Positions 1-64,000 of a stretch of 64,000 nt of DNA are shown here, one piece after another. The stretch spans positions 20,894,001-20,958,000 of the forward strand of contig NC_092671.1 in the NCBI RefSeq assembly GCF_964355755.1, in the 5' to 3' direction. This DNA is from Antedon mediterranea. Taxonomy: Eukaryota; Animalia; Echinodermata. The notes beneath the pieces are model-generated. The model had not been told where the DNA came from and made no database searches. It saw only the letters and a program-made list of their open reading frames with translations. Within the stretch, counting starts at the first letter, position 1, and each line of letters opens with the position of its first letter. Position numbers and translations under genes: made by a program.

Positions 1-3000
1 TCAACTGGCCATATGATAACATCACAACATCCGATAGGCTTAATTTTAATATGAATTCATATCTACATTTCATCAGCTTTCATAATAAGTTATAATCTTC
101 AAGGTCACCTTTAATTCTGAAGAGCTATAAGATATTCAAATGTATGGTGTAGCTGAAATTACACGACCTAGGTTATTCAAGTTTTTACGCGTGATGACGT
201 CATCAAAATAAAAATGTTGACAACTCATTAGAAGAATAATCAATTGAGCAAGCACATACTAAAAGTTGTGCGAAAATCGGGCTCAAATAACGGAGATGTG
301 CTCTATTGAATGTGATAACCCACACAAAAAGATAAAAATTTCTAATTTTTAAATTCAAGTGGCCATTTGATGACGTCATACCATTTTGTACGTCTAATGT
401 GTATATACATTTGTATCTACAACTTATTGGCTTCCATAATAAGTTAAAAAAATTGGGGGTCACCTGCCATTCTGAAGAGTTATATTCATTTTAAAAAGTC
501 CTTATTTTTTACCATTTTTAGCACTTTTGTACAATTAGTGTGCGCATTTTGTCATTTTTAACGTGCTCGTATAGCGTTATTTTAAGTCGGAATGGACTCA
601 AAATTGGTGAATGTACTAAGGATTGTGAGTAGAATGTGATTTATACATCAAATTTTATTTTTTACGCATTTTAAGAATCGTGCGCACAAAAACGAATTTT
701 TGCGCAGTAATTTTTTGAAACGCGCAAATGGCCTAATTCATGCTCTAAATTGATCAAAACCTAATTTTGCGCGTTTTAAATTTTTAACGCGCGATTTCAC
801 GTGCATGACCTTGAAACGCGCAACTTTTTATTTGCTAATATTTTTACCCTTGACCTGAAGTTTACCTGTAGTGAATTTCATTAAGATGTCATAATGAATT
901 ACGGAGATATGATTGATAATGTGATTTCACAAAATGGCGTATAAATGACGTCACGGATGAGTGATCACGCTGGAAAGCTGATTAGGATTAAGTTATATTA
1001 TTTGAAAGATATTCTGAAATTTTGGTAATCATTGACATTAAACTTTTTGAGATAATTGTTACCCAAAATAGTGTACAGAAACAATAAAAAGAAACTAGAC
1101 ATGAAACTCGTCACATTGACGAGTTAGTTATCCGCACCACGACAAACGCCACGTGCACGTCATAAGTTGGAATATTGCACACAGATAAAGATTATGGAAT
1201 TATGACAAGAACTGAAGAATATGATATGCTGTTAGTGCTGAATTCTGTCAATTTTGTGTCATATAGTATATACGGTACATGCAAACAGTATAATCTGTAT
1301 ACATATTACATACAGTGTAGAATAGGTGAAATTACGGGACCCGCCATTTATTCCAATTTTTAACATGGCGACGGTATCAAAATGAAACACTTAGATAACA
1401 ATTTCAGAAGGAAATAATCTCAGGAACAACATATTAATGTGTAGAAGAAATTTGAATACGTAAAATATAGATGCGCACCATTTTAAATGTGATGAACTAT
1501 TACGCAAAATATGAAAATACATCTTTTTTTATTCAACTGGCCATATGATGATGTCACAACATCCGATTGGCAAAATGTTTACATGAATTCGTATCTACAA
1601 TCCAATAGCTTCCAGAAAACGTTTTAATCGTGATTATCACATTTTATTCTGATGAGCTATAACAGATTAAAATTTACTGTAAAGATAAATATAAGTGACC
1701 CACACTATTTACATTTTTAGACATGATGACGTCATAAAAATTAAAAAAATTTTTACTCTTGCGTAAGATAGTTGATTGACCTAGAAAATTTCAAAATCTG
1801 GGTTAAAATGGAATACGGATAAGTGGAGAGGCGCTCTATTAAATGAGATGCGCTATGACGAAAGATACAAAAATCCTATATTTTATATTCGCGTGGCCAT
1901 ACGATGACGTCACAATGTCCTGTTTGCCATATCAATGCATGATTCCTTATCTACAACTTATCATCTTCCTGGATATGTAATTTAAACAAAGTTCATCTCG
2001 TAGTTTAGAATCTATGATTGTTTAAAAAAAGGTATAATTTTGACAAATTTTTGAACTTTTTCCTCAAAAACGCACATAAATTATCCAATTCGACGTGCCC
2101 GTATGACGTAATGTGAAGTCGAAATTGTTTCAAAGTTTGTAAAATTACTATAAAAGGCTTGAAAACATAAATCACGAGAGAAAAATTGTTTTCAACGCTA
2201 CGTTCGCACCGCGCGCGTAAAAAAAAGCGCGCGCGTGGGAATTTTTTACATGCTTAAAATGACATGAAACGCGTAGAAAGTTGATTATAAATTGATTTTT
2301 CGCAATTTGAAATTTTAAACGCGCGTGCGCGCGTAACTTCGTGTGAAACATGCCATTTTTTCCCCATAGTCAGTTAGCGCAAGATATAACTTAAACTTTT
2401 TTTCAGTTTCAATTTAAATAGTTATATGGTTTTCGATCTATGTTAAATACGCGAAATTCGGAAAAACGCGCGTAAGTCATGTTGCGCAACTCTGACGTCA
2501 TTCAAAAATAGGAGGTGCACAATTTCACATAAATGCCCACATGTTGACAAAGTTATGAAATGTTATGTTTACACGTTTTTGAGTTACGCGAGACACAAAA
2601 ATGACAGAAAGAAAGAAGAATACAGAAAAAAAAAAAAAAAAAAACTAGACATGTAACTCGTCACTTTGACGAGTTTGGTTATCCGCCGCGCAAGTGGTGC
2701 AACATTAACATTAAGGGGATAGGTTGAGGACAAAAGGAAGTGTTCACATTGGCATTATGACCTGAACTGAAGAATATGATATGTTGTTATTGCTGAATTT
2801 TATTATTTAAATTCATATATAGTATACACAGTATAATCTGTATCCATATCACATACAGTGTAGAATAGGTGAAATTACGGGACCCGCTATTTATTGCAAT
2901 TTTTAACATGTTGACGGTTTTAAAATGAAACGCGAAGGTAGCAATTCCGAAAGAAATTATCTCAGCAACAACGTATTAGCGTGTAGGAGAAATTTGAATA

Positions 3001-4296
3001 CGTGAAATATTGATGCGCGCTCTTTTAAATGTAATGAATTATGACGCAAAAGATGAAAATACGACCTTTTTTATTTAACTGGCCATATGATGACGTCACA
3101 ACATCCGATTGGCAACATTTTTACATGATTTCGTATCTACAATCCAATAGCTTCCAGAAAAAGTTTTAATCGTGATTATCACATTTTATTTTTACGAGCT
3201 ATAACAGATTAAAATTTACTGTAAAGATGAAATTGATGCCACACGTGATTTAAATTTTTAGGCATGATGACGTCAAAAAAATTAAAATATTTTTAACTCA
3301 TGCGAAAGATAGTTGATTGACCTAGACAATATCAAAATCGGGGTGAAAATGGAAAACGGATAAGTGGAGATGCGCTCTATTCAATGTGATGAGCTATGAC
3401 GAAAGATACAAAAATCCTAAATTTTATATTCGCGTGGCCATACGATGACGTCACAATGTCCGGTTAGCCATATTAATACCTGATCTGATATCTACAACTC
3501 ATCTACTTCTAGAATATGTCATCCACAAAAATTTGACCGTCTAGTTTAGAAATTACGACTGTTTAAAAAAAGGCATATTTTAAACGAATTTTTTAACCTT
3601 TTCATAAAAAACGCGCGCAAATTGTCCAATTCGACGTGCTCGTATGACGTATCTTTAAGTCGAAATTGTTTAAAATTTGGTAAAATTACTAGAAAAGGCT
3701 GGAAAAACATAAATCACGCGAAAAAAATACGTTTTCAATGCTACGTGCACACCGCACACGTAAAAATGTGCGCACGCGTGGGAATTTTTGACATGCTTAA
3801 AACGACATGAAACGCGTAGAAAGTTGATTATAAATTAATTTTGCGCATTTTGAAATTTTATATGCGCGTGCGCGCGTAACTTTGTGTAAAACACGCAATT
3901 TTTTTTCAACAGAAAGTTAGCGCATGATATAAATTAAACTTTTTCAAAGTTTCAAGTTGAAATGTTATTTGGTTGTCGAGCTATGTTAAATACGACAAAA
4001 TCGTTAAATCGCGCGTAAGTCACGTTGCGCAATTGTAAACATCATGAAAAGCTTCGCTGCACATCTTCATGTGCATGACGATATGTTGAGAAAGTTACAA
4101 AATGTTATGTTTGCAAGTTTTCGAGAAAAGCGTTCCACAAAAATCATACAGAAAGAAAGAAGAGAAACTAGACATGTAACTCGTCACTTTGACGAGTTAG
4201 TTATCCGCACGACAAACGCCACGTGCACGTCATACGTTAGAATATTGCACAAAGAAAAAATTATGGCATTATGACCTGATCTGAAGAATATGATAT

Positions 4297-4828
4297 GTTG
4301 TTAGTGCTGAATTCTGTCAATTTTGTGTCATATAGTATATACATGCAAACAGTATAATCTGTATACATGTTACATACAGTGTAGAATAGGTGAAATTACG
4401 GGACCCGCCATTTATTCAAATTTGTAACATGGCGACGGTATCAAGATGAAACACTAAGGTAGCAATTTCGGAAGCAAATTATCTCAGCAACAACATATTA
4501 ACGTGTAGAAGAAATTTGAATACGTTTAATATTGATGCGCGCTCTTTTAAATATAATGAACTGTTGTTAGTGCTGAATTCTGTCAATTTTGTGTCATATA
4601 GTATATACATGCAAACAGTATAATCTGTATACATGTTACATACAGTGTAGAATAGGTGAAATTACGGGACCCGCCATTTATTCAAATTTGTAACATGGCG
4701 ACGGTATCAAGATGAAACACTAAGATAGCAATTTCGGAAGCAAATTATCTCAGCAACAACATATTAACGTGTAGAAGAAATTTGAATACGTTTAATATTG
4801 ATGCGCGCTCTTTTAAATATAATGAACT
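4297..4828. repeat. ~266 bp direct tandem duplication inside an A unit
   Basis: tgttgttagtgctgaattctg...aatataatgaac occurs twice back-to-back; other A units have one copy. Confidence 0.9.
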
Positions 4829-6934
4829 ATGATGCAAAAGAAGAAAATACGACTTTTTTTATTTAACTTGCAATATGATGACGTCACAACATCTGATTGG
4901 CAAAATGTTCACATGATTTCATATCTACAATCCAAGAGCTTCCAAAAAATGTTTTAATCGTGATTATCACATTTTATTTTGATGGGCTATTACAGATTAA
5001 AATTTACTGTAAAGATGAAATTAATGACCCACGTAATTAAAATTTTTAGGCATGATGACGTCATAAAAATTAAAATATTTTTATCTCATGCGAAAGATAG
5101 TTGATTGACCTAGACAATATTAAAATCTCGGAAAAAAAGAAATACGTATAAGCGTGATGCGCTCCATTGAATGTGATGAGCAATAACGAAAGCCAAAAAA
5201 ATCCTATATTTTACATTCGTGTGGCCATATGATGACGTCACAACATCCGTGAGGTAAAAATTCTGCATGAATTCATATCTACAACATATCTGCTTACATA
5301 TTAAGTTAAAAAAATTAGGGGTAATCGTTGATCCTGAGAAGCTATAAAACATTCAAAATAGGCATAATTTTGACAACATTTTGTAACTTTTTCAACTAAA
5401 ACGCGCGCAAATGGGCTAAATCAACGTGTTCGTATGACGTAATTTTTATTTGAAATGATGTCAATCTTTTTGAAAATGACTAGTAAAGGCTGGAAAATCA
5501 CAATTCAAGAGAAAAAAACATGATTTTCATGCTCTATGCGCACCGTGCGCGTAATATTTTTCGCGCGCGCGGTAATTTTGTACATGCTTAAAATGACATG
5601 AAACGCGTAGAAAGTTGATTAGAAATTATTTTTGCGCATTTTGAAATTTTAAATGCGCGTGCGCGCGTAACTTTGTGTAAAACACGCAATTTTTTTCAAA
5701 CAGAAAGTTAGCGCATGATATAAATTAAACTTTCACAAAGTGTCAATTAAAAATCACTTTTAGTTTTTAATCTATGATCAATCATAAAAAACCATAAAAT
5801 CGCGCGTAAGTCACGTTGCGCAACTCTGACGTAATTCAAAAATAGGAGGTGCACAACTTCACGTAAATGCCCACATGTTGTCAAAGTTATAAAATGTTAT
5901 GTTTACACATTTTAGAGAAACGCTCTACACAAAAATAGCGAGAAAGAAAGAAGAATAATACAGAAAAAAATATTGATCCCATACAATAACAAGGAGTTAT
6001 CCGCCAAGTGCGGATAACTAAAAAAAGATGATGAAACAGGACAGTTACAAGTAGTTATCCGCTCAATGCGGATAACTAACTAGACATGAAACTCGTCACT
6101 TTGACGAGTTAGTTATCCGCACGACAAACGCCACGTGCACGTCATACGTTGGAATATTGCACACCGAAAAAGATTATGTCATTATGACCTGAACTGAAGA
6201 ATATGATGTGTTGTTAGTACTGAATGCTGTATATTTTCTGTCATAGAGTATACACAGTATAATCTGTATACATGTCACAAACAGTGTAAAATAGGTGAAA
6301 TTACGGGACCCGTATTTTATTTTAATTTTCAAAAGGAAACGCAAAGGTACAGTAGTAATTTCGGAAGAAAATTATCTCAGCAACAACATATTAACGTTTA
6401 GAAGAAATTTGAATACGTGAAATATTAATGCGCGCTTTTTTAAATGTAATGAACTATGACGCAAAAGATGAAAATATGACTTTGTTTATTTAACTGGCCA
6501 TATGATGACGTCACAACATCTGATTGGCGAAAAGTTCACATGATTTCGTATCTACAATCCCATAGCTTCCTGAAAACGTTTTAATCGTGATTATCACATT
6601 TTATTCTTACGAGCTATAACAGATTAAAATTTACTGTAAAGATGAAATTAATGACGCTGTTAATTAAAATTTTTAGGCATGGTGACGTCATAAAAATTAA
6701 AATATTTTTAACTCATGCGTAAGATAGTTGATTGACCTAGACAATATTAAAATCTCAGAGAAAAAGGAATACAGATAGGCGTGATGCGCTCCATTGAATA
6801 TGATGAGCAATAACGAAAGAGACTAAAATCCTATATTTTACATTCGTGTGGCCATACGATGACGTCACAATGTCTGGTTAGCCATATTGATTCATGATCC
6901 GATTTCTACAACTCATCAACTTCCAGAATATGTA

Positions 6935-7583
6935 CCGTACTGACGCGGGTATAAGCCCACCCCCCTTGAACATGAAATCACGTCAAGTTTGGGGGGTGGG
7001 CTTATACCCGAGGATCCAAAAATGCAGATCGTCAAAAACAGCACATGTAAACTGTGTATTCCACCATGCGAGCGAGCGCCCTCACGTGTACGACGTTGCC
7101 TCTAAATACACGAGGTGTAGAGTGTCTGAAAATTAAGCTTATAGTTCGTGTAATTTATCGTAGAATATCTTATTTTAAACATCAATTGAACCAGAATTTA
7201 TCAAGCAGAAAAGCAAGTATACAATGTTCGTTACATAGAAATGTACCAAAGAAATTTAATAAGCTTGTTTATGGCAGCCGATACCAAATAGTGGTTTTCC
7301 GTTTTGGCGACTTGTAGCGTCGTGTGTGAAGCGATCATCGACCGCGATGGAGTGTAAACAAAACAGGACCGCTAGGCCTCATATGGCCTAGCGTATATTA
7401 GCCTAGCTTGGTTATGATCAAAGGTAGGTGTATTCGGTGTATGGACGTCGCCAAATACAAAATAATGTATTACGACACACACTGTAGATCTTCGAATTAA
7501 TGGGTGGGCTTATACCCGATTGCCTAATTTTTTATGAAAATTAGTCAAAAGTCGGGGGTGGGCTTATACCCGCGTCAGTACGG
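6935..7583. mobile_element. MITE with TA TSD (Tc1/mariner/pogo-like), inserted in an A unit
   Basis: ~30 bp TIR CCGTACTGACGCGGGTATAAGCCCACCCCC, TA on both sides, and internal copies of GGGTGGGCTTATACCCG. The empty site ggatatgTAatttaa is seen in paralogous A units. Confidence 0.9.
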
Positions 7584-9779
7584 TAATTAAAAAAAAGTTC
7601 ACCTCGTTGTTTAGAATCTATGACTGTTTAAAAAAAGGCATAATTTTGACAAATTTTTGAACTTTTTCATCAAAAACGCACGTAAAGTACCCAATTCAAC
7701 GTGCCCGTATGACGTAATTGTAAGTCGAAATTGTTTTAAAATTGGTAAAATTACTATAAAAGGCTGGAAAAACATAATTCAATAAAAAAAAATACTTTTA
7801 GCGCTACGTGCGCACCACGCGCATAAAATTGTTCGCGCGCGTGGGAAATTTTGACATGGTCAAAATGTCATGATCAGCGTAGAAAGTTGATTAAAAATTA
7901 ATTTTGCGCATTTTGAATTTTAAATGCGCGTGCGCGCGTAACTTTGTGTAAAACACGCAATTTTTTTACACAGAAAGTTAGCGCATGATATAAATTAAAC
8001 TTTTGCTAAGTTTCAATTTAAATTGTTATATGGTTTTAAATCTATGTTAAATACGCGAAATTCATAAAATCGTGCGTAAGTCACGTTGCGCATTTCTGAC
8101 GTCATTCACAATATGAGGTGCACAACTTCACGTGAATGCCCATATTATGTTGACAAAGTTATGAAATGTTATGTTTACACGTTTTTGAGATACGCGAGAT
8201 ACAAAAATAGAGAAATGCGCGTGCGCGCGTAACGTCTTGTAAAACATGGCATTTTTAATCCACAAAAAGTTTGCCCTTGATATGACTTAAATTTTCACAA
8301 AGTGTCAAAACAAATTTATGCTTGGTTTTTAGTCTATGATCAATCATAAAAAATGATAAAATCGCACGTAAGTCACGTTGCGCAACTCTGACGTCATTCA
8401 CAACTTCACGTAAATGCCCATATGTTGACAAAGTTATGAAATGTTCTGTTTACAAGTTTTTGAGATACGTGAGACACAAAAATGAGGGAGAAAGAAATAA
8501 GAAAAAAAAAAAAAAACTAGACATGAAACTCGTCACATTGACGAGTTAGTTATCCGCACCACGACAAACGCCACGTGCACGTCATACGTTGGAATATTGC
8601 ACTCAGATAAAGATTATGGCATTATGACAAGAACTGAAGAATATGATATGCTGTTAGTGCTGAATTCTGTCAATTTTGGATCATATAGTATACATGCAAA
8701 CAGTATAATCTGTATACATATTACATACAGTGTAGAATAGGTGAAATTACGGGACCCGCCATTTATTCCAATTTTTAACATGGCGACGGTATCAAAATGA
8801 AACACTTAGATAGCAATTTCCGAAGGAAATTATCTCAGGAACAACATATTAACCTGTAGAAGAAATTTGAATACGTAAAATATAGATGCGCACCCTTTTA
8901 AATGTGATGAACTATTACGCAACATATGAAAATACGTCTTTTTTTATTCAACTGGCCATATGACGACGTCACAACATCCGATTGGCAAAATGTTTACATG
9001 AATTCGTATCTACAATCCAATAGCTTCCAGAAAACGTTTTAATCGTGATTATCACATTTTATTCTGATGAGCTATAACAGATTAAAATTTACTGTAAAGA
9101 TAAATATAAATGACCCACGTTATTTACATTTTTAGACATGATGACGTCATAAAAATTAAAAAAATTTTTACTCTTGCGTAAGATAGTTGATTGACCTAGA
9201 AAATTTCAAAATCTGGGTTAAAATGGAATACGGATAAGTGGAGAGGCGCTCTATTAAATGAGATGCGCTATGACGAAAGATACAAAAATCCTATATTTTA
9301 TATTCGCGTGGCCATACGATGACGTCACAATGTCCGGTTTGCCATATCAATGCATGATTCCTTATCTACAACTTATCATCTTCCTGGATATGTAATTTAA
9401 ACAAAGTTCACCTCGTAGTTTAGAATCTATGATTGTTTAAAAAAAGGTATAATTTTGACAAATTTTTGAACTTTTTCCTCAAAAACGCACATAAATTATC
9501 CAATTCGACGTGCCCGTATGACGTAATTTGAAGTCGAAATTGTTTAAAAGTTGGTAAAATTACTCTAAAAGGCTTGAAAACATAAATCACGAGAGAAAAA
9601 TTGTTTTCAACGCTACGTTCGCACCGTGGGAATTTTTTACATGCTTAAAATGACATGAAACGCGTAGAATGTTGATTAGAAATTAATTTTTGGCAATTTG
9701 AAATTTTAAACGCGCGTGCGCGCGTAACTTCGTGTAAAACATGCAGTTTTTTCCCCATAGTCAGTTAGCGCAAGATATA

Positions 9780-10635
9780 CCGTATATTTCGGTGTATAAG
9801 TCGCACTTTTGACACGCAAATTTGACCTCTAAATTAAGGGTGCGTCTTATACACCGAACATAAATGCCTCACCACACAGATTGTACATAGGCCTAGCTAG
9901 GCTATCGTCACCTCGTTTGCTAGGCCTGAGTAGGCTAGGCCTAGCTACAGTAACTAACTAACGTAACGGCAACCTGCTTCTGCCTAGGCCTAGTTTTCAA
10001 GTCATTTTAGCATGATGTTATACTAAATATGATGAAAAGATTTGTTCATTATGGCGCTCCGATAAAATTTCATTTGTAAACGTTTACGTCGTACGATTGG
10101 AATAGTATTTATTTATTACAGTAGTTATACGCACGATCGCCGTACCCCAAGCGCAAGCCCTTCTTTTGGTGGCACATGGTGTACGGTATTCGACTAGTAT
10201 ATTCTCCAGGTGATTATAGCATGGACCTAGCGTACACACTTCTCGGATACATAGATACTAATCGAATACGATTGTCCGTGAAAACGTGCGTCCTCTCGAA
10301 ATGATCGAGCGAGGCTAGCCCACACACGTGCGTGTTACTACACACACGGTCATGCACTCAACGTTGCGGCGAAACTCATGAATAACAAGTTAGAAAGAAC
10401 TTGTTGAGGCTGGGCGCGGCCGAGCCTAGGTAAGAAAAAACCTAAATAAAGGACGCCGTTGTAGATATAACAAAATATATTATTACAATAATATTGATTA
10501 CAATTTAAAAAAACATTGTTTTGATGAAATATAAGGTGCGTCTTATACATCGACGATATGAAAAATACCGATATTTTACTCTCAGTTGGGGGTGCGTCTT
10601 ATACACAGGTGCGACTTATACACCGAAATATACGG
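9780..10635. mobile_element. MITE with TA TSD (Tc1/mariner/pogo-like)
   Basis: TIR CCGTATATTTCGGTGTATAAGTCGCAC, TA TSD, and subterminal GGTGCGTCTTATAC repeats. The empty site aagataTAacttaaac is at ~2385. Confidence 0.92.
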
Positions 10636-12707
10636 TAACTTAAACTTTTTTTTCAGTTTCAATTTAAATTGTTATATGGTTTTCGATCTATGTTAAATAC
10701 GCGAAATTCGGAAAAACGCGCGTAAGTCATGTTGCGCAACTCTGACGTCATTCAAAAATAGGAGGTGCACAATTTCACGTAAATGCCCACATGTTGACAA
10801 AGTTATGAAATGTTATGTTTACACGTTTTTGAGTTACGCGAGACACAAAAATGACAGAAAGAAAGAAGAATACAGAAAAAAAAAAAAAAAAAGATGATGA
10901 AACAGGACAGTTACAAGGAGTTATCCGCTCAATGCGGATAACTAAAAAAAAAAGAAAAATAATAATAAAGATTTCATACAATAACAATAGGTGATCATTT
11001 TATTCTAAATGATCACCTAATTATCGTAGGAGGAGATAGGAAAATGCAAAGCATCCTCGTATTATTGTGTGCGGGTATTTTTCCATGGACATTCATTAGA
11101 CAGTGTATACCACGATTGGAAAACACCCCTATTTGGGGCAAATCGTTGAACCTAAATTCGTTTTAATAGTCAATAACTAATTACCTAACTCAATTTAATT
11201 AGTAAACAGGGTTACATCAGATGGTTAAAATCAGTACCGAAAGTATGAACCAACTTTATATACCAACGAGTAAAAATTCTAGAAATAAACCGAGATTTAT
11301 CGAATTTTGCCCTTACGTAAATTTATATAGATACTGTCAAGTATCAGGTTGTGGCGCGCTGGTCTAGCTATCTCAATTTCGGTTTTTGCTTATATAATTG
11401 TTTAAATGCTGTCTTATATTTCTAAAGTCTTGTGTATTGAGTCAGGTCAGTTTTGTTGTTTTGTGTAATTCTGTTATTATTTCCGCTTTATATATACCGC
11501 TCGCTCCCCCTCTAGGAAGTGTAGACGATGGTTCTCGGAATGATAATGACTCGGCTAAAAAGTTTTAGAAGGACATTCTGGCCTGGACGATTTCGATCGG
11601 TTACCATATTTAAATGCTTTTGATATTGGTAAAACTAAACCTACTCACTCACAGTGTCTGAGATGATTAATAGCGTTTTACGTATAGTGTTTATTGTAGA
11701 TATGAAAAGTGTTAAAAAAAAAAAATAACAAATGCTTGATAAATTGTAGATAACAGTCTAGATGAAATCTACTAAAAAATAGTATAAATGTGTTATAAAT
11801 ATAATACAATATTGTGTGTATAAATGTGGATGGTCGTTAATTAGATGGTACTGTATTTGGATTTGGGGGGGAGGGGGGAGGGAGTGGCTTTAATTATTTT
11901 AATTGATGTTTTATTGGGGAGGTGTTCCGGGCGTTTATTCAAATAAATACCATCCTAATCGGTATAATTAATACATTATTCCGCGACACAGTGAGCCGTT
12001 TTGGCCTAAGAAGGAAGACGTTTTAGACGGCTTGCAATATGGGCAGAAGTATCCAGGGTCCTGACGGGACACAGATAGCACATAGTATACATGAGTCATG
12101 GCAGCTTACTCAACAACTCGGCTGTCAGGCTTTCATTCGATTTCAAACAAAAGCTCTTATCATTAATTCTCTCGATGTAATTTTATATAATATAATAATA
12201 ATACTCCTATGTTTTATGAATATATTTAATTTGATCTTCATGTACTATAGTACTATATCTTCACACGCGCGGTCCGAAAATAAACAAAAAATCAAAATGG
12301 CTATTGCCACCAAGCACGGCAAACTTAGTTGAAACAGGGAGTTGTTTTACAATAAATATAAAACCCTTTGTAATATCTTCCTAAGATAGAAATATGGAAC
12401 AATATCGTAATAGTGGAAACTAATGTTATAAAATCTACGTTTCGAGGTACATCTGAGATAGATAAGGTAGGTATCCAAGGCGGAGATTAGTACCGAAGTT
12501 TTCCATTGTGCTCGCCTATGTCAGAATTAACCATAATTTATATATAGACTTCATACAGGGGAGAACCAGCTTCAGACTAGTCCATTCTTGTATCAACGCT
12601 TGTCTAAAATATTTGTATTACGGTGTAAATCTAAACTTAGTAGGTCTAACATTACCCCTAGTGTTTTTCTGCTTAATATGAATTTGTTATGTAAATGCAT
12701 GTCCATG

Positions 12708-15700
12708 TAGTCCGGTGGCAGGAGGGGGGAATCACCACCCGAAAGGGGACAAATTGCCATCCAACTTTTCTAGACCAGAATTTTCCGTAGATTACGAATA
12801 TGGAAGGTAATCGATCAGGATAGGAAGCGTTTTCGAGATATAAGGGGTCAAAGTTCAAAATTGACCAATTACAACAATGTATTATGTATATGTATTATAA
12901 CAAATTTATTGAAGCACAATTTGGTCTTTTATTACATTTTTATGATTATAAGTGTCTATTCAATCACCTTATGAAAAAAAAATCCTTTGTAATTAAGGGT
13001 CAAATGTCAATATTACGTACCTATAAAACCAAATAAAAACTTATATTTAATAAAAATTGGATGTTTTCTCATCCTGTTAATCAATCATACGCAATGTAAA
13101 AGAGCGAATACATCATTTCATCAGTTGACATAAGGTTAATTTCATCAGTTGACATAAGGTCAAAGGTCAACATTTTAATACACGTATAGTTAACAAATAA
13201 ATGCAAAGTTGTCCAAACTATGATATTGATGGTTTTACAAGTAATCAAATTATTTGATTAGTAAAGTTACGTTATTTCATTATAATTTTGATTAATATAA
13301 TTATAATACTGTATTTAATCAAATCATACTTTGATCAGGATAGGAAGCCAATAGGAAGAGATAAGGGGTCAAAGTTCAAAATTGACCAATTATAACAATG
13401 TATTATATACATAGTCATATGTATTATAACCAATTTATTGAAGTTCAATTTGGTCTTTTAATACATTTGTATGGTTATAGGTATCTATTCAGTCGCCTTA
13501 TAAAACAAATACTTTTCAATTAAAGGTCAAATGTCAATATTGACCAATCACACAATTTGCATATAAACCCAAATAAAAACTAACATTTAAGACAAAATGT
13601 TATGTTTTATCATTCTGTTAAGACATCTATCAATCATACACAATCAAAAGAGCACATTTATCATTACACAAGTTGACATAGGTCAAAGGTCAACATTTGA
13701 ACAAGTGATATACTAAATAATGCAAAGTTATTCAAACTATGAGATTGATGTTCATAAATGTAATCACGTTATTTGATCAGTGAAGTTATGGTATTTTTAT
13801 ATTTTTTCTAGTGCGCATTATTTTAAATGTATTAATATAATATAATACTGTAAAATAAATAATAAAATTAATTAATATTATTAATATTATGACGGTTAAA
13901 ATATTATGATGTTAAAATGTTACGCTGACCTTCAATGATTTGAACCAAATCGTACAGGATAGGGCATAGGCAGATCCAGGTGGCCAAACTCAATCCACAA
14001 CTCACTACACAGACAGACCACAATTTTTATATAGCCACAGATTTAGCCCATACAGGAAAGATTTTCCTGTACACAAAAGATTCTAAAATAACCTATATGG
14101 ATTTGACCGAATGAACCCTCTAAGGACCCTTTTGGGATCTCTATGTGGTGTGCTACATAAGGCCCTGTATTAGAAATTAATATGGGGTAAATAGTTCATA
14201 GATGAACTATGGAATAAAACTAAAATGTTCACCCTCAATCTTTAAATAACATTTATGGATTTGCCCAAATGAACCCAAGGGTCGATCCTTCATGGACCTT
14301 TCGGGGTTCTCTATGCGGGTCTACAAAAGACCCTATTTTAGAAATACTGTATGTGGGGTGAAAATGTGGGTTCATAGAGATATAATAAATCCCTCGATCA
14401 TCCATAAGGAACATTTTATGGATTTGACTAAATTAACCTAAGGGCCGGTCGATCTCCATGGATGGACATTAAGCCCCATAATGGAAATATAAGGGGATGA
14501 CACTGTGAGTTCATATAGACAGGTGCGGCCCATGGAATATAGCTGCCCGTCTGTACACTCTCGATCCTTAAGGAACACTTATGGATTTGCCAAAATTAAC
14601 CCCCCCCCCCCCCACAGGCCGGTCCTCCATGGATGGACATTAAGCCCCATAATGGAAATATAAGGGGTGACAATGTGGGTTTATATAGACAGGCACATGG
14701 AATAAAGCTGCCTGTGCACTCTCGATCCTTAAGGAACCGATTTGGATTTTGCCTAAAACAGCAGCAGGTCATCTATTTAGACCCTTCTCTACTGTATGTT
14801 CAGTGCTACATTTGGCCCCTGTATCGGATCAATGCATTTGGCTACATAAGTTACTGTGTTAGAAATATATCGGGTAACTAAAACTGTAGGTTCCAATATT
14901 AAGCCATGGGAAAAGCCTGTCTGTGCAACCTCAATCCTTTTAAAAGGAACCCATATGGATTTTCCAAAATGAACCAAGGGTAACTTCTGAATTCTCTATG
15001 AGCTGTACATTCCGTTTATTGGAGATACATGGATACCTGATTGAACCTTATGTACAGGATTTCAAAGCAATAATCACACTTGTATTTTTCAAGCAGTATA
15101 ATCTATTAGATTGAATAAAAATATCTATTATAAACAATTTGCCATTAGAAATCTCTATGCCATGTCGTTATTTAGATGAGAAAAAACAGGTCAAAGGTTA
15201 AAATTACATAAAAATAGTGTTTCAGTCACTTTTTGAAAAAAATGTTGCATTATGGCAAGTATAAACATATATATTGTGAACAATTTGATACCAAAATTGG
15301 CTCCTTACGACAAATATTTATTAATTTATGTTTTTATAACCTTATTCAATTATGTCAAAGGTTAATAACCACACTTCCGGTCATTTTCAAGCAATATCAT
15401 CTGTTACACTGAATATAAATGTATATCTTGGAAACAATTTGCTCCTATTTTTAATTCTCTCCGACCTGCCGTTACTTAGATATAGCAAAAAGAGGTCAAA
15501 GGTCAAAATTGCTAAAAATGGGGTTTCCGGTCAATTTTACAAAGAAAGTTCTGTTAGAGGTAATATAAACATATACATTGTGAACAATTTGACACCAAAA
15601 TTATCTCACTAGGTCCAGAATTTCCAGAGATATAGCATGTTTTTATATTGGTCGATTTTGAACTTTGACCGCTTATATCTCGAAAACGCTTCCTATCCTG

Positions 15701-15809
15701 ATCGATTACCTTCCATATTCGTAATCTACGGAAAATTCTGGTCCAGAAAAGTTGGATGGCAATTTGTCCCCTTTCGGGTGGTGATATCCCCCCTCCTGCC
15801 ACCGGACTA
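12708..15809. mobile_element. Non-autonomous Academ-like DNA transposon
   Basis: ~160 bp TIRs starting TAGTCCGGTGGCAGGAGGGG, with 3-bp TSD ATG on both sides. Internal ~520 bp direct duplication (~12813-13860) and diverged ~120 bp repeats (~14090-14980). No transposase ORF. Confidence 0.8.
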
Positions 15810-17212
15810 ATGATCTTGAATTTCATGCGTTGATGTAAATATTGACCTCTTTTTCTCAATCGTCACTATTGTCATCTATTACCCACCTACCTGTAATCGG
15901 AATGAACAGCTTACAGAGTTCTTGTGCTCAAGAATTGAATATTTTCGTAGAGTAAGGGAAAATGCTGTTTTCATTATTATGGGTGACTTTAATGACTACG
16001 ATATTGACCCCTTAATTTATCAGACATCATTAGAAGTATTAGAATTTCCCCTTTGCGATGATGCATGTCTTGATAAAATTCTAACAAACATCTCTGATCT
16101 TTACCAATCCCCTTTGAAACTCTCCCCCCTCCCCCCCATGGGTCGCAGTGACCATGCCTCCATTCTTTTAAAACCTAATTTTATTCAAAAGAAACCGGTA
16201 AAGAGAAAGACTCGTCCATGCGTGCATTTGGCCAAGTTATTTCAGGGATTGACTGGGATGATATGGTTCATGAGGACGACAATTCTGAATATTTAGCTGC
16301 CAAATTTGAAGGTGTGCTTAAGGAAACCTACGAAAAGTCAGAGATAATGATAAACCTTTGTTTAATCAAAGTATTAAAAAAAGTATTGAGAAAAGACACT
16401 GTGTTTATCGAAAGGGTAACCAATCACGATACCGTCATTTTAGAAGGCTTGTTCGTTTTGAAGTAAAATTGAAAAATCAAATTTCTAAAATATAATCCAT
16501 ATCTTCTCTTAGGAAAATTGAGCCCCAGAAATGGCACAAGAAAGTACAGAGGATTCCTGGAAAATCAAAACCGCAATCTGTACTTCTTGAACCTGGCTGT
16601 AAACCTGATTGTTGTTGTAAATGTTGTCAACAAACATTTTGCTAGGATTTGTTCTTTTTTACCTGCATTATATTTGCAAAATTTACCTGCCTTTCTTTTA
16701 AGCCCCCTGTTATTTTTCCTTGGCAAGTTTTAAAAATATTAAAGGGCGTTAATGTGAATAAATCAAGGCATCCTCGTGATATACCTCTCGGATTAATTAA
16801 GGAATTTGCCTTAGAGCTTGCCCAACCTCTCACTAAAAAATTGAATTGTTGCCTCAAGATAAGAATAATAATTTCCCATCTATCTGGAATAATGCCATCA
16901 TTACTCCTGTACCCAAAAAGCCAAAGGTCCTTCTACAGCTGATGAACATAGGCCAATATAATCCATCATGCCTGTTTTTGAGGATTTTTGAGAGCTTCCT
17001 TTCTGATTGGATATAGCTACTGATTTTAGACCTCTTATGGATTCTCAACAGTTTGGAAATTCGAAAGGTTCATCACCGACACATTACCTTGTACAACTAT
17101 AATAGGCTTTTGTCAGGATTAGATAGCTCAGGAATGTATAGTAATATATGTGCCATAGACTTTAGTAAAGCCTTTGACCAGGTCAACCATTCAATTTTGA
17201 TTGACAAATTAA
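15810..17212 (+). pseudogene. Degenerate LINE (CR1/L2 group) ORF2: APE endonuclease and N-terminal RT
   Basis: Frameshifted ORFs contain IMGDFN, CLDKILTN, GRSDHASI, HPRDIPLGLIKEFALELAQPL and CAIDFSKAFDQVNH. These are homologous to the ORF at 50551. Confidence 0.9.
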
Positions 17213-18749
17213 GAGCCATTGTCTGTAAAAATCAAAGATTTCATGGTGACAGATGTAAAAAAATGGATTTCTCTCAAATTTTTACCATGAATAGACATTT
17301 CAATAAAAAGAATATCTACAACATTCATTTTAAATTTTAGCCTTCGTTGCCATGACATGGTCAATTATCCAAATTTTGATGTTTTTGCCATTTTTCACAG
17401 ATTTTCTACAGTGAAAAAGTACAAACTTTGTATACTTATTTTAACCAAAAATACTTACAGTATACAGTTTTTGTTTATAGCAGTGTAAACAACATGTATT
17501 GAGTTCCATTTAATGTTGAAAAAAAATAATTACAAAATGGAGTTTGGTTGATACCATTATTTTAAAAAGGGGTGTTTTTAAAAAATATATTTTTTTTTAA
17601 GTATACCTCATAAACGTACCTTTAACTTCCAAAGTGGTGTTTTTAAATCAATAAGGTTTTTTAATTTGATAGTCAATAGGTTTGTCAACAATAATCACGA
17701 AAAAAACACTGGGGTAAATTTCGTACATGTAGGTTTTGTGTTGCCAGGAAAATACGAAAAATACAAAAAAATACAAACAAAATATCAACAAACAAAACAC
17801 ATGAAACACAATTTAAATATGGCTAATCCAATAATAAAATGTGTGGCTTGTCATAATGCTACTAGAGTCATACGAATAGTTTAGATGAAATAGGAGAATG
17901 TGTTGCCAGGTTTATTTCAATTAATTGCCAGAAAAACAGTATTTTGCATTGAAATATTTAGTTGATGGAAAATAATGTTAAACTTTGAAATAATTGCGTC
18001 AATGGTTTTTATAAATTTTTAAATCTATTTTGTGTAAAGAGATACAGAAAGACCTCCCAAAAAATCTGACCTTGTAAATAGGTCATTTGAGGTCAAAGGG
18101 GTCAGAATGCAAAACAGGACAGGTCCCCACTTTACTACAACTATTAATGTTTGATCAAAATTTACAAGATAGTTCATACAAATTCTCAACAATTTTAATT
18201 TTTTACCTATAGTGTTACCTTAGCAACCATTTCTATGTGTAACTAAGGAAAATAATTTTTTTTTTAAACGTAAAAAATAGCGTTTTTATAAATACAAAGA
18301 ATTGACTGCATTTGTAATTTCTCAATTTTACTTCTACTGCATTCTATTAAACAAACTTGACCTTGTAAATTCATTCATTTTGAGGTCAAATGAGGTCAAC
18401 ATTTTACCATAGTAACTGTTTCTATGCGAAAATATTTAAAAAATAAGGGGTTTTTCATAATACAAAACATTTTTTCTACATAGTTTTACATTTCTACTTT
18501 TTGCCAAATTTACTTTAAATACTGAATCTTAATAATCTCAGAAAGAAAGTCTTGAGAAATCTGAATAAAGGTAAAAAATTGACCTTTAGTGTTATCTTAA
18601 ACCTGTTTACGTAACTAAGGATATTTTTTTAAAAATAAAATATGGAGTTTTCATGAAAAAAAAAATTTTACATATTGAGGTCAAATGACAATCATTTTAC
18701 CTATAGTGTATTGTAGCAACTGTTTCTATACGTAACTAAGTACAATATT
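17213..18749. mobile_element. Probable DNA transposon fragment (TTAA|GAG left end, Sola3-like)
   Basis: Interrupts the LINE exactly after TTAA and begins GAGCC. AT-rich with repeated GAGGTCAAA/TTGACCT. No right TIR found. Confidence 0.3.
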
Positions 18750-19392
18750 TTTAGTCGCGTGGAAGCGACTCTATAGTTCACTATGTCGGTCGGTCGGTCT
18801 GTCGGTCCGGTATCACTATGCGTTTTATCGCTTTCTGACCTTATCTTGATATCAGTTTAATCTAGCTAAGTCAATTTTTCACAGTATATTCCTTATGGCC
18901 AGGAATCGATGTGGTTATGTTTTCACGGTGCGCAATAAAAAATTACGCGGTCTACGCACGATTTAACAAAATCACGTTTGTAATCATATCTTCACAACCA
19001 TGAATCACAATTAAATAAAATTTGGTACTCATAAATTTCAGGGCATAAATCATCATATGGCAATACAATTACGTGCGTAGCGCATGTAACGCATGCGTAC
19101 ACGCGCTTAAAATTTTCAAAATTTATTTTCGATGAAATAAGAGTACGTTTCAGGCAATTTTAAGCGTTTACAAAATTGCCATGAGTCACAAAGCCACAAA
19201 GTTACGCGCGCATGCGCATTTAACATTTTAAAATGCGCAAAATTCATTTTTAATCAACTTTCTACGCGTTTCTTGTCATTTTGAGCATGTCAAAAATTCC
19301 CATACGCGCGCAAATTTTTACGCGTGTGGTGCGCAATTTATGTTTTTGCAGCCTTTTCTAATAATTTAACCATATTTTAAACAATTTCGACT
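18749..19392 (+). mobile_element. Helentron-like family C 5' part joined to an A-type body fragment
   Basis: TTTTAGTCGCgtggaaGCGACT hairpin head followed by a (GTCG)n microsatellite, as in DINE-1. From ~19195 the sequence matches the A body. Confidence 0.7.
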
Positions 19393-20490
19393 TGGTATAC
19401 CACAGGGCTCAATTTTAGGTCCTCTTGTTTATTATTCATGTTAACTCCCTACCAGATATTATGCCATGCAAATGTGTTATGTATGCAGATGAAACCACTA
19501 TACTTTGTAATTCTTCTGACCCAGTCACTCTTCAATATGAGCTAAATGCCTATTTAAATACAATTGCTAATTGGTTTAAAACTAAACTAACATTGAACAT
19601 CAAAAAGACAAAACTTGTGATTTTTGGGACAAACAACATTCTTCCTAAATTTAAAGATATTTCAATATCTTATAATGGAGATATTATTTAATGAGTTGAC
19701 TCTTTTAAATATCTTGGGGTCACATTTGATCCGCAATTAAATTGGAATGATCACATAAGCAAGGTATCCTCAAATGTTTCAAAACGTATTGGTGTCATCC
19801 GGCGTGTAAAATGTTTTCTTCCTTCATATACGCTTAAAATGTTAGCTAACGCTCTTGTTTTTCCCCTTTTTTATTATTGTTGTTGTGTATGGTCTAATTG
19901 TAATGTTCAAAATACTAATTGTTTACAAGTACTCATGAATAGATTAGGTAGAATTTTGCTTTCTGTTGATATTAAGACCTCAATTGATTTTATTTTAAAT
20001 AACCTTGGCTGGAACAGACTAAATGTACTCTGGAATGAAAAATTATTATTAATGACTTTCAAGTGTTTAAAGGGGTGTGCTCCTCCATATTTGACCTCAA
20101 AATTGACTTTAATAACACTACCCATTCTAAAGGCACACGAAGTCAAAGCCATAACAATTTAGTTGTCCCCACCTGGAACATTTGTCAAGGCAAAAAAACC
20201 TTTACTTATCGTTCATCTAAAAGCTGGAATGAACTTCCCAATGAATTAAAAATTAACTTTAAAGATTTTTCAATAACTTCATTTCAAAATACAATTAGTA
20301 CTCAACATTTTTAACTGAATTTTTTGTTTTCTAAAATTGATTGCTATTTTTAATGTATATTTCAATTACTCTTTGTCTTTATTTTATTATGTTTGTTATA
20401 TTTTCAATTACTGTACCACTTTGAAAATCAGTGCACTAGTACTGAAAGTGCCTGCAGAATAAAGAAAGAATAAATAAATAAATAAATAAA
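19393..20490 (+). pseudogene. 5'-truncated degenerate LINE (L2/CR1 group): RT C-terminal half and 3' UTR
   Basis: GIPQGSILGPLLF, MYADETT, LNIKKTK, FKYLGV and TFTYRSSKSWNELP across frameshifts; ends in an (AATA)n tail. Confidence 0.88.
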
Positions 20491-21120
20491 GAAATCAGTG
20501 TGTGCGGTTGGATGGTTGAGTCTCAGTGCCAGAACCAATTTCGTGCGGAGTGCCTTAGGGTACTAAATTAGGCCCAATTCTAAAAGACTTGCTGCCTCAA
20601 CAATTCCAAGTGTTATTGGACTCTTAAATAATGAATACATTTGGACAATTAATCTTTAAAGACATTTCGGAGAGTATGTTCTATTGTTTCTTTGTCAATT
20701 GATTGTATTATGCTTTAATTTTTTTTATCTATTTATTAGCCTATAAAAGTTTCTATTTTTTAAATTTGTAAATATATAAGAATTTGTACTTATTAATATC
20801 ATCCTTTGAACTTTGTGCAATTTTTATAGTAATTTTTAGTTGTAATGAATTATACAAACATATTATTGGCCTATAAAAATAACGTGATTTTAAGTCTCTA
20901 TTTTTTTAATTTGTAAATATTTAAGAATTTGTAATAATTAATCTCATCTTTTGATCTTTGTGCAATTTTTATAGTAATTTTATTATTACTGTATCATAGT
21001 TTTTTCTTCGTTTACCTCTGTTTTATATAAATTATCATTTTCTTATGTAAGCTCTTCATTTCAACTATGAGTTGTATTTCGAGTCTTTTTATACCAATTA
21101 AATAAATAAATAAATAAAAA
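20490..21120 (+). pseudogene. Internally deleted LINE 3' remnant, likely the continuation of 15810-17212
   Basis: QCVRLDG*VSVPEPISCGVP*GTKLGPIL, then KRLAASTIPSVIGLLNNEY (compare RFRSSPVPFLVRLINDEY in the 50551 ORF); (AAAT)n tail. Confidence 0.7.
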
Positions 21121-21718
21121 ACAATATACAATATTACAACACTACAACATGGCCATCCATGGCACGATAAATATTACTAAACAAAAGGTTGTGTATCGTG
21201 ATTGGTTACACTCTAATAAATGAATCACAGACTAGACACATACAGTTCCGCTCATCTTTCTACTAACAACCTTGGCTTAACGGTACCCATTAGCGAGCAC
21301 TGGAGAAAATCTTTATTCAATGCTGACGACGGACGATAGACATTCAGCACCCGTCCAAAACAACCAAATACTAACAACCAGACAGACAGCTGTTGCAAAG
21401 GCTATCTACATACAGGAGTGGAGTGTAATCTCAACAGAGAAGGCCACTCTTTAATATCAGATAACTAATAAACGGATTCCACAACCGTACCACTCTACGA
21501 CTACCACTTTAAGAATACCATTGTAAAGACATTTCCTCTAAATATTGTAAATTAAGAAATAAGATACAAAGAGATAATTGTACAAAAACAGCTTTTTCGA
21601 TTATCTTAGATATTACTGTATTGTATTGTATGCCTATTGTATTACACATACAAAAGGCCATTAATTAGGTGATCATTTAGAATAAAATGATCACCTATTG
21701 TTATTGTATGAAATCTTA

Positions 21719-24700
21719 TTAGTTATCCGCTTTCACGGATAACTCCTTGTAACTGTCCTGTTTCATCATCTTTTTAGTTATCCGCTTAGTAGCGGATAAC
21801 TCCTTGTGATTGTAGTGGATCAATATTTTTTTTTTTTTTTTCTGTATTATTAGTTATCCGCTTAGTAGCGGATAACTCCTTGTAATCGTCCTGTTTCAAT
21901 TTTATTAGTTATCCGCACATGGCAGTGTGCGGATAACTCCTTGTTATTGTATGGGATCTTTTTTTTTTTCTTTTTCTGTATTATTAGTTATCCGCTTAGT
22001 AGCGGATAACTCCTTGTAATCGTCCTGTTTCAATTTTATATTATTCTTCTGTCTTTCTCCCTCACTTTTTGTGCAGAGCGTATCTCTAAAATGGGTAAAC
22101 ATAACATTTCATAAATTTGTCAACATATGGGCATTTACGTGAAGTTGTGCACCTCCTATTTTTGAATGACGTCAGAGTTGCGCAACATGACTTACGCGCG
22201 ATTTTATGATTTTTTATGATTGCTCATAGACTAAAAACCAAGCATAATTTTGTTTTGACACTTTGTGAAATTTTAAGTCATATCAAGCGCAAACTTTTTG
22301 TGGATTAAAAATGGCATGTTTTACAAGAAGTTACGCGCGCACGCGCATTTAAAATTTCAAAATGCGCAAAATTAATTTATAATCAACTTTCTACGCGTTT
22401 CATGTTGTTTTAAGCATGTAAAAAATTCCCACGCGTGCGCAACTTTTTACGTGTGCGGTTGGCACGTAGCATTAAAAACATGTTTTTTTCGAGTGATTTA
22501 TGTTTTTCCAGCCTTTTATAGTAATTTTACCAACTTTTAAACACTTTCGACTTACAGTTACGTCATACGAGCACGTCGAATTGGACAATTTGCGCACGTT
22601 TTTGATGAAAAAGTACAAAAATTTGTCAAAATTTTGCCTTTTTTTAAACAGTCGTAATTTCTAAACTACACGGTCAACTTTTTGTGGATGACATATTCCG
22701 GAAGTTGATGAGTTGTAGATATCGGATCATGTATTAATATGGCTAACCGGACATTTTAACGTCATCGTATGGCCACGCGAATATAAAATTGAGGATTTTT
22801 GTATCTTTCGTCATAGCTCATCACATTTAATAGAGCGCATGTCCACTTATCCATTTTCCATTTTCAACCCGATTTTGATATTGTCTAGGTCAATCAACTA
22901 TCTTTCGCATGAGTTAAAAATATTTTAATGATTATGACGTCATCATGCCTAAAAATTTAAATTACATGTGGCATTAATTTCATCTTTACAGAACATTTTA
23001 ATCTGTTATAGCTCGTAAGAATAAAATGTGATAATCACGATTAAAACGTTTTCTGGAAGCTATTGGATTGTAGATACAAAATCATGTAACAATTTGGCAA
23101 ATCGGATGTTGTGACGTCATCATATGGCCAGTTAAATAAAAAAAGTCGTATTTTCATATTTTGCGTCATAGTTCATTACATTTAAAAGAGCGCGCATTAA
23201 TATTTTACGTATTAAAATTTCTTCTACACGTTAATATGTTGTTGCTGAGATAATTTCCTTCCGAAATTGCTATATCAGTGTTTCATTTTCATACCGTCAC
23301 CATGTTAAAAAATGGAATAAATGACGGGACCCGTAATTTCGCCTATCCTACACTGTATTAATATGTATACAGATTATACTATGTATACTGTAAATAGTAT
23401 ATGACACAAAATATACAGCATTTAGCACTAACAACATATTATACTCTTCAGTTCATGTCAATATGCCATAATCTTTTTCTGTGTCCACGTGCACGTGGCG
23501 TTTGTCGTGCGGATAACTAACTCGTCAAAGTGACGAGTTTCATGTCTAGTTCTTCTGTCTTTCTTCCTTTTTTTGTGAGCCCTGTTTCTCTAAAATGTGT
23601 AAACAGAACATATCATAACTTTGTCAACATATAGATATTTACGTGAAGTTGTGCACCTCCTATTTTTGAAAAACGTCACAGTTGCGCAACGTGACTTGCG
23701 CGCAATTTTATGAATTTAAATGATTGATCATAGATTAAAAACCGAAAGTCATTTTGTATTGAGACTTGGTGAAAATTTAATTCATATCAAGAGTCAACTT
23801 TCTGTGGATTAAAAATGGCATGTTTCACACAAAGTTACGCGCGCACGCACATTTAAAATTTTAAAATGCGAAAAATCAATTTCTAATCAACTTTCTACGC
23901 GTTTCTTGTCATTTTGAGCATGTCAAAAATTCCCACACGTGCGCAAATTTTTACGCGCGAGGGGCGCATGTAGCGTTAAAAACATACTTTTTTCGTGTGA
24001 TTTATGTTTTTCCAGCCTTTTCTAGTAATTTTACCAACTTTTAAACAATTTCGACTTAAAATTACGTCATACGAGCACGTCGAATTGGATAATTTGCGCG
24101 CGTATTTCATCAAAAAGCTAAAAAAATCGTCAAAATTATGCATTTTTTTAAACAGTCGTAGTTTCTAAACTAAACGGTGAAAGTTATTTTTATTACATAT
24201 TCTGGAAGTTGATGAGTTGTAGATATCAAATCATACATTAATATGGCTAACAGGACATTGTGACGTCATCGTATGGCCACGCGAATATAAAATATAGGAT
24301 TTTTGTCTCTTTCGTTATTGCTCATCACATTCAATGGAGCGCATCACGCTTATCCGTATTCCATTTTCTCCGAGATTTTAATATTGTCTTGGTCAATCAA
24401 CTACCTTTCACATGAGTTAAAAATATTTTAATTTTTGTAACGTCATCATGCCTAAAAATTTTAATTACGTGGGTCATTAATTTCATCTTTACAGTAAATT
24501 TTAATCTGTTATCGCTCGTAAGAATAAAATGGGATAATCACGATTAAAATGTTTTCTGGAAGCTATTGGATTGTAGATACGAAATCATGTAAACATTTTG
24601 CCAATCGGATGTTGTGACATCATCATATGGCCAGTTAAATAAAAAAAGTCGTATTTTCATCTTTTGCGTCATAGTTCATTACATTTAAAAGAGCGCGCAT

Positions 24701-27700
24701 CAATATTTCACGTGTTCAAATTTCTTCTACACGTTAATATGTTGTTGCTGAGATAATGTCATTCTGAAATTTTTACTTTTGCATTTCATTTTGAAACCTT
24801 CAAGATGTTAAAAATTACAATAAAATACGGGTCCCGTAATTTCACCTATTTTACAATGCTTGTGATGTGTATACAGATTGTACTGTGTATACTATGTATA
24901 TGACACAAAATAACAGAATTCAGAAATAACAACATATAGTCCAGATCCCTATGTCAAAAAAAGTGCCTTCGTGTGCAGATTATGGGGAAAGTGTAAACAT
25001 TGTGTTTTATGAATATTTGAATCATGCTGGTTATAAAAACCCATGTTGTCAAATTTCTAAAATTCATCTTTGACCTCTGACCTCAATTTGAATGTTTTGA
25101 CCCATTGAAAACAAAATGATCATATCTTTGCAACGCTAAGATTAAATTAAATAATTTTAGTGTCAAATTATTTGGGAGATGCATATTAATATTCGTTCTA
25201 ATGGAAAAGTTTGTCCAAAAATGGCTGGAAGTATGATTTTTGGCATATTTGACCTTTGACCTACATATCATATAACTCCGTAACTAATAGTTGGACAAAC
25301 TTTAAATAGGGCTCAAATTAATCTGAAGGTATATGTTTCTATTCAGTCTAATAAGAACTTTTACAAGAAAATGACCCGAAATATTTTTATTGACCTTTGA
25401 CCTGTACTGGTAGTACATATTTCTATAATCTCAAAAACTATTTGCCTTAAAATGGTTGTTTTTGTGAAATGGTTCGAACAATTTACATTTATATGTTGTA
25501 TAATAACAACATTTCATAGAAATGTAAAAGAATTCTATTTATGATCACTAACTTTATAATTTATTAACATCACTAGCATTTGTTATAATATTAAAATGTG
25601 TTATATTTGCTGATTTTAAGCACTTCACATGAATTTATCAGAATTATGTGTATTTAATATAAAGTTTTTTTTTTTTATATAAAGAAAATTTAATTGTCTA
25701 TCAAATAAGACTATTTTCAAATTATTATGGCTAAAACTTAATTAGATACGGGCAAAAAAGTGTATTTTTACTTGTGTGAACAGCGCCCTCAATCTTCATT
25801 TTTTCCCAAAAAATACCACATTTTTATGTGTTTTCCTGAACTAAACAGGTTATAACTTTGTTTTAAAGACTTTTTACAGTAACCTGTAATTTACATACCT
25901 CTTTTATAACGTACTAGGTCAGTTTCTGAAAAAATTGAGAAAAATATTCCAATAGCTTGATATTTTTGTTGAGGTTATTACATGATACACACAAAAAAAA
26001 AATTTTAATTTTGAGCTAAAAGTCCATCTTTTTGGTTTAATAAAAGCTATCTAGCAGATATTAATACGCAAAATTCATATTTTATTGGATAGATATTATG
26101 ATTATCTTTCCAATAAAATATGCTGTTTGTGTAAGAATGGCTGTACAAGATTGTTTGTACTGGACCAAAAAAGATGGATTTTTAGCACAAAATCAAAATA
26201 TTTTTAGCATGCACCATGTAATGACCTCAGGAAAAATATCAAGCTATAAAAATATTGTTTTCATTTTATCTCAGAAACTTACTTAGTATATGGTAGAAGG
26301 TGTATGTAAGTTACACGTCACTGACAACAAATCTTTTAAAAAGTTACAACCAGCTAAGTTTATGAAACCACATAAAAATGTGGTATTTTTTGGGGAAAAA
26401 TTAAGATTGAGGGCGCTGTTCACATAAGTAAAAATACACTTTTTTGCCTGTATCTAATTAAGTTTTAGCCATAATAATTTGAAAATAGTCTTATTTGATA
26501 GATAATTAAATTGTCTTTATATAAAAAAAAAACAACATTATATTAAATACACATATTTTCTGATAAATTCATGTGAAGTGCGTAAAATCAGCAAATATGA
26601 CACATTTTAATATTATAACAAATGCTAGTGATGTTAATAAATTACAAAGTTAGTGATCATAAATAAAATTCTTTTACATTTCTATAAAATGTTGTTATTA
26701 TAAAACATATAAATGTAAATTGTTTGAACCATTTCACAAAAACAACCATTTTACGGCCAATAGTTTTTGAGATTATAGAAATATGTACTACCAGTACAGG
26801 TCAAAGGTCAATAAAAATATTTCGGGTCATTTTCTTGTAAAATTTCTTATTAGACTGAATAGAAACATATACCTTCAGATTAATTTGAGCCCTATTTAAA
26901 GTTTGTCCAACTATTAGTTACGGAGTTATATGATATGTAGGTCAAAGGTCAAATATGCCAAAAATCATACTTCCAGCCATTTGTGGACAAACTTTTCCAT
27001 TAGAACGAATATTAATATGCATCTCCCAAATAATTTGACACTTAAATTATTTCATTTAATCTAAGCGTTGCAAAGATATGATCATTTTGTTTTCAATGGG
27101 TCAAAACATTCAAATTGAGGTCAGAGGTCAAAGATAAATTTTAGAAATTTGACAACATGGGTTTTTATAACCAGCATGATTGAAATATTCATAAAACACA
27201 ATGTTTACACTTTCCCCATGATCTGCACACGAAAATACATAGGGATCTGGACTAATATCATATTCTTCAGTTCAGGTCATAATGCCTTAATATTTTTCTG
27301 TGTGCAATATTCTAACGTATGACGTGCACGTGGCGTTTGTCGAGCGGATAACTAACTCGTCAAAGTGACGAGTTTCATGTCTAGTTCTTATTTCTTTCCC
27401 ATTTTTTTGTGAGTCACGTTTCTCTAAAATGTGTAAACATAACATTTTATAACTTTGACAACATGTGGGCATTTACGTGAAGTTGTGCATCTCCTATTTT
27501 GAATGACGTCAGAGTTGCGCAACGTGACTTGCGCATGATTTTATGATTTTTAATGATTGATCATAGCTTAAAAACCAAGAGTAATTTTTTTTTTACCCTT
27601 TATGAAAATTTAAGTCATATCAAGGGCAAACTGTTAGTGCACTAAAAATGGCATGTTTTACAAAAAGTTATGCGTGCACGCGCATTTAAAATTTCAAAAT

Positions 27701-30700
27701 GCGCAAAATTAATTTCTAATCAACTTTCTACGCGTTTCATGTCATTTTAAGCATGTAAAAAATTCCCACGCGTGCGCACATTTTTACGTGTGCGGTGCGC
27801 ACGTAGCATTAAAAACATATTTTTTTCGAGTGATTTATGTTTTTCCAGCCTTTTATAGTAATTTTACCAACTTTTAAACACTTTCGACTTAAAGTTACGT
27901 CAAACGAGCACGTCGAATTGGACAATTTGCGCACGTTTTTGATGAAAAAGTACAAACATTTGTCAAAATTATGCCTTTTTTTAAACAGTCGTAATTTCTA
28001 AACTACACGGTCAACTTTTTGTGGATGACATATTCCGGAAGTTGATGAGTTGTAGATATCAAATCATGTATTAATATGGCTAACCGGACATTTTAACGTC
28101 ATCGTATGGCCACGCGAATATAAAATTGAGGATTTTTGTATCTTTCGTCATAGCTCATCACATTTAATAGAGCGCATCTCCACTTATCCATTTTCCATTT
28201 TCACCCCGATTTTGATATTGTCTAGGTCAATCAACTATCTTTCGCATGAGTTAAAAATATTTTAATTATTATGACGTCATCATGCCTAAAAATTTAAATT
28301 ACATGTGGCATTAATTTCATCTTTACAGTAAATTTCAATCTGTTATAGCTCGTAAGAATAAAATGTGATAATCACAATTAAAACGTTTTCTTGAAGCTAT
28401 TGGATTGTAGATACAAAATCATGTGAAAATTTTGCCAATCGGATGTGGTGTCGTCATCATATGGCCAGTTAAATAAAAAAAGTCGTATTTTCATATTTTG
28501 CGTTATAGTTCATTACATTTAAAAGAGCGCGCATTAATATTTCACGTATTCAAATTCCTTCTACACGTTAATATGTTGTTGCTGAGATAATTTCCTTCCA
28601 AAATTGCTACCTTCGCGTTTCATTTTAAAACCATCAGCATGTTAAAAATTGCAATAAATAGCGGGTCCCGTAATTTCCCCTATTCTACACTGTATGTGAT
28701 ATGTATACAGATTACACTGTGTATACTATATGAATCAAAATAATAGAATTCAGCACTAACAACATATCATAGTCTTCAGTTCAGGTCATAATGCCATAAT
28801 CTTTTTCCGTGTGCAATATTCAAACGTATGGCGTGCACGTGGCGTTTGTCGTGCGGATAACTAACTCGTCAAAGTGACGAGTTTCATGTCTAGTTTTTTT
28901 TTCTGTATTCTTCTTTCTTTCTGTCATTTTTGTGAAGAGCATATCTCAAAAACGTGTACAGTTAACATTTCATAACTTTGTCAACATATGGGCATTCACG
29001 TGAAGTTGTGCTTTTTTATTTTTGAATGACGTCAGAATTGCGCAACATGACTTACGCGCGTTTTAACGAATTTAGCGTATTTAACATTAATCAAAAACCA
29101 TATAACAATTTAAATTGAAACTTAGCAAAAGTTTAATTTATATTCTGCGCTAACCGACTGTGAAAAAAAAATTCCCACGCGCGCGAATATTTTTACGCGC
29201 GTGGTGCGCACGTAGCGTTGAAAACAATTTTTTTCGCGTGATTTAGGTTTTTCCAGCCTTTTCTAGTAATTTTACCAACTTTTAAACGATTTCGACTTAA
29301 AATCACGTCATACGAGCCCGTAGAATTGGATAATTTATGTGCGTTTTTTATGAAAAAGTTCAAAAATTCATCAAAATTTGTTAAAATTATACCTTTTTTT
29401 AAACAGTTGTAGTTTCTAAACTAAACGGTAAAAGTTGTTTTTATTACGTTTTCTGGAAGATGATGAGTTGTAGATATCGTATCATGCATCAATATGGCTA
29501 ACCGGACATTTAGACGTCATCGTATGGCCACTCGAATATAAAATATAGGGATTTTTTCTCTTTTGTCATAGCGCATCACATTTAATAGAGCGCATCTCCA
29601 CTTATCCGTTTTCCATTTTCACGCCGATTTTGATATATATCTAGGTCAATCAACTATCCTTTGCATGAGTTAAAAATATTTTAATTTTTATGACGTCATC
29701 ATGCTTAAAAATTTAAATTACGTGTGCCTTTAATTTCATCTTTACAGTAAATTTCAATCTGTTATAGCTCGTAAGAATAAAATGTGATAATCACGATTAA
29801 AACGTTTTCTTGAAGCTATTGGATGGTAGATACAAAATCATGTGAAAATTTTGCCAATCGGATGTGGTGACGTCATCATATGGCCAGTTAAATAAAAAAA
29901 GTCGTATTTTCATATTTTGCGTCATAGTTCATTACATTTAAAAGAGCGCGCATTAATATTTCACGTATTCAAATTTCTTCTACACGTTAATATGTTGTTG
30001 CTGAGATAATTTCCTTCCAAAATTGCTACCTTCGCGTTTTATTTTAAAACCATCAACATGTTAAAAATTGCAATAAATAGCGGGTCCCGTAATTTCCCCT
30101 ATTCTACACTGTATGTGATATGTATACAGATTACACTGTGTATACTATATATGAATCAAAATAATAGAATTCAGCAATAACAACATATCATAGTCTTCAG
30201 TTCAGGTCATAATTCCATAATCTTTTTCCGTGTGCAATATTCCAACGTATGGCGTGGACGTGGCGTTTGTCGTGCGGATAACTAACTCGTCAAAGTGACG
30301 AGTTTCATGTCTAGTGTCATCTTCTTTCTTTCTGTATGATTTTTGTGTAACGCTTTTCTCTAAAACTTGCAAACATAACATTTAGTTAACTATGTTAACA
30401 TTTTGACATTTATGTAACGTCGTCAAGCGAAGCTTTTCATGATGTTTACAATTGCGCAACGCGACGTACGCGCGATTTAACGATTTTCTTGTATTTAACA
30501 TATGTCGAAAACCAAATAACATTTTAGAGTGAAACTTTGCAAAAGTTTAATTTATATCATGCGCTAACTGTCTGTTGAAAAAAAATTGCGTGTTTTACAC
30601 AAAGTTACGCGCGCACGCGCATTTAAAATTTCACAATGCGCAAAATTAATTTCTAATCAACTTTCTACGCGTTTCATGTCGTTTTAAGCATGTAAAAAAT

Positions 30701-31844
30701 TCCCACGCGTGCGCAAATTTTTACGTGTGCGGTGTGCACGTAGCATTAAAAACAAATTTTTTCCGCGTGATTTATGTTTTTCCAGCCTTTTCTAGTAATG
30801 TAACCAACTTTTAAACAATTTCGACTTAAAGTAACGTCATACGAGCACGTCGAATTGGCCAATTTGCGCGTGTTTTTGATGAAAAAGTTAAAAAAATCGT
30901 CAAAATTATGCCTTTTTTTAAACAGTCGTAATTTCTAAACAGCATGGTCAACTTTTTGTGGATGACATTTTCTGGAAGTTGATGAGTTGTAGATATCGGA
31001 TCATGTATTAATATGGCTAACCGGACATTGTGGCGTCGTGTGGCCACGCGAATATAAAATTTAGGTTTTTTTTATCTTTCGTCATAGCTCATCACATTTA
31101 ATAGAGCGCATCTCCACTTATTCGTTTTCCATTTTCACCCCGATTTTTATATTGTCTAGTTCAATCAACTATCTTTCGCATGAGTGAAAAATATTTTAAT
31201 TTTTATGACGTCATCATGCATAAAAATTTTAATTACGTGTGGCATTAATTTCATCTTTACAGTAAATTTCAATCTGTTATAGCTCGTAAGAATAAAATGT
31301 GATAATCACGATTAAAACTTTTTCTGGAAGCTATTGGATTGTAGATACGAAATTATGTAAAAATGTTGCCAATCGGATGTTGTGATGTCATCATATGGCC
31401 AGTTAAATAAAAAAGGTTGTATTTTCATCTTTTGCATCATAATTCATTACATTTAAAAGAGCGCGCATCAATATTTCACGTATTCAAATTTCTTCTACAC
31501 GCTAATACGTTGTTGCTGAGATAATTTCCTTTCGGAATTGCTACCTTCGTGTTTCATTTTAAAACCGTCAACATGTTAAAAATTGCAATAAATAGCCGGT
31601 CCCGTAATTTCACCTATTCTATGTATGTCACTGTATGTGATATGGATACAGATTATACTGTGTATACTATATATGAATTTAAATAATAAAATTCAGCAAT
31701 AACAACATATCATATTCTTCAGTTCAGTTCATAATGCCAACGTGAACACTTCCTTTTGTCCTCAACCTATCCCCTTAATGTTAATGTTGCACCACTTGCG
31801 CGGCGGATAACCAAACTCGTCAAAGTGACGAGTTACATGTCTAG
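21719..31844 (+). mobile_element. Five serially nested Helentron-like family A elements
   Basis: Heads TTAGTTATCCGC..(G/A)CGGATAACTCCTTGT at 21719, 21774, 21850, 21905 and 21984. Tails ending CTAG at 23549, 27384, 28893, 30314 and 31844. Confidence 0.9.
24937..27254. mobile_element. 2.3 kb palindromic (fold-back) Academ-like element
   Basis: TAGTCCAGATCCCTATGT...ACATAGGGATCTGGACTA. The 3-bp TSD ATA is confirmed by the empty site acaacATAtcata in other A units. The arms meet at ~26095. Confidence 0.88.
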
Positions 31845-33437
31845 TTCCGCTTTATTTCTTTCTGTACAGATTTTGTGTGTCAATTATCTCAAAAAGTAAA
31901 ATGTCAATGATCACAACAATTTTACAATATCTTCCAAATACTTTAACTTAATCCTAATAAGCTTTTCAGCGTGATCACTCAACCGTGACGTCATTTATAC
32001 GCCATTTTGTGAAATCACATTATCAATCATATCTCCATAATTCATTATCACATATTAATGAAATTTATTACACGTAAACTTCAGGTCAAGGGTAAAAATA
32101 TAAGCAAGTAAAAACGCACGTGCACGTAGAGTCATGCGCGTAAAATCGCGCGTTCAAAATTTAAAAAGCTCAAAATTAAGTTTTAATCAATTTAGAGCAT
32201 GAATTAGGCCATTTGCGTGTTTCAAAAAATTACTGCGCAAAAATGCGTTTTTCAGCGCGCGATTCTTAAAAAGCGTAAAAATATGATTTTTTTGTAGAAA
32301 TCGCATTCTACTCACCATCCTTAGTACATTCACCGAATTTGAGTTCGTTCCGACTTAAAATAACGCTATACGAGCATGTTAAAAATGACAAAATGCGCAC
32401 ATTAACTGCATAAAAGTGCTGAAAATGATGAAAAATAAGGCATTTTTAAAATGAAAATCATTCTTCAGAATGCACGATGACCCCCAATTTTTTTTAATTA
32501 TTCTGGAAGCCATTGAGTTCTAGATATAAATTCATGTACACATTTGACGTACAAAATGTTGTGAAGTCACCAAATGGCCACTCAAATTTAAAAATTAGGT
32601 TTTTTTCTCTTTTGTCATAGATTATCACATTCAACTGAGCGCATCTCGGTTATTTTGTGCCAGATTTTCGCTAAATTTTTTGTATATGATTGCTCATTTA
32701 ATTATCTTTCTCATATCTTACAGCTCTTCCGAATTAAATGTGACCTTGATGATTATAATTTATTATGAAAGCTGATGAAATGTAGATATGAATTCATATA
32801 AAAATTAAGCCTATCGAATGTTGTGATGTTATCATATGGCTAGTTGAAGTTAAAACGTTGTTTTTAAATTTCTTTAGTCGAAGTTATACAAATTTCAAAG
32901 AGCGCGCATTGCGCTTCTACGTGTCAAATTCTCTTCCAATCCTTATATTTATTTGCTCAATTAATTATCTTTCGAAATTGTCATCTTCGAGTTTATTTTG
33001 ATAATTCCATCATACCAAAAAAATAGAACATGATGTGGGTCCCGTAATTTCACCTCTGCTACACTGTATATAGATATACAGATACTGTACATATTGTATA
33101 TGACACATAATAGGTACAACTCAGCACTATAAGTGTATATGCATCATGTCATAGGATGGCGTACATCAGCTTTTTACGATCGCATGTTAACGTACGTGCA
33201 TGTTTAAAAAGTGTTAATTTCATTAAAATGATAAAAATGATCACCTATAATTCGTCAAAGTGACGAATTAAACTCTAGTGATCTATTAATATTGTTCGTG
33301 GTCGATTATATAGAAGCTAAATTTCCAAAAAGGGTGATTTTTTTGGACAAAAATCACTCAAACATGACTTATAAATTGCGTTTTCAACTGGTATACAAGG
33401 TATTTCATCATTGTTTACCTCCGCCAAGGAGGTATAT

Positions 33438-36400
33438 GGGTGTTTCCATAAATAAAGGGGCCAAGGTGTGACATTAGGGTCAGAATTTCAAAGTGTGACA
33501 TTCTAAGTCTAATAATCAATTCTAAATAGTATACAGTATCATGTACTTGAACTAAAAAAAAAAAGCAAAATACACATTAAATCTGTTGTCTCTATGTAAC
33601 AGCATTTATATAGTATCAACATGCATAGCAAATTTCACGTGTAACGGAGACACCAAAATCACATTATCTACCCCTCTTATAACTTATTATTAATAACCTA
33701 AAACTGTTTAAATTGGATTTTTTAAATAGCTTTTGGGAACATCTTCAATGCAGAAAAATATTATTTAAATCACACCTTTTCAAATTTAAAAAATAGCTTA
33801 TGACATAATTATGCAAAGCCGTTAAAGTTGACTTAATTTCTATATAAAAGATTTGTAAAGTCACTGCTGTTTAAAAATTACATGTAAACAATACAGAAAT
33901 GAACAGAATATACAAGTATATACATTTACTAGCAACAAGTCAAATCAGGATCATACCTCTATGTGGAAATAAAACAATATGGTTCATGAAATATAAATGG
34001 AAGATTTCACGTGTAACGGAGACACCAAATGTTCACTTTAACTCGTCACAATGTTTTATGAAATGGTTTGATATGCAGCCATTTTTAAAGTGTAACAAAT
34101 GTGGTTACTACTGCATACAATTGATAAACTGGTAAAAATAGTATATCAAATACTATCTTTTAATCAATAAAACAATATAATTCATGCAATAAAAAATTGA
34201 AGTTTTCACGTGTAACAGAGACACCAAAAAGTTCACTTAAATAAGTCAACAAGAACTACTAGATTATTTTCAAAGTGTGACAACTGTAATTACTACTGCA
34301 CACAACAAACTGCTAAAATATACTATTAATAGTCATTTACAGTAAAATCATTGAGAATACATTTGGATATACTTCACATTAACACTTGTTCAATCATTAA
34401 AACGTATAATCTATATAAATTTACGTAAGGGAAAAATTTGGTAAATCGCGCATTACTTCTAAAATGTTTACTCAATGGTATATAAAGTTGGTTCGTACTT
34501 TCAGTGCTGATTTTAACCACCTAATTTAATTTCAGTTATGTAATTTTTTTTTACGCTGAAATTACTGTGTATTCGAGAACCGTCTGTGGGCTGATGTTTC
34601 TTTGGTTGGTCTTTTTGTTGATGCGGCACCTCTATTTTTGGGGTTAAATGCAGTTTTCAATTGGAACGGTAACATTGTTGATAAACTGCTGATCTGTATA
34701 GATGAAAAAGAAAGAAAAGATTTGCCCATCTGGGTTAAATTTGATTCATCATCATATAGAAATATAAAGTATGTAATTAAGTATTTTTAATATAAATTAT
34801 ACAAATTTAAATAAAAATAAATATATCTATTATTATTATAAAATATGTTAGGCCTACTATACTAAAGAAAGTGTTTTCTTATCTTATGTTGATGGATTAT
34901 AATATTTATTATTAATAATTATTAATTATAAAACAATAAATGAACACTGTATATATTTGTCTTTCTTGAGTTATGCTCATAAATTGATTTGACTAACTAT
35001 TGCTTTCTTTTCAGATTATTAGTTTAAAATATTAATTTTATTCATCAAATATTTATTATTATCATTTTATTATTATAATAAAATTAATATGTTACTGATA
35101 ATTTTGTCTTAGTTATACTGGGTATAAATGTTTTTTACGTATTATTTTTAAATGTTGTAAAATGTCTGTTGACTTTATTTCTCATTCTTTTATAATTGTT
35201 TTTAAACCACATCGAGAAAACAGTAGACTAGTTATAATGTTGAAGTCTATGGAATATATTTAAAACGAAGAGTAAATAAAGGTTCCCCATTATACTAAGC
35301 GCGATCTCTTTGTAGGGAGCCGACTAAGCAAGCGTGTGGGTTTTGGCCAACAAAATAAAGGTTCACCGAACCATGACCGAAATGATACCAGTCACCCCAT
35401 TTGAGCACCGGGAGTCGCCGAGACCGGCAATCACGATGGTTTTCAATAAAAATTAAAAAATAAATGTTCATCAAACTGAACAGCTAAAAATAAACGCGAT
35501 CTCAATTAGGAGGAGAATTTTATTAGCCAAGCACGTGGTGTTTCGGAAAACCCTATTAATAATTATCGTACATGGAGTATATACACTGTCGCTGTAGAAA
35601 TACCGCCGGAGTCGCCGAGTCAGCTAAAAAATAAACGCGATCTCAATGTGGAGGAGAGTTCATTAGCCAAGCACGTGATATTTCGGAAAACCCTTAATAA
35701 TTATCGTACAGACCTGTAGAAATACCAGTCACCCCTTTCAGCTTCGGAGTCGCCGAGCCAGCTAAAAATAAACTTATCGCAATGTGGAGCAGAGTTCATT
35801 GCCCAAGCACGTGGCAATACTATCCTATTACTACTGTATAAGTATTAGGAGAACCTATTGTTCTTTGTTGTTTTGATTTGATTTCGTTCATAATAAATTG
35901 TTATCCACAGCCTTGCGTTTATATTATACGTAATTGTTTTTATCAATTTAAATAAAGTTATTAATTATTATTAAATTTATAAAACCTTAGTATATCTTCC
36001 GTAGATTGTAATTGAAACAAGTTAAATATTCCCTACACATCAAGTGAAATCGCCCAAATATGATAGGCGCGCATACGCGACAACCAAGTTGCTTGGACTC
36101 GCTCACTATAGTGGAGGGTATTTTAAATGTATATTATAGTAAACATTTAATTCATATTTTATCTTGTCGAATAGCAACGTTAAATAAATAAACAAAATTA
36201 TGTACTAATATTACACATTATTTTGTGTAATATGTTTTTTATTATAACTGAAATAAACCAAATACAATTCTTTTTTTTCCCACAGTAACAAATAGAATAG
36301 TCAAAAACGACGAATTTGTTTTTATTCTGAAAGTGGTTGTAAACTATGGACTTTTATCCCTATTTCTTGTGACAATAATTAAATAACTTTTTATTTTTCT

Positions 36401-37728
36401 GTGTCATATAGAAGCAATAACCAAATAGCAAACGCATAATGTAAAATTTAAAGATTTTATGGTAACTAATTGCTAATTATTTGCAAAATACTACACCAGT
36501 ATAAGGTCTAGTACACTACGTAACAAGACACGGCGTATCTTCTACGATGTTACGCTGTAACCTGCCTAGTGGAAAATGTTTTGCAATTTTGCTCATTAAT
36601 TTGTTAAATATTAATCAATTACAGACATATCTGTTCATAGGTATACATTATGAAGCTGCTATGAGATAAACAACATTCCTACCACATTAAAACAAATATC
36701 AACTATATAGTATCAACAAACTACCAACGTAACCGTGTCTTATTGTGTATACGACACTCAGTTTTTGACTATGATGTTGACGTTAGAGTACGAAGATAGT
36801 TTTGGCGTTTAATTTTCTTGTATTTTTCATTATAACCCACTATTTTCTAAATTCTAAAAACTAACAAAATAAAAATACACAAAACTTACATGCAATGAAG
36901 CGCGTAGAAGTTATTTACAACGTAACAGTTGAAACAACGTAACAGAGGGACACGAAAAGTCTCTACCGCTGTAACTCGAAATTAGCGCGGATCCTAGCGA
37001 TGATTTTTTCGCCGAGACTTTAGTTCGCCTGCTTCTTGAATCACGTGACCTTCAACTTCAGAAATAGCTCTCGCGGCGTTCACCACCGATGGTCTATGAA
37101 TAACTACGTAACGAATATACGAGACACGAAATGTTCTAAAAAAATAGTTTTTCGTCTGTAACTGACTAAATAAAATCGCCATTTTGTAGAACATTGTATA
37201 AGGTAAATTTCAGTGATCTGTTGTAGTGAATGTAATTCGATTTTCGTCATTATAGTGGTTCTTGTGTCTGTTCACTAATAAAGATTGTACTAACAACGTA
37301 ACAAAGTGAGACACGAAATGTTACGTTGTGATGCTGGACGTCGCGGACCGTTGTGTGGAAAACAAAAAATCGTGGGAAATTGTAATTAGCTTATATTTAA
37401 CCTTGCTTTGTACTCTATTTAATTGTGATGATAAAGAAATACAAAATAACTATTGCTGTACTATATTTTTTAAACTCTGATATGTCAGTGTATTTAAATG
37501 TCACACATATTTTAATAAAATGAGCTAGACACCACGATATATTTTTTTTTTTCATCGTTTTTTTTTGCAATTTTTTTTTTCCAACATGTAATAGTATTAA
37601 CCCATATTATTGTTCTATCATATGATAAAATTATTTTTTAAATAACTATTACCAATTTAGAGTAAACAGCAAACTAACTATCACCAATACTAAAATACCC
37701 ACTGGCCCCTTAATTTATGGAAACACCC
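33438..37728. mobile_element. 4.3 kb non-autonomous TIR transposon, Sola2-like
   Basis: ~26 bp TIR GGGTGTTTCCATAAAT(A/T)AAGGGGCCA and 4-bp TSD ATAT. Subterminal repeats CACGTGTAAC(G/A)GAGACACCAAA x3, and three internal ~130-150 bp repeats at ~35410-35810. Confidence 0.78.
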
Positions 37729-37757
37729 ATATGTAATCGGTAGCGTGTGTTTGTTTG

Positions 37758-38420
37758 TTACTTGGCCAAATTGAAAATTGGCCAAGTATGTTGATCTGTT
37801 TGGTTTGTTTGTTTGTTTGTTTGTCATCACTCTAGCGCTCACAGTTTTGATTCGAATGACTCCAAATTACTACCATACATGTCACCTGGTGCAAGGACGA
37901 CACTGTCCAATTTTGGTTAAAATCTTGACAACGGTCCCAATTCTGGACCAGTTTTAAAAATTATTTTCAGACTTGCTAGTGTTAAAAGATAGGACAGAAT
38001 TATCAAAAGCCGGTGTACAGTCTTAAATTAACAAGTTAACTAAAATTGCATTTTATCGAGAACTACTTCACCAAAAAACTTCATTTTTGTACAAGAGGCA
38101 AGAGTTATAATTTGTGATTTGTAATTTTAAAACATAAGTTGATTTAATATACAGGTTTTTTGATGCGAATAGTTTAAAAAACCTAATTCTTTTCAAATTC
38201 ACCCGTGTGTTTGTCGCGTTGCTGTTCTTGTTAGTCGGCTGAAGCTATTGTTAGTTGAAAGGCTGGTTACATAACCTTTACACCAAACTCGTATAAACAT
38301 GATTGTAGTGAAATTAGCCTAAATCACACAGCATAAGATATACACTTTTGGTGAAAATTGGGTCAATGTCAGGAGGCCAATTTTAATTTGGCCAAGTATC
38401 GCGCTATGCGCGAAGGCTAG
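37758..38420 (+). mobile_element. Complete Helentron-like family E element nested in the (TTTG)n tract of D
   Basis: Head TTACTTGGCCAAAttgaaaaTTGGCCAAGTA, then (TTTG)n. Tail AATTTGGCCAAGTA-TCGCGCtatGCGCGA-aggCTAG. Confidence 0.85.
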
Positions 38421-40189
38421 TTTGTTTGTTTGTTTGTTTGCAGGATTACTCAAAAAGTAATCACAAGATCTTTACCAAAATGAATAGACAGATAGATATG
38501 TGGTCAAGGACCATTCCATTAAATTTTGGGACCATTTGGGACCACATTCCCAATTCTGGACCACTTTTTAGTATACTTTTTCAGACCTGCTAGTGTTAAA
38601 AGATAGGACAGAATTTTTCAAAAGCCGGCGAGCAGTCTTAAAGTAACAAGTAAACTGAAATTGCATTTTCTCGAGAACTACTTGTCATTTTTGTACAAGA
38701 GACAAGAGTTATAATTTGTGATTTGTAATTTTAAAACATAATTTGAATTAATGTGCACGTTTTTTTATGCGAGTAGTTTAAAAAACCTATTTCTTTTCAA
38801 ATTCACTCGTTTAGTCTAATGCAGGAAATACTGCAGAGGCTAAGCCTACCATGCACAATCTATATGACTAAAGAAGTAGTATTTACCAGGCATCTTCCGA
38901 TGAAAATCGTCGCGAAGTAATTTTCTCAAGAAACAAAAAATATGGAGAGCGAGCTTGATTTAATAATTTGATCCAAAATATAACACACTGTGATGTTCAA
39001 TGTAAACATTTGACAACTTTTTAATAGACAACATAAAAAAAAGTTGAACAATATTTATACAATTTGATGATATGTAATATGAAGTCATCATGTCCATATA
39101 TACCACATCACATTTTTTTGTCACATAAAGTTTGATAGTGTAGACAAAGCATTCCACCAGTTTTAGCCGTCAAATTTAGCTTCTCTCAATTTATGCAAAA
39201 CCTGATTTGTCACGTTTAAATTTTCTTCAAAAGTAACGGTATGGATTCATCAAAATAATTTTTGAACACTGCAGGATAAACCTTTCAACAATTTTCTCAT
39301 AATCCTACTGAAACTGGCACCTGAATTTACAAGACCAAAAGGCATAGTATTAAAACAACCTGTGATGTGTCACAGATGCAGTATACTGCTTAGCATCTTT
39401 CATAGGAATTTACCAGTAACCTTTGGTTAAATCTATCTTGAAAAATATCAGTAATTTGGACGCTAGTTCCGTTTCGCACCAGTTTTGATTTCGACTTCCT
39501 TTTGACTCCAAACTTGTTAAGCACCTTAGAATTGGGTCTCATAAGTACTTTTATGAAGAACAGTAACATTTTTGTTGCATTGACATTGACAAAATATATT
39601 AAAATTGAAAATAATTTGAAAAAAAATGCATTAAATATACGCATTATACTGAGTTTTTAGCTGCCTATTATAGCTGCTTTTTTGGCGCTCCATAGAAGCA
39701 ACAACATTGAAAATAGAGTATGCGAAATTCATGAACTGATGTGCGAGAAACATATCTGTAAATTCATCAGTTTAAAGGATTTATTTGTTACTTTTTGTGT
39801 GATCTCCTTTGTAAAAGTAGTTTTGAAGCCTAATTCTAAGGTGTGGTATTCACAAAAAAGTTACTTAACAAATTTTAAGTCGAAATAAATGACAGGTGGG
39901 AATTGGAACTATTGCCGTAATTTTCTAATTTAATGAAAATTTTGCGCTGATCGGGCAATGGTTGAGAGTCGAAAATTGTTTTAACATGTAATTTACAAAA
40001 ATCTACACAATAAACATCACTAACGTCAGATTTCTTTACTATATAACGGACTGGCACAGGGGCTTTCACTAGGTTCCAGTATACCTAACTTTATCATTTA
40101 AATCATACTGTCAAATTATAGAAACAGTGCTCATATTCGGAACATGATCTTATAATAAAGTACCGTATTTTTAGTTTTATGAAAAATTT

Positions 40190-40259
40190 TCTCTGGCGGG
40201 ATTCTAACCTGCAACCTCTCGCTTACAGAGCAAGTATGATACCACTAGACCACAGAGCC
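40190..40259 (-). mobile_element. tRNA-derived SINE head or tRNA pseudogene
   Basis: Minus strand GGCTCTGTGGTCTAGTGGTA...GGTTAGAATCCC: A box, degenerate B box, imperfect stems. Confidence 0.6.
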
Positions 40260-40434
40260 ATATAAATCACAGATTTTCATCCACCAGATACATTCTCTAA
40301 TACAACAAACGCCCTCACAATCAGTGGAGGCTTAACTAGTCAGAATAAATTCTAACTTAATATGCAATGGTTTTCAAAATAAAATTTTGTATTTGATCAA
40401 TTTCATTACTACTCTTTTGAAAATCTCTTTCAAA

Positions 40435-40582
40435 ATAGAGAGCACACTAAATAACATTTTATTTTCTTCAGGTCATAATGGCATAATCTTTTTTCTGTGC
40501 GCAATATTCAATGATCTATGATATGCATGTGATATTTGTTATGCGGATAACTAATTCGTCACATTGACAAGTTCATGTCTAG
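40435..40582 (+). mobile_element. Isolated family A 3' fragment
   Basis: gcggataactaattcgtcacattgacaagttcatgtCTAG. Confidence 0.8.
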
Positions 40583-42059
40583 TTAAAACTAAAAATATCC
40601 TTCGAATTAAGTACCTCACTCAAATGATCTCCGCCTCCCCACTCCCACCCTCTAAACACTATACTTTAAAATGTTATTAAAGTAGTTTCAAACCTGTTTA
40701 GTGGCGGTATTTATCGCTGTTGGTAAGTAAGTAATTGGCTTAAATATGTTTGAAATTAAGGCATATGTTTGGACTTAAAATAATAGTATTTAATATATTT
40801 TTCGGAATTGTGAGCACATGTAATTATAAATGATGATGATGGCTGTCCTGGGATACAGGACATTTAATTTATTTTTCACTAATTCGATAATAAACATTAT
40901 CAACAGCAGTTTACCACCAGAGCATAGAGCAAATGCTCTATGATCAGAAAAAGGAACTAAAGTTCATTGACAATGGCCCATGGTCTAATCGGCATCTCTT
41001 TATGTGTTTGCCATACCAAAGCTAAAAGCTTTTAACCAGGTACGTACTTGTATATTCTATATTTAGATAAACAACCACCCAGTTACTTCTTTTGTACTAA
41101 TTTGTAACACATCATCAACAGCAGCAGGTCTTTGTGAGAAGGGAATTGAGTTTATTGGCAATATCAGGTGGTCTACGATCGGACGACAACAGAGGAATTG
41201 AGTTGATTGACAATGTCACATGTTATCACCGACTACCTTGTGTACGTATGTGGCCATGGCGTATGCCGCCTATCCATGAGTAGGATTACCTACATTATAT
41301 ATTTAGAAACTGAATGATCATGGCGTGGGAAAATTTTCACCATTGTAGTCGTCATCTTGACGACCAGCTTTATCATTTTCCCGTATAGTAATTTTTATTT
41401 AATAAACAACTCCACATTCGAACAACCTTGCATTACAATTTCATTTTTTTAAACAGATTGCTTTCGACCGATACCATCGATATGATTTGATGGTGCTTTT
41501 AATTTTAGATATCATCTTTTTGTATTTAAAAAAATATAATAATTTTAGTCGATTGTATATTATGAGACCATCAGTAAAAAGAAAGTAGGTTTACCACCAT
41601 CTCTAGTGGCGACAACAATACTGTAATTAATAATAAAGATAATTTAAGTAGAGTGCGTTGGTGGCGTACTGGGCGCGCGTGAAATTTTTCGCCCGCCTTT
41701 TACATTTTAAACCACCACAGAAGATAGACTCTGCCTTACTTTACATGAAATGATTACTACTGTAAAACAGTGTTTTGAACCATATTTTATACACATCACA
41801 ACCTATAGCTACATAATATTGAACAGTCAAAACAAGGACTTCCGCTTGAAAACTAGCTAGGCCTAGACCTAGTAGCTCGTCCGTTTAGGCCTAGAGTATC
41901 AGGCTAGCCGAGGCCCTTGGTAGTTTTTGGTAGGCTTTTCAACTACTGTAGGCATACTACTTAAATTATAGGCTAGATCTAGGCCCAGGTAGGCCTATTA
42001 TTAGGCATATAGGCCTATATGTATATTGTATTATCTATCCTATTTTATAAATTCATTAA

Positions 42060-45000
42060 TTAGGTGATCATTTAGAATAAAATGATCCCCTATTGTTATT
42101 GTATGCAATCTTTATTATTTCTTTTTAGTTATCCGCATTCAGCGGATAACTCCTTGTAACTGTCCTGTTTCATCATCTTTTTTTTCTGTATTTTATGTGT
42201 CACCCGTATCTGTAAAACTTGCAATCATAACATTTCGTAACTTTCTCAACATATCGTCATTCATATGAAGTTGTGCAGCGAAGCTTTTCAGCATGTTTAC
42301 AATTGCGCAACGTGACTTACGCGCCATTTTATGAATTTCACGTATTTAACATAGGTCAAAAACAAAATAACATTTTAAATTGAAACTTTGCAAAAATTTA
42401 ATTTATATCATGCGCTAACTTTTTGTTTAAAAAAAATTGCGTGTTTTACACAAAGGTACGCGCGCATGCGCATTTAAAATTTCAAAATGCGCAAAATTAA
42501 TTTCTAATCATATTTCTACGCGTTTCATGTTATTTTAGACATGTCAAAAATTCCCAGGCGCGCGCAAATTTATACGCGCGCGGTGCGCACGTAGCGTTAA
42601 AAACATATTTTTTTCGCGTGATTTATGCTTTTTCAGCTTTTTCTAGTAATTTTACCAACTTTTAAACAATTTCGACTTCAAATTACGTCATACGAGCACG
42701 TTGAATTGTACAATTTGTGCGCGTTTTTGATGAAAAGGTTCAAAAAATCGTAAAAATTATGCCTTTTTTTAAACAGTCGTAATTTCTAAACTACACAATC
42801 AACTTTTTGTGGATGACATATTCTGGAAGTTGATGAGTTGTAGATATCGGATCATGTATTAATATGACTAACCGGGCATTGTGACGGCATTGTATGGCCA
42901 CGCGAATATAAAATTTAAGATTTTTGTATCTTTCGTCATAGCTCATCACATTTAATAGAGCGCATCTCCACTTATCCGTTTTCCATTTTCACTTCGATTT
43001 TGATATTGTCTAGGACAATCAACTATCTTTGGCACGAGTTAAAAAAAATTTATTTTTATGACGTCATCATGCCTAAAACTGTTAATTACGTGTGGCATTA
43101 ATTTCACCTTTACAGTCAATTTTAATCTGTTATAGCTCGTAAGAATAAAATGTGATAATTATGATTAAAACGTTTTCTGGAAGCTATTGGATTGTAGATA
43201 CGAAATCACGTGAAAATGTTGCCAATCGGATGTTTTGACGTCATCATATGGCCAGTTAAATAAAAAATGTCGTATTTTCATCTTTTGCGTCATAATTCTT
43301 TACATTTAAAAGAGCACGCATCAATATTTCACGTATTCAAATTTTTTCTACACGTTAATATGTTGTTGCTGAGATAATTTCCTACCAAAATTGCTACCTT
43401 CGCGTTTCATTTTAAAACCGCCAACATGTTAAAAATTGCAATAAATTGCAGGTCCCATAATTTCAATTATTAGGTGATCATTTAGAATAAAATGATCACC
43501 TATTGTTATTGTATCAAATCTTTATTTTTCTTTTTATTGTTTCTGTACACTATTTTGTGTAACAATTATCTCAAAAAGTTTAATGTCAATGATTACCAAA
43601 ATTTCAGAATATCTTTCAAATAATATAACTTAATCCTAATGAGCTTTCCAGCGTGATCACTCATCCGTGACGTCATTTATACGCCATTTTGTGAAATCAC
43701 ATTATCAATCATATCTCCATAATTCATTATGACATATTAATGAAATTCACTACAGGTAAACTTCAGGTCAAGGGTAAAAATATTAGCAAATAAAAAGTTG
43801 CGCGTTTCAAGGTCATGCACGTGGAATCGCGCGTTAAAAATTTAAAACGCGCAAAATTAGGTTTTGATCAATTTAGAGCATGAATTAGGCCATTTGCGCG
43901 TTTCAAAAAATTACTGCGCAAAAATGCGTTTTTGTGCGCACGATTCTTAAAATGCGTAAAAAATAAAATTTGATGTATAAATCACATTCTACTCACAATC
44001 CTTAATACATTCACCAATTTTGAGTCCATTCCGACTTAAAATAACGCTATACGAGCACGTTAAAAATGACAAAATGCGCACACTAATTGTACAAAAGTGC
44101 TAAAAATGGTAAAAAATAAGGACTTTTTAAAATGAATATAACTCTTCAGAATGGCAGATGACCCCCAATTTTTTTAACTTATTATGGAAGCCAATAAGTT
44201 GTAGATACAAATGTATATACACATTAGACGTACAAAATGGTATGACGTCATCAAATGGCCACTTGAATTAAAAAATTAGAAATTTTTATCTTTTTGTGTG
44301 GGTTATCACATTCAATAGGGCGCATCTCCGTTATTTGAGCCCGATTTTCGCACAACTTTTAGTATGTGCTTGCTCAATTAATTATTCTTCTAATGAGTTG
44401 TCAACATTTTTATTTTGATGACGTCATCACGCGTAAAAACTTGAATAACCTAGGTCGTGTAATTTCAGCTACACCATACATTTGAATATCTTATAGCTCT
44501 TCAGAATTAAAGGTGACCTTGAAGATTATAACTTATTATGAAAGCTGATGAAATTTAGATATGAATTCATATTAAAATTAAGCCTATCGGATGTTGTGAT
44601 GTTATCATATGGCCAGTTGAAGTTAAAAAGTAGTTTTTAAATTTCTTTATTCAAAGTTATACAAATTTCAAAGACCGCGCATTGCGCTTCTACGTGTCAA
44701 ATTTTCTTCCAATCCTTATATTTATTTGCTCAATTCATTATCTTTCGAAATTGTCATCTTCGAGTTTATTTTGAAAATTCCATCATACCAAAAAATTAGA
44801 ACACGATATGAGTCCCGTAATTTCACCTATGCTACACTGTATATAGATATACAGTATATACTGTACATATTGTATGACACATAATAGGTAGAACTCAGCA
44901 CTATAAGTGTATATGCATCATGTCATAGAATGGCGTACATCAACTTTTAACGATCGTATGTTAACGTACATGCATGTTTAAAAAATGTTAATTTGATTAA

Positions 45001-46787
45001 AATGATAAAAATGATCACCTATAATTCGTCAAAGTGACGAATTAAATTCTAGTTCTACACTGTGTTTGTAATATGTATACATATTATCAATATATACTAT
45101 TTGACACAAAATTGACAGAATTCAGCACTAACAACATATCATATTCTTCAGTTCAGGTCATAATGCCATAATGTTTTTCTGTGTGCAATATTCCAACGTA
45201 TGACGTGCACGTGGCGTTTGTCGTGCGGATAACTAACTCGTCAAAGTGACGAGTTACATGTCTAGTTTTCTTTTTATTGTTTCTGTACACTATTTTGTGT
45301 AACAATTACCTCAAAAAGTTTAATGTCAATGATTACCAAAATTTCAGAATATCTTTCAAATAATATAACTTAATCCTAATAAGCTTTCCAGCGTGATCAC
45401 TCATCCGTGACGTCATTTATACGCCATTTTGTGAAATCACATTATCAATCATATCTCCATAATTCATTATAACATATTAATGAAATTCACTACAGGTAAA
45501 CTTCAGATCAAGGGTAAAAATATTAGCAAATAAAAAGTTGCGCGTTTGAAGGTCATGCACGTGAAATCGCGCGTTCAAAATTTAAAACGCGCAAAATTAG
45601 GTTTTGATCAATTTAGAGCATGAATTAGGCCATTTGCGCGTTTCAAAAAATTACTGCGCAAAAATGCGTTTTTGTGAGCACGATTCTTAAAATGCGTAAA
45701 AAATAAATTTGATGTATAAATCACATTCTACTCACAATCCTTAGTACATTCACCGATTTTGAGTCCATTCCTACTTAAAATAACGCTATACGAGCACGTT
45801 AAAAATGACAAAATGCGCACACTAATTGTACAAAAGTGCTAAAAATGGTAAAAAATAAGGACTTTTTAAAATGAATATAACTCTTCAGAATGGCAGATGA
45901 CCCCCAATTTTTTTAACTTATTATGGAAGCCAATAAGTTGTAGATACAAACGTATATACACATTAGACGTACAAAATGGTATGACGTCATCAAATGGCCA
46001 CCTGAATTAAAAAATTAGGAATTTTTATCTTTTTGTGTGGGTTATCACATTCAATAGAGCGCATCTCTGTTATTTGAGCCCGATTTTCGCACAACTTTTA
46101 GTATGTGCTTGCTCAATTAATTATTCTTCTAATGAGTTGTCAACATTTTTATTTTGATGACGTCATCATGCGTAAAAACTTGAATAACCTAGGTCGTGTA
46201 ATTTCAGCTACACCATACATTTGAATATAGCTCTTCAGAATTAAAGGTGACCTTGAAGATTATAACTTATTATGAAAGCTGATGAAATGTAGATATGAAT
46301 TCATATTAAAATTAAGCCTATCGGATGTTGTGATGTTATCATATGGCCAGTTGAAGTTAAAAAGTAGTTTTTAAATTTCTTTAGTCAAAGCTATACAAAT
46401 TTCAAAGACCGCGCATTGCGCTTCTACGTGTCAAATTTTCTTCCAATCCTTATATTTATTTGCTCAATTCATTATCTTTCGAAATTGTCATCTTCGAGTT
46501 TATTTTGAAAATTCCATCATACCAAAAAATTAGAACACGATATGAGTCCCGTAATTTCACCTATGCTACACTGTATATAGATATTATACAGTATATACTG
46601 TACATATTGTATGACACATAATAGGTAGAACTCAGCACTATAAGCGTATGCATCATGTCATAGGATGGCGTACATCAACTTTTAACGATCGTATGTTAAC
46701 GTACATGCATGTTTAAAAAATGTTAATTTTATTAAAATGATAAAAATGATCACCTATAATTCGTCAAAGTGACGAATTAAATTCTAG
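42060..46787 (+). mobile_element. Nest 3: family B containing family A (42125-45265), which contains another B (43470-45052)
   Basis: Heads at 42060 (B), 42125 (A) and 43470 (B). Tails at 45052 (B), 45265 (A) and 46787 (B). The host sequence resumes correctly after each tail. Confidence 0.92.
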
Positions 46788-47490
46788 TTTTAAATTATAT
46801 ATGCCACTTCACTTTCTTTGTTTTTTTGAAAATAATAGGTATCTAAGAACTAATGGATGATGCGGTGTTTCAGTCAGATGAGAGGTGGAGGTGACTGTTG
46901 ATCTGATCGGACCTTTTTTAGGCTTTTCTTTATAACAATAGGCCTAGCGCAATCATAATTTTTAATTTACAGTAATTAATTTTGGGGAAAAATAACCAAT
47001 TACAACGATTTCAGTTCTATTGTTAACTCATATCTTAATTGATCCTCTTTCTTAATTACATGCAGTGGGACCACAAAAAATAACGGCAATGAAAAACGTA
47101 GTGGGATGGCAGTGAAATCGCAGTGGAATAAAATAAACTCATGTGGGATACAAACCGGATTGCAGGATTATAATAAAAAACGTGGTGGGATGACGTCACC
47201 GCATCCCGGTATTGCAGGATATATAAACAAAAAGTAACTGGGATGCCAGCGGGAATCCCGACCATAAATCTCACAGTGGGATCCACGACAGGATCCACGA
47301 TCATAATTCCCGTAAACTGTATTGACATGCAATCTAAATTAATACTGGTTTGTAGATACAAATTTATGATTAAACTCTGTGGTACGGAAAATGTCTTTGT
47401 TCTTTGCTAAATAATATTCGGGTGGCGCTTTTTTACCATGAATACTTTTTACTCACCTCTAAATTGACAATTTTTTAAAATATTACTCAC

Positions 47491-47550
47491 CGATCCAAAA
47501 TAGTAAACTATTTTCATAACCAAAAATATACATGTCACTGAGGTGGTGAA
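47491..47550 (-). CDS. STARD3: STARD3/STARD3NL-like MENTAL-domain exon (FTTSVTCIFLVMKIVYYFGS)
   Basis: tttttag acceptor, GTGAGT donor, 60 nt, phase 0-0. Resembles the third TM helix of MENTAL (VTTLVSSAFLIVKV, recalled from memory). Confidence 0.85.
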
Positions 47551-48004
47551 CTAAAAATAAGGAAAAGAAATCAATCTTAAAACATCATAATGTATGGACA
47601 TGTACTGTCAAAACAATAAGTTTATAAATATGTATTCATACAATAGTGGATTGAAAGGTAAACAAAAATTGTGTTTACCTTACCATACCCAACCAATCAT
47701 TTTTGCCAACATGGTTTTGGCCGGCAGACTCTCATATTTTGTATTTGTCTCCTGGTTTTCAATATTTTCTAAATGATTACAGTAGAAACTGTATAATTTA
47801 TAGAAATTTATGATATTTAAGCAATTGTACAACCATCTGCGGTCATAATTTATTGATTTTTTTCCCTCACATAGCCACCACATTATTGGTCCTCGTAGTT
47901 ACGCAGATACTGGTGGAGCTCATCTAGACCGTAAAGGGAAAATTAATAAGATTGCAAGATCGTAATTTTATTACAGTATAATTCCAATTCATTTTCTCAC
48001 TTAC

Positions 48005-48166
48005 TGCTACTGTAAACCAATGATTGCTTCGGATGAGGGCATATGCTAATAACAGACATATAACACGACCAGCAGTTAATAGTACAACATCAAACATGGA
48101 TGTTTTAATAGTAAAATGGTTTACTTGGCAATCAAATGCTTTTTTCAAATCTCCAATTCCACTTGT
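48005..48166 (-). CDS. STARD3: STARD3/STARD3NL-like MENTAL-domain exon (TSGIGDLKKAF...KTSMFDVV...LLLAYALIRSNHWFTVA)
   Basis: ttttttag acceptor, GTAAGT donor, 162 nt, phase 0-0. Contains the TS.FD and LL.YA..R..HW motifs of MENTAL. Confidence 0.92.
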
Positions 48167-48589
48167 CTAAAAAATAGAATATTTCAATAATAATTAGACT
48201 TTACCAGGCCAATATTAATTTGTGTTGGCCTATTTAACTATTTTATTTGTTTTACAAGGAAAAAATACATTTTGGATATTTACGGTACTGTATATGTCGG
48301 TCTACAAGACGTACTTTTGACACGCAAATTTTACCTCTAAATTTTGGGTGCATCTTTATACACAGGTCACTTCCTCACGCACACACCCAAACATAGTTAC
48401 AGTACTCAATAGCCTCAATACAAAAACTAGTCCTCCTACCAACCAGTCTACTCAATGTAGGCCTAGCTAATTAGTCTAGCCTGTCTAATCACGGTCAATC
48501 ACCACATTGTGGTAAAGAGTTTAATAAATATTATAAATTTTCATTCTATGTAATTAATATTTACAGTACTTGAGATTTTCTACCCAGCC

Positions 48590-50286
48590 CTTGTTAAACC
48601 CACAAATGTGAAAACGTCCACAAATGTGAAAACGACCACAAATGTAAAAACGTATCACCCACAAATGTGAAAACGCATCACCCACAAATGTGAAAACGCA
48701 TCACCAACAAATGTGAAAACAACCACAAATGTGAAAACTCATCAGCCACAAATGTGAAAACAACCACAAATGTGAAAACAACCACAAATGTGAAAACTCA
48801 TCAGCCACAAATGTGACAACAGCGCCCACAAATGTAAAAAAATAGAGACTTTTTCGCCCACAAATGTAAAAAAAAATTTTAATTTAGTGCTAGACTCAAA
48901 CAATTTTGATCGACTTAATACATATTATACTATTGCTACTTGTAGTGTGTGGTTGTTAACTCGTTGGCTTACTGTTATGTACGTGTAGGTCCAAGTTGAT
49001 GTTCAATGTTTTTTTCGTGCGTACACGATACTACAAGGTCAAGGTTATATAGTGTCGTCGGCTATATAACGAAAGTGCTGGGAAATTAGACATTTTGTTT
49101 ACAAGAATGTTGGGGTTTGTGGGTCACTACGACATTAAGGAGTAACGCCCCTACACCGGAATATATGCAAGTACTATATTTTTAGTCTAAAATTATACTT
49201 TTTTTCTAAACATCAGTAAGCCATGGACTTTGTTCTGAAATAAAAGTGGATTGTTTGATTCAATTAATTGATTGATAAGCTAATTTGTATTACTTCTTAA
49301 ATTATCAAATAGAATATCAATTAAAAAAACATCGTTAATGAAGAACAATAATTAAAACTATTAAATAGATTCATCTGGTTCCTAATATAATTAACTGGAA
49401 AATTATTACTTTTATGTAAAATACATACATAAACTAAAGGTATTTATTATACCAATAAAATATTTCTTGTTTAAACCTAAACTTCAGTAAAATTATGGTG
49501 TTTAACATAAATTAACTTCAATTTTAAAACTGTAGTGATTACCAACGAAACTGTAAGTAGGTAGTCGATTAACTAAGATATCCCTATTTAAAACTAAGAT
49601 CTCTGTATTTAAAACTAAGATGTCTCTATTGAAAACTAAGATGTCTCTATTGAAAACTAAGATATCTCTAATGAAAACTAAGATATCTTGTTAATAATTA
49701 AATGACAGTTTGGCCCGCCATATGTACGTGCACAAAAAACGTCGAATCGAACATCGACTTGGAACTATACGTGCATAACAGTAAGTCAACGAGTTTACAA
49801 CAAAACACTACTACAAGTAGCAATAGATATGACCTTGACCTTGTAGTATCGTGCGCAAACAATTTCGAATTGAACATCGACTTGGAACAATACATATAAC
49901 AGTAAGCCAACAAGTTAACAACCAACCACAAGTAGCAATGATATATATAGCCATGACCTTTTAGTATCGTGTGCGCGCACAAAAAACATTGAACAACGAG
50001 TTAACAACCACACACTACACGTGCGCAGCACAAATAACAATATCGTCTTGAACTATTAGTTTTTTTTTTACATTTTTGGGCGAAAAAGTCTCTTTTTTTT
50101 AACTTTGTGGCCGTTATCACATTTTGTGGGCGATAATCGTTTTCACATTTGTGGGTGATGCGTTTTTACATTTGTGGGTGATGCGTTTTTACATTTTTGG
50201 TTGTTTTCACATTTGTGGGTGATGCGTTTTCACATTTGTGGTTGTTTTCACATTTGTGGGCGTTTTCACATTTGTGGGTTCAACAG
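48590..50286. mobile_element. Foldback-type element whose long TIRs are built of CACAAATGTGAAAAC tandem repeats
   Basis: About 13 motif copies on the left arm and about 8 inverted copies on the right, with further inverted homology extending to ~450 bp. Probable 6-bp TSD CCAGCC. Internal 21-bp tandem repeat at 49570-49690. Confidence 0.8.
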
Positions 50287-50400
50287 CCAGCCTCCTCTCT
50301 AGCACTACTAGCTAGGCATAGTACACTATTACACAATAACTATGCCCATGATGGTTTATTTTAATACATCTCTATGTAAACAATCACATATTTTTGTAAC

Positions 50401-52200
50401 CACATCCCTGGTCTATCAACGCAAGCGGCTGTTGAAGTAATTAACCAACATTTTGCCACGATTTGTAGTGAACTTTCAGCACTTGACATTACAAAACTAC
50501 CAAGTTACTTACCAGCATCGGAACCCCCACCCGTTATCTACCCAGGACAAGTGAAATCTGCAATCGATAAGTTAAACATACAAAAAGCAGGACACCCAGA
50601 AGATCTACCGATCAGATTAATTAAGGAATTCTCATTTGAACTCTCTTATCCATTAGCGGACATTTTTAATTCTTCTTTAAATGAAGGTAATTTTCCTGAA
50701 CAATGGAAAAAGGCTACTATAATACCAGTTCCTAAGGTTCCAGATGCTAATAATTGTAATGACCTTCGGCCTATATCCCTAACACCCATTTTTTCTCGGA
50801 TATTTGAAAGCTTTTTAGCGGAGTGGGTAACTAATGATATAAAAGATTCTTTAGATAGTAAGCAATTTGGTTGTCGTAGAGGCTCGTCAACTTCACACTA
50901 CCTCGTAGACTTGATAAATTCTGTTGTATCTGACCTGGAGGGGGGTAGCAAATATTTAAACTTATGTGCTGTAGACTTTACGAAGGCTTTCGATCGTGTG
51001 GATCATAATGTTGTCATAAATAAATTAATATCCATAGGAGTGAGGCCGTCCATTCTTCCTACCGTTTGTAGTTTCCTCTTAAATCGCACATGCAATACCA
51101 AAGTTAAGGGAGCCACCTCTTCAAATTCTAATATTACTTGTGGGGTGCCCCAGGGCACGAAGTTGGGTCCCCTTCTCTTTTTGGTATTAGTCAATGATGT
51201 TGCTGAGGGAACTGACAGGCGGTGGAAATATGTGGACGACCTCACTCTTAGTGAAGTAGTTAGAAGTAGTGATAGCCAATTGTTGCAGGACACTTTAAAT
51301 CAACTTGATGATTGGTGTTTGATAAATAGAGTCCTCCCCAAGCCATCCAAGTGCAATGTGATGCGTATTTCCTTCCTAAAGTCCGACTGTCCTCCTCCCA
51401 GTTTCAATCTAAATGGCCATGATCTTAAATGTGTAAATCACATTAAACTGCTTGGTGTCACCTTGCAGGATAACCTTAAATGGGAGATGCATATTCATGA
51501 TATCGTTGCTAAAGCATGTCGACGTTTGTACACTTTGATTATACTTAAGAAAGCCAAGGCGCCTTCTAAAGATTTACTACAAGTATATACTTGCTATATA
51601 CGTCCTTTAGTTGAATATGCATGCCCTGTGTGGCACAGTTCAATTACGAAAGACCAAACTAAGTCAATAGAAAGAGTTCAAAAAAGAGCTCTACGAATCA
51701 TTTATGGCATGAACTATGTATCCTACGAGTCTGCTCTTAAATTGTCAGACCTTCCATCGCTAGTTAACAGAAGAGTCCAACTCTTACTGAAATTTGGTAA
51801 AGGAATAATAAAGTCCGATACATTTAGAAGCATTCTTCCACCTGTTCGTGACATTAGCAGAACCCTGAGGTCTGCGAGTAAGCCTCTACTCAAAATCCCG
51901 TTTGGTCGTACAGAAAGATTTAGATCTTCACCAGTCCCTTTTTTAGTCCGACTCATTAATGATGAATATTGAATAGGCTGGCACTATTTTAACTTACAGG
52001 TGGACCAATTTTTATGTGGTAAATTACTATTATTTTTTTTTTTTTTTTTTATTTTTTTTTTTTTTAAACTAGTTTTACCTTTTATACATAATGTATTTAT
52101 ATATTTTTATCAAATTTTGTAAAATACTACTTTTCAGCCTTTTGGCTGCCGTTGTATTTTGATGTCTTTTTATGAATAAATATACCTAAAAATAAAAAAA
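50401..52200 (+). mobile_element. 5'-truncated LINE (CR1/L2 group), antisense to the host gene
   Basis: Frame open from ~50380; T-rich 3' UTR, AATAAA and A-rich tail at ~52175-52200. Confidence 0.9.
50551..51972 (+). CDS. Non-LTR retrotransposon reverse transcriptase (truncated ORF2, uninterrupted)
   Basis: WKKATIIPVPK, LRPISLT, QFGCRRG, DFTKAFDRVDH, GVPQGTKLGP, YVDD and YACPVW motifs. Confidence 0.95.
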   Translation: MKSAIDKLNIQKAGHPEDLPIRLIKEFSFELSYPLADIFNSSLNEGNFPEQWKKATIIPVPKVPDANNCNDLRPISLTPIFSRIFESFLAEWVTNDIKDSLDSKQFGCRRGSSTSHYLVDLINSVVSDLEGGSKYLNLCAVDFTKAFDRVDHNVVINKLISIGVRPSILPTVCSFLLNRTCNTKVKGATSSNSNITCGVPQGTKLGPLLFLVLVNDVAEGTDRRWKYVDDLTLSEVVRSSDSQLLQDTLNQLDDWCLINRVLPKPSKCNVMRISFLKSDCPPPSFNLNGHDLKCVNHIKLLGVTLQDNLKWEMHIHDIVAKACRRLYTLIILKKAKAPSKDLLQVYTCYIRPLVEYACPVWHSSITKDQTKSIERVQKRALRIIYGMNYVSYESALKLSDLPSLVNRRVQLLLKFGKGIIKSDTFRSILPPVRDISRTLRSASKPLLKIPFGRTERFRSSPVPFLVRLINDEY

Positions 52201-52909
52201 AGTAATCATGTAGGCAATAGTAAACTTCTAAAAATGTGTTAAGAAGCTTCCTCTAATCTCATAATGTACATGGCCAACAGTGCTGGGCAGGCTAGGAGCA
52301 CATGGTTAGTGTCCTCCTCATTCTCCTACAGACTAGTCTCTGCATGCATGCATATGGAAATAGGCAAGATGATTATATACAGTACCGTACAATTTCTGGT
52401 GCAGCCCTAGAAACTAAACATCATTTGGATTGATTTTATATAAGTGCCAAACACACAATAACAAGGTATATATTTAAATAATATGCAATTAAAGTCAGTT
52501 AAATAGACATAGGCTAGCCGTATACCACACAGTGCATCTTAACTGAAGAAATGTGAGGTTTTCCCTTTTCATGGAACGTTCACTTGAAGTAAGACTGATT
52601 ACGATGTAATAAAGGCAATCAACAAAATTATATCCTCTTGATTCTAATATGTACTATCTAAAATATCATTGTTTTATTATTAAAATACCATTGTTTTGAT
52701 CGTAAAATGTTTAAATTTTGGCCTAGAAATAAGTTCAACTACATAAAAAATAATAATATTTCAGTCTCTGTTATGGGTTCGTCTTAAAAAAAGGTGCGAC
52801 TTGTACGCCGAAATATACGGTAGCATTAGAACCCCTCTTTTTGGACACCCAATAAAGACACTTTACCATAAAACGAGGGGAAATAAATATTTGAACGCTG
52901 CGGCCAACG

Positions 52910-53093
52910 GTTGAACGCACCAACCCACAAATTCGAAAAAACAACCACAAATGTGAAAACACATCACCCACAATGGAAAAACACATTGCCATCAAATGTA
53001 AACAAATATTTTTTCACATTTGTGGGTGATGCGTTTTCACATTTGTTGCTGATGCATTTTCACATCTGTGGTTTTCAAATTTATAAGTTCAAC
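52910..53093. mobile_element. Short deleted copy of the CACAAATGTGAAAAC foldback element
   Basis: GTTGAAC...GTTCAAC ends with inverted copies of the same motif. Confidence 0.75.
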
Positions 53094-53151
53094 ATTGTGC
53101 TAATGTATTTCAAAAAGTGAAATTTAACAGCAAATGAACCAAACAACTCAC

Positions 53152-53349
53152 ATTAAGATAAAGAATCCAAAGAATACCCATAAACAACATGTCAAAAGTC
53201 ACAAAAAGGCAGAACATTCTTCGAACTGATGAAAATGGTTGTATAGTTGATTTCACACCTTTAATTTGTTCAGTGGAGCCACTAATTAGGATTTCTGCAG
53301 CATGACGGGCTGTTGAGTTTCTGTTGTAGGCCGACATACTGTACTGTAC
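53152..53349 (-). CDS. STARD3: STARD3/STARD3NL-like exon: N-terminus and first TM helix (…SSVRRMFCLFVTFDMLFMGILWILYLN)
   Basis: Hallmark VRR.FCLFVTFD motif; GTGAGT donor after Asn (phase 0); tatag acceptor at 53350; in-frame ATG at 53337. Confidence 0.93.
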
Positions 53350-54099
53350 CTATAATGTCAAATTTAAAATAATAGATCATTTGCAGATTACGTTGCATAT
53401 CGCATCAGCCTTTTTGGTTTGTACTTAAAAGGATGGAAATGTAAGAGGTAGAAATTTAACAAGGTTGTTCATCATAGAGAAAGAAGGGACTTTGGTCTAT
53501 CGAATGTTGTGACATGATCATATGACCAGTTGAACTTAAAAAGTCGTATTTTCTCATTCATAAAAGTTTATCACGTTTAAAAGAGCGCAATCTCGCTTTG
53601 GCTGCTGACTGAAACACAATTGAATGTATGAATTACTGCATGTGCCGTTTGTTACACAACAACATAAAAACATGTGGTTCAATAATAATAATTATTTTAC
53701 TTTTCTTTTTTAAATGGTTATACAGCAGTAGCAGATACAGAGGGGGTGGGGGCTCCCCCACCCTATAAATCTGGACCCAAAAAAAAATAATTATCCTACC
53801 ATAAGGAAAAAAATTTGGGAAAAAAGCCCAAGAGTAAGAGTACTTTCAATTCTGATTTAACACATTGTTTCAGTGCCGTGCTAATTTATTCTTGAACAAA
53901 GGTCGCCATTGCTGTTGATGTTGTCACACAATCTTAATAATACACAAAATATTTTAATAAAAAACGTGATTTTATGTAATTATTTTTACTGAAAAATGGC
54001 GTAGTTCATACATTTGCCAACTGAGGGGGCAACATGTTTCTGTCGTTTTTGGCCAAAAAATTGATCATTTTCTGCGATGTTTTAAAATGAAATGTTAGT

Positions 54100-56760
54100 G
54101 TGCTCTCTATTTTGTGTCTAAGTATGTATACATTACATTCTGCATACATATTACATACAGTGTGGCATATGTGAAATTATGGGACATGCTTTTTATTCCA
54201 ATTTTTAATATGAAGACGTCAGCAAAATGAAGATAGCTATTTCGGAAAAAAATAATCCGAGTAAAAACATATTAACATGTTGAATAGATTTGAATACATA
54301 GAATATAGATGCGCGCTCTTTTAAATGTGATGAACTATGACGCAAAAGATGAAAATCCGACTCTTTTTATTCAACTATCACAACATCCGATTGGCAAAAT
54401 GTTCACATGACTTTGTATCTACAATCCAATAGCTTCCAGAAACCGTTTTAATCATGATTATCACTTTTTATTCGGACGAGTCCAATTTTTTTAATTGAAT
54501 ATGTTAGCAGATAAATTGTAGATATGAATTCATGCAGAATTTTTACCTTTTGGATGATGATGACGTCATCGTATGGCCACACGAATGTAAAATATAGGAT
54601 TCTTGTCTCTTTTGTTATTGCTAATCACATTCAACAGAGCGCATCTCGCTTATACGTATTCCATTTCCCCCGAGATTTTAATATTGTCTACATCAATCAA
54701 CTGTCTTTCGCATGAGTTAAAATATTTTAATTTTTATGACGTCATCATGTCTAAAAATGTAAATAACATGGGTCACTTATTTTCATCTTTACAGTAAATT
54801 TCAATCTGTTATAGCTCGTCCGAATAAAAAGTGATAATCATGATTAAAACGTTTTCTGGAAGCTATTGGATTTTTGATACGAATTCAGGTGAAGATTTTG
54901 CTAATCGGATGTTGTGAGGCCATCATATGGCCAGTTTAATACAAAAAGTTGTATTTTCATATTTTACGTCATAGTTCATCACATTTAAAAGAGCGCGCAT
55001 CTATATTTTAGGTATTCAAATTTCTTCTACACGTTAATATGTTATTGCCGAGATAATTTCCTTCAGAGATTGCTATATTAGTGTTTCATTTTGATACCGT
55101 CACCATGTTAAAAATTGGAATAAATGGCGGGACCCGTAATTTCACCCATTCTACACTGTATGTTATATGTATACAGATTATATGTATACTGTAAATAGTA
55201 TATGACACAAAATATACAGCATTCAGTACTAACAACATATCATATTCTTCAGTTCAGGTCATAATGCCATAATCTTTGTCTGTGTGCAATATTCCAATGT
55301 ATGACATGCACGTGGCGTTTGTCGAGCGGATAACTAACTCGTCAAAGTGACGAGTTTCATGTCTAGTTTTCTATTTTCTTCTTTCTTTCCACGAATTTTG
55401 TTCGCAGCGTATCTCTAATTCTGGCCAACATATGATTGTATAACTTTGTCATAAGGTAGACTTGTATCTGTAGATGTGCAAGAAACTTCGTTTTATGAAT
55501 TTAGAGTTGTGCAACGTGACTTGCGCGCGATTTTATGAATTTCAATGATTGATCATAGATTAAAAACCAAAGGTCATTTTGTATTGACACTTGGTGAAAA
55601 TTTAAGTCATATCAGTGGCAAACTTTCTATGGATTAAAAATGGCATGTTTCACATAAAGTTATGCGCGCACGTAGCGCTAAAAACATCTTTTTTTGCGTG
55701 ATTTATGTTTTTCCAGCCTTTTCTAGTAATTTTACCAACTTTCTAACAATTTCGACTTACAATCACGTCATACGTGCACGTCGAATTGGACAATTCGCGC
55801 GCGTTTTTGATGAAAAAGTTCAAAAATTCTTCAAAATTATGCCTTTTTTTAAACAGTCATAGATTCTAAACTATGCGGTGAACTTTTTTTTAATTGCATA
55901 TTCTGGAGGTTGATGAGTTGTAGATATCGGATCATGGATCAATATGGCTAAATGGACATTGTGAGGTCATCATATGGCCACTCGAATATAAAATATAGGA
56001 TTTTTGTCTTTTTCGTCATAGCTCATCACATTTAATTGAGCGCATCTGCACTTATCCCTATTCCATTTCCCTCCGTTTTTTATATTGTCTTGGTCAATCA
56101 ATTATCTTTCGCATGATTTAACATTTTTAAAATTGTGATGACGTCATCATGATTAAAAGCGTGCATAACATGGGTCACTTATTTTCATCATTACAGTAAA
56201 TTTCAATCTGTTATAGCTCGTCAGAATAAAAAGTGATAATCATGATTAATACGTTTTCTGGAAGCTATTTGATTGTAGATACGAATTCATGTGAATATTT
56301 TGCCAACCAGATGTTGTGACGTCATCATATGGCTAGTTGAGTTCAAAAAGTGGTATTTTCATCTCTTGCGTAAAAGTTCATTGCGTTTAAACGAGAGCGC
56401 ATCTCAATTTTACGTGCCCAAAATTCGTCAAATTTACAATAATATAATTATTTAAATAATTATCTTCTAAAATTGTTATCTTTATATGTCAATTTGATGA
56501 CGTCATTGTGTTAATAATTGGATTTAAAAGATGGGTCTCGTAATTTCGTCTATGCTACACTGTATATAACATATACAGTTTTTTCTGTAAATACAGTAAT
56601 ATGCTGTATGCTACATAATAGGTACAATTCAGCACTGTAAACATATTTATTTCATGTCATAGGATGGCATAATAATTGTCGATGTTCATATGGTTAAGTA
56701 CGTGAATGTTGCGTTTGCGCGGATAACCCGAACTCGTCAAAGTGACGAGTTCAAATCTAG
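54100..56760 (+). mobile_element. Headless, rearranged family A-like nest (two stacked tails plus an inverted fragment)
   Basis: Tails at 55366 and 56760. ~54130-54480 is A body sequence in the opposite orientation to ~54815-55170. Confidence 0.8.
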
Positions 56761-56799
56761 TTGTTTTAGTAATGTTATCACTATACTAGAAACGTTATG

Positions 56800-57430
56800 G
56801 TGGCATCGATCTATCGAGGACACTATTATGGTGATATTATGGCTATAACAAATATTTTTTACATGTTCCTCGTGAAACGGATTTTTTAATTAACATTTTT
56901 TATTCACCTATGAAAGACCTCTTCAAATACATGGAAATAGGAAATGCAACAAAAACAGAAAGATATAATTTATTGAAATGTAATGTACAGTAATACAATA
57001 ATTATAATAAAAATATTTTCCATCAATTACTAGAATTTATTTTACTTTTGCTGACACTGAAAACATCATTTCATGTCTTTCATTTCTTCTTTTTTTATCT
57101 TCTTTCCTGTTGTGTTTATTAAAATAAAATCAAATAAAACATTAAATAATGAAGCAACTATTCATTAATTTATTTCAACAATATTTTATGAGGGTGGTCA
57201 ATCCAGCCGAAGCTGATCATTATATTAGGGACCCTCACAAAAAATATAATTTTACAAGACAATAACACACAACATTCAAAATAAATAGAATTTCTAAAAA
57301 TGAACAACATAAATAAACACAAAATATTTCTTTATGAAAAAAATTAAAATCCGTTTCACGAGGAACATGTAAAAAATATTTGTTATAGCCATAATATCAC
57401 CATAATAGTGTCCTCTATAGATCGATGCCC
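56800..57430. mobile_element. MITE with ~85 bp TIRs
   Basis: GGCATCGATCTATCGAGGACACTATTATGG... is inverted at 57343-57430; possible TATG TSD. Confidence 0.8.
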
Positions 57431-57857
57431 TATGAGGCCTCCGTACTTTTATCGGCAGGCCAAGCGATGATTTTCGCGAAGCTAAGCTGGCGATGGGTTT
57501 CTGAAGGGTGCTCAATTTTTAATTGATTAAAAATAGTTATAAATAAGAAATTATCAATATTTTACCATTTTGTGCTTGCAGAATGTTGTAGACAACTCGT
57601 GAGTAGGTTAGATGAAGTATTGAAACCATTTTGAGTAATTTTAAGGGGTGGGTACGAAACTGCATTAGCGCCGGTTTGGCTACGGGTTGACCAGCACCCG
57701 CTAGGAAGGACCTAGGCTAGGCATAGAGAGCTAGTAGTAGCTAGAGTCTAGCCTCTAGGCTAGGATAGACCTTTTTATGCCTAACTAAACAGGTCTTTTT
57801 ATTTTACTTCGACTTCCACTTGTTGCTTTTAATTAACTTAGTCGATATTAGTCTTAC

Positions 57858-57900
57858 CATGGGATTAGGCCAACCACAGACAATTTCGGCCACAGACAAT
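57858..57900 (-). other. Probable first exon of the STARD3-like gene, ending in ATG (5' boundary unknown)
   Basis: Minus strand CCCATG|GTAAGA. Splicing to 53349 gives in-frame M-VQYSMSAY. Confidence 0.45.
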
Positions 57901-58449
57901 AATTATTAATTTAATACCAAAGAATATAATTATATCACATGATGTGATTTTCGCTGTAACAGCAAAGATAGTGTAGTTAGGAAAGGACACTATCTTTGGT
58001 AACAGTAATATTGTCCATGTGGTAGGGCGCCGCCATAAGTGAGGATGTATCTGGGATCGGATGATGTATACAACTTATTGTGACGGTTAATCAAAGGCTG
58101 GACCACCGGTAGTATTTTCATGATAAACAAGAAATATTTCTTACAAAAAACGCCGCGTAACTTTTTGACTGGACAGTTGTAAGGACAGTCTTCATTAATC
58201 TAATATAATAGGTCGGCCAATCAAAACGCAAGAGAACAATTGGGACTTTACTTGTGATTTATGTCATTGGCTTGTCAGCACAGTCGTTTCTTAAACGCAC
58301 ACACTTGTATTGGGAATAATGTACGTTTATGTGGTTATTACTATCGCATTTAGGTATTGATAATAATAATAATAAATGGCTGTTCAGCCGTACCACGCCG
58401 AGAATGTTAAAGAGACGTTATCCAATCGAGTTCGAACAATACCATGAAA

Positions 58450-58521
58450 GCCCCAGTGGTCTAATGGTTAGGACATCTGCATATCAAGCAGGCGGTCCGA
58501 GTTCGAGTCTCGGTTGGGGCG
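58450..58521 (+). tRNA. tRNA-like cloverleaf with anticodon ATC (Asp); probably repeat-borne or a pseudogene
   Basis: All four stems pair (GCCCCAG/TTGGGGC, GTCT/GGAC, TCTGC/GCAGG, CCGAG/CTCGG). A and B boxes are present and T6 follows. Confidence 0.6.
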
Positions 58522-58652
58522 ATTTTTTCTCATTCTCACAGATTTCCTCATCTTTATCGTTTCAAATTAATTAATTAAAATTTCAGTATATCACCGGGCG
58601 GTTTAGAATTACTGTTCTTTGCCTCTTGTGTTTATATATATATATATATATA

Positions 58653-58692
58653 TTCACTGATGAAGGGCTAGTGTTGCCCGAAAGCTCTGCTA
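58653..58692 (+). ncRNA. Minimal type I hammerhead ribozyme motif
   Basis: CTGATGA-a-GGGC(tagtgtt)GCCC-GAAA-GC-TC, with a palindromic AGCT stem III as in Penelope-like elements and retrozymes. Stem I is weak. Confidence 0.65.
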
Positions 58693-59079
58693 ACTTTTCT
58701 GGCTGTTTACTTTATCGTTTTGATTTAGCTTTTCGCTTTTTATTTTTGTATCTCCATTGAGATCCAGCCACTGATACCCACAGCATTGTCATTTTTTTCA
58801 GTAATTTGCCTTTGGATTTATATATATATATATATATATAAATATAATATTAAGTATAATTATGAATTCACCAACACTTTCAGGCCCACTAACAATGATC
58901 CCGGGCCCGAGTTTTTGTAGACCGGACTTCCATGCACAGCCACATGTTAAGGAATATGAATCTCTTTATGATTTTAATATGGTTCGAAATGATATTACAC
59001 AACAACGATTAGACAGCAACTGTGCAAGAGTCCAACTAATAAAATCGGAATGATCAATTAATTGAACATTTACAGCATA

Positions 59080-59432
59080 AGGCCCATACACTAGGACGAT
59101 AACGATTGACGATAAATAGACAAATGTGCATTTTTAATACATAAACCAAAAGAAATATAAACAATTCCTTTGATGAAAATTATATTTTCACACGTCCAAT
59201 CAAATGACGTCATGATTAGTAAGACCAATAATATCGTGACAATACAGCGATTTTATTGTTTTTATTTATCATGACGTCATTTGATTGGAATTTGAAAAAC
59301 ATTATTTTTATCAAAGACAGCATAAATGATTATCCTATAGGTCTAGAACGAAAACTTTTCTAATTTCTTTTGGTTTATGTAAAAAAAATGCATGCTATCG
59401 TCCGTCGTTATCGTCATAGTGTAATTGGGCCT
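59080..59432. mobile_element. Palindromic MITE, PIF/Harbinger-like ends
   Basis: AGGCCCATACACTAGGACGATAACGA / TCGTTATCGTCATAGTGTAATTGGGCCT; internal inverted CCAATCAAATGACGTCATGA. Confidence 0.7.
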
Positions 59433-60358
59433 TTATACAAAAAAAATAAATTGATTACGAAGTTACATGTCATTTTCACCTATCACCAAAAAACTAACCT
59501 TTTCAACACTAATTAATTGTTACGAAGCCAATTTATATTATATATTTCATTAAAACTGAACTGTAAATGAAGAGTAAGTATCAGTTAATATGAATAATAT
59601 AACTAGTAGGTCTATGAACTTGCGTCCAGACACAGAACTGTGACATTACTATCATAAATGTTGAAACCACTTATAAACCTTTTTTTAAAGAAAATATAAT
59701 TGTGTTAGGAGAAGGCTAATAAACAAATAGATAATGTACAAACCTTTTTCTGGATTAACTAATGGAGCAGGCGTTCCTAATAATCTGCTACTGCTACCTA
59801 GACTGATTGTTCACCTTCTGACGATAATTGATTGGACCCCCCCCCCCCCATGGCATCTGATAACCAACAAAAAAATTTACCAGGACTGTTTCAATGATTT
59901 AATATCTGACGGCGTATTATTATAACATTGGCCTAGATTGACAGTCAAAAGAAAGTCATCGTAAATACCTCCCTTTATGTTGACAGAGCCAAAATAAAGT
60001 TTTGACCATTATCGAAAGATTATTTGACAGTGACTTATTATAATACCGGCCTGGTTGACAGCAAAAACGAAGTTATTATTTATTGAACAAGATTTTACAG
60101 ATTTCCGTCTACATCTCAATAATACTGTATTATCAGCAAAGGCTTTCATATAGACTCTCTTCTTCCAGACGTTTTTTGGGTCCAGCAGCTACCTATAAAT
60201 TATAGTCGAGTTTCCAAATTCACAAAACTGTCAGCCTTAGATACTAAAGCTACCGCTATGAAACAGCTTATTAATGAATGTGTCCTCCTGGGACATAGCT
60301 GGCTAGAGCCGCGGCGCGAAAATGTTATCAACTACATTGGATATTTAATTGTTCGTTT

Positions 60359-60880
60359 TAGTTCAGATCCCTATGTATTTTCGTGTGCAGATCATGGGGA
60401 AAGTGTAAACATTGTGTTTTATGAATATTTGAATTATGCTGGTTGTAAAAACCCATGTTGTCAAATTTCTAAAATTCATCTTTGACCTCTGACCTCAATT
60501 TTAATGTTTTGACCCATTGAAAACAAAATGGTCATATCTTTGTAACGCTGAGATTAAATGAAATAATTTTAGTGTCAAATTATTTGGGAGATGCATATTA
60601 ATATTCGTTCTAATGGAAAAGTTTGTCCAAAAATGGCCGGAAGTATGATTTTTGGCAATTTCACCTTTGACCTACATATCATATAACTCCGTAACTAACA
60701 GTTGGACAAACTTTAAATAGGGCTCAAATTAATCTGAAGGTATATGTTTCTATTTAGTCTAATAAGAACTTTTTCACGAAAATGACCCAAAATGTTCTTA
60801 TTGACCTTTGACCTGTACAGGTAATACACATTCCTACAATCTCAAAAACTATTGGTCGTAAAAGGCGTTTTTTTGTGAAA
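60359..60880. mobile_element. Single arm of the palindromic Academ-like family at 24937
   Basis: Near-identical to 24937-25470 for ~520 bp. Diverged related repeats at ~61430-62200. No right end found. Confidence 0.85.
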
Positions 60881-63036
60881 TCATATATTTTGTGTGTATT
60901 GCAATGTACATGTCATGAGTTTTAATTTGATACCAAACTTGGTATGTATATACGAAGATTTAAGTTTTCACCTAATTACGTAATACTAAAAAAGGGCGTG
61001 GTCCAAATGACGTCGTTAAATTGTTCCGATTTTTTGGGCACCCCTTCTAGGATTGTTAGATATACCACTCTACTAGCTGGGGTTCGAACGTCTACCGCCG
61101 CGAATGACTAACAATTTAATGTCAGAAAAAATGGAATTATAACTCTTCGTTACGTGTTTCGAAAAGAATTTATATCTCCTCGTTGGTATGTCGGCGTGGT
61201 TATGCAAATGAGTTTGTGCAGGTGTAGTGGGAAAGATGGTATTGTTAGTCATTCGCGGTCAACACGCCACACTGTTAAATTTAGATTTTTGTACTAAATA
61301 GTTGGGGAGCCAGAAAGTGTTTACGTGCACCCTCTAGCAAACTATGTTAACAATGTTTTTTTGCTTCCTTATATCAATACAAATCAATTTTTTGCTGTTG
61401 GCCGAAAAAAAAATGGGATGCTTGGTCAGTAAAGGGGCCAAAAGGTCAATATGGTCAAAGTTAGAACTGTGCGTAACTTGGTAACTACTGGGTGTATTGG
61501 AATATTTTTTGTGCCAAACTACTCAAAAGACCCATATTTCTATTCACTCTAATGGGAAACTTTTGCCAAAATTGGACAGAAACCCATTTTCTGACCACTA
61601 GTCAAGAAAGTGATAATCGCAAAGTATATGTTTATATTTGTTCTAATGTAATAAAAATTATAAAACTGTCAATAAACCCCTTATTTTGACCTTGACATAT
61701 AGCCGGCACAACTATTTTTGGCTTGGAGCACACTTTTCATATCTCAGAAATTGTTGGGCGGATATGGTCATAGTTGGTGTCAAAATACTCAGAAGATACA
61801 TATTTCTATTCACTTTAATGGACAACATTTGCCAAATATTACCATGACACTTTATTTTTTACCATTGGTCAAGAAAATAGCCATATCAATATCTCAGACC
61901 ATTAGTCAGAAAGTTATAATTTTAGTCTCAAATTACCCGCAAAACATATATTTATATTTGCTCTAATACAGAAATACACAAAATGTTAAAAAAACACCTT
62001 ATTTTAACCTATAGCTGGTACAATCATTTTTGTGTAGAGCACACTTACATTTTTAATAACTAGCGAATGTTGTCTTTGTTTAATATCAAAATACACTCAT
62101 ATTGATATCACTCTAATGAACAAGTGCCAAAAGACATATCATGACCAGTGATCAAGAAAATGACCATAGAAATATTTAGCAACCAGGTCACAAAATACTA
62201 GGAATGAATATGTTTAAAAAAAAATATGACAAAGTGGAGCCTTTCTTTTCAGGTATCACATGATAAATTGAAACGCGTTGCCCACGATACACCATACGGT
62301 AGGCTACTCCAGGCCCATAAACTAGTTTTTATAGAGGGGTTCGAATTTGAAAGCCTTTGATAGACCTACCAATTACGATTAATTTGTATGTGTCTATTAA
62401 ATTTCAAATACACCGGCTCTGTGGATAATGGTTTTCAGAGGAAGAAGTGGCGATTAGAAGGGAGTTCTTAACCTCAGCCCCACATCGTATTCGGATTGAG
62501 TAAGGATATTTTTATAATATGGACCTATAGTTGACCAGAAATTTAAATGTAAAATTTAGATGTAAACATCGTATCAAAGTTCCAGCTTGGAGTCAATTGT
62601 ATAAAACCTTAAAAAGATATTTGAATCTGAAATATACACATAGGTCGGGTCAATGGTAGGGGCGGTTAAGGGAAGGGGTCTTCTGCACCACCTCAGTCCC
62701 ATCATGGATGGGGCTGAGGTAAGAAAATGAAAACATAGACCTTTTAGTTGGTACAATCGTATCAAACTTCTCAATTCTTTAACAATAATGTTATTGTTTG
62801 TACTGTCTACTTTTAATTTATGGATAGGGAAAGTCACGCCGTCTCCACACCCAAATCATTTTACTATAATACCAAATTTAAACTCTTGCAATATTTCACT
62901 TTAAACTATACCCACTTTCTTTCTTGCTTGTGTTTAAAATTATAAAAATCTAAAGACAAATCAAATAAAACCGTTACTACAGTAGTATGACTATGTTATT
63001 ATAATCCTAAAGGACATTATTGTTATTATTATTTGT

Positions 63037-63551
63037 CATCCTCCTTTTTGTTGGATTTACTAATAATCTAAGAAGCAAATAAATGTATCAACATTGCATA
63101 GTAAACCATCATATTACATCAGTGCGCATTTGATTTTAATTGAAACTAGTATCTTAAATATAGGTTTAGGTGAATAAAGATTACTATGCAACTAATTTAC
63201 ATATTTCTGTTTATTTGTATTAAAAAGATTCAATATAACTAAGTATGTTGCATCAAACAGCTTATTGGAATGGAGCGAAACATTGGAACATCCTCCTTTT
63301 TGTTGGATTTACTAATATTAATAATCTAAGAAGCAAATAAATGAATGAACATTGCATAGTAAACCATCATACTACATCAATGCGCATGTGATTTTAATTA
63401 AAACTAGTATCCTAAATATAGGTTTGTGAATAAAGATTATTACAATGCAACTAATTTACATATTTTTGTTTATTTGTATTAAAAAGATTCAATATAACTA
63501 AGTATGTTGCATCAAAGAGCTTATTGGAATGGAGGGAAACATTGGAACATC
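63037..63551. repeat. ~255 bp tandem duplication within a decayed inverted-repeat element (~62930-63890)
   Basis: catcctcctttttgttggatttactaat... occurs at 63037 and 63289; inverted matches at ~63720-63795. Confidence 0.75.
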
Positions 63552-64000
63552 TGAACAAAACAAACATAAGTTCTTAAGAATTAAATTATTAATTTTTAGT
63601 TTTAATTAAAATCACATATACTGAGAAGTATGAATGAATGTTTAAGGTTTACTGTGCAATGTCATAACAAACATGTTAAGCTTCCTAATTAGTATTAGTT
63701 ATACATTATTATAAGTTAGTGATTCCAACAAAAAGGGGGACGAGTAAATAAACAATATCTATAATATAGTCATACTACGGTTACTTTGATTTGTTTTTAT
63801 TGTTCAACTATGGTTTTAAAATATGTAACAGTATACTGTATAGCATTTGTCATTCATTTACCGGAGTTTTTTTACAATTTTTAAACAGTGATATAGTTTA
63901 GATCTCTAAATTGTAATACTAAATATTAATAATGATCTTGGTGATGAAAATTTAACTGTGATGTTATTCATTAAAATTAATAGAATTACCTACTTAGGAC

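Follow-up and report, generated by a model that had tools for sequence, protein, structure and literature searches.

Six nested copies of a non-coding Helentron-like element in Antedon mediterranea, and their likely growth by insertion behind the 5' end

Results

Anatomy of the nest

The window, i.e., the whole stretch of DNA analysed, comprises 64,000 nt of Antedon mediterranea (GCF_964355755.1, NC_092671.1, positions 20,894,001-20,958,000 of the forward strand), of which family sequence makes up 41%. Positions 21665..33278 hold six gene-less, Helentron-like (HINE-type) copies nested one in another (Table 1). Six 5' heads, one of type B followed by five of type A, start at 21665 (B) and at 21719, 21774, 21850, 21905 and 21984 (A), with successive spacings of 54, 55, 76, 55 and 79 bp. 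Every body that follows closes with a subTIR, a hairpin and CTAG; tails with the A-type subTIR end at 23549, 27384, 28893, 30314 and 31844, and the sole B tail, which matches the subTIR of the first head, lies outermost and ends at 33278. The 3' subTIR of the innermost A element occupies 23509-23520.

The initial annotation had described six heads (1 B + 5 A) followed by six tailed bodies with the B tail last, and this anatomy was confirmed, with heads 54-79 bp apart. Its wording of six headless bodies of about 1.5 kb holds for the number of bodies, but body 1 is continuous with head A5 and so is not headless, bodies 4 and 6 are shorter (1,421 and 1,434 bp), and body 2 spans 3.8 kb because a foreign 2,318-bp inverted-repeat element lies inside it. 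The arms of this foldback element are 91% alike over its length, with 18-bp perfect ends and a 3-bp flanking repeat, and public contigs contain its empty site (joint 24930 to 27255); an attempt at classification returned no relevant literature match.

Table 1. Features of the six-deep nest and of the other nests in the window
Feature	Position	Strand	Remarks
Outer B head: 13-bp subTIR and inverted copy, hairpin 21666-21697, left half-pad	21665..21718	+	cut at +54
Head A1 and left half-pad	21719..21773	+	cut at +55
Head A2 and left half-pad (T17 run)	21774..21849	+	cut at +76
Head A3	21850..21904	+	cut at +55; first 52 nt same as A5
Head A4, longer hairpin	21905..21983	+	cut at +79
Intact A element, innermost (1,566 bp): head A5 with unused pad, then body 1, hairpin, CTAG	21984..23549	+
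Body 2, 1,514 bp without foreign insert	23550..27384	+	pairs with head A4
Foreign foldback element, 2,318 bp, within body 2	24937..27254	.	outside the family
Body 3, 1,509 bp	27385..28893	+	pairs with head A3; 93% identity to body 1
Body 4, 1,421 bp, mosaic	28894..30314	+	last 500 bp 98% identical to body 3
Body 5, 1,530 bp, distinctive 3' end	30315..31844	+	pairs with head A1
Body 6, 1,434 bp, B-type subTIR, hairpin, CTAG	31845..33278	+	closes outer B element
Second nest, same families: one B head, three A heads, five A tails, B body cut off by the window edge	1..11020	-
Third nest, balanced B[A[B]]	42060..46787	+	A in B pad at +65
Decayed headless pair: 3' half of A body, then more diverged body	54482..56760	+

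Termini, coding content and class

Each head consists of a subTIR and an inverted copy of it, the latter being present in all 13 heads of the window. Four of the five A tails repeat the 12-bp subTIR of the A heads, and the fifth (31803) carries it with one mismatch; the B subTIR is 13 bp long. In DNA folding, the heads had z values of -5.1 (B) and -7.7 (A5) and the tails -3.1 (one A tail) and -6.6 (B), and for each of the four none of 200 shuffles folded as well. A 15-nt core of the tail hairpin has 20 matches in the window against 0.08 expected, of which 17 are tails, two are the same hairpins on the other strand and one (41349) is unrelated. Tails were first retrieved with CTAG in the search pattern; an independent hairpin search gave the same 17, all followed by CTAG, each with a 9-10-bp stem and a 3-nt loop between the 3' subTIR and the 3' end.

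All 13 heads begin with TT. The preceding base is A in 8 of them and T or G in 5, the base after the tail is T in 17/17, and exact excisions are equally compatible with a cut between A and T and one between T and T. Flanking repeats are absent from 6 of 11 junctions and measure 4-16 nt in the remaining 5. The element body contains one diverged repeat with a 355-bp period (74%). No ORF of at least 100 aa is present in the nest, where 15 frames reach 60 aa and the longest has 81 aa (stop-to-stop), and a coding function for the elements was rejected on this basis; a structured RNA family was likewise rejected, as the nest has no Rfam match. The 64-kb window has 10 frames of 100 aa or more, none of them the ORF of an autonomous Rep/Hel(-EN) partner, and a Pfam scan of three identified one reverse transcriptase. 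The head pattern matched two loci in metagenome contigs, both unrelated and lacking an element body; the tail hairpin matched none in viral contigs and two in bacterial genomes, presumably by chance.

The elements are non-coding and HINE/DINE-1-like: they have subTIRs within the 11-15-bp range, the inverted copy after the 5' subTIR, the 3' stem-loop and no coding capacity. They lack the TC start of canonical Helitrons (HLE1) and share the 3' hairpin with CTRR (as CTAG). On inspection, heads are followed by a degenerate T/C tract and not by the GTCY microsatellite of DINE-1 sensu stricto. The Helentron/DINE-1 terminal architecture initially assigned stands for the subTIRs and hairpins but not for the CTAG end, which in the published descriptions available belongs to Helitron1 and proto-Helentron.

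Excision and the proposed order of insertion

Excision in silico from the inside out, proposed in the initial annotation as a check, restored contiguous elements of 1,497-1,593 bp that are alignable with intact copies. The T/C tract, said to resume after each tail, does so cleanly at three of the five nested junctions; the other two carry repeats, of 7 nt where A2 entered A1 and of 16 nt (a duplication) where A3 entered A2 (A2-body 4).

The pairings of B with body 6 and of A1 with body 5 are well supported. Among the six bodies, body 5 is nearest to the A1-headed intact copy at 42125 (distance 0.17 versus 0.25-0.42), and the A1-type head at 6079 closes on a body that is 94% identical to body 5 and has the same rare 3' end; the 24-mer after the A1 hairpin recurs unchanged in heads 42125 and 10945 and with one difference in 6079. 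The junction of A4 and body 2 restores exactly against the intact copy at 6021, and the identical heads A3 and A5 belong to the most similar pair of bodies (3 and 1, 93%). When head-body distances were correlated over the 120 possible A orders, last-in-first-out ranked 11 (r = 0.64) and first-in-first-out 57. A reference-based test, whose reference set contained no A3-type copies, favoured last-in-first-out over first-in-first-out among 720 orders (28-72 orders scored better than the former, 336-420 better than the latter) but did not discriminate among the 120 A-only orders, 28-72 of which scored above last-in-first-out. The proposed last-in-first-out order is supported for the B bracket and the A1 pairing, but a strict order of the inner A copies is not proven.

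Other nests in the window

The window contains a further two nests with heads and a pair of bodies without. The nest at 1..11020 is without two heads, and its one precise tail-to-head junction (6080/6079), the only such junction, links two different subfamilies. Head-tail parity fails in this nest, and the 6:6 parity may be partly luck. In the third nest the inner B copy (43470-45052) is intact and sits at +1345 of its A host, the one off-pad case. In the headless pair an A tail at 55366 is followed by the pad remainder of the diverged body; such headless tandem bodies are the only hint of the possible route to satellite-like arrays in the initial annotation, whose safe-harbour system is a conjecture.

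Use of the pad

Eight of the nine heads that can be placed inside a host copy in the window lie at +54..+79, in the pad 21-48 bases behind the 5' hairpin and with cuts spread over 25 nt, and the same pad accounts for 11 of 12 tails. A landing pad just inside the previous copy's 5' end, as initially proposed, is thereby found in the other nests as well. All 10 in-family heads have the orientation of their host, and both A into B and A into A insertions are recorded. In this window, which was chosen for its nesting pattern and in which insertions within one nest are not independent of each other, the probability of 8/9 heads in the pad is 2e-9 if every site with W before TT is equal, and 1.5e-6 if only sites followed by 6 or more T in 10 nt count. 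It rises to 0.005 under the strictest null, which was set post hoc and demands 12 or more T within 10 nt on either side. Counting one event per nest plus the off-pad case, this null gives P 0.2 for 3/4 (0.09 with both strands), and pad enrichment under it is weak. T-richness is not required, since neither the off-pad insertion nor either of the two B insertions fully visible in unique DNA lies in a T-tract.

Public short-read contigs

In three runs of one sample, contigs join a B head to a B head at 32-43x unique-flank depth, and of the 15 joints listed, this head-on-head joint at the B pad has the greatest depth in run X4; the source of this depth could be one amplified double-headed subfamily. 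The empty B site is also present: three of the 15 joints, with a summed depth of about 20x unique flank, lead from the B head straight into body 6. Run X1 (organism A, share 0.12) yielded family-like contigs and pad-like loose ends, but none of these 15 joints; runs X2 and X3 (share 0.06) do not enter the results.

Discussion

The nest likely grew as each new copy entered a short T-rich pad just behind the 5' end of an earlier copy. That serial self-insertion occurred, whether guided by the resident head or passive, we hold with considerable confidence. To a guided version, in which a transposase drawn by the resident 5' hairpin repeatedly inserts copies into the pad in the same direction, we give roughly even chances. 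An autonomous Rep/helicase(-endonuclease) element elsewhere in the genome would copy the 1.5-kb elements via a circle, and its transposase would dock at, or already be unwinding, the resident 5' end. The incoming strand would then be joined, at a distance fixed only loosely, to a T in the nearest flexible pyrimidine tract downstream. Because every insert would displace the host body and tail by 1.5 kb and bring a new head and pad, heads would pile up and bodies would queue in reverse. Stacked heads that are nearly identical may later collapse, and copies that start at an outer head and stop at the first tail would be multi-headed chimeras; together these would explain lost heads and mixed head-body pairings. 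Against head guidance, a T-tract on one strand predicts an orientation bias too, A enters B despite different subTIRs, and the cut sites range over 25 nt.

A more far-reaching version is doubtful. Here the transposase would recognise the 5' hairpin of its own or a sister family and integrate 20-50 bases downstream, A would live almost only inside B and A heads as a parasite of a parasite, and head collapse would leave headless 1.5-kb tandem arrays. If true, the landing site would renew itself and be guided by structure, and tandem arrays could arise without a rolling-circle concatemer.

Self-insertion may also have been passive, a tentative alternative in which an endonuclease cuts the best T-rich tract, which by chance lies behind the head, and neutral inserts persist, following the logic of Alu-in-Alu linkers with no head recognition. 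The pad is the richest pyrimidine 40-mer in seven of eight hosts and accounts for 42% of the strictest T-rich sites on average. The dispersal of cuts across the tract, the insertion across families with different subTIRs and, depending on the order of events there, the position of head 6079, which adjoins a tail and not a head, agree with it. A preference for T-rich sites is moreover documented for HINEs in the available text of PMC4067079 and PMC7492417. However, each A copy tested has three to four body runs of at least T6 (T6-T10) that go unused, none of nine A heads lies in non-family DNA although the 34 kb outside the nests offer 1,205 equally T-rich sites, and the off-pad and unique-DNA insertions lie outside T-tracts.

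It is improbable that the nest arose from few true insertions, with multi-headed chimeras moving as units, heads lost by recombination of near-identical neighbours and the 6:6 parity partly coincidental, as modelled for FoHeli in the accessible part of PMC5148889; e.g., one A1-type head would have been lost while A2 and A3 came as a double head. The partner of body 4 is A2 under strict nesting, which needs the 16-nt duplication, or a lost A1-type head. An A1-type head plus body 4 matches intact copy 10945 nearly letter for letter, head A1 fits body 4 nearly as well as body 5 (scores of 96 and 102), and contigs join body 4 to A1-type heads at about 13x and to A2 at about 7x. Bodies are mosaics, and the nest at 1..11020 has three A heads for five A tails. 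Yet the first double heads would still require pad insertions, two compensating events are needed here versus one short duplication, contigs do carry the A2-body 4 join, and the B-body 6, A1-body 5, A4-body 2 and A3-body 3 pairings fit without reshuffling.

A rolling-circle concatemer or tandem duplication, with heads and bodies multiplied separately in place, is very improbable and already appears largely refuted by comparison of the body sequences. Tandem Repeats Finder does report a 134-bp period over 21716-22039 at 87%, heads A3 and A5 are identical, and bodies 3 and 4 are 98% identical over their last 500 bp, but equal 3' identity occurs across nests (98-99% between body 5 and copy W of another nest). 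The A bodies are 83-93% identical to each other (neighbours just 84-88%) and so were not copied from one template, which bears out the initial preference for serial insertion. Block duplication of A2-A3 into A4-A5 predicts similar bodies 2 and 4 and was rejected, as these are 86% identical overall and 72% in the first 250 bp. A concatemer would also yield head-body-tail units or many heads with one tail, not a B bracket round five A copies. An assembly artefact of a high-copy repeat is the least credible explanation: no contig spans the whole nest and family depth exceeds 1,000-fold flank depth in most body bins, but the copies have private indels and differ by 7-17%, one grammar is common to three headed nests on both strands, and short-read contigs independently give head-on-head joins and empty sites.

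Serial self-insertion, the reading we prefer, matters in several ways. Stacked heads and headless bodies would likely be mis-split by repeat annotation pipelines. Intact brackets form a dated series of real target sites in neutral DNA, and because they record those sites, passive T-tract preference and head-guided targeting become separable. Were the latter true, the 60-80-bp pad would be a portable landing site for a rolling-circle transposase, possibly of practical use; were the former, the nest would be a tidy but ordinary example of an element bearing its own best target.

Comparison with known systems

The closest class is that of the HINE/DINE-1 non-autonomous Helentrons (HLE2; Thomas, Vadnagara & Pritham 2014, PMC4067079; oyster Cg_HINE, PMC7492417). 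As far as the available text of these accounts goes, the nest elements share with it subTIRs of 11-13 bp, the inverted copy just behind the 5' one, a stem-loop downstream of the 3' one, lack of coding capacity and a variable low-complexity tract behind the head. Insertion with T on either side, also described for the class, may apply here too. They differ in ending with CTAG, in having a degenerate T/C tract in place of a GTCY microsatellite, and in a body with one diverged 355-bp-period repeat instead of a satellite array. Positional self-nesting is not mentioned in that text (the word 'nested' is absent from the PMC7492417 portion), and on targeting Thomas et al. merely hypothesise endonuclease nicking at poly-T (PMC4067079). 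The 5' TT and 3' hairpin-CTAG recall Proto-Helentron-Pi and canonical Helitron1, and a cut between A and T fits most sites; Helitron1, however, is described as starting with TC and lacking subTIRs, whereas the subTIR architecture here is HINE-like and 5/13 heads follow T or G.

Tandem, Helitron-derived arrays are also described from plant centromeres (Xiong et al. 2016). The available part of the review PMC12628747 explains them by rolling-circle amplification of a single template, with many 5' ends but one 3' end, whereas in the nest every unit has its own tail and the units belong to different subfamilies. The same source ascribes TE dimers (McGurk & Barbash 2018) to insertion-site preference. 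Alu self-insertion, as described by Levy et al. 2010 (PMC2836564), resembles the nest in that the element carries its own best target, one sense-orientation hotspot, but Alu is a retrotransposon that uses L1 target-primed reverse transcription with a mid-element hotspot, and the analogy is one of working only.

The initial annotation knew of no description at this depth, but FoHeli1 of Fusarium is in print with up to five stacked 5' termini, albeit with a single tail, attributed to self-insertion deduced from leftover heads (PMC5148889 and PMC13342296, in the parts available). FoHeli elements (Helitron2/HLE2, Fusarium oxysporum) likewise stack short 5' termini (31-85 nt), with two, three or five heads, and the self-insertion is placed close to the 5' end. 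As described there, FoHeli copies have many heads and one tail and moved on as chimeras, whereas here two families with different subTIRs use one pad, the elements are non-autonomous, and the stranded bodies and tails stay in reverse order, so that the history remains readable. Self-insertion itself has already been reported for these fungal relatives; new here is that the complete nested record survives and recurs at neighbouring loci.

Anatomy of the main nest

A motif scan of the 64-kb window returned 18 rows for heads and 17 for tails. Five head rows were dropped as the same palindromic hairpins on the opposite strand, so that 9 A and 4 B heads remained, 13 in all; A and B are two gene-less Helentron-like families in which the head consists of a 5' subTIR with its inverted copy and the tail of a subTIR, a hairpin and CTAG. 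The scan bore out the initial annotation in outline: the array is real, with six stacked heads (one B, then five A) followed by six tailed bodies, the B tail last. Terminal hairpins of the nest copies far exceeded chance, both by folding and by a hairpin-core search. The main nest is non-coding and had no match among Rfam families. A and B have the 3' hairpin in common and are about 69% identical over 674 bp of body; their subTIRs differ.

Positions of nest components, junction repeats and other elements in the window
Feature	Position	Strand	Description
Outer B head	starts 21665	+	motif scan
Heads A1-A5	start 21719, 21774, 21850, 21905, 21984	+	motif scan
Tails with A subTIR	end 23549, 27384, 28893, 30314, 31844	+	motif scan
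Tail with B subTIR	ends 33278	+	motif scan
Junction	21773/30315		7-nt direct repeat
Junction	21849/28894		16-nt direct repeat
Junction	42124/45266		7-nt direct repeat
Junction	10946/1094		9-nt direct repeat
Inverted-repeat element	9778-10637		860 bp, 29-bp perfect ends
Inverted-repeat element	6933-7585		653 bp, 32-bp perfect ends
530-aa open frame	50380-51972	+	reverse transcriptase domain PF00078, E 2.5e-21

Pairing of heads and bodies

Excision in silico from the inside out yielded elements of 1,497-1,593 bp that could be aligned with the intact copies at 21984, 10945, 6021, 42125 and 43470; at A2 with body 4 a 16-nt duplication was left. Contig joints were compared in public runs X4, X5 and X6 (one sample) and X1, and the best 15 of 376 are considered here. 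The stretch was found in seven runs, of which four, X4, X5 and X6 among them, are from one sample that is possibly the source of the stretch and hence not independent.

Among main-nest tails, the B subTIR is present only in that of body 6, and contigs connect the B head straight to body 6 (21717->31850, 21718->31845 and 21721->31851, among the best 15 of 376 joints). Body 5 is nearest to the intact A1-headed copy at 42125 (distance 0.17 vs 0.25-0.42 for the others), and in the second nest (1..11020, minus strand) head 6079 closes on a body that is 94% identical to body 5, a rare 3' end being common to both. Joining A4 to body 2 restores exactly the pad, the T/C-rich tract just behind the 5' head hairpin. 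Over 52 nt, heads A3 and A5 have the same sequence, and the bodies paired with them are the closest pair (93%). The link between A2 and body 4 is the weak one of the nesting series, because of the remaining duplication and because body 4 is matched almost perfectly by a head of the A1 type. Both joins occur among the best 15 of 376, A2 to body 4 at about 7x flank depth (21830->28906) and A1-type to body 4 at about 13x (21770->28895). In a weak order test by correlation, last-in-first-out ranked 11/120, and a corrected reference-based test did not discriminate among A-only orders. Given the pairing evidence and these formal tests, the last-in-first-out order claimed at first is secure for the outer brackets, and plausible but unproven for the inner A copies.

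Insertion into the pad

The window also contains two further headed nests, the second nest and a third (42060..46787, plus strand), and one decayed headless pair (54482..56760, plus strand). Three of the 13 heads, all B, sit in non-family DNA; the other ten lie within family copies, and all ten are oriented as the host copy. Eight of these are at +54..+79 of the host, 21-48 nt past its hairpin, and head 43470 is off-pad at +1345. Head 6079 adjoins a tail inside a pad and was excluded from the pad ratio (8/9). The 17 tails are followed by pad remainder (11), a head (1), off-pad body sequence (1) or non-family DNA (4), the tail directly preceding a head being excluded from the tail ratio. In a window chosen for this pattern and with mutually dependent events, 8/9 heads in the pad gave P = 8e-13 when every position counted as a possible target, 2e-9 when W|TT sites did, 1.5e-6 for sites followed by 6 T or more within 10 nt, and 0.005 for the most stringent class of T-rich sites. 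When each nest contributed a single event and the off-pad case was added (3/4 in pad), the same four nulls gave P = 5e-5, 0.001, 0.011 and 0.2.

The anatomy, the clustering of the cuts, their orientation and the empty sites are direct observations. The chance that the head assists targeting of the pad is about even. In such a process an autonomous Helentron would supply the enzyme, which may engage the resident 5' end and join the incoming strand within the adjacent pyrimidine tract, and every insert would carry in a fresh pad. A passive choice of T-tracts by the insertion machinery is a possible though doubtful alternative, favored by the pad being the top pyrimidine 40-mer in 7/8 hosts; however, T-runs within bodies were not used, no A head occupies any of the 1,205 sites of equal T-richness beyond the nests, and insertions off-pad and in unique DNA are not located in T-tracts. 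Since both routes amount to serial self-insertion, the latter is probable, and the proposal of repeated insertion just inside the previous 5' end is upheld to this extent, the order of the inner copies being its unproven part. The safe-harbour role and the route to satellite-like arrays put forward in the initial annotation are hypotheses. In the excerpted literature, Helraiser transposes via circles with precise end-to-end junctions and without local hopping (PMC4778049, PMC5876387), and HINEs favor T-rich targets, for which a role of an endonuclease is a hypothesis (PMC4067079).

Evidence from contigs and junctions

The deepest joint in X4, among the best 15 of 376, places a B head directly onto a B head (21717->21664), with 6 contigs in X4 and 5 each in X5 and X6, at 43, 38 and 32x respectively the depth of the zero-mismatch flank contig, a depth that is not a copy number. 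A single double-headed subfamily that had been amplified would give the same picture, and none of the other 14 joints among these best 15 leads back to a head start. No contig in X1, X4, X5 or X6 spans the main nest. X1 comes from another study and a differently coded organism; its contigs show family depth far above the flanks and, where B is cut, loose ends that resemble the pad, which suggests that the family is probably common to a relative.

Direct repeats cross the cut at 4/9 in-element junctions, in low-complexity sequence. They possibly reflect chance or slippage, or could be target duplications, which are reportedly absent from HINEs; true target duplications would point to staggered cuts by an endonuclease. 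The precise tail-to-head junction 6080/6079 (minus strand) has the form expected of a circle intermediate; it unites two different subfamilies, so a concatemer was rejected and the junction is a tandem insertion.

Editing after insertion is evident. Only 3 A heads accompany the 5 A tails of the second nest, where the first A body and the last share 97% identity, in keeping with a collapse between heads of identical sequence. Along their length the bodies are mosaics. The second-nest B host shares 98.8% identity with the intact B copy at 43470, whereas identity among its A guests lies mostly at 80-87%; several old A subfamilies would thus have filled this B quickly, barring gene conversion.

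Other elements in the window

The host appears to be an AT-rich eukaryote, presumably an animal, with LINE-type reverse transcriptase sequence. LINE-like pieces lie at 15820-17340 and 19695-20162, and Pfam gave no hit for these two scanned pieces. Body 2 contains a foreign foldback element (24937-27254; 2,318 bp) with arms 91% alike over the whole length of the element, 18-bp perfect ends starting TAG and a 3-bp flanking repeat; contigs contain its empty site. To us its ends recall Academ elements, for which a literature search gave no support. The second-nest A bodies hold, at different positions, two TA-bounded inverted-repeat elements that we take to be Tc1/mariner-like. The intact A copy starting at 6021 has, close to its 3' end, a near-perfect 266-bp tandem duplication (99%) at 4296-4828. 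Old fragments of the nest family occur beyond the nests (40431-40582, 19199-19393, 53491-53588 and 54093-54480), among them an isolated, degenerate tail (40582) and, adjoining the headless pair, a piece in inverted orientation. An 18/23/41-bp minisatellite forms inverted arms about 1.7 kb apart (48598-50285), possibly another foldback element, and recurs at 52914-53094.

Comparison with known systems

The elements carry the HINE structural features tested and are filed by these features as HINE-like HLE2. Their CTAG end is also that of proto-Helentron, and their 5' end does not agree with Helitron1 membership. Among the open-access papers listed by literature searches, no title or opening abstract described balanced nests with stranded bodies or, for an animal HINE, a pad whose position had been measured; Table S6 and Supplementary Fig. 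5 of the Fusarium work may be relevant here. Self-insertion giving stacked heads is published, so the initial annotation's suggestion that nesting at this depth was undescribed is not supported: in the parts of the sources available, Fusarium FoHeli has stacked 5' termini of 31-85 nt through self-insertion and a model for outer-head-to-first-tail chimeras (PMC5148889), one copy carries five 5' termini (PMC13342296), and Xenopus HelenXT233 has two left termini (PMC11417382); the portion of PMC13085455 available held nothing further on nesting. Alu-in-Alu insertion, as excerpted, is a functional analogue (PMC2836564). What the present nests add to these systems is that the brackets are preserved, that one pad is common to two families, and that targeting becomes testable.
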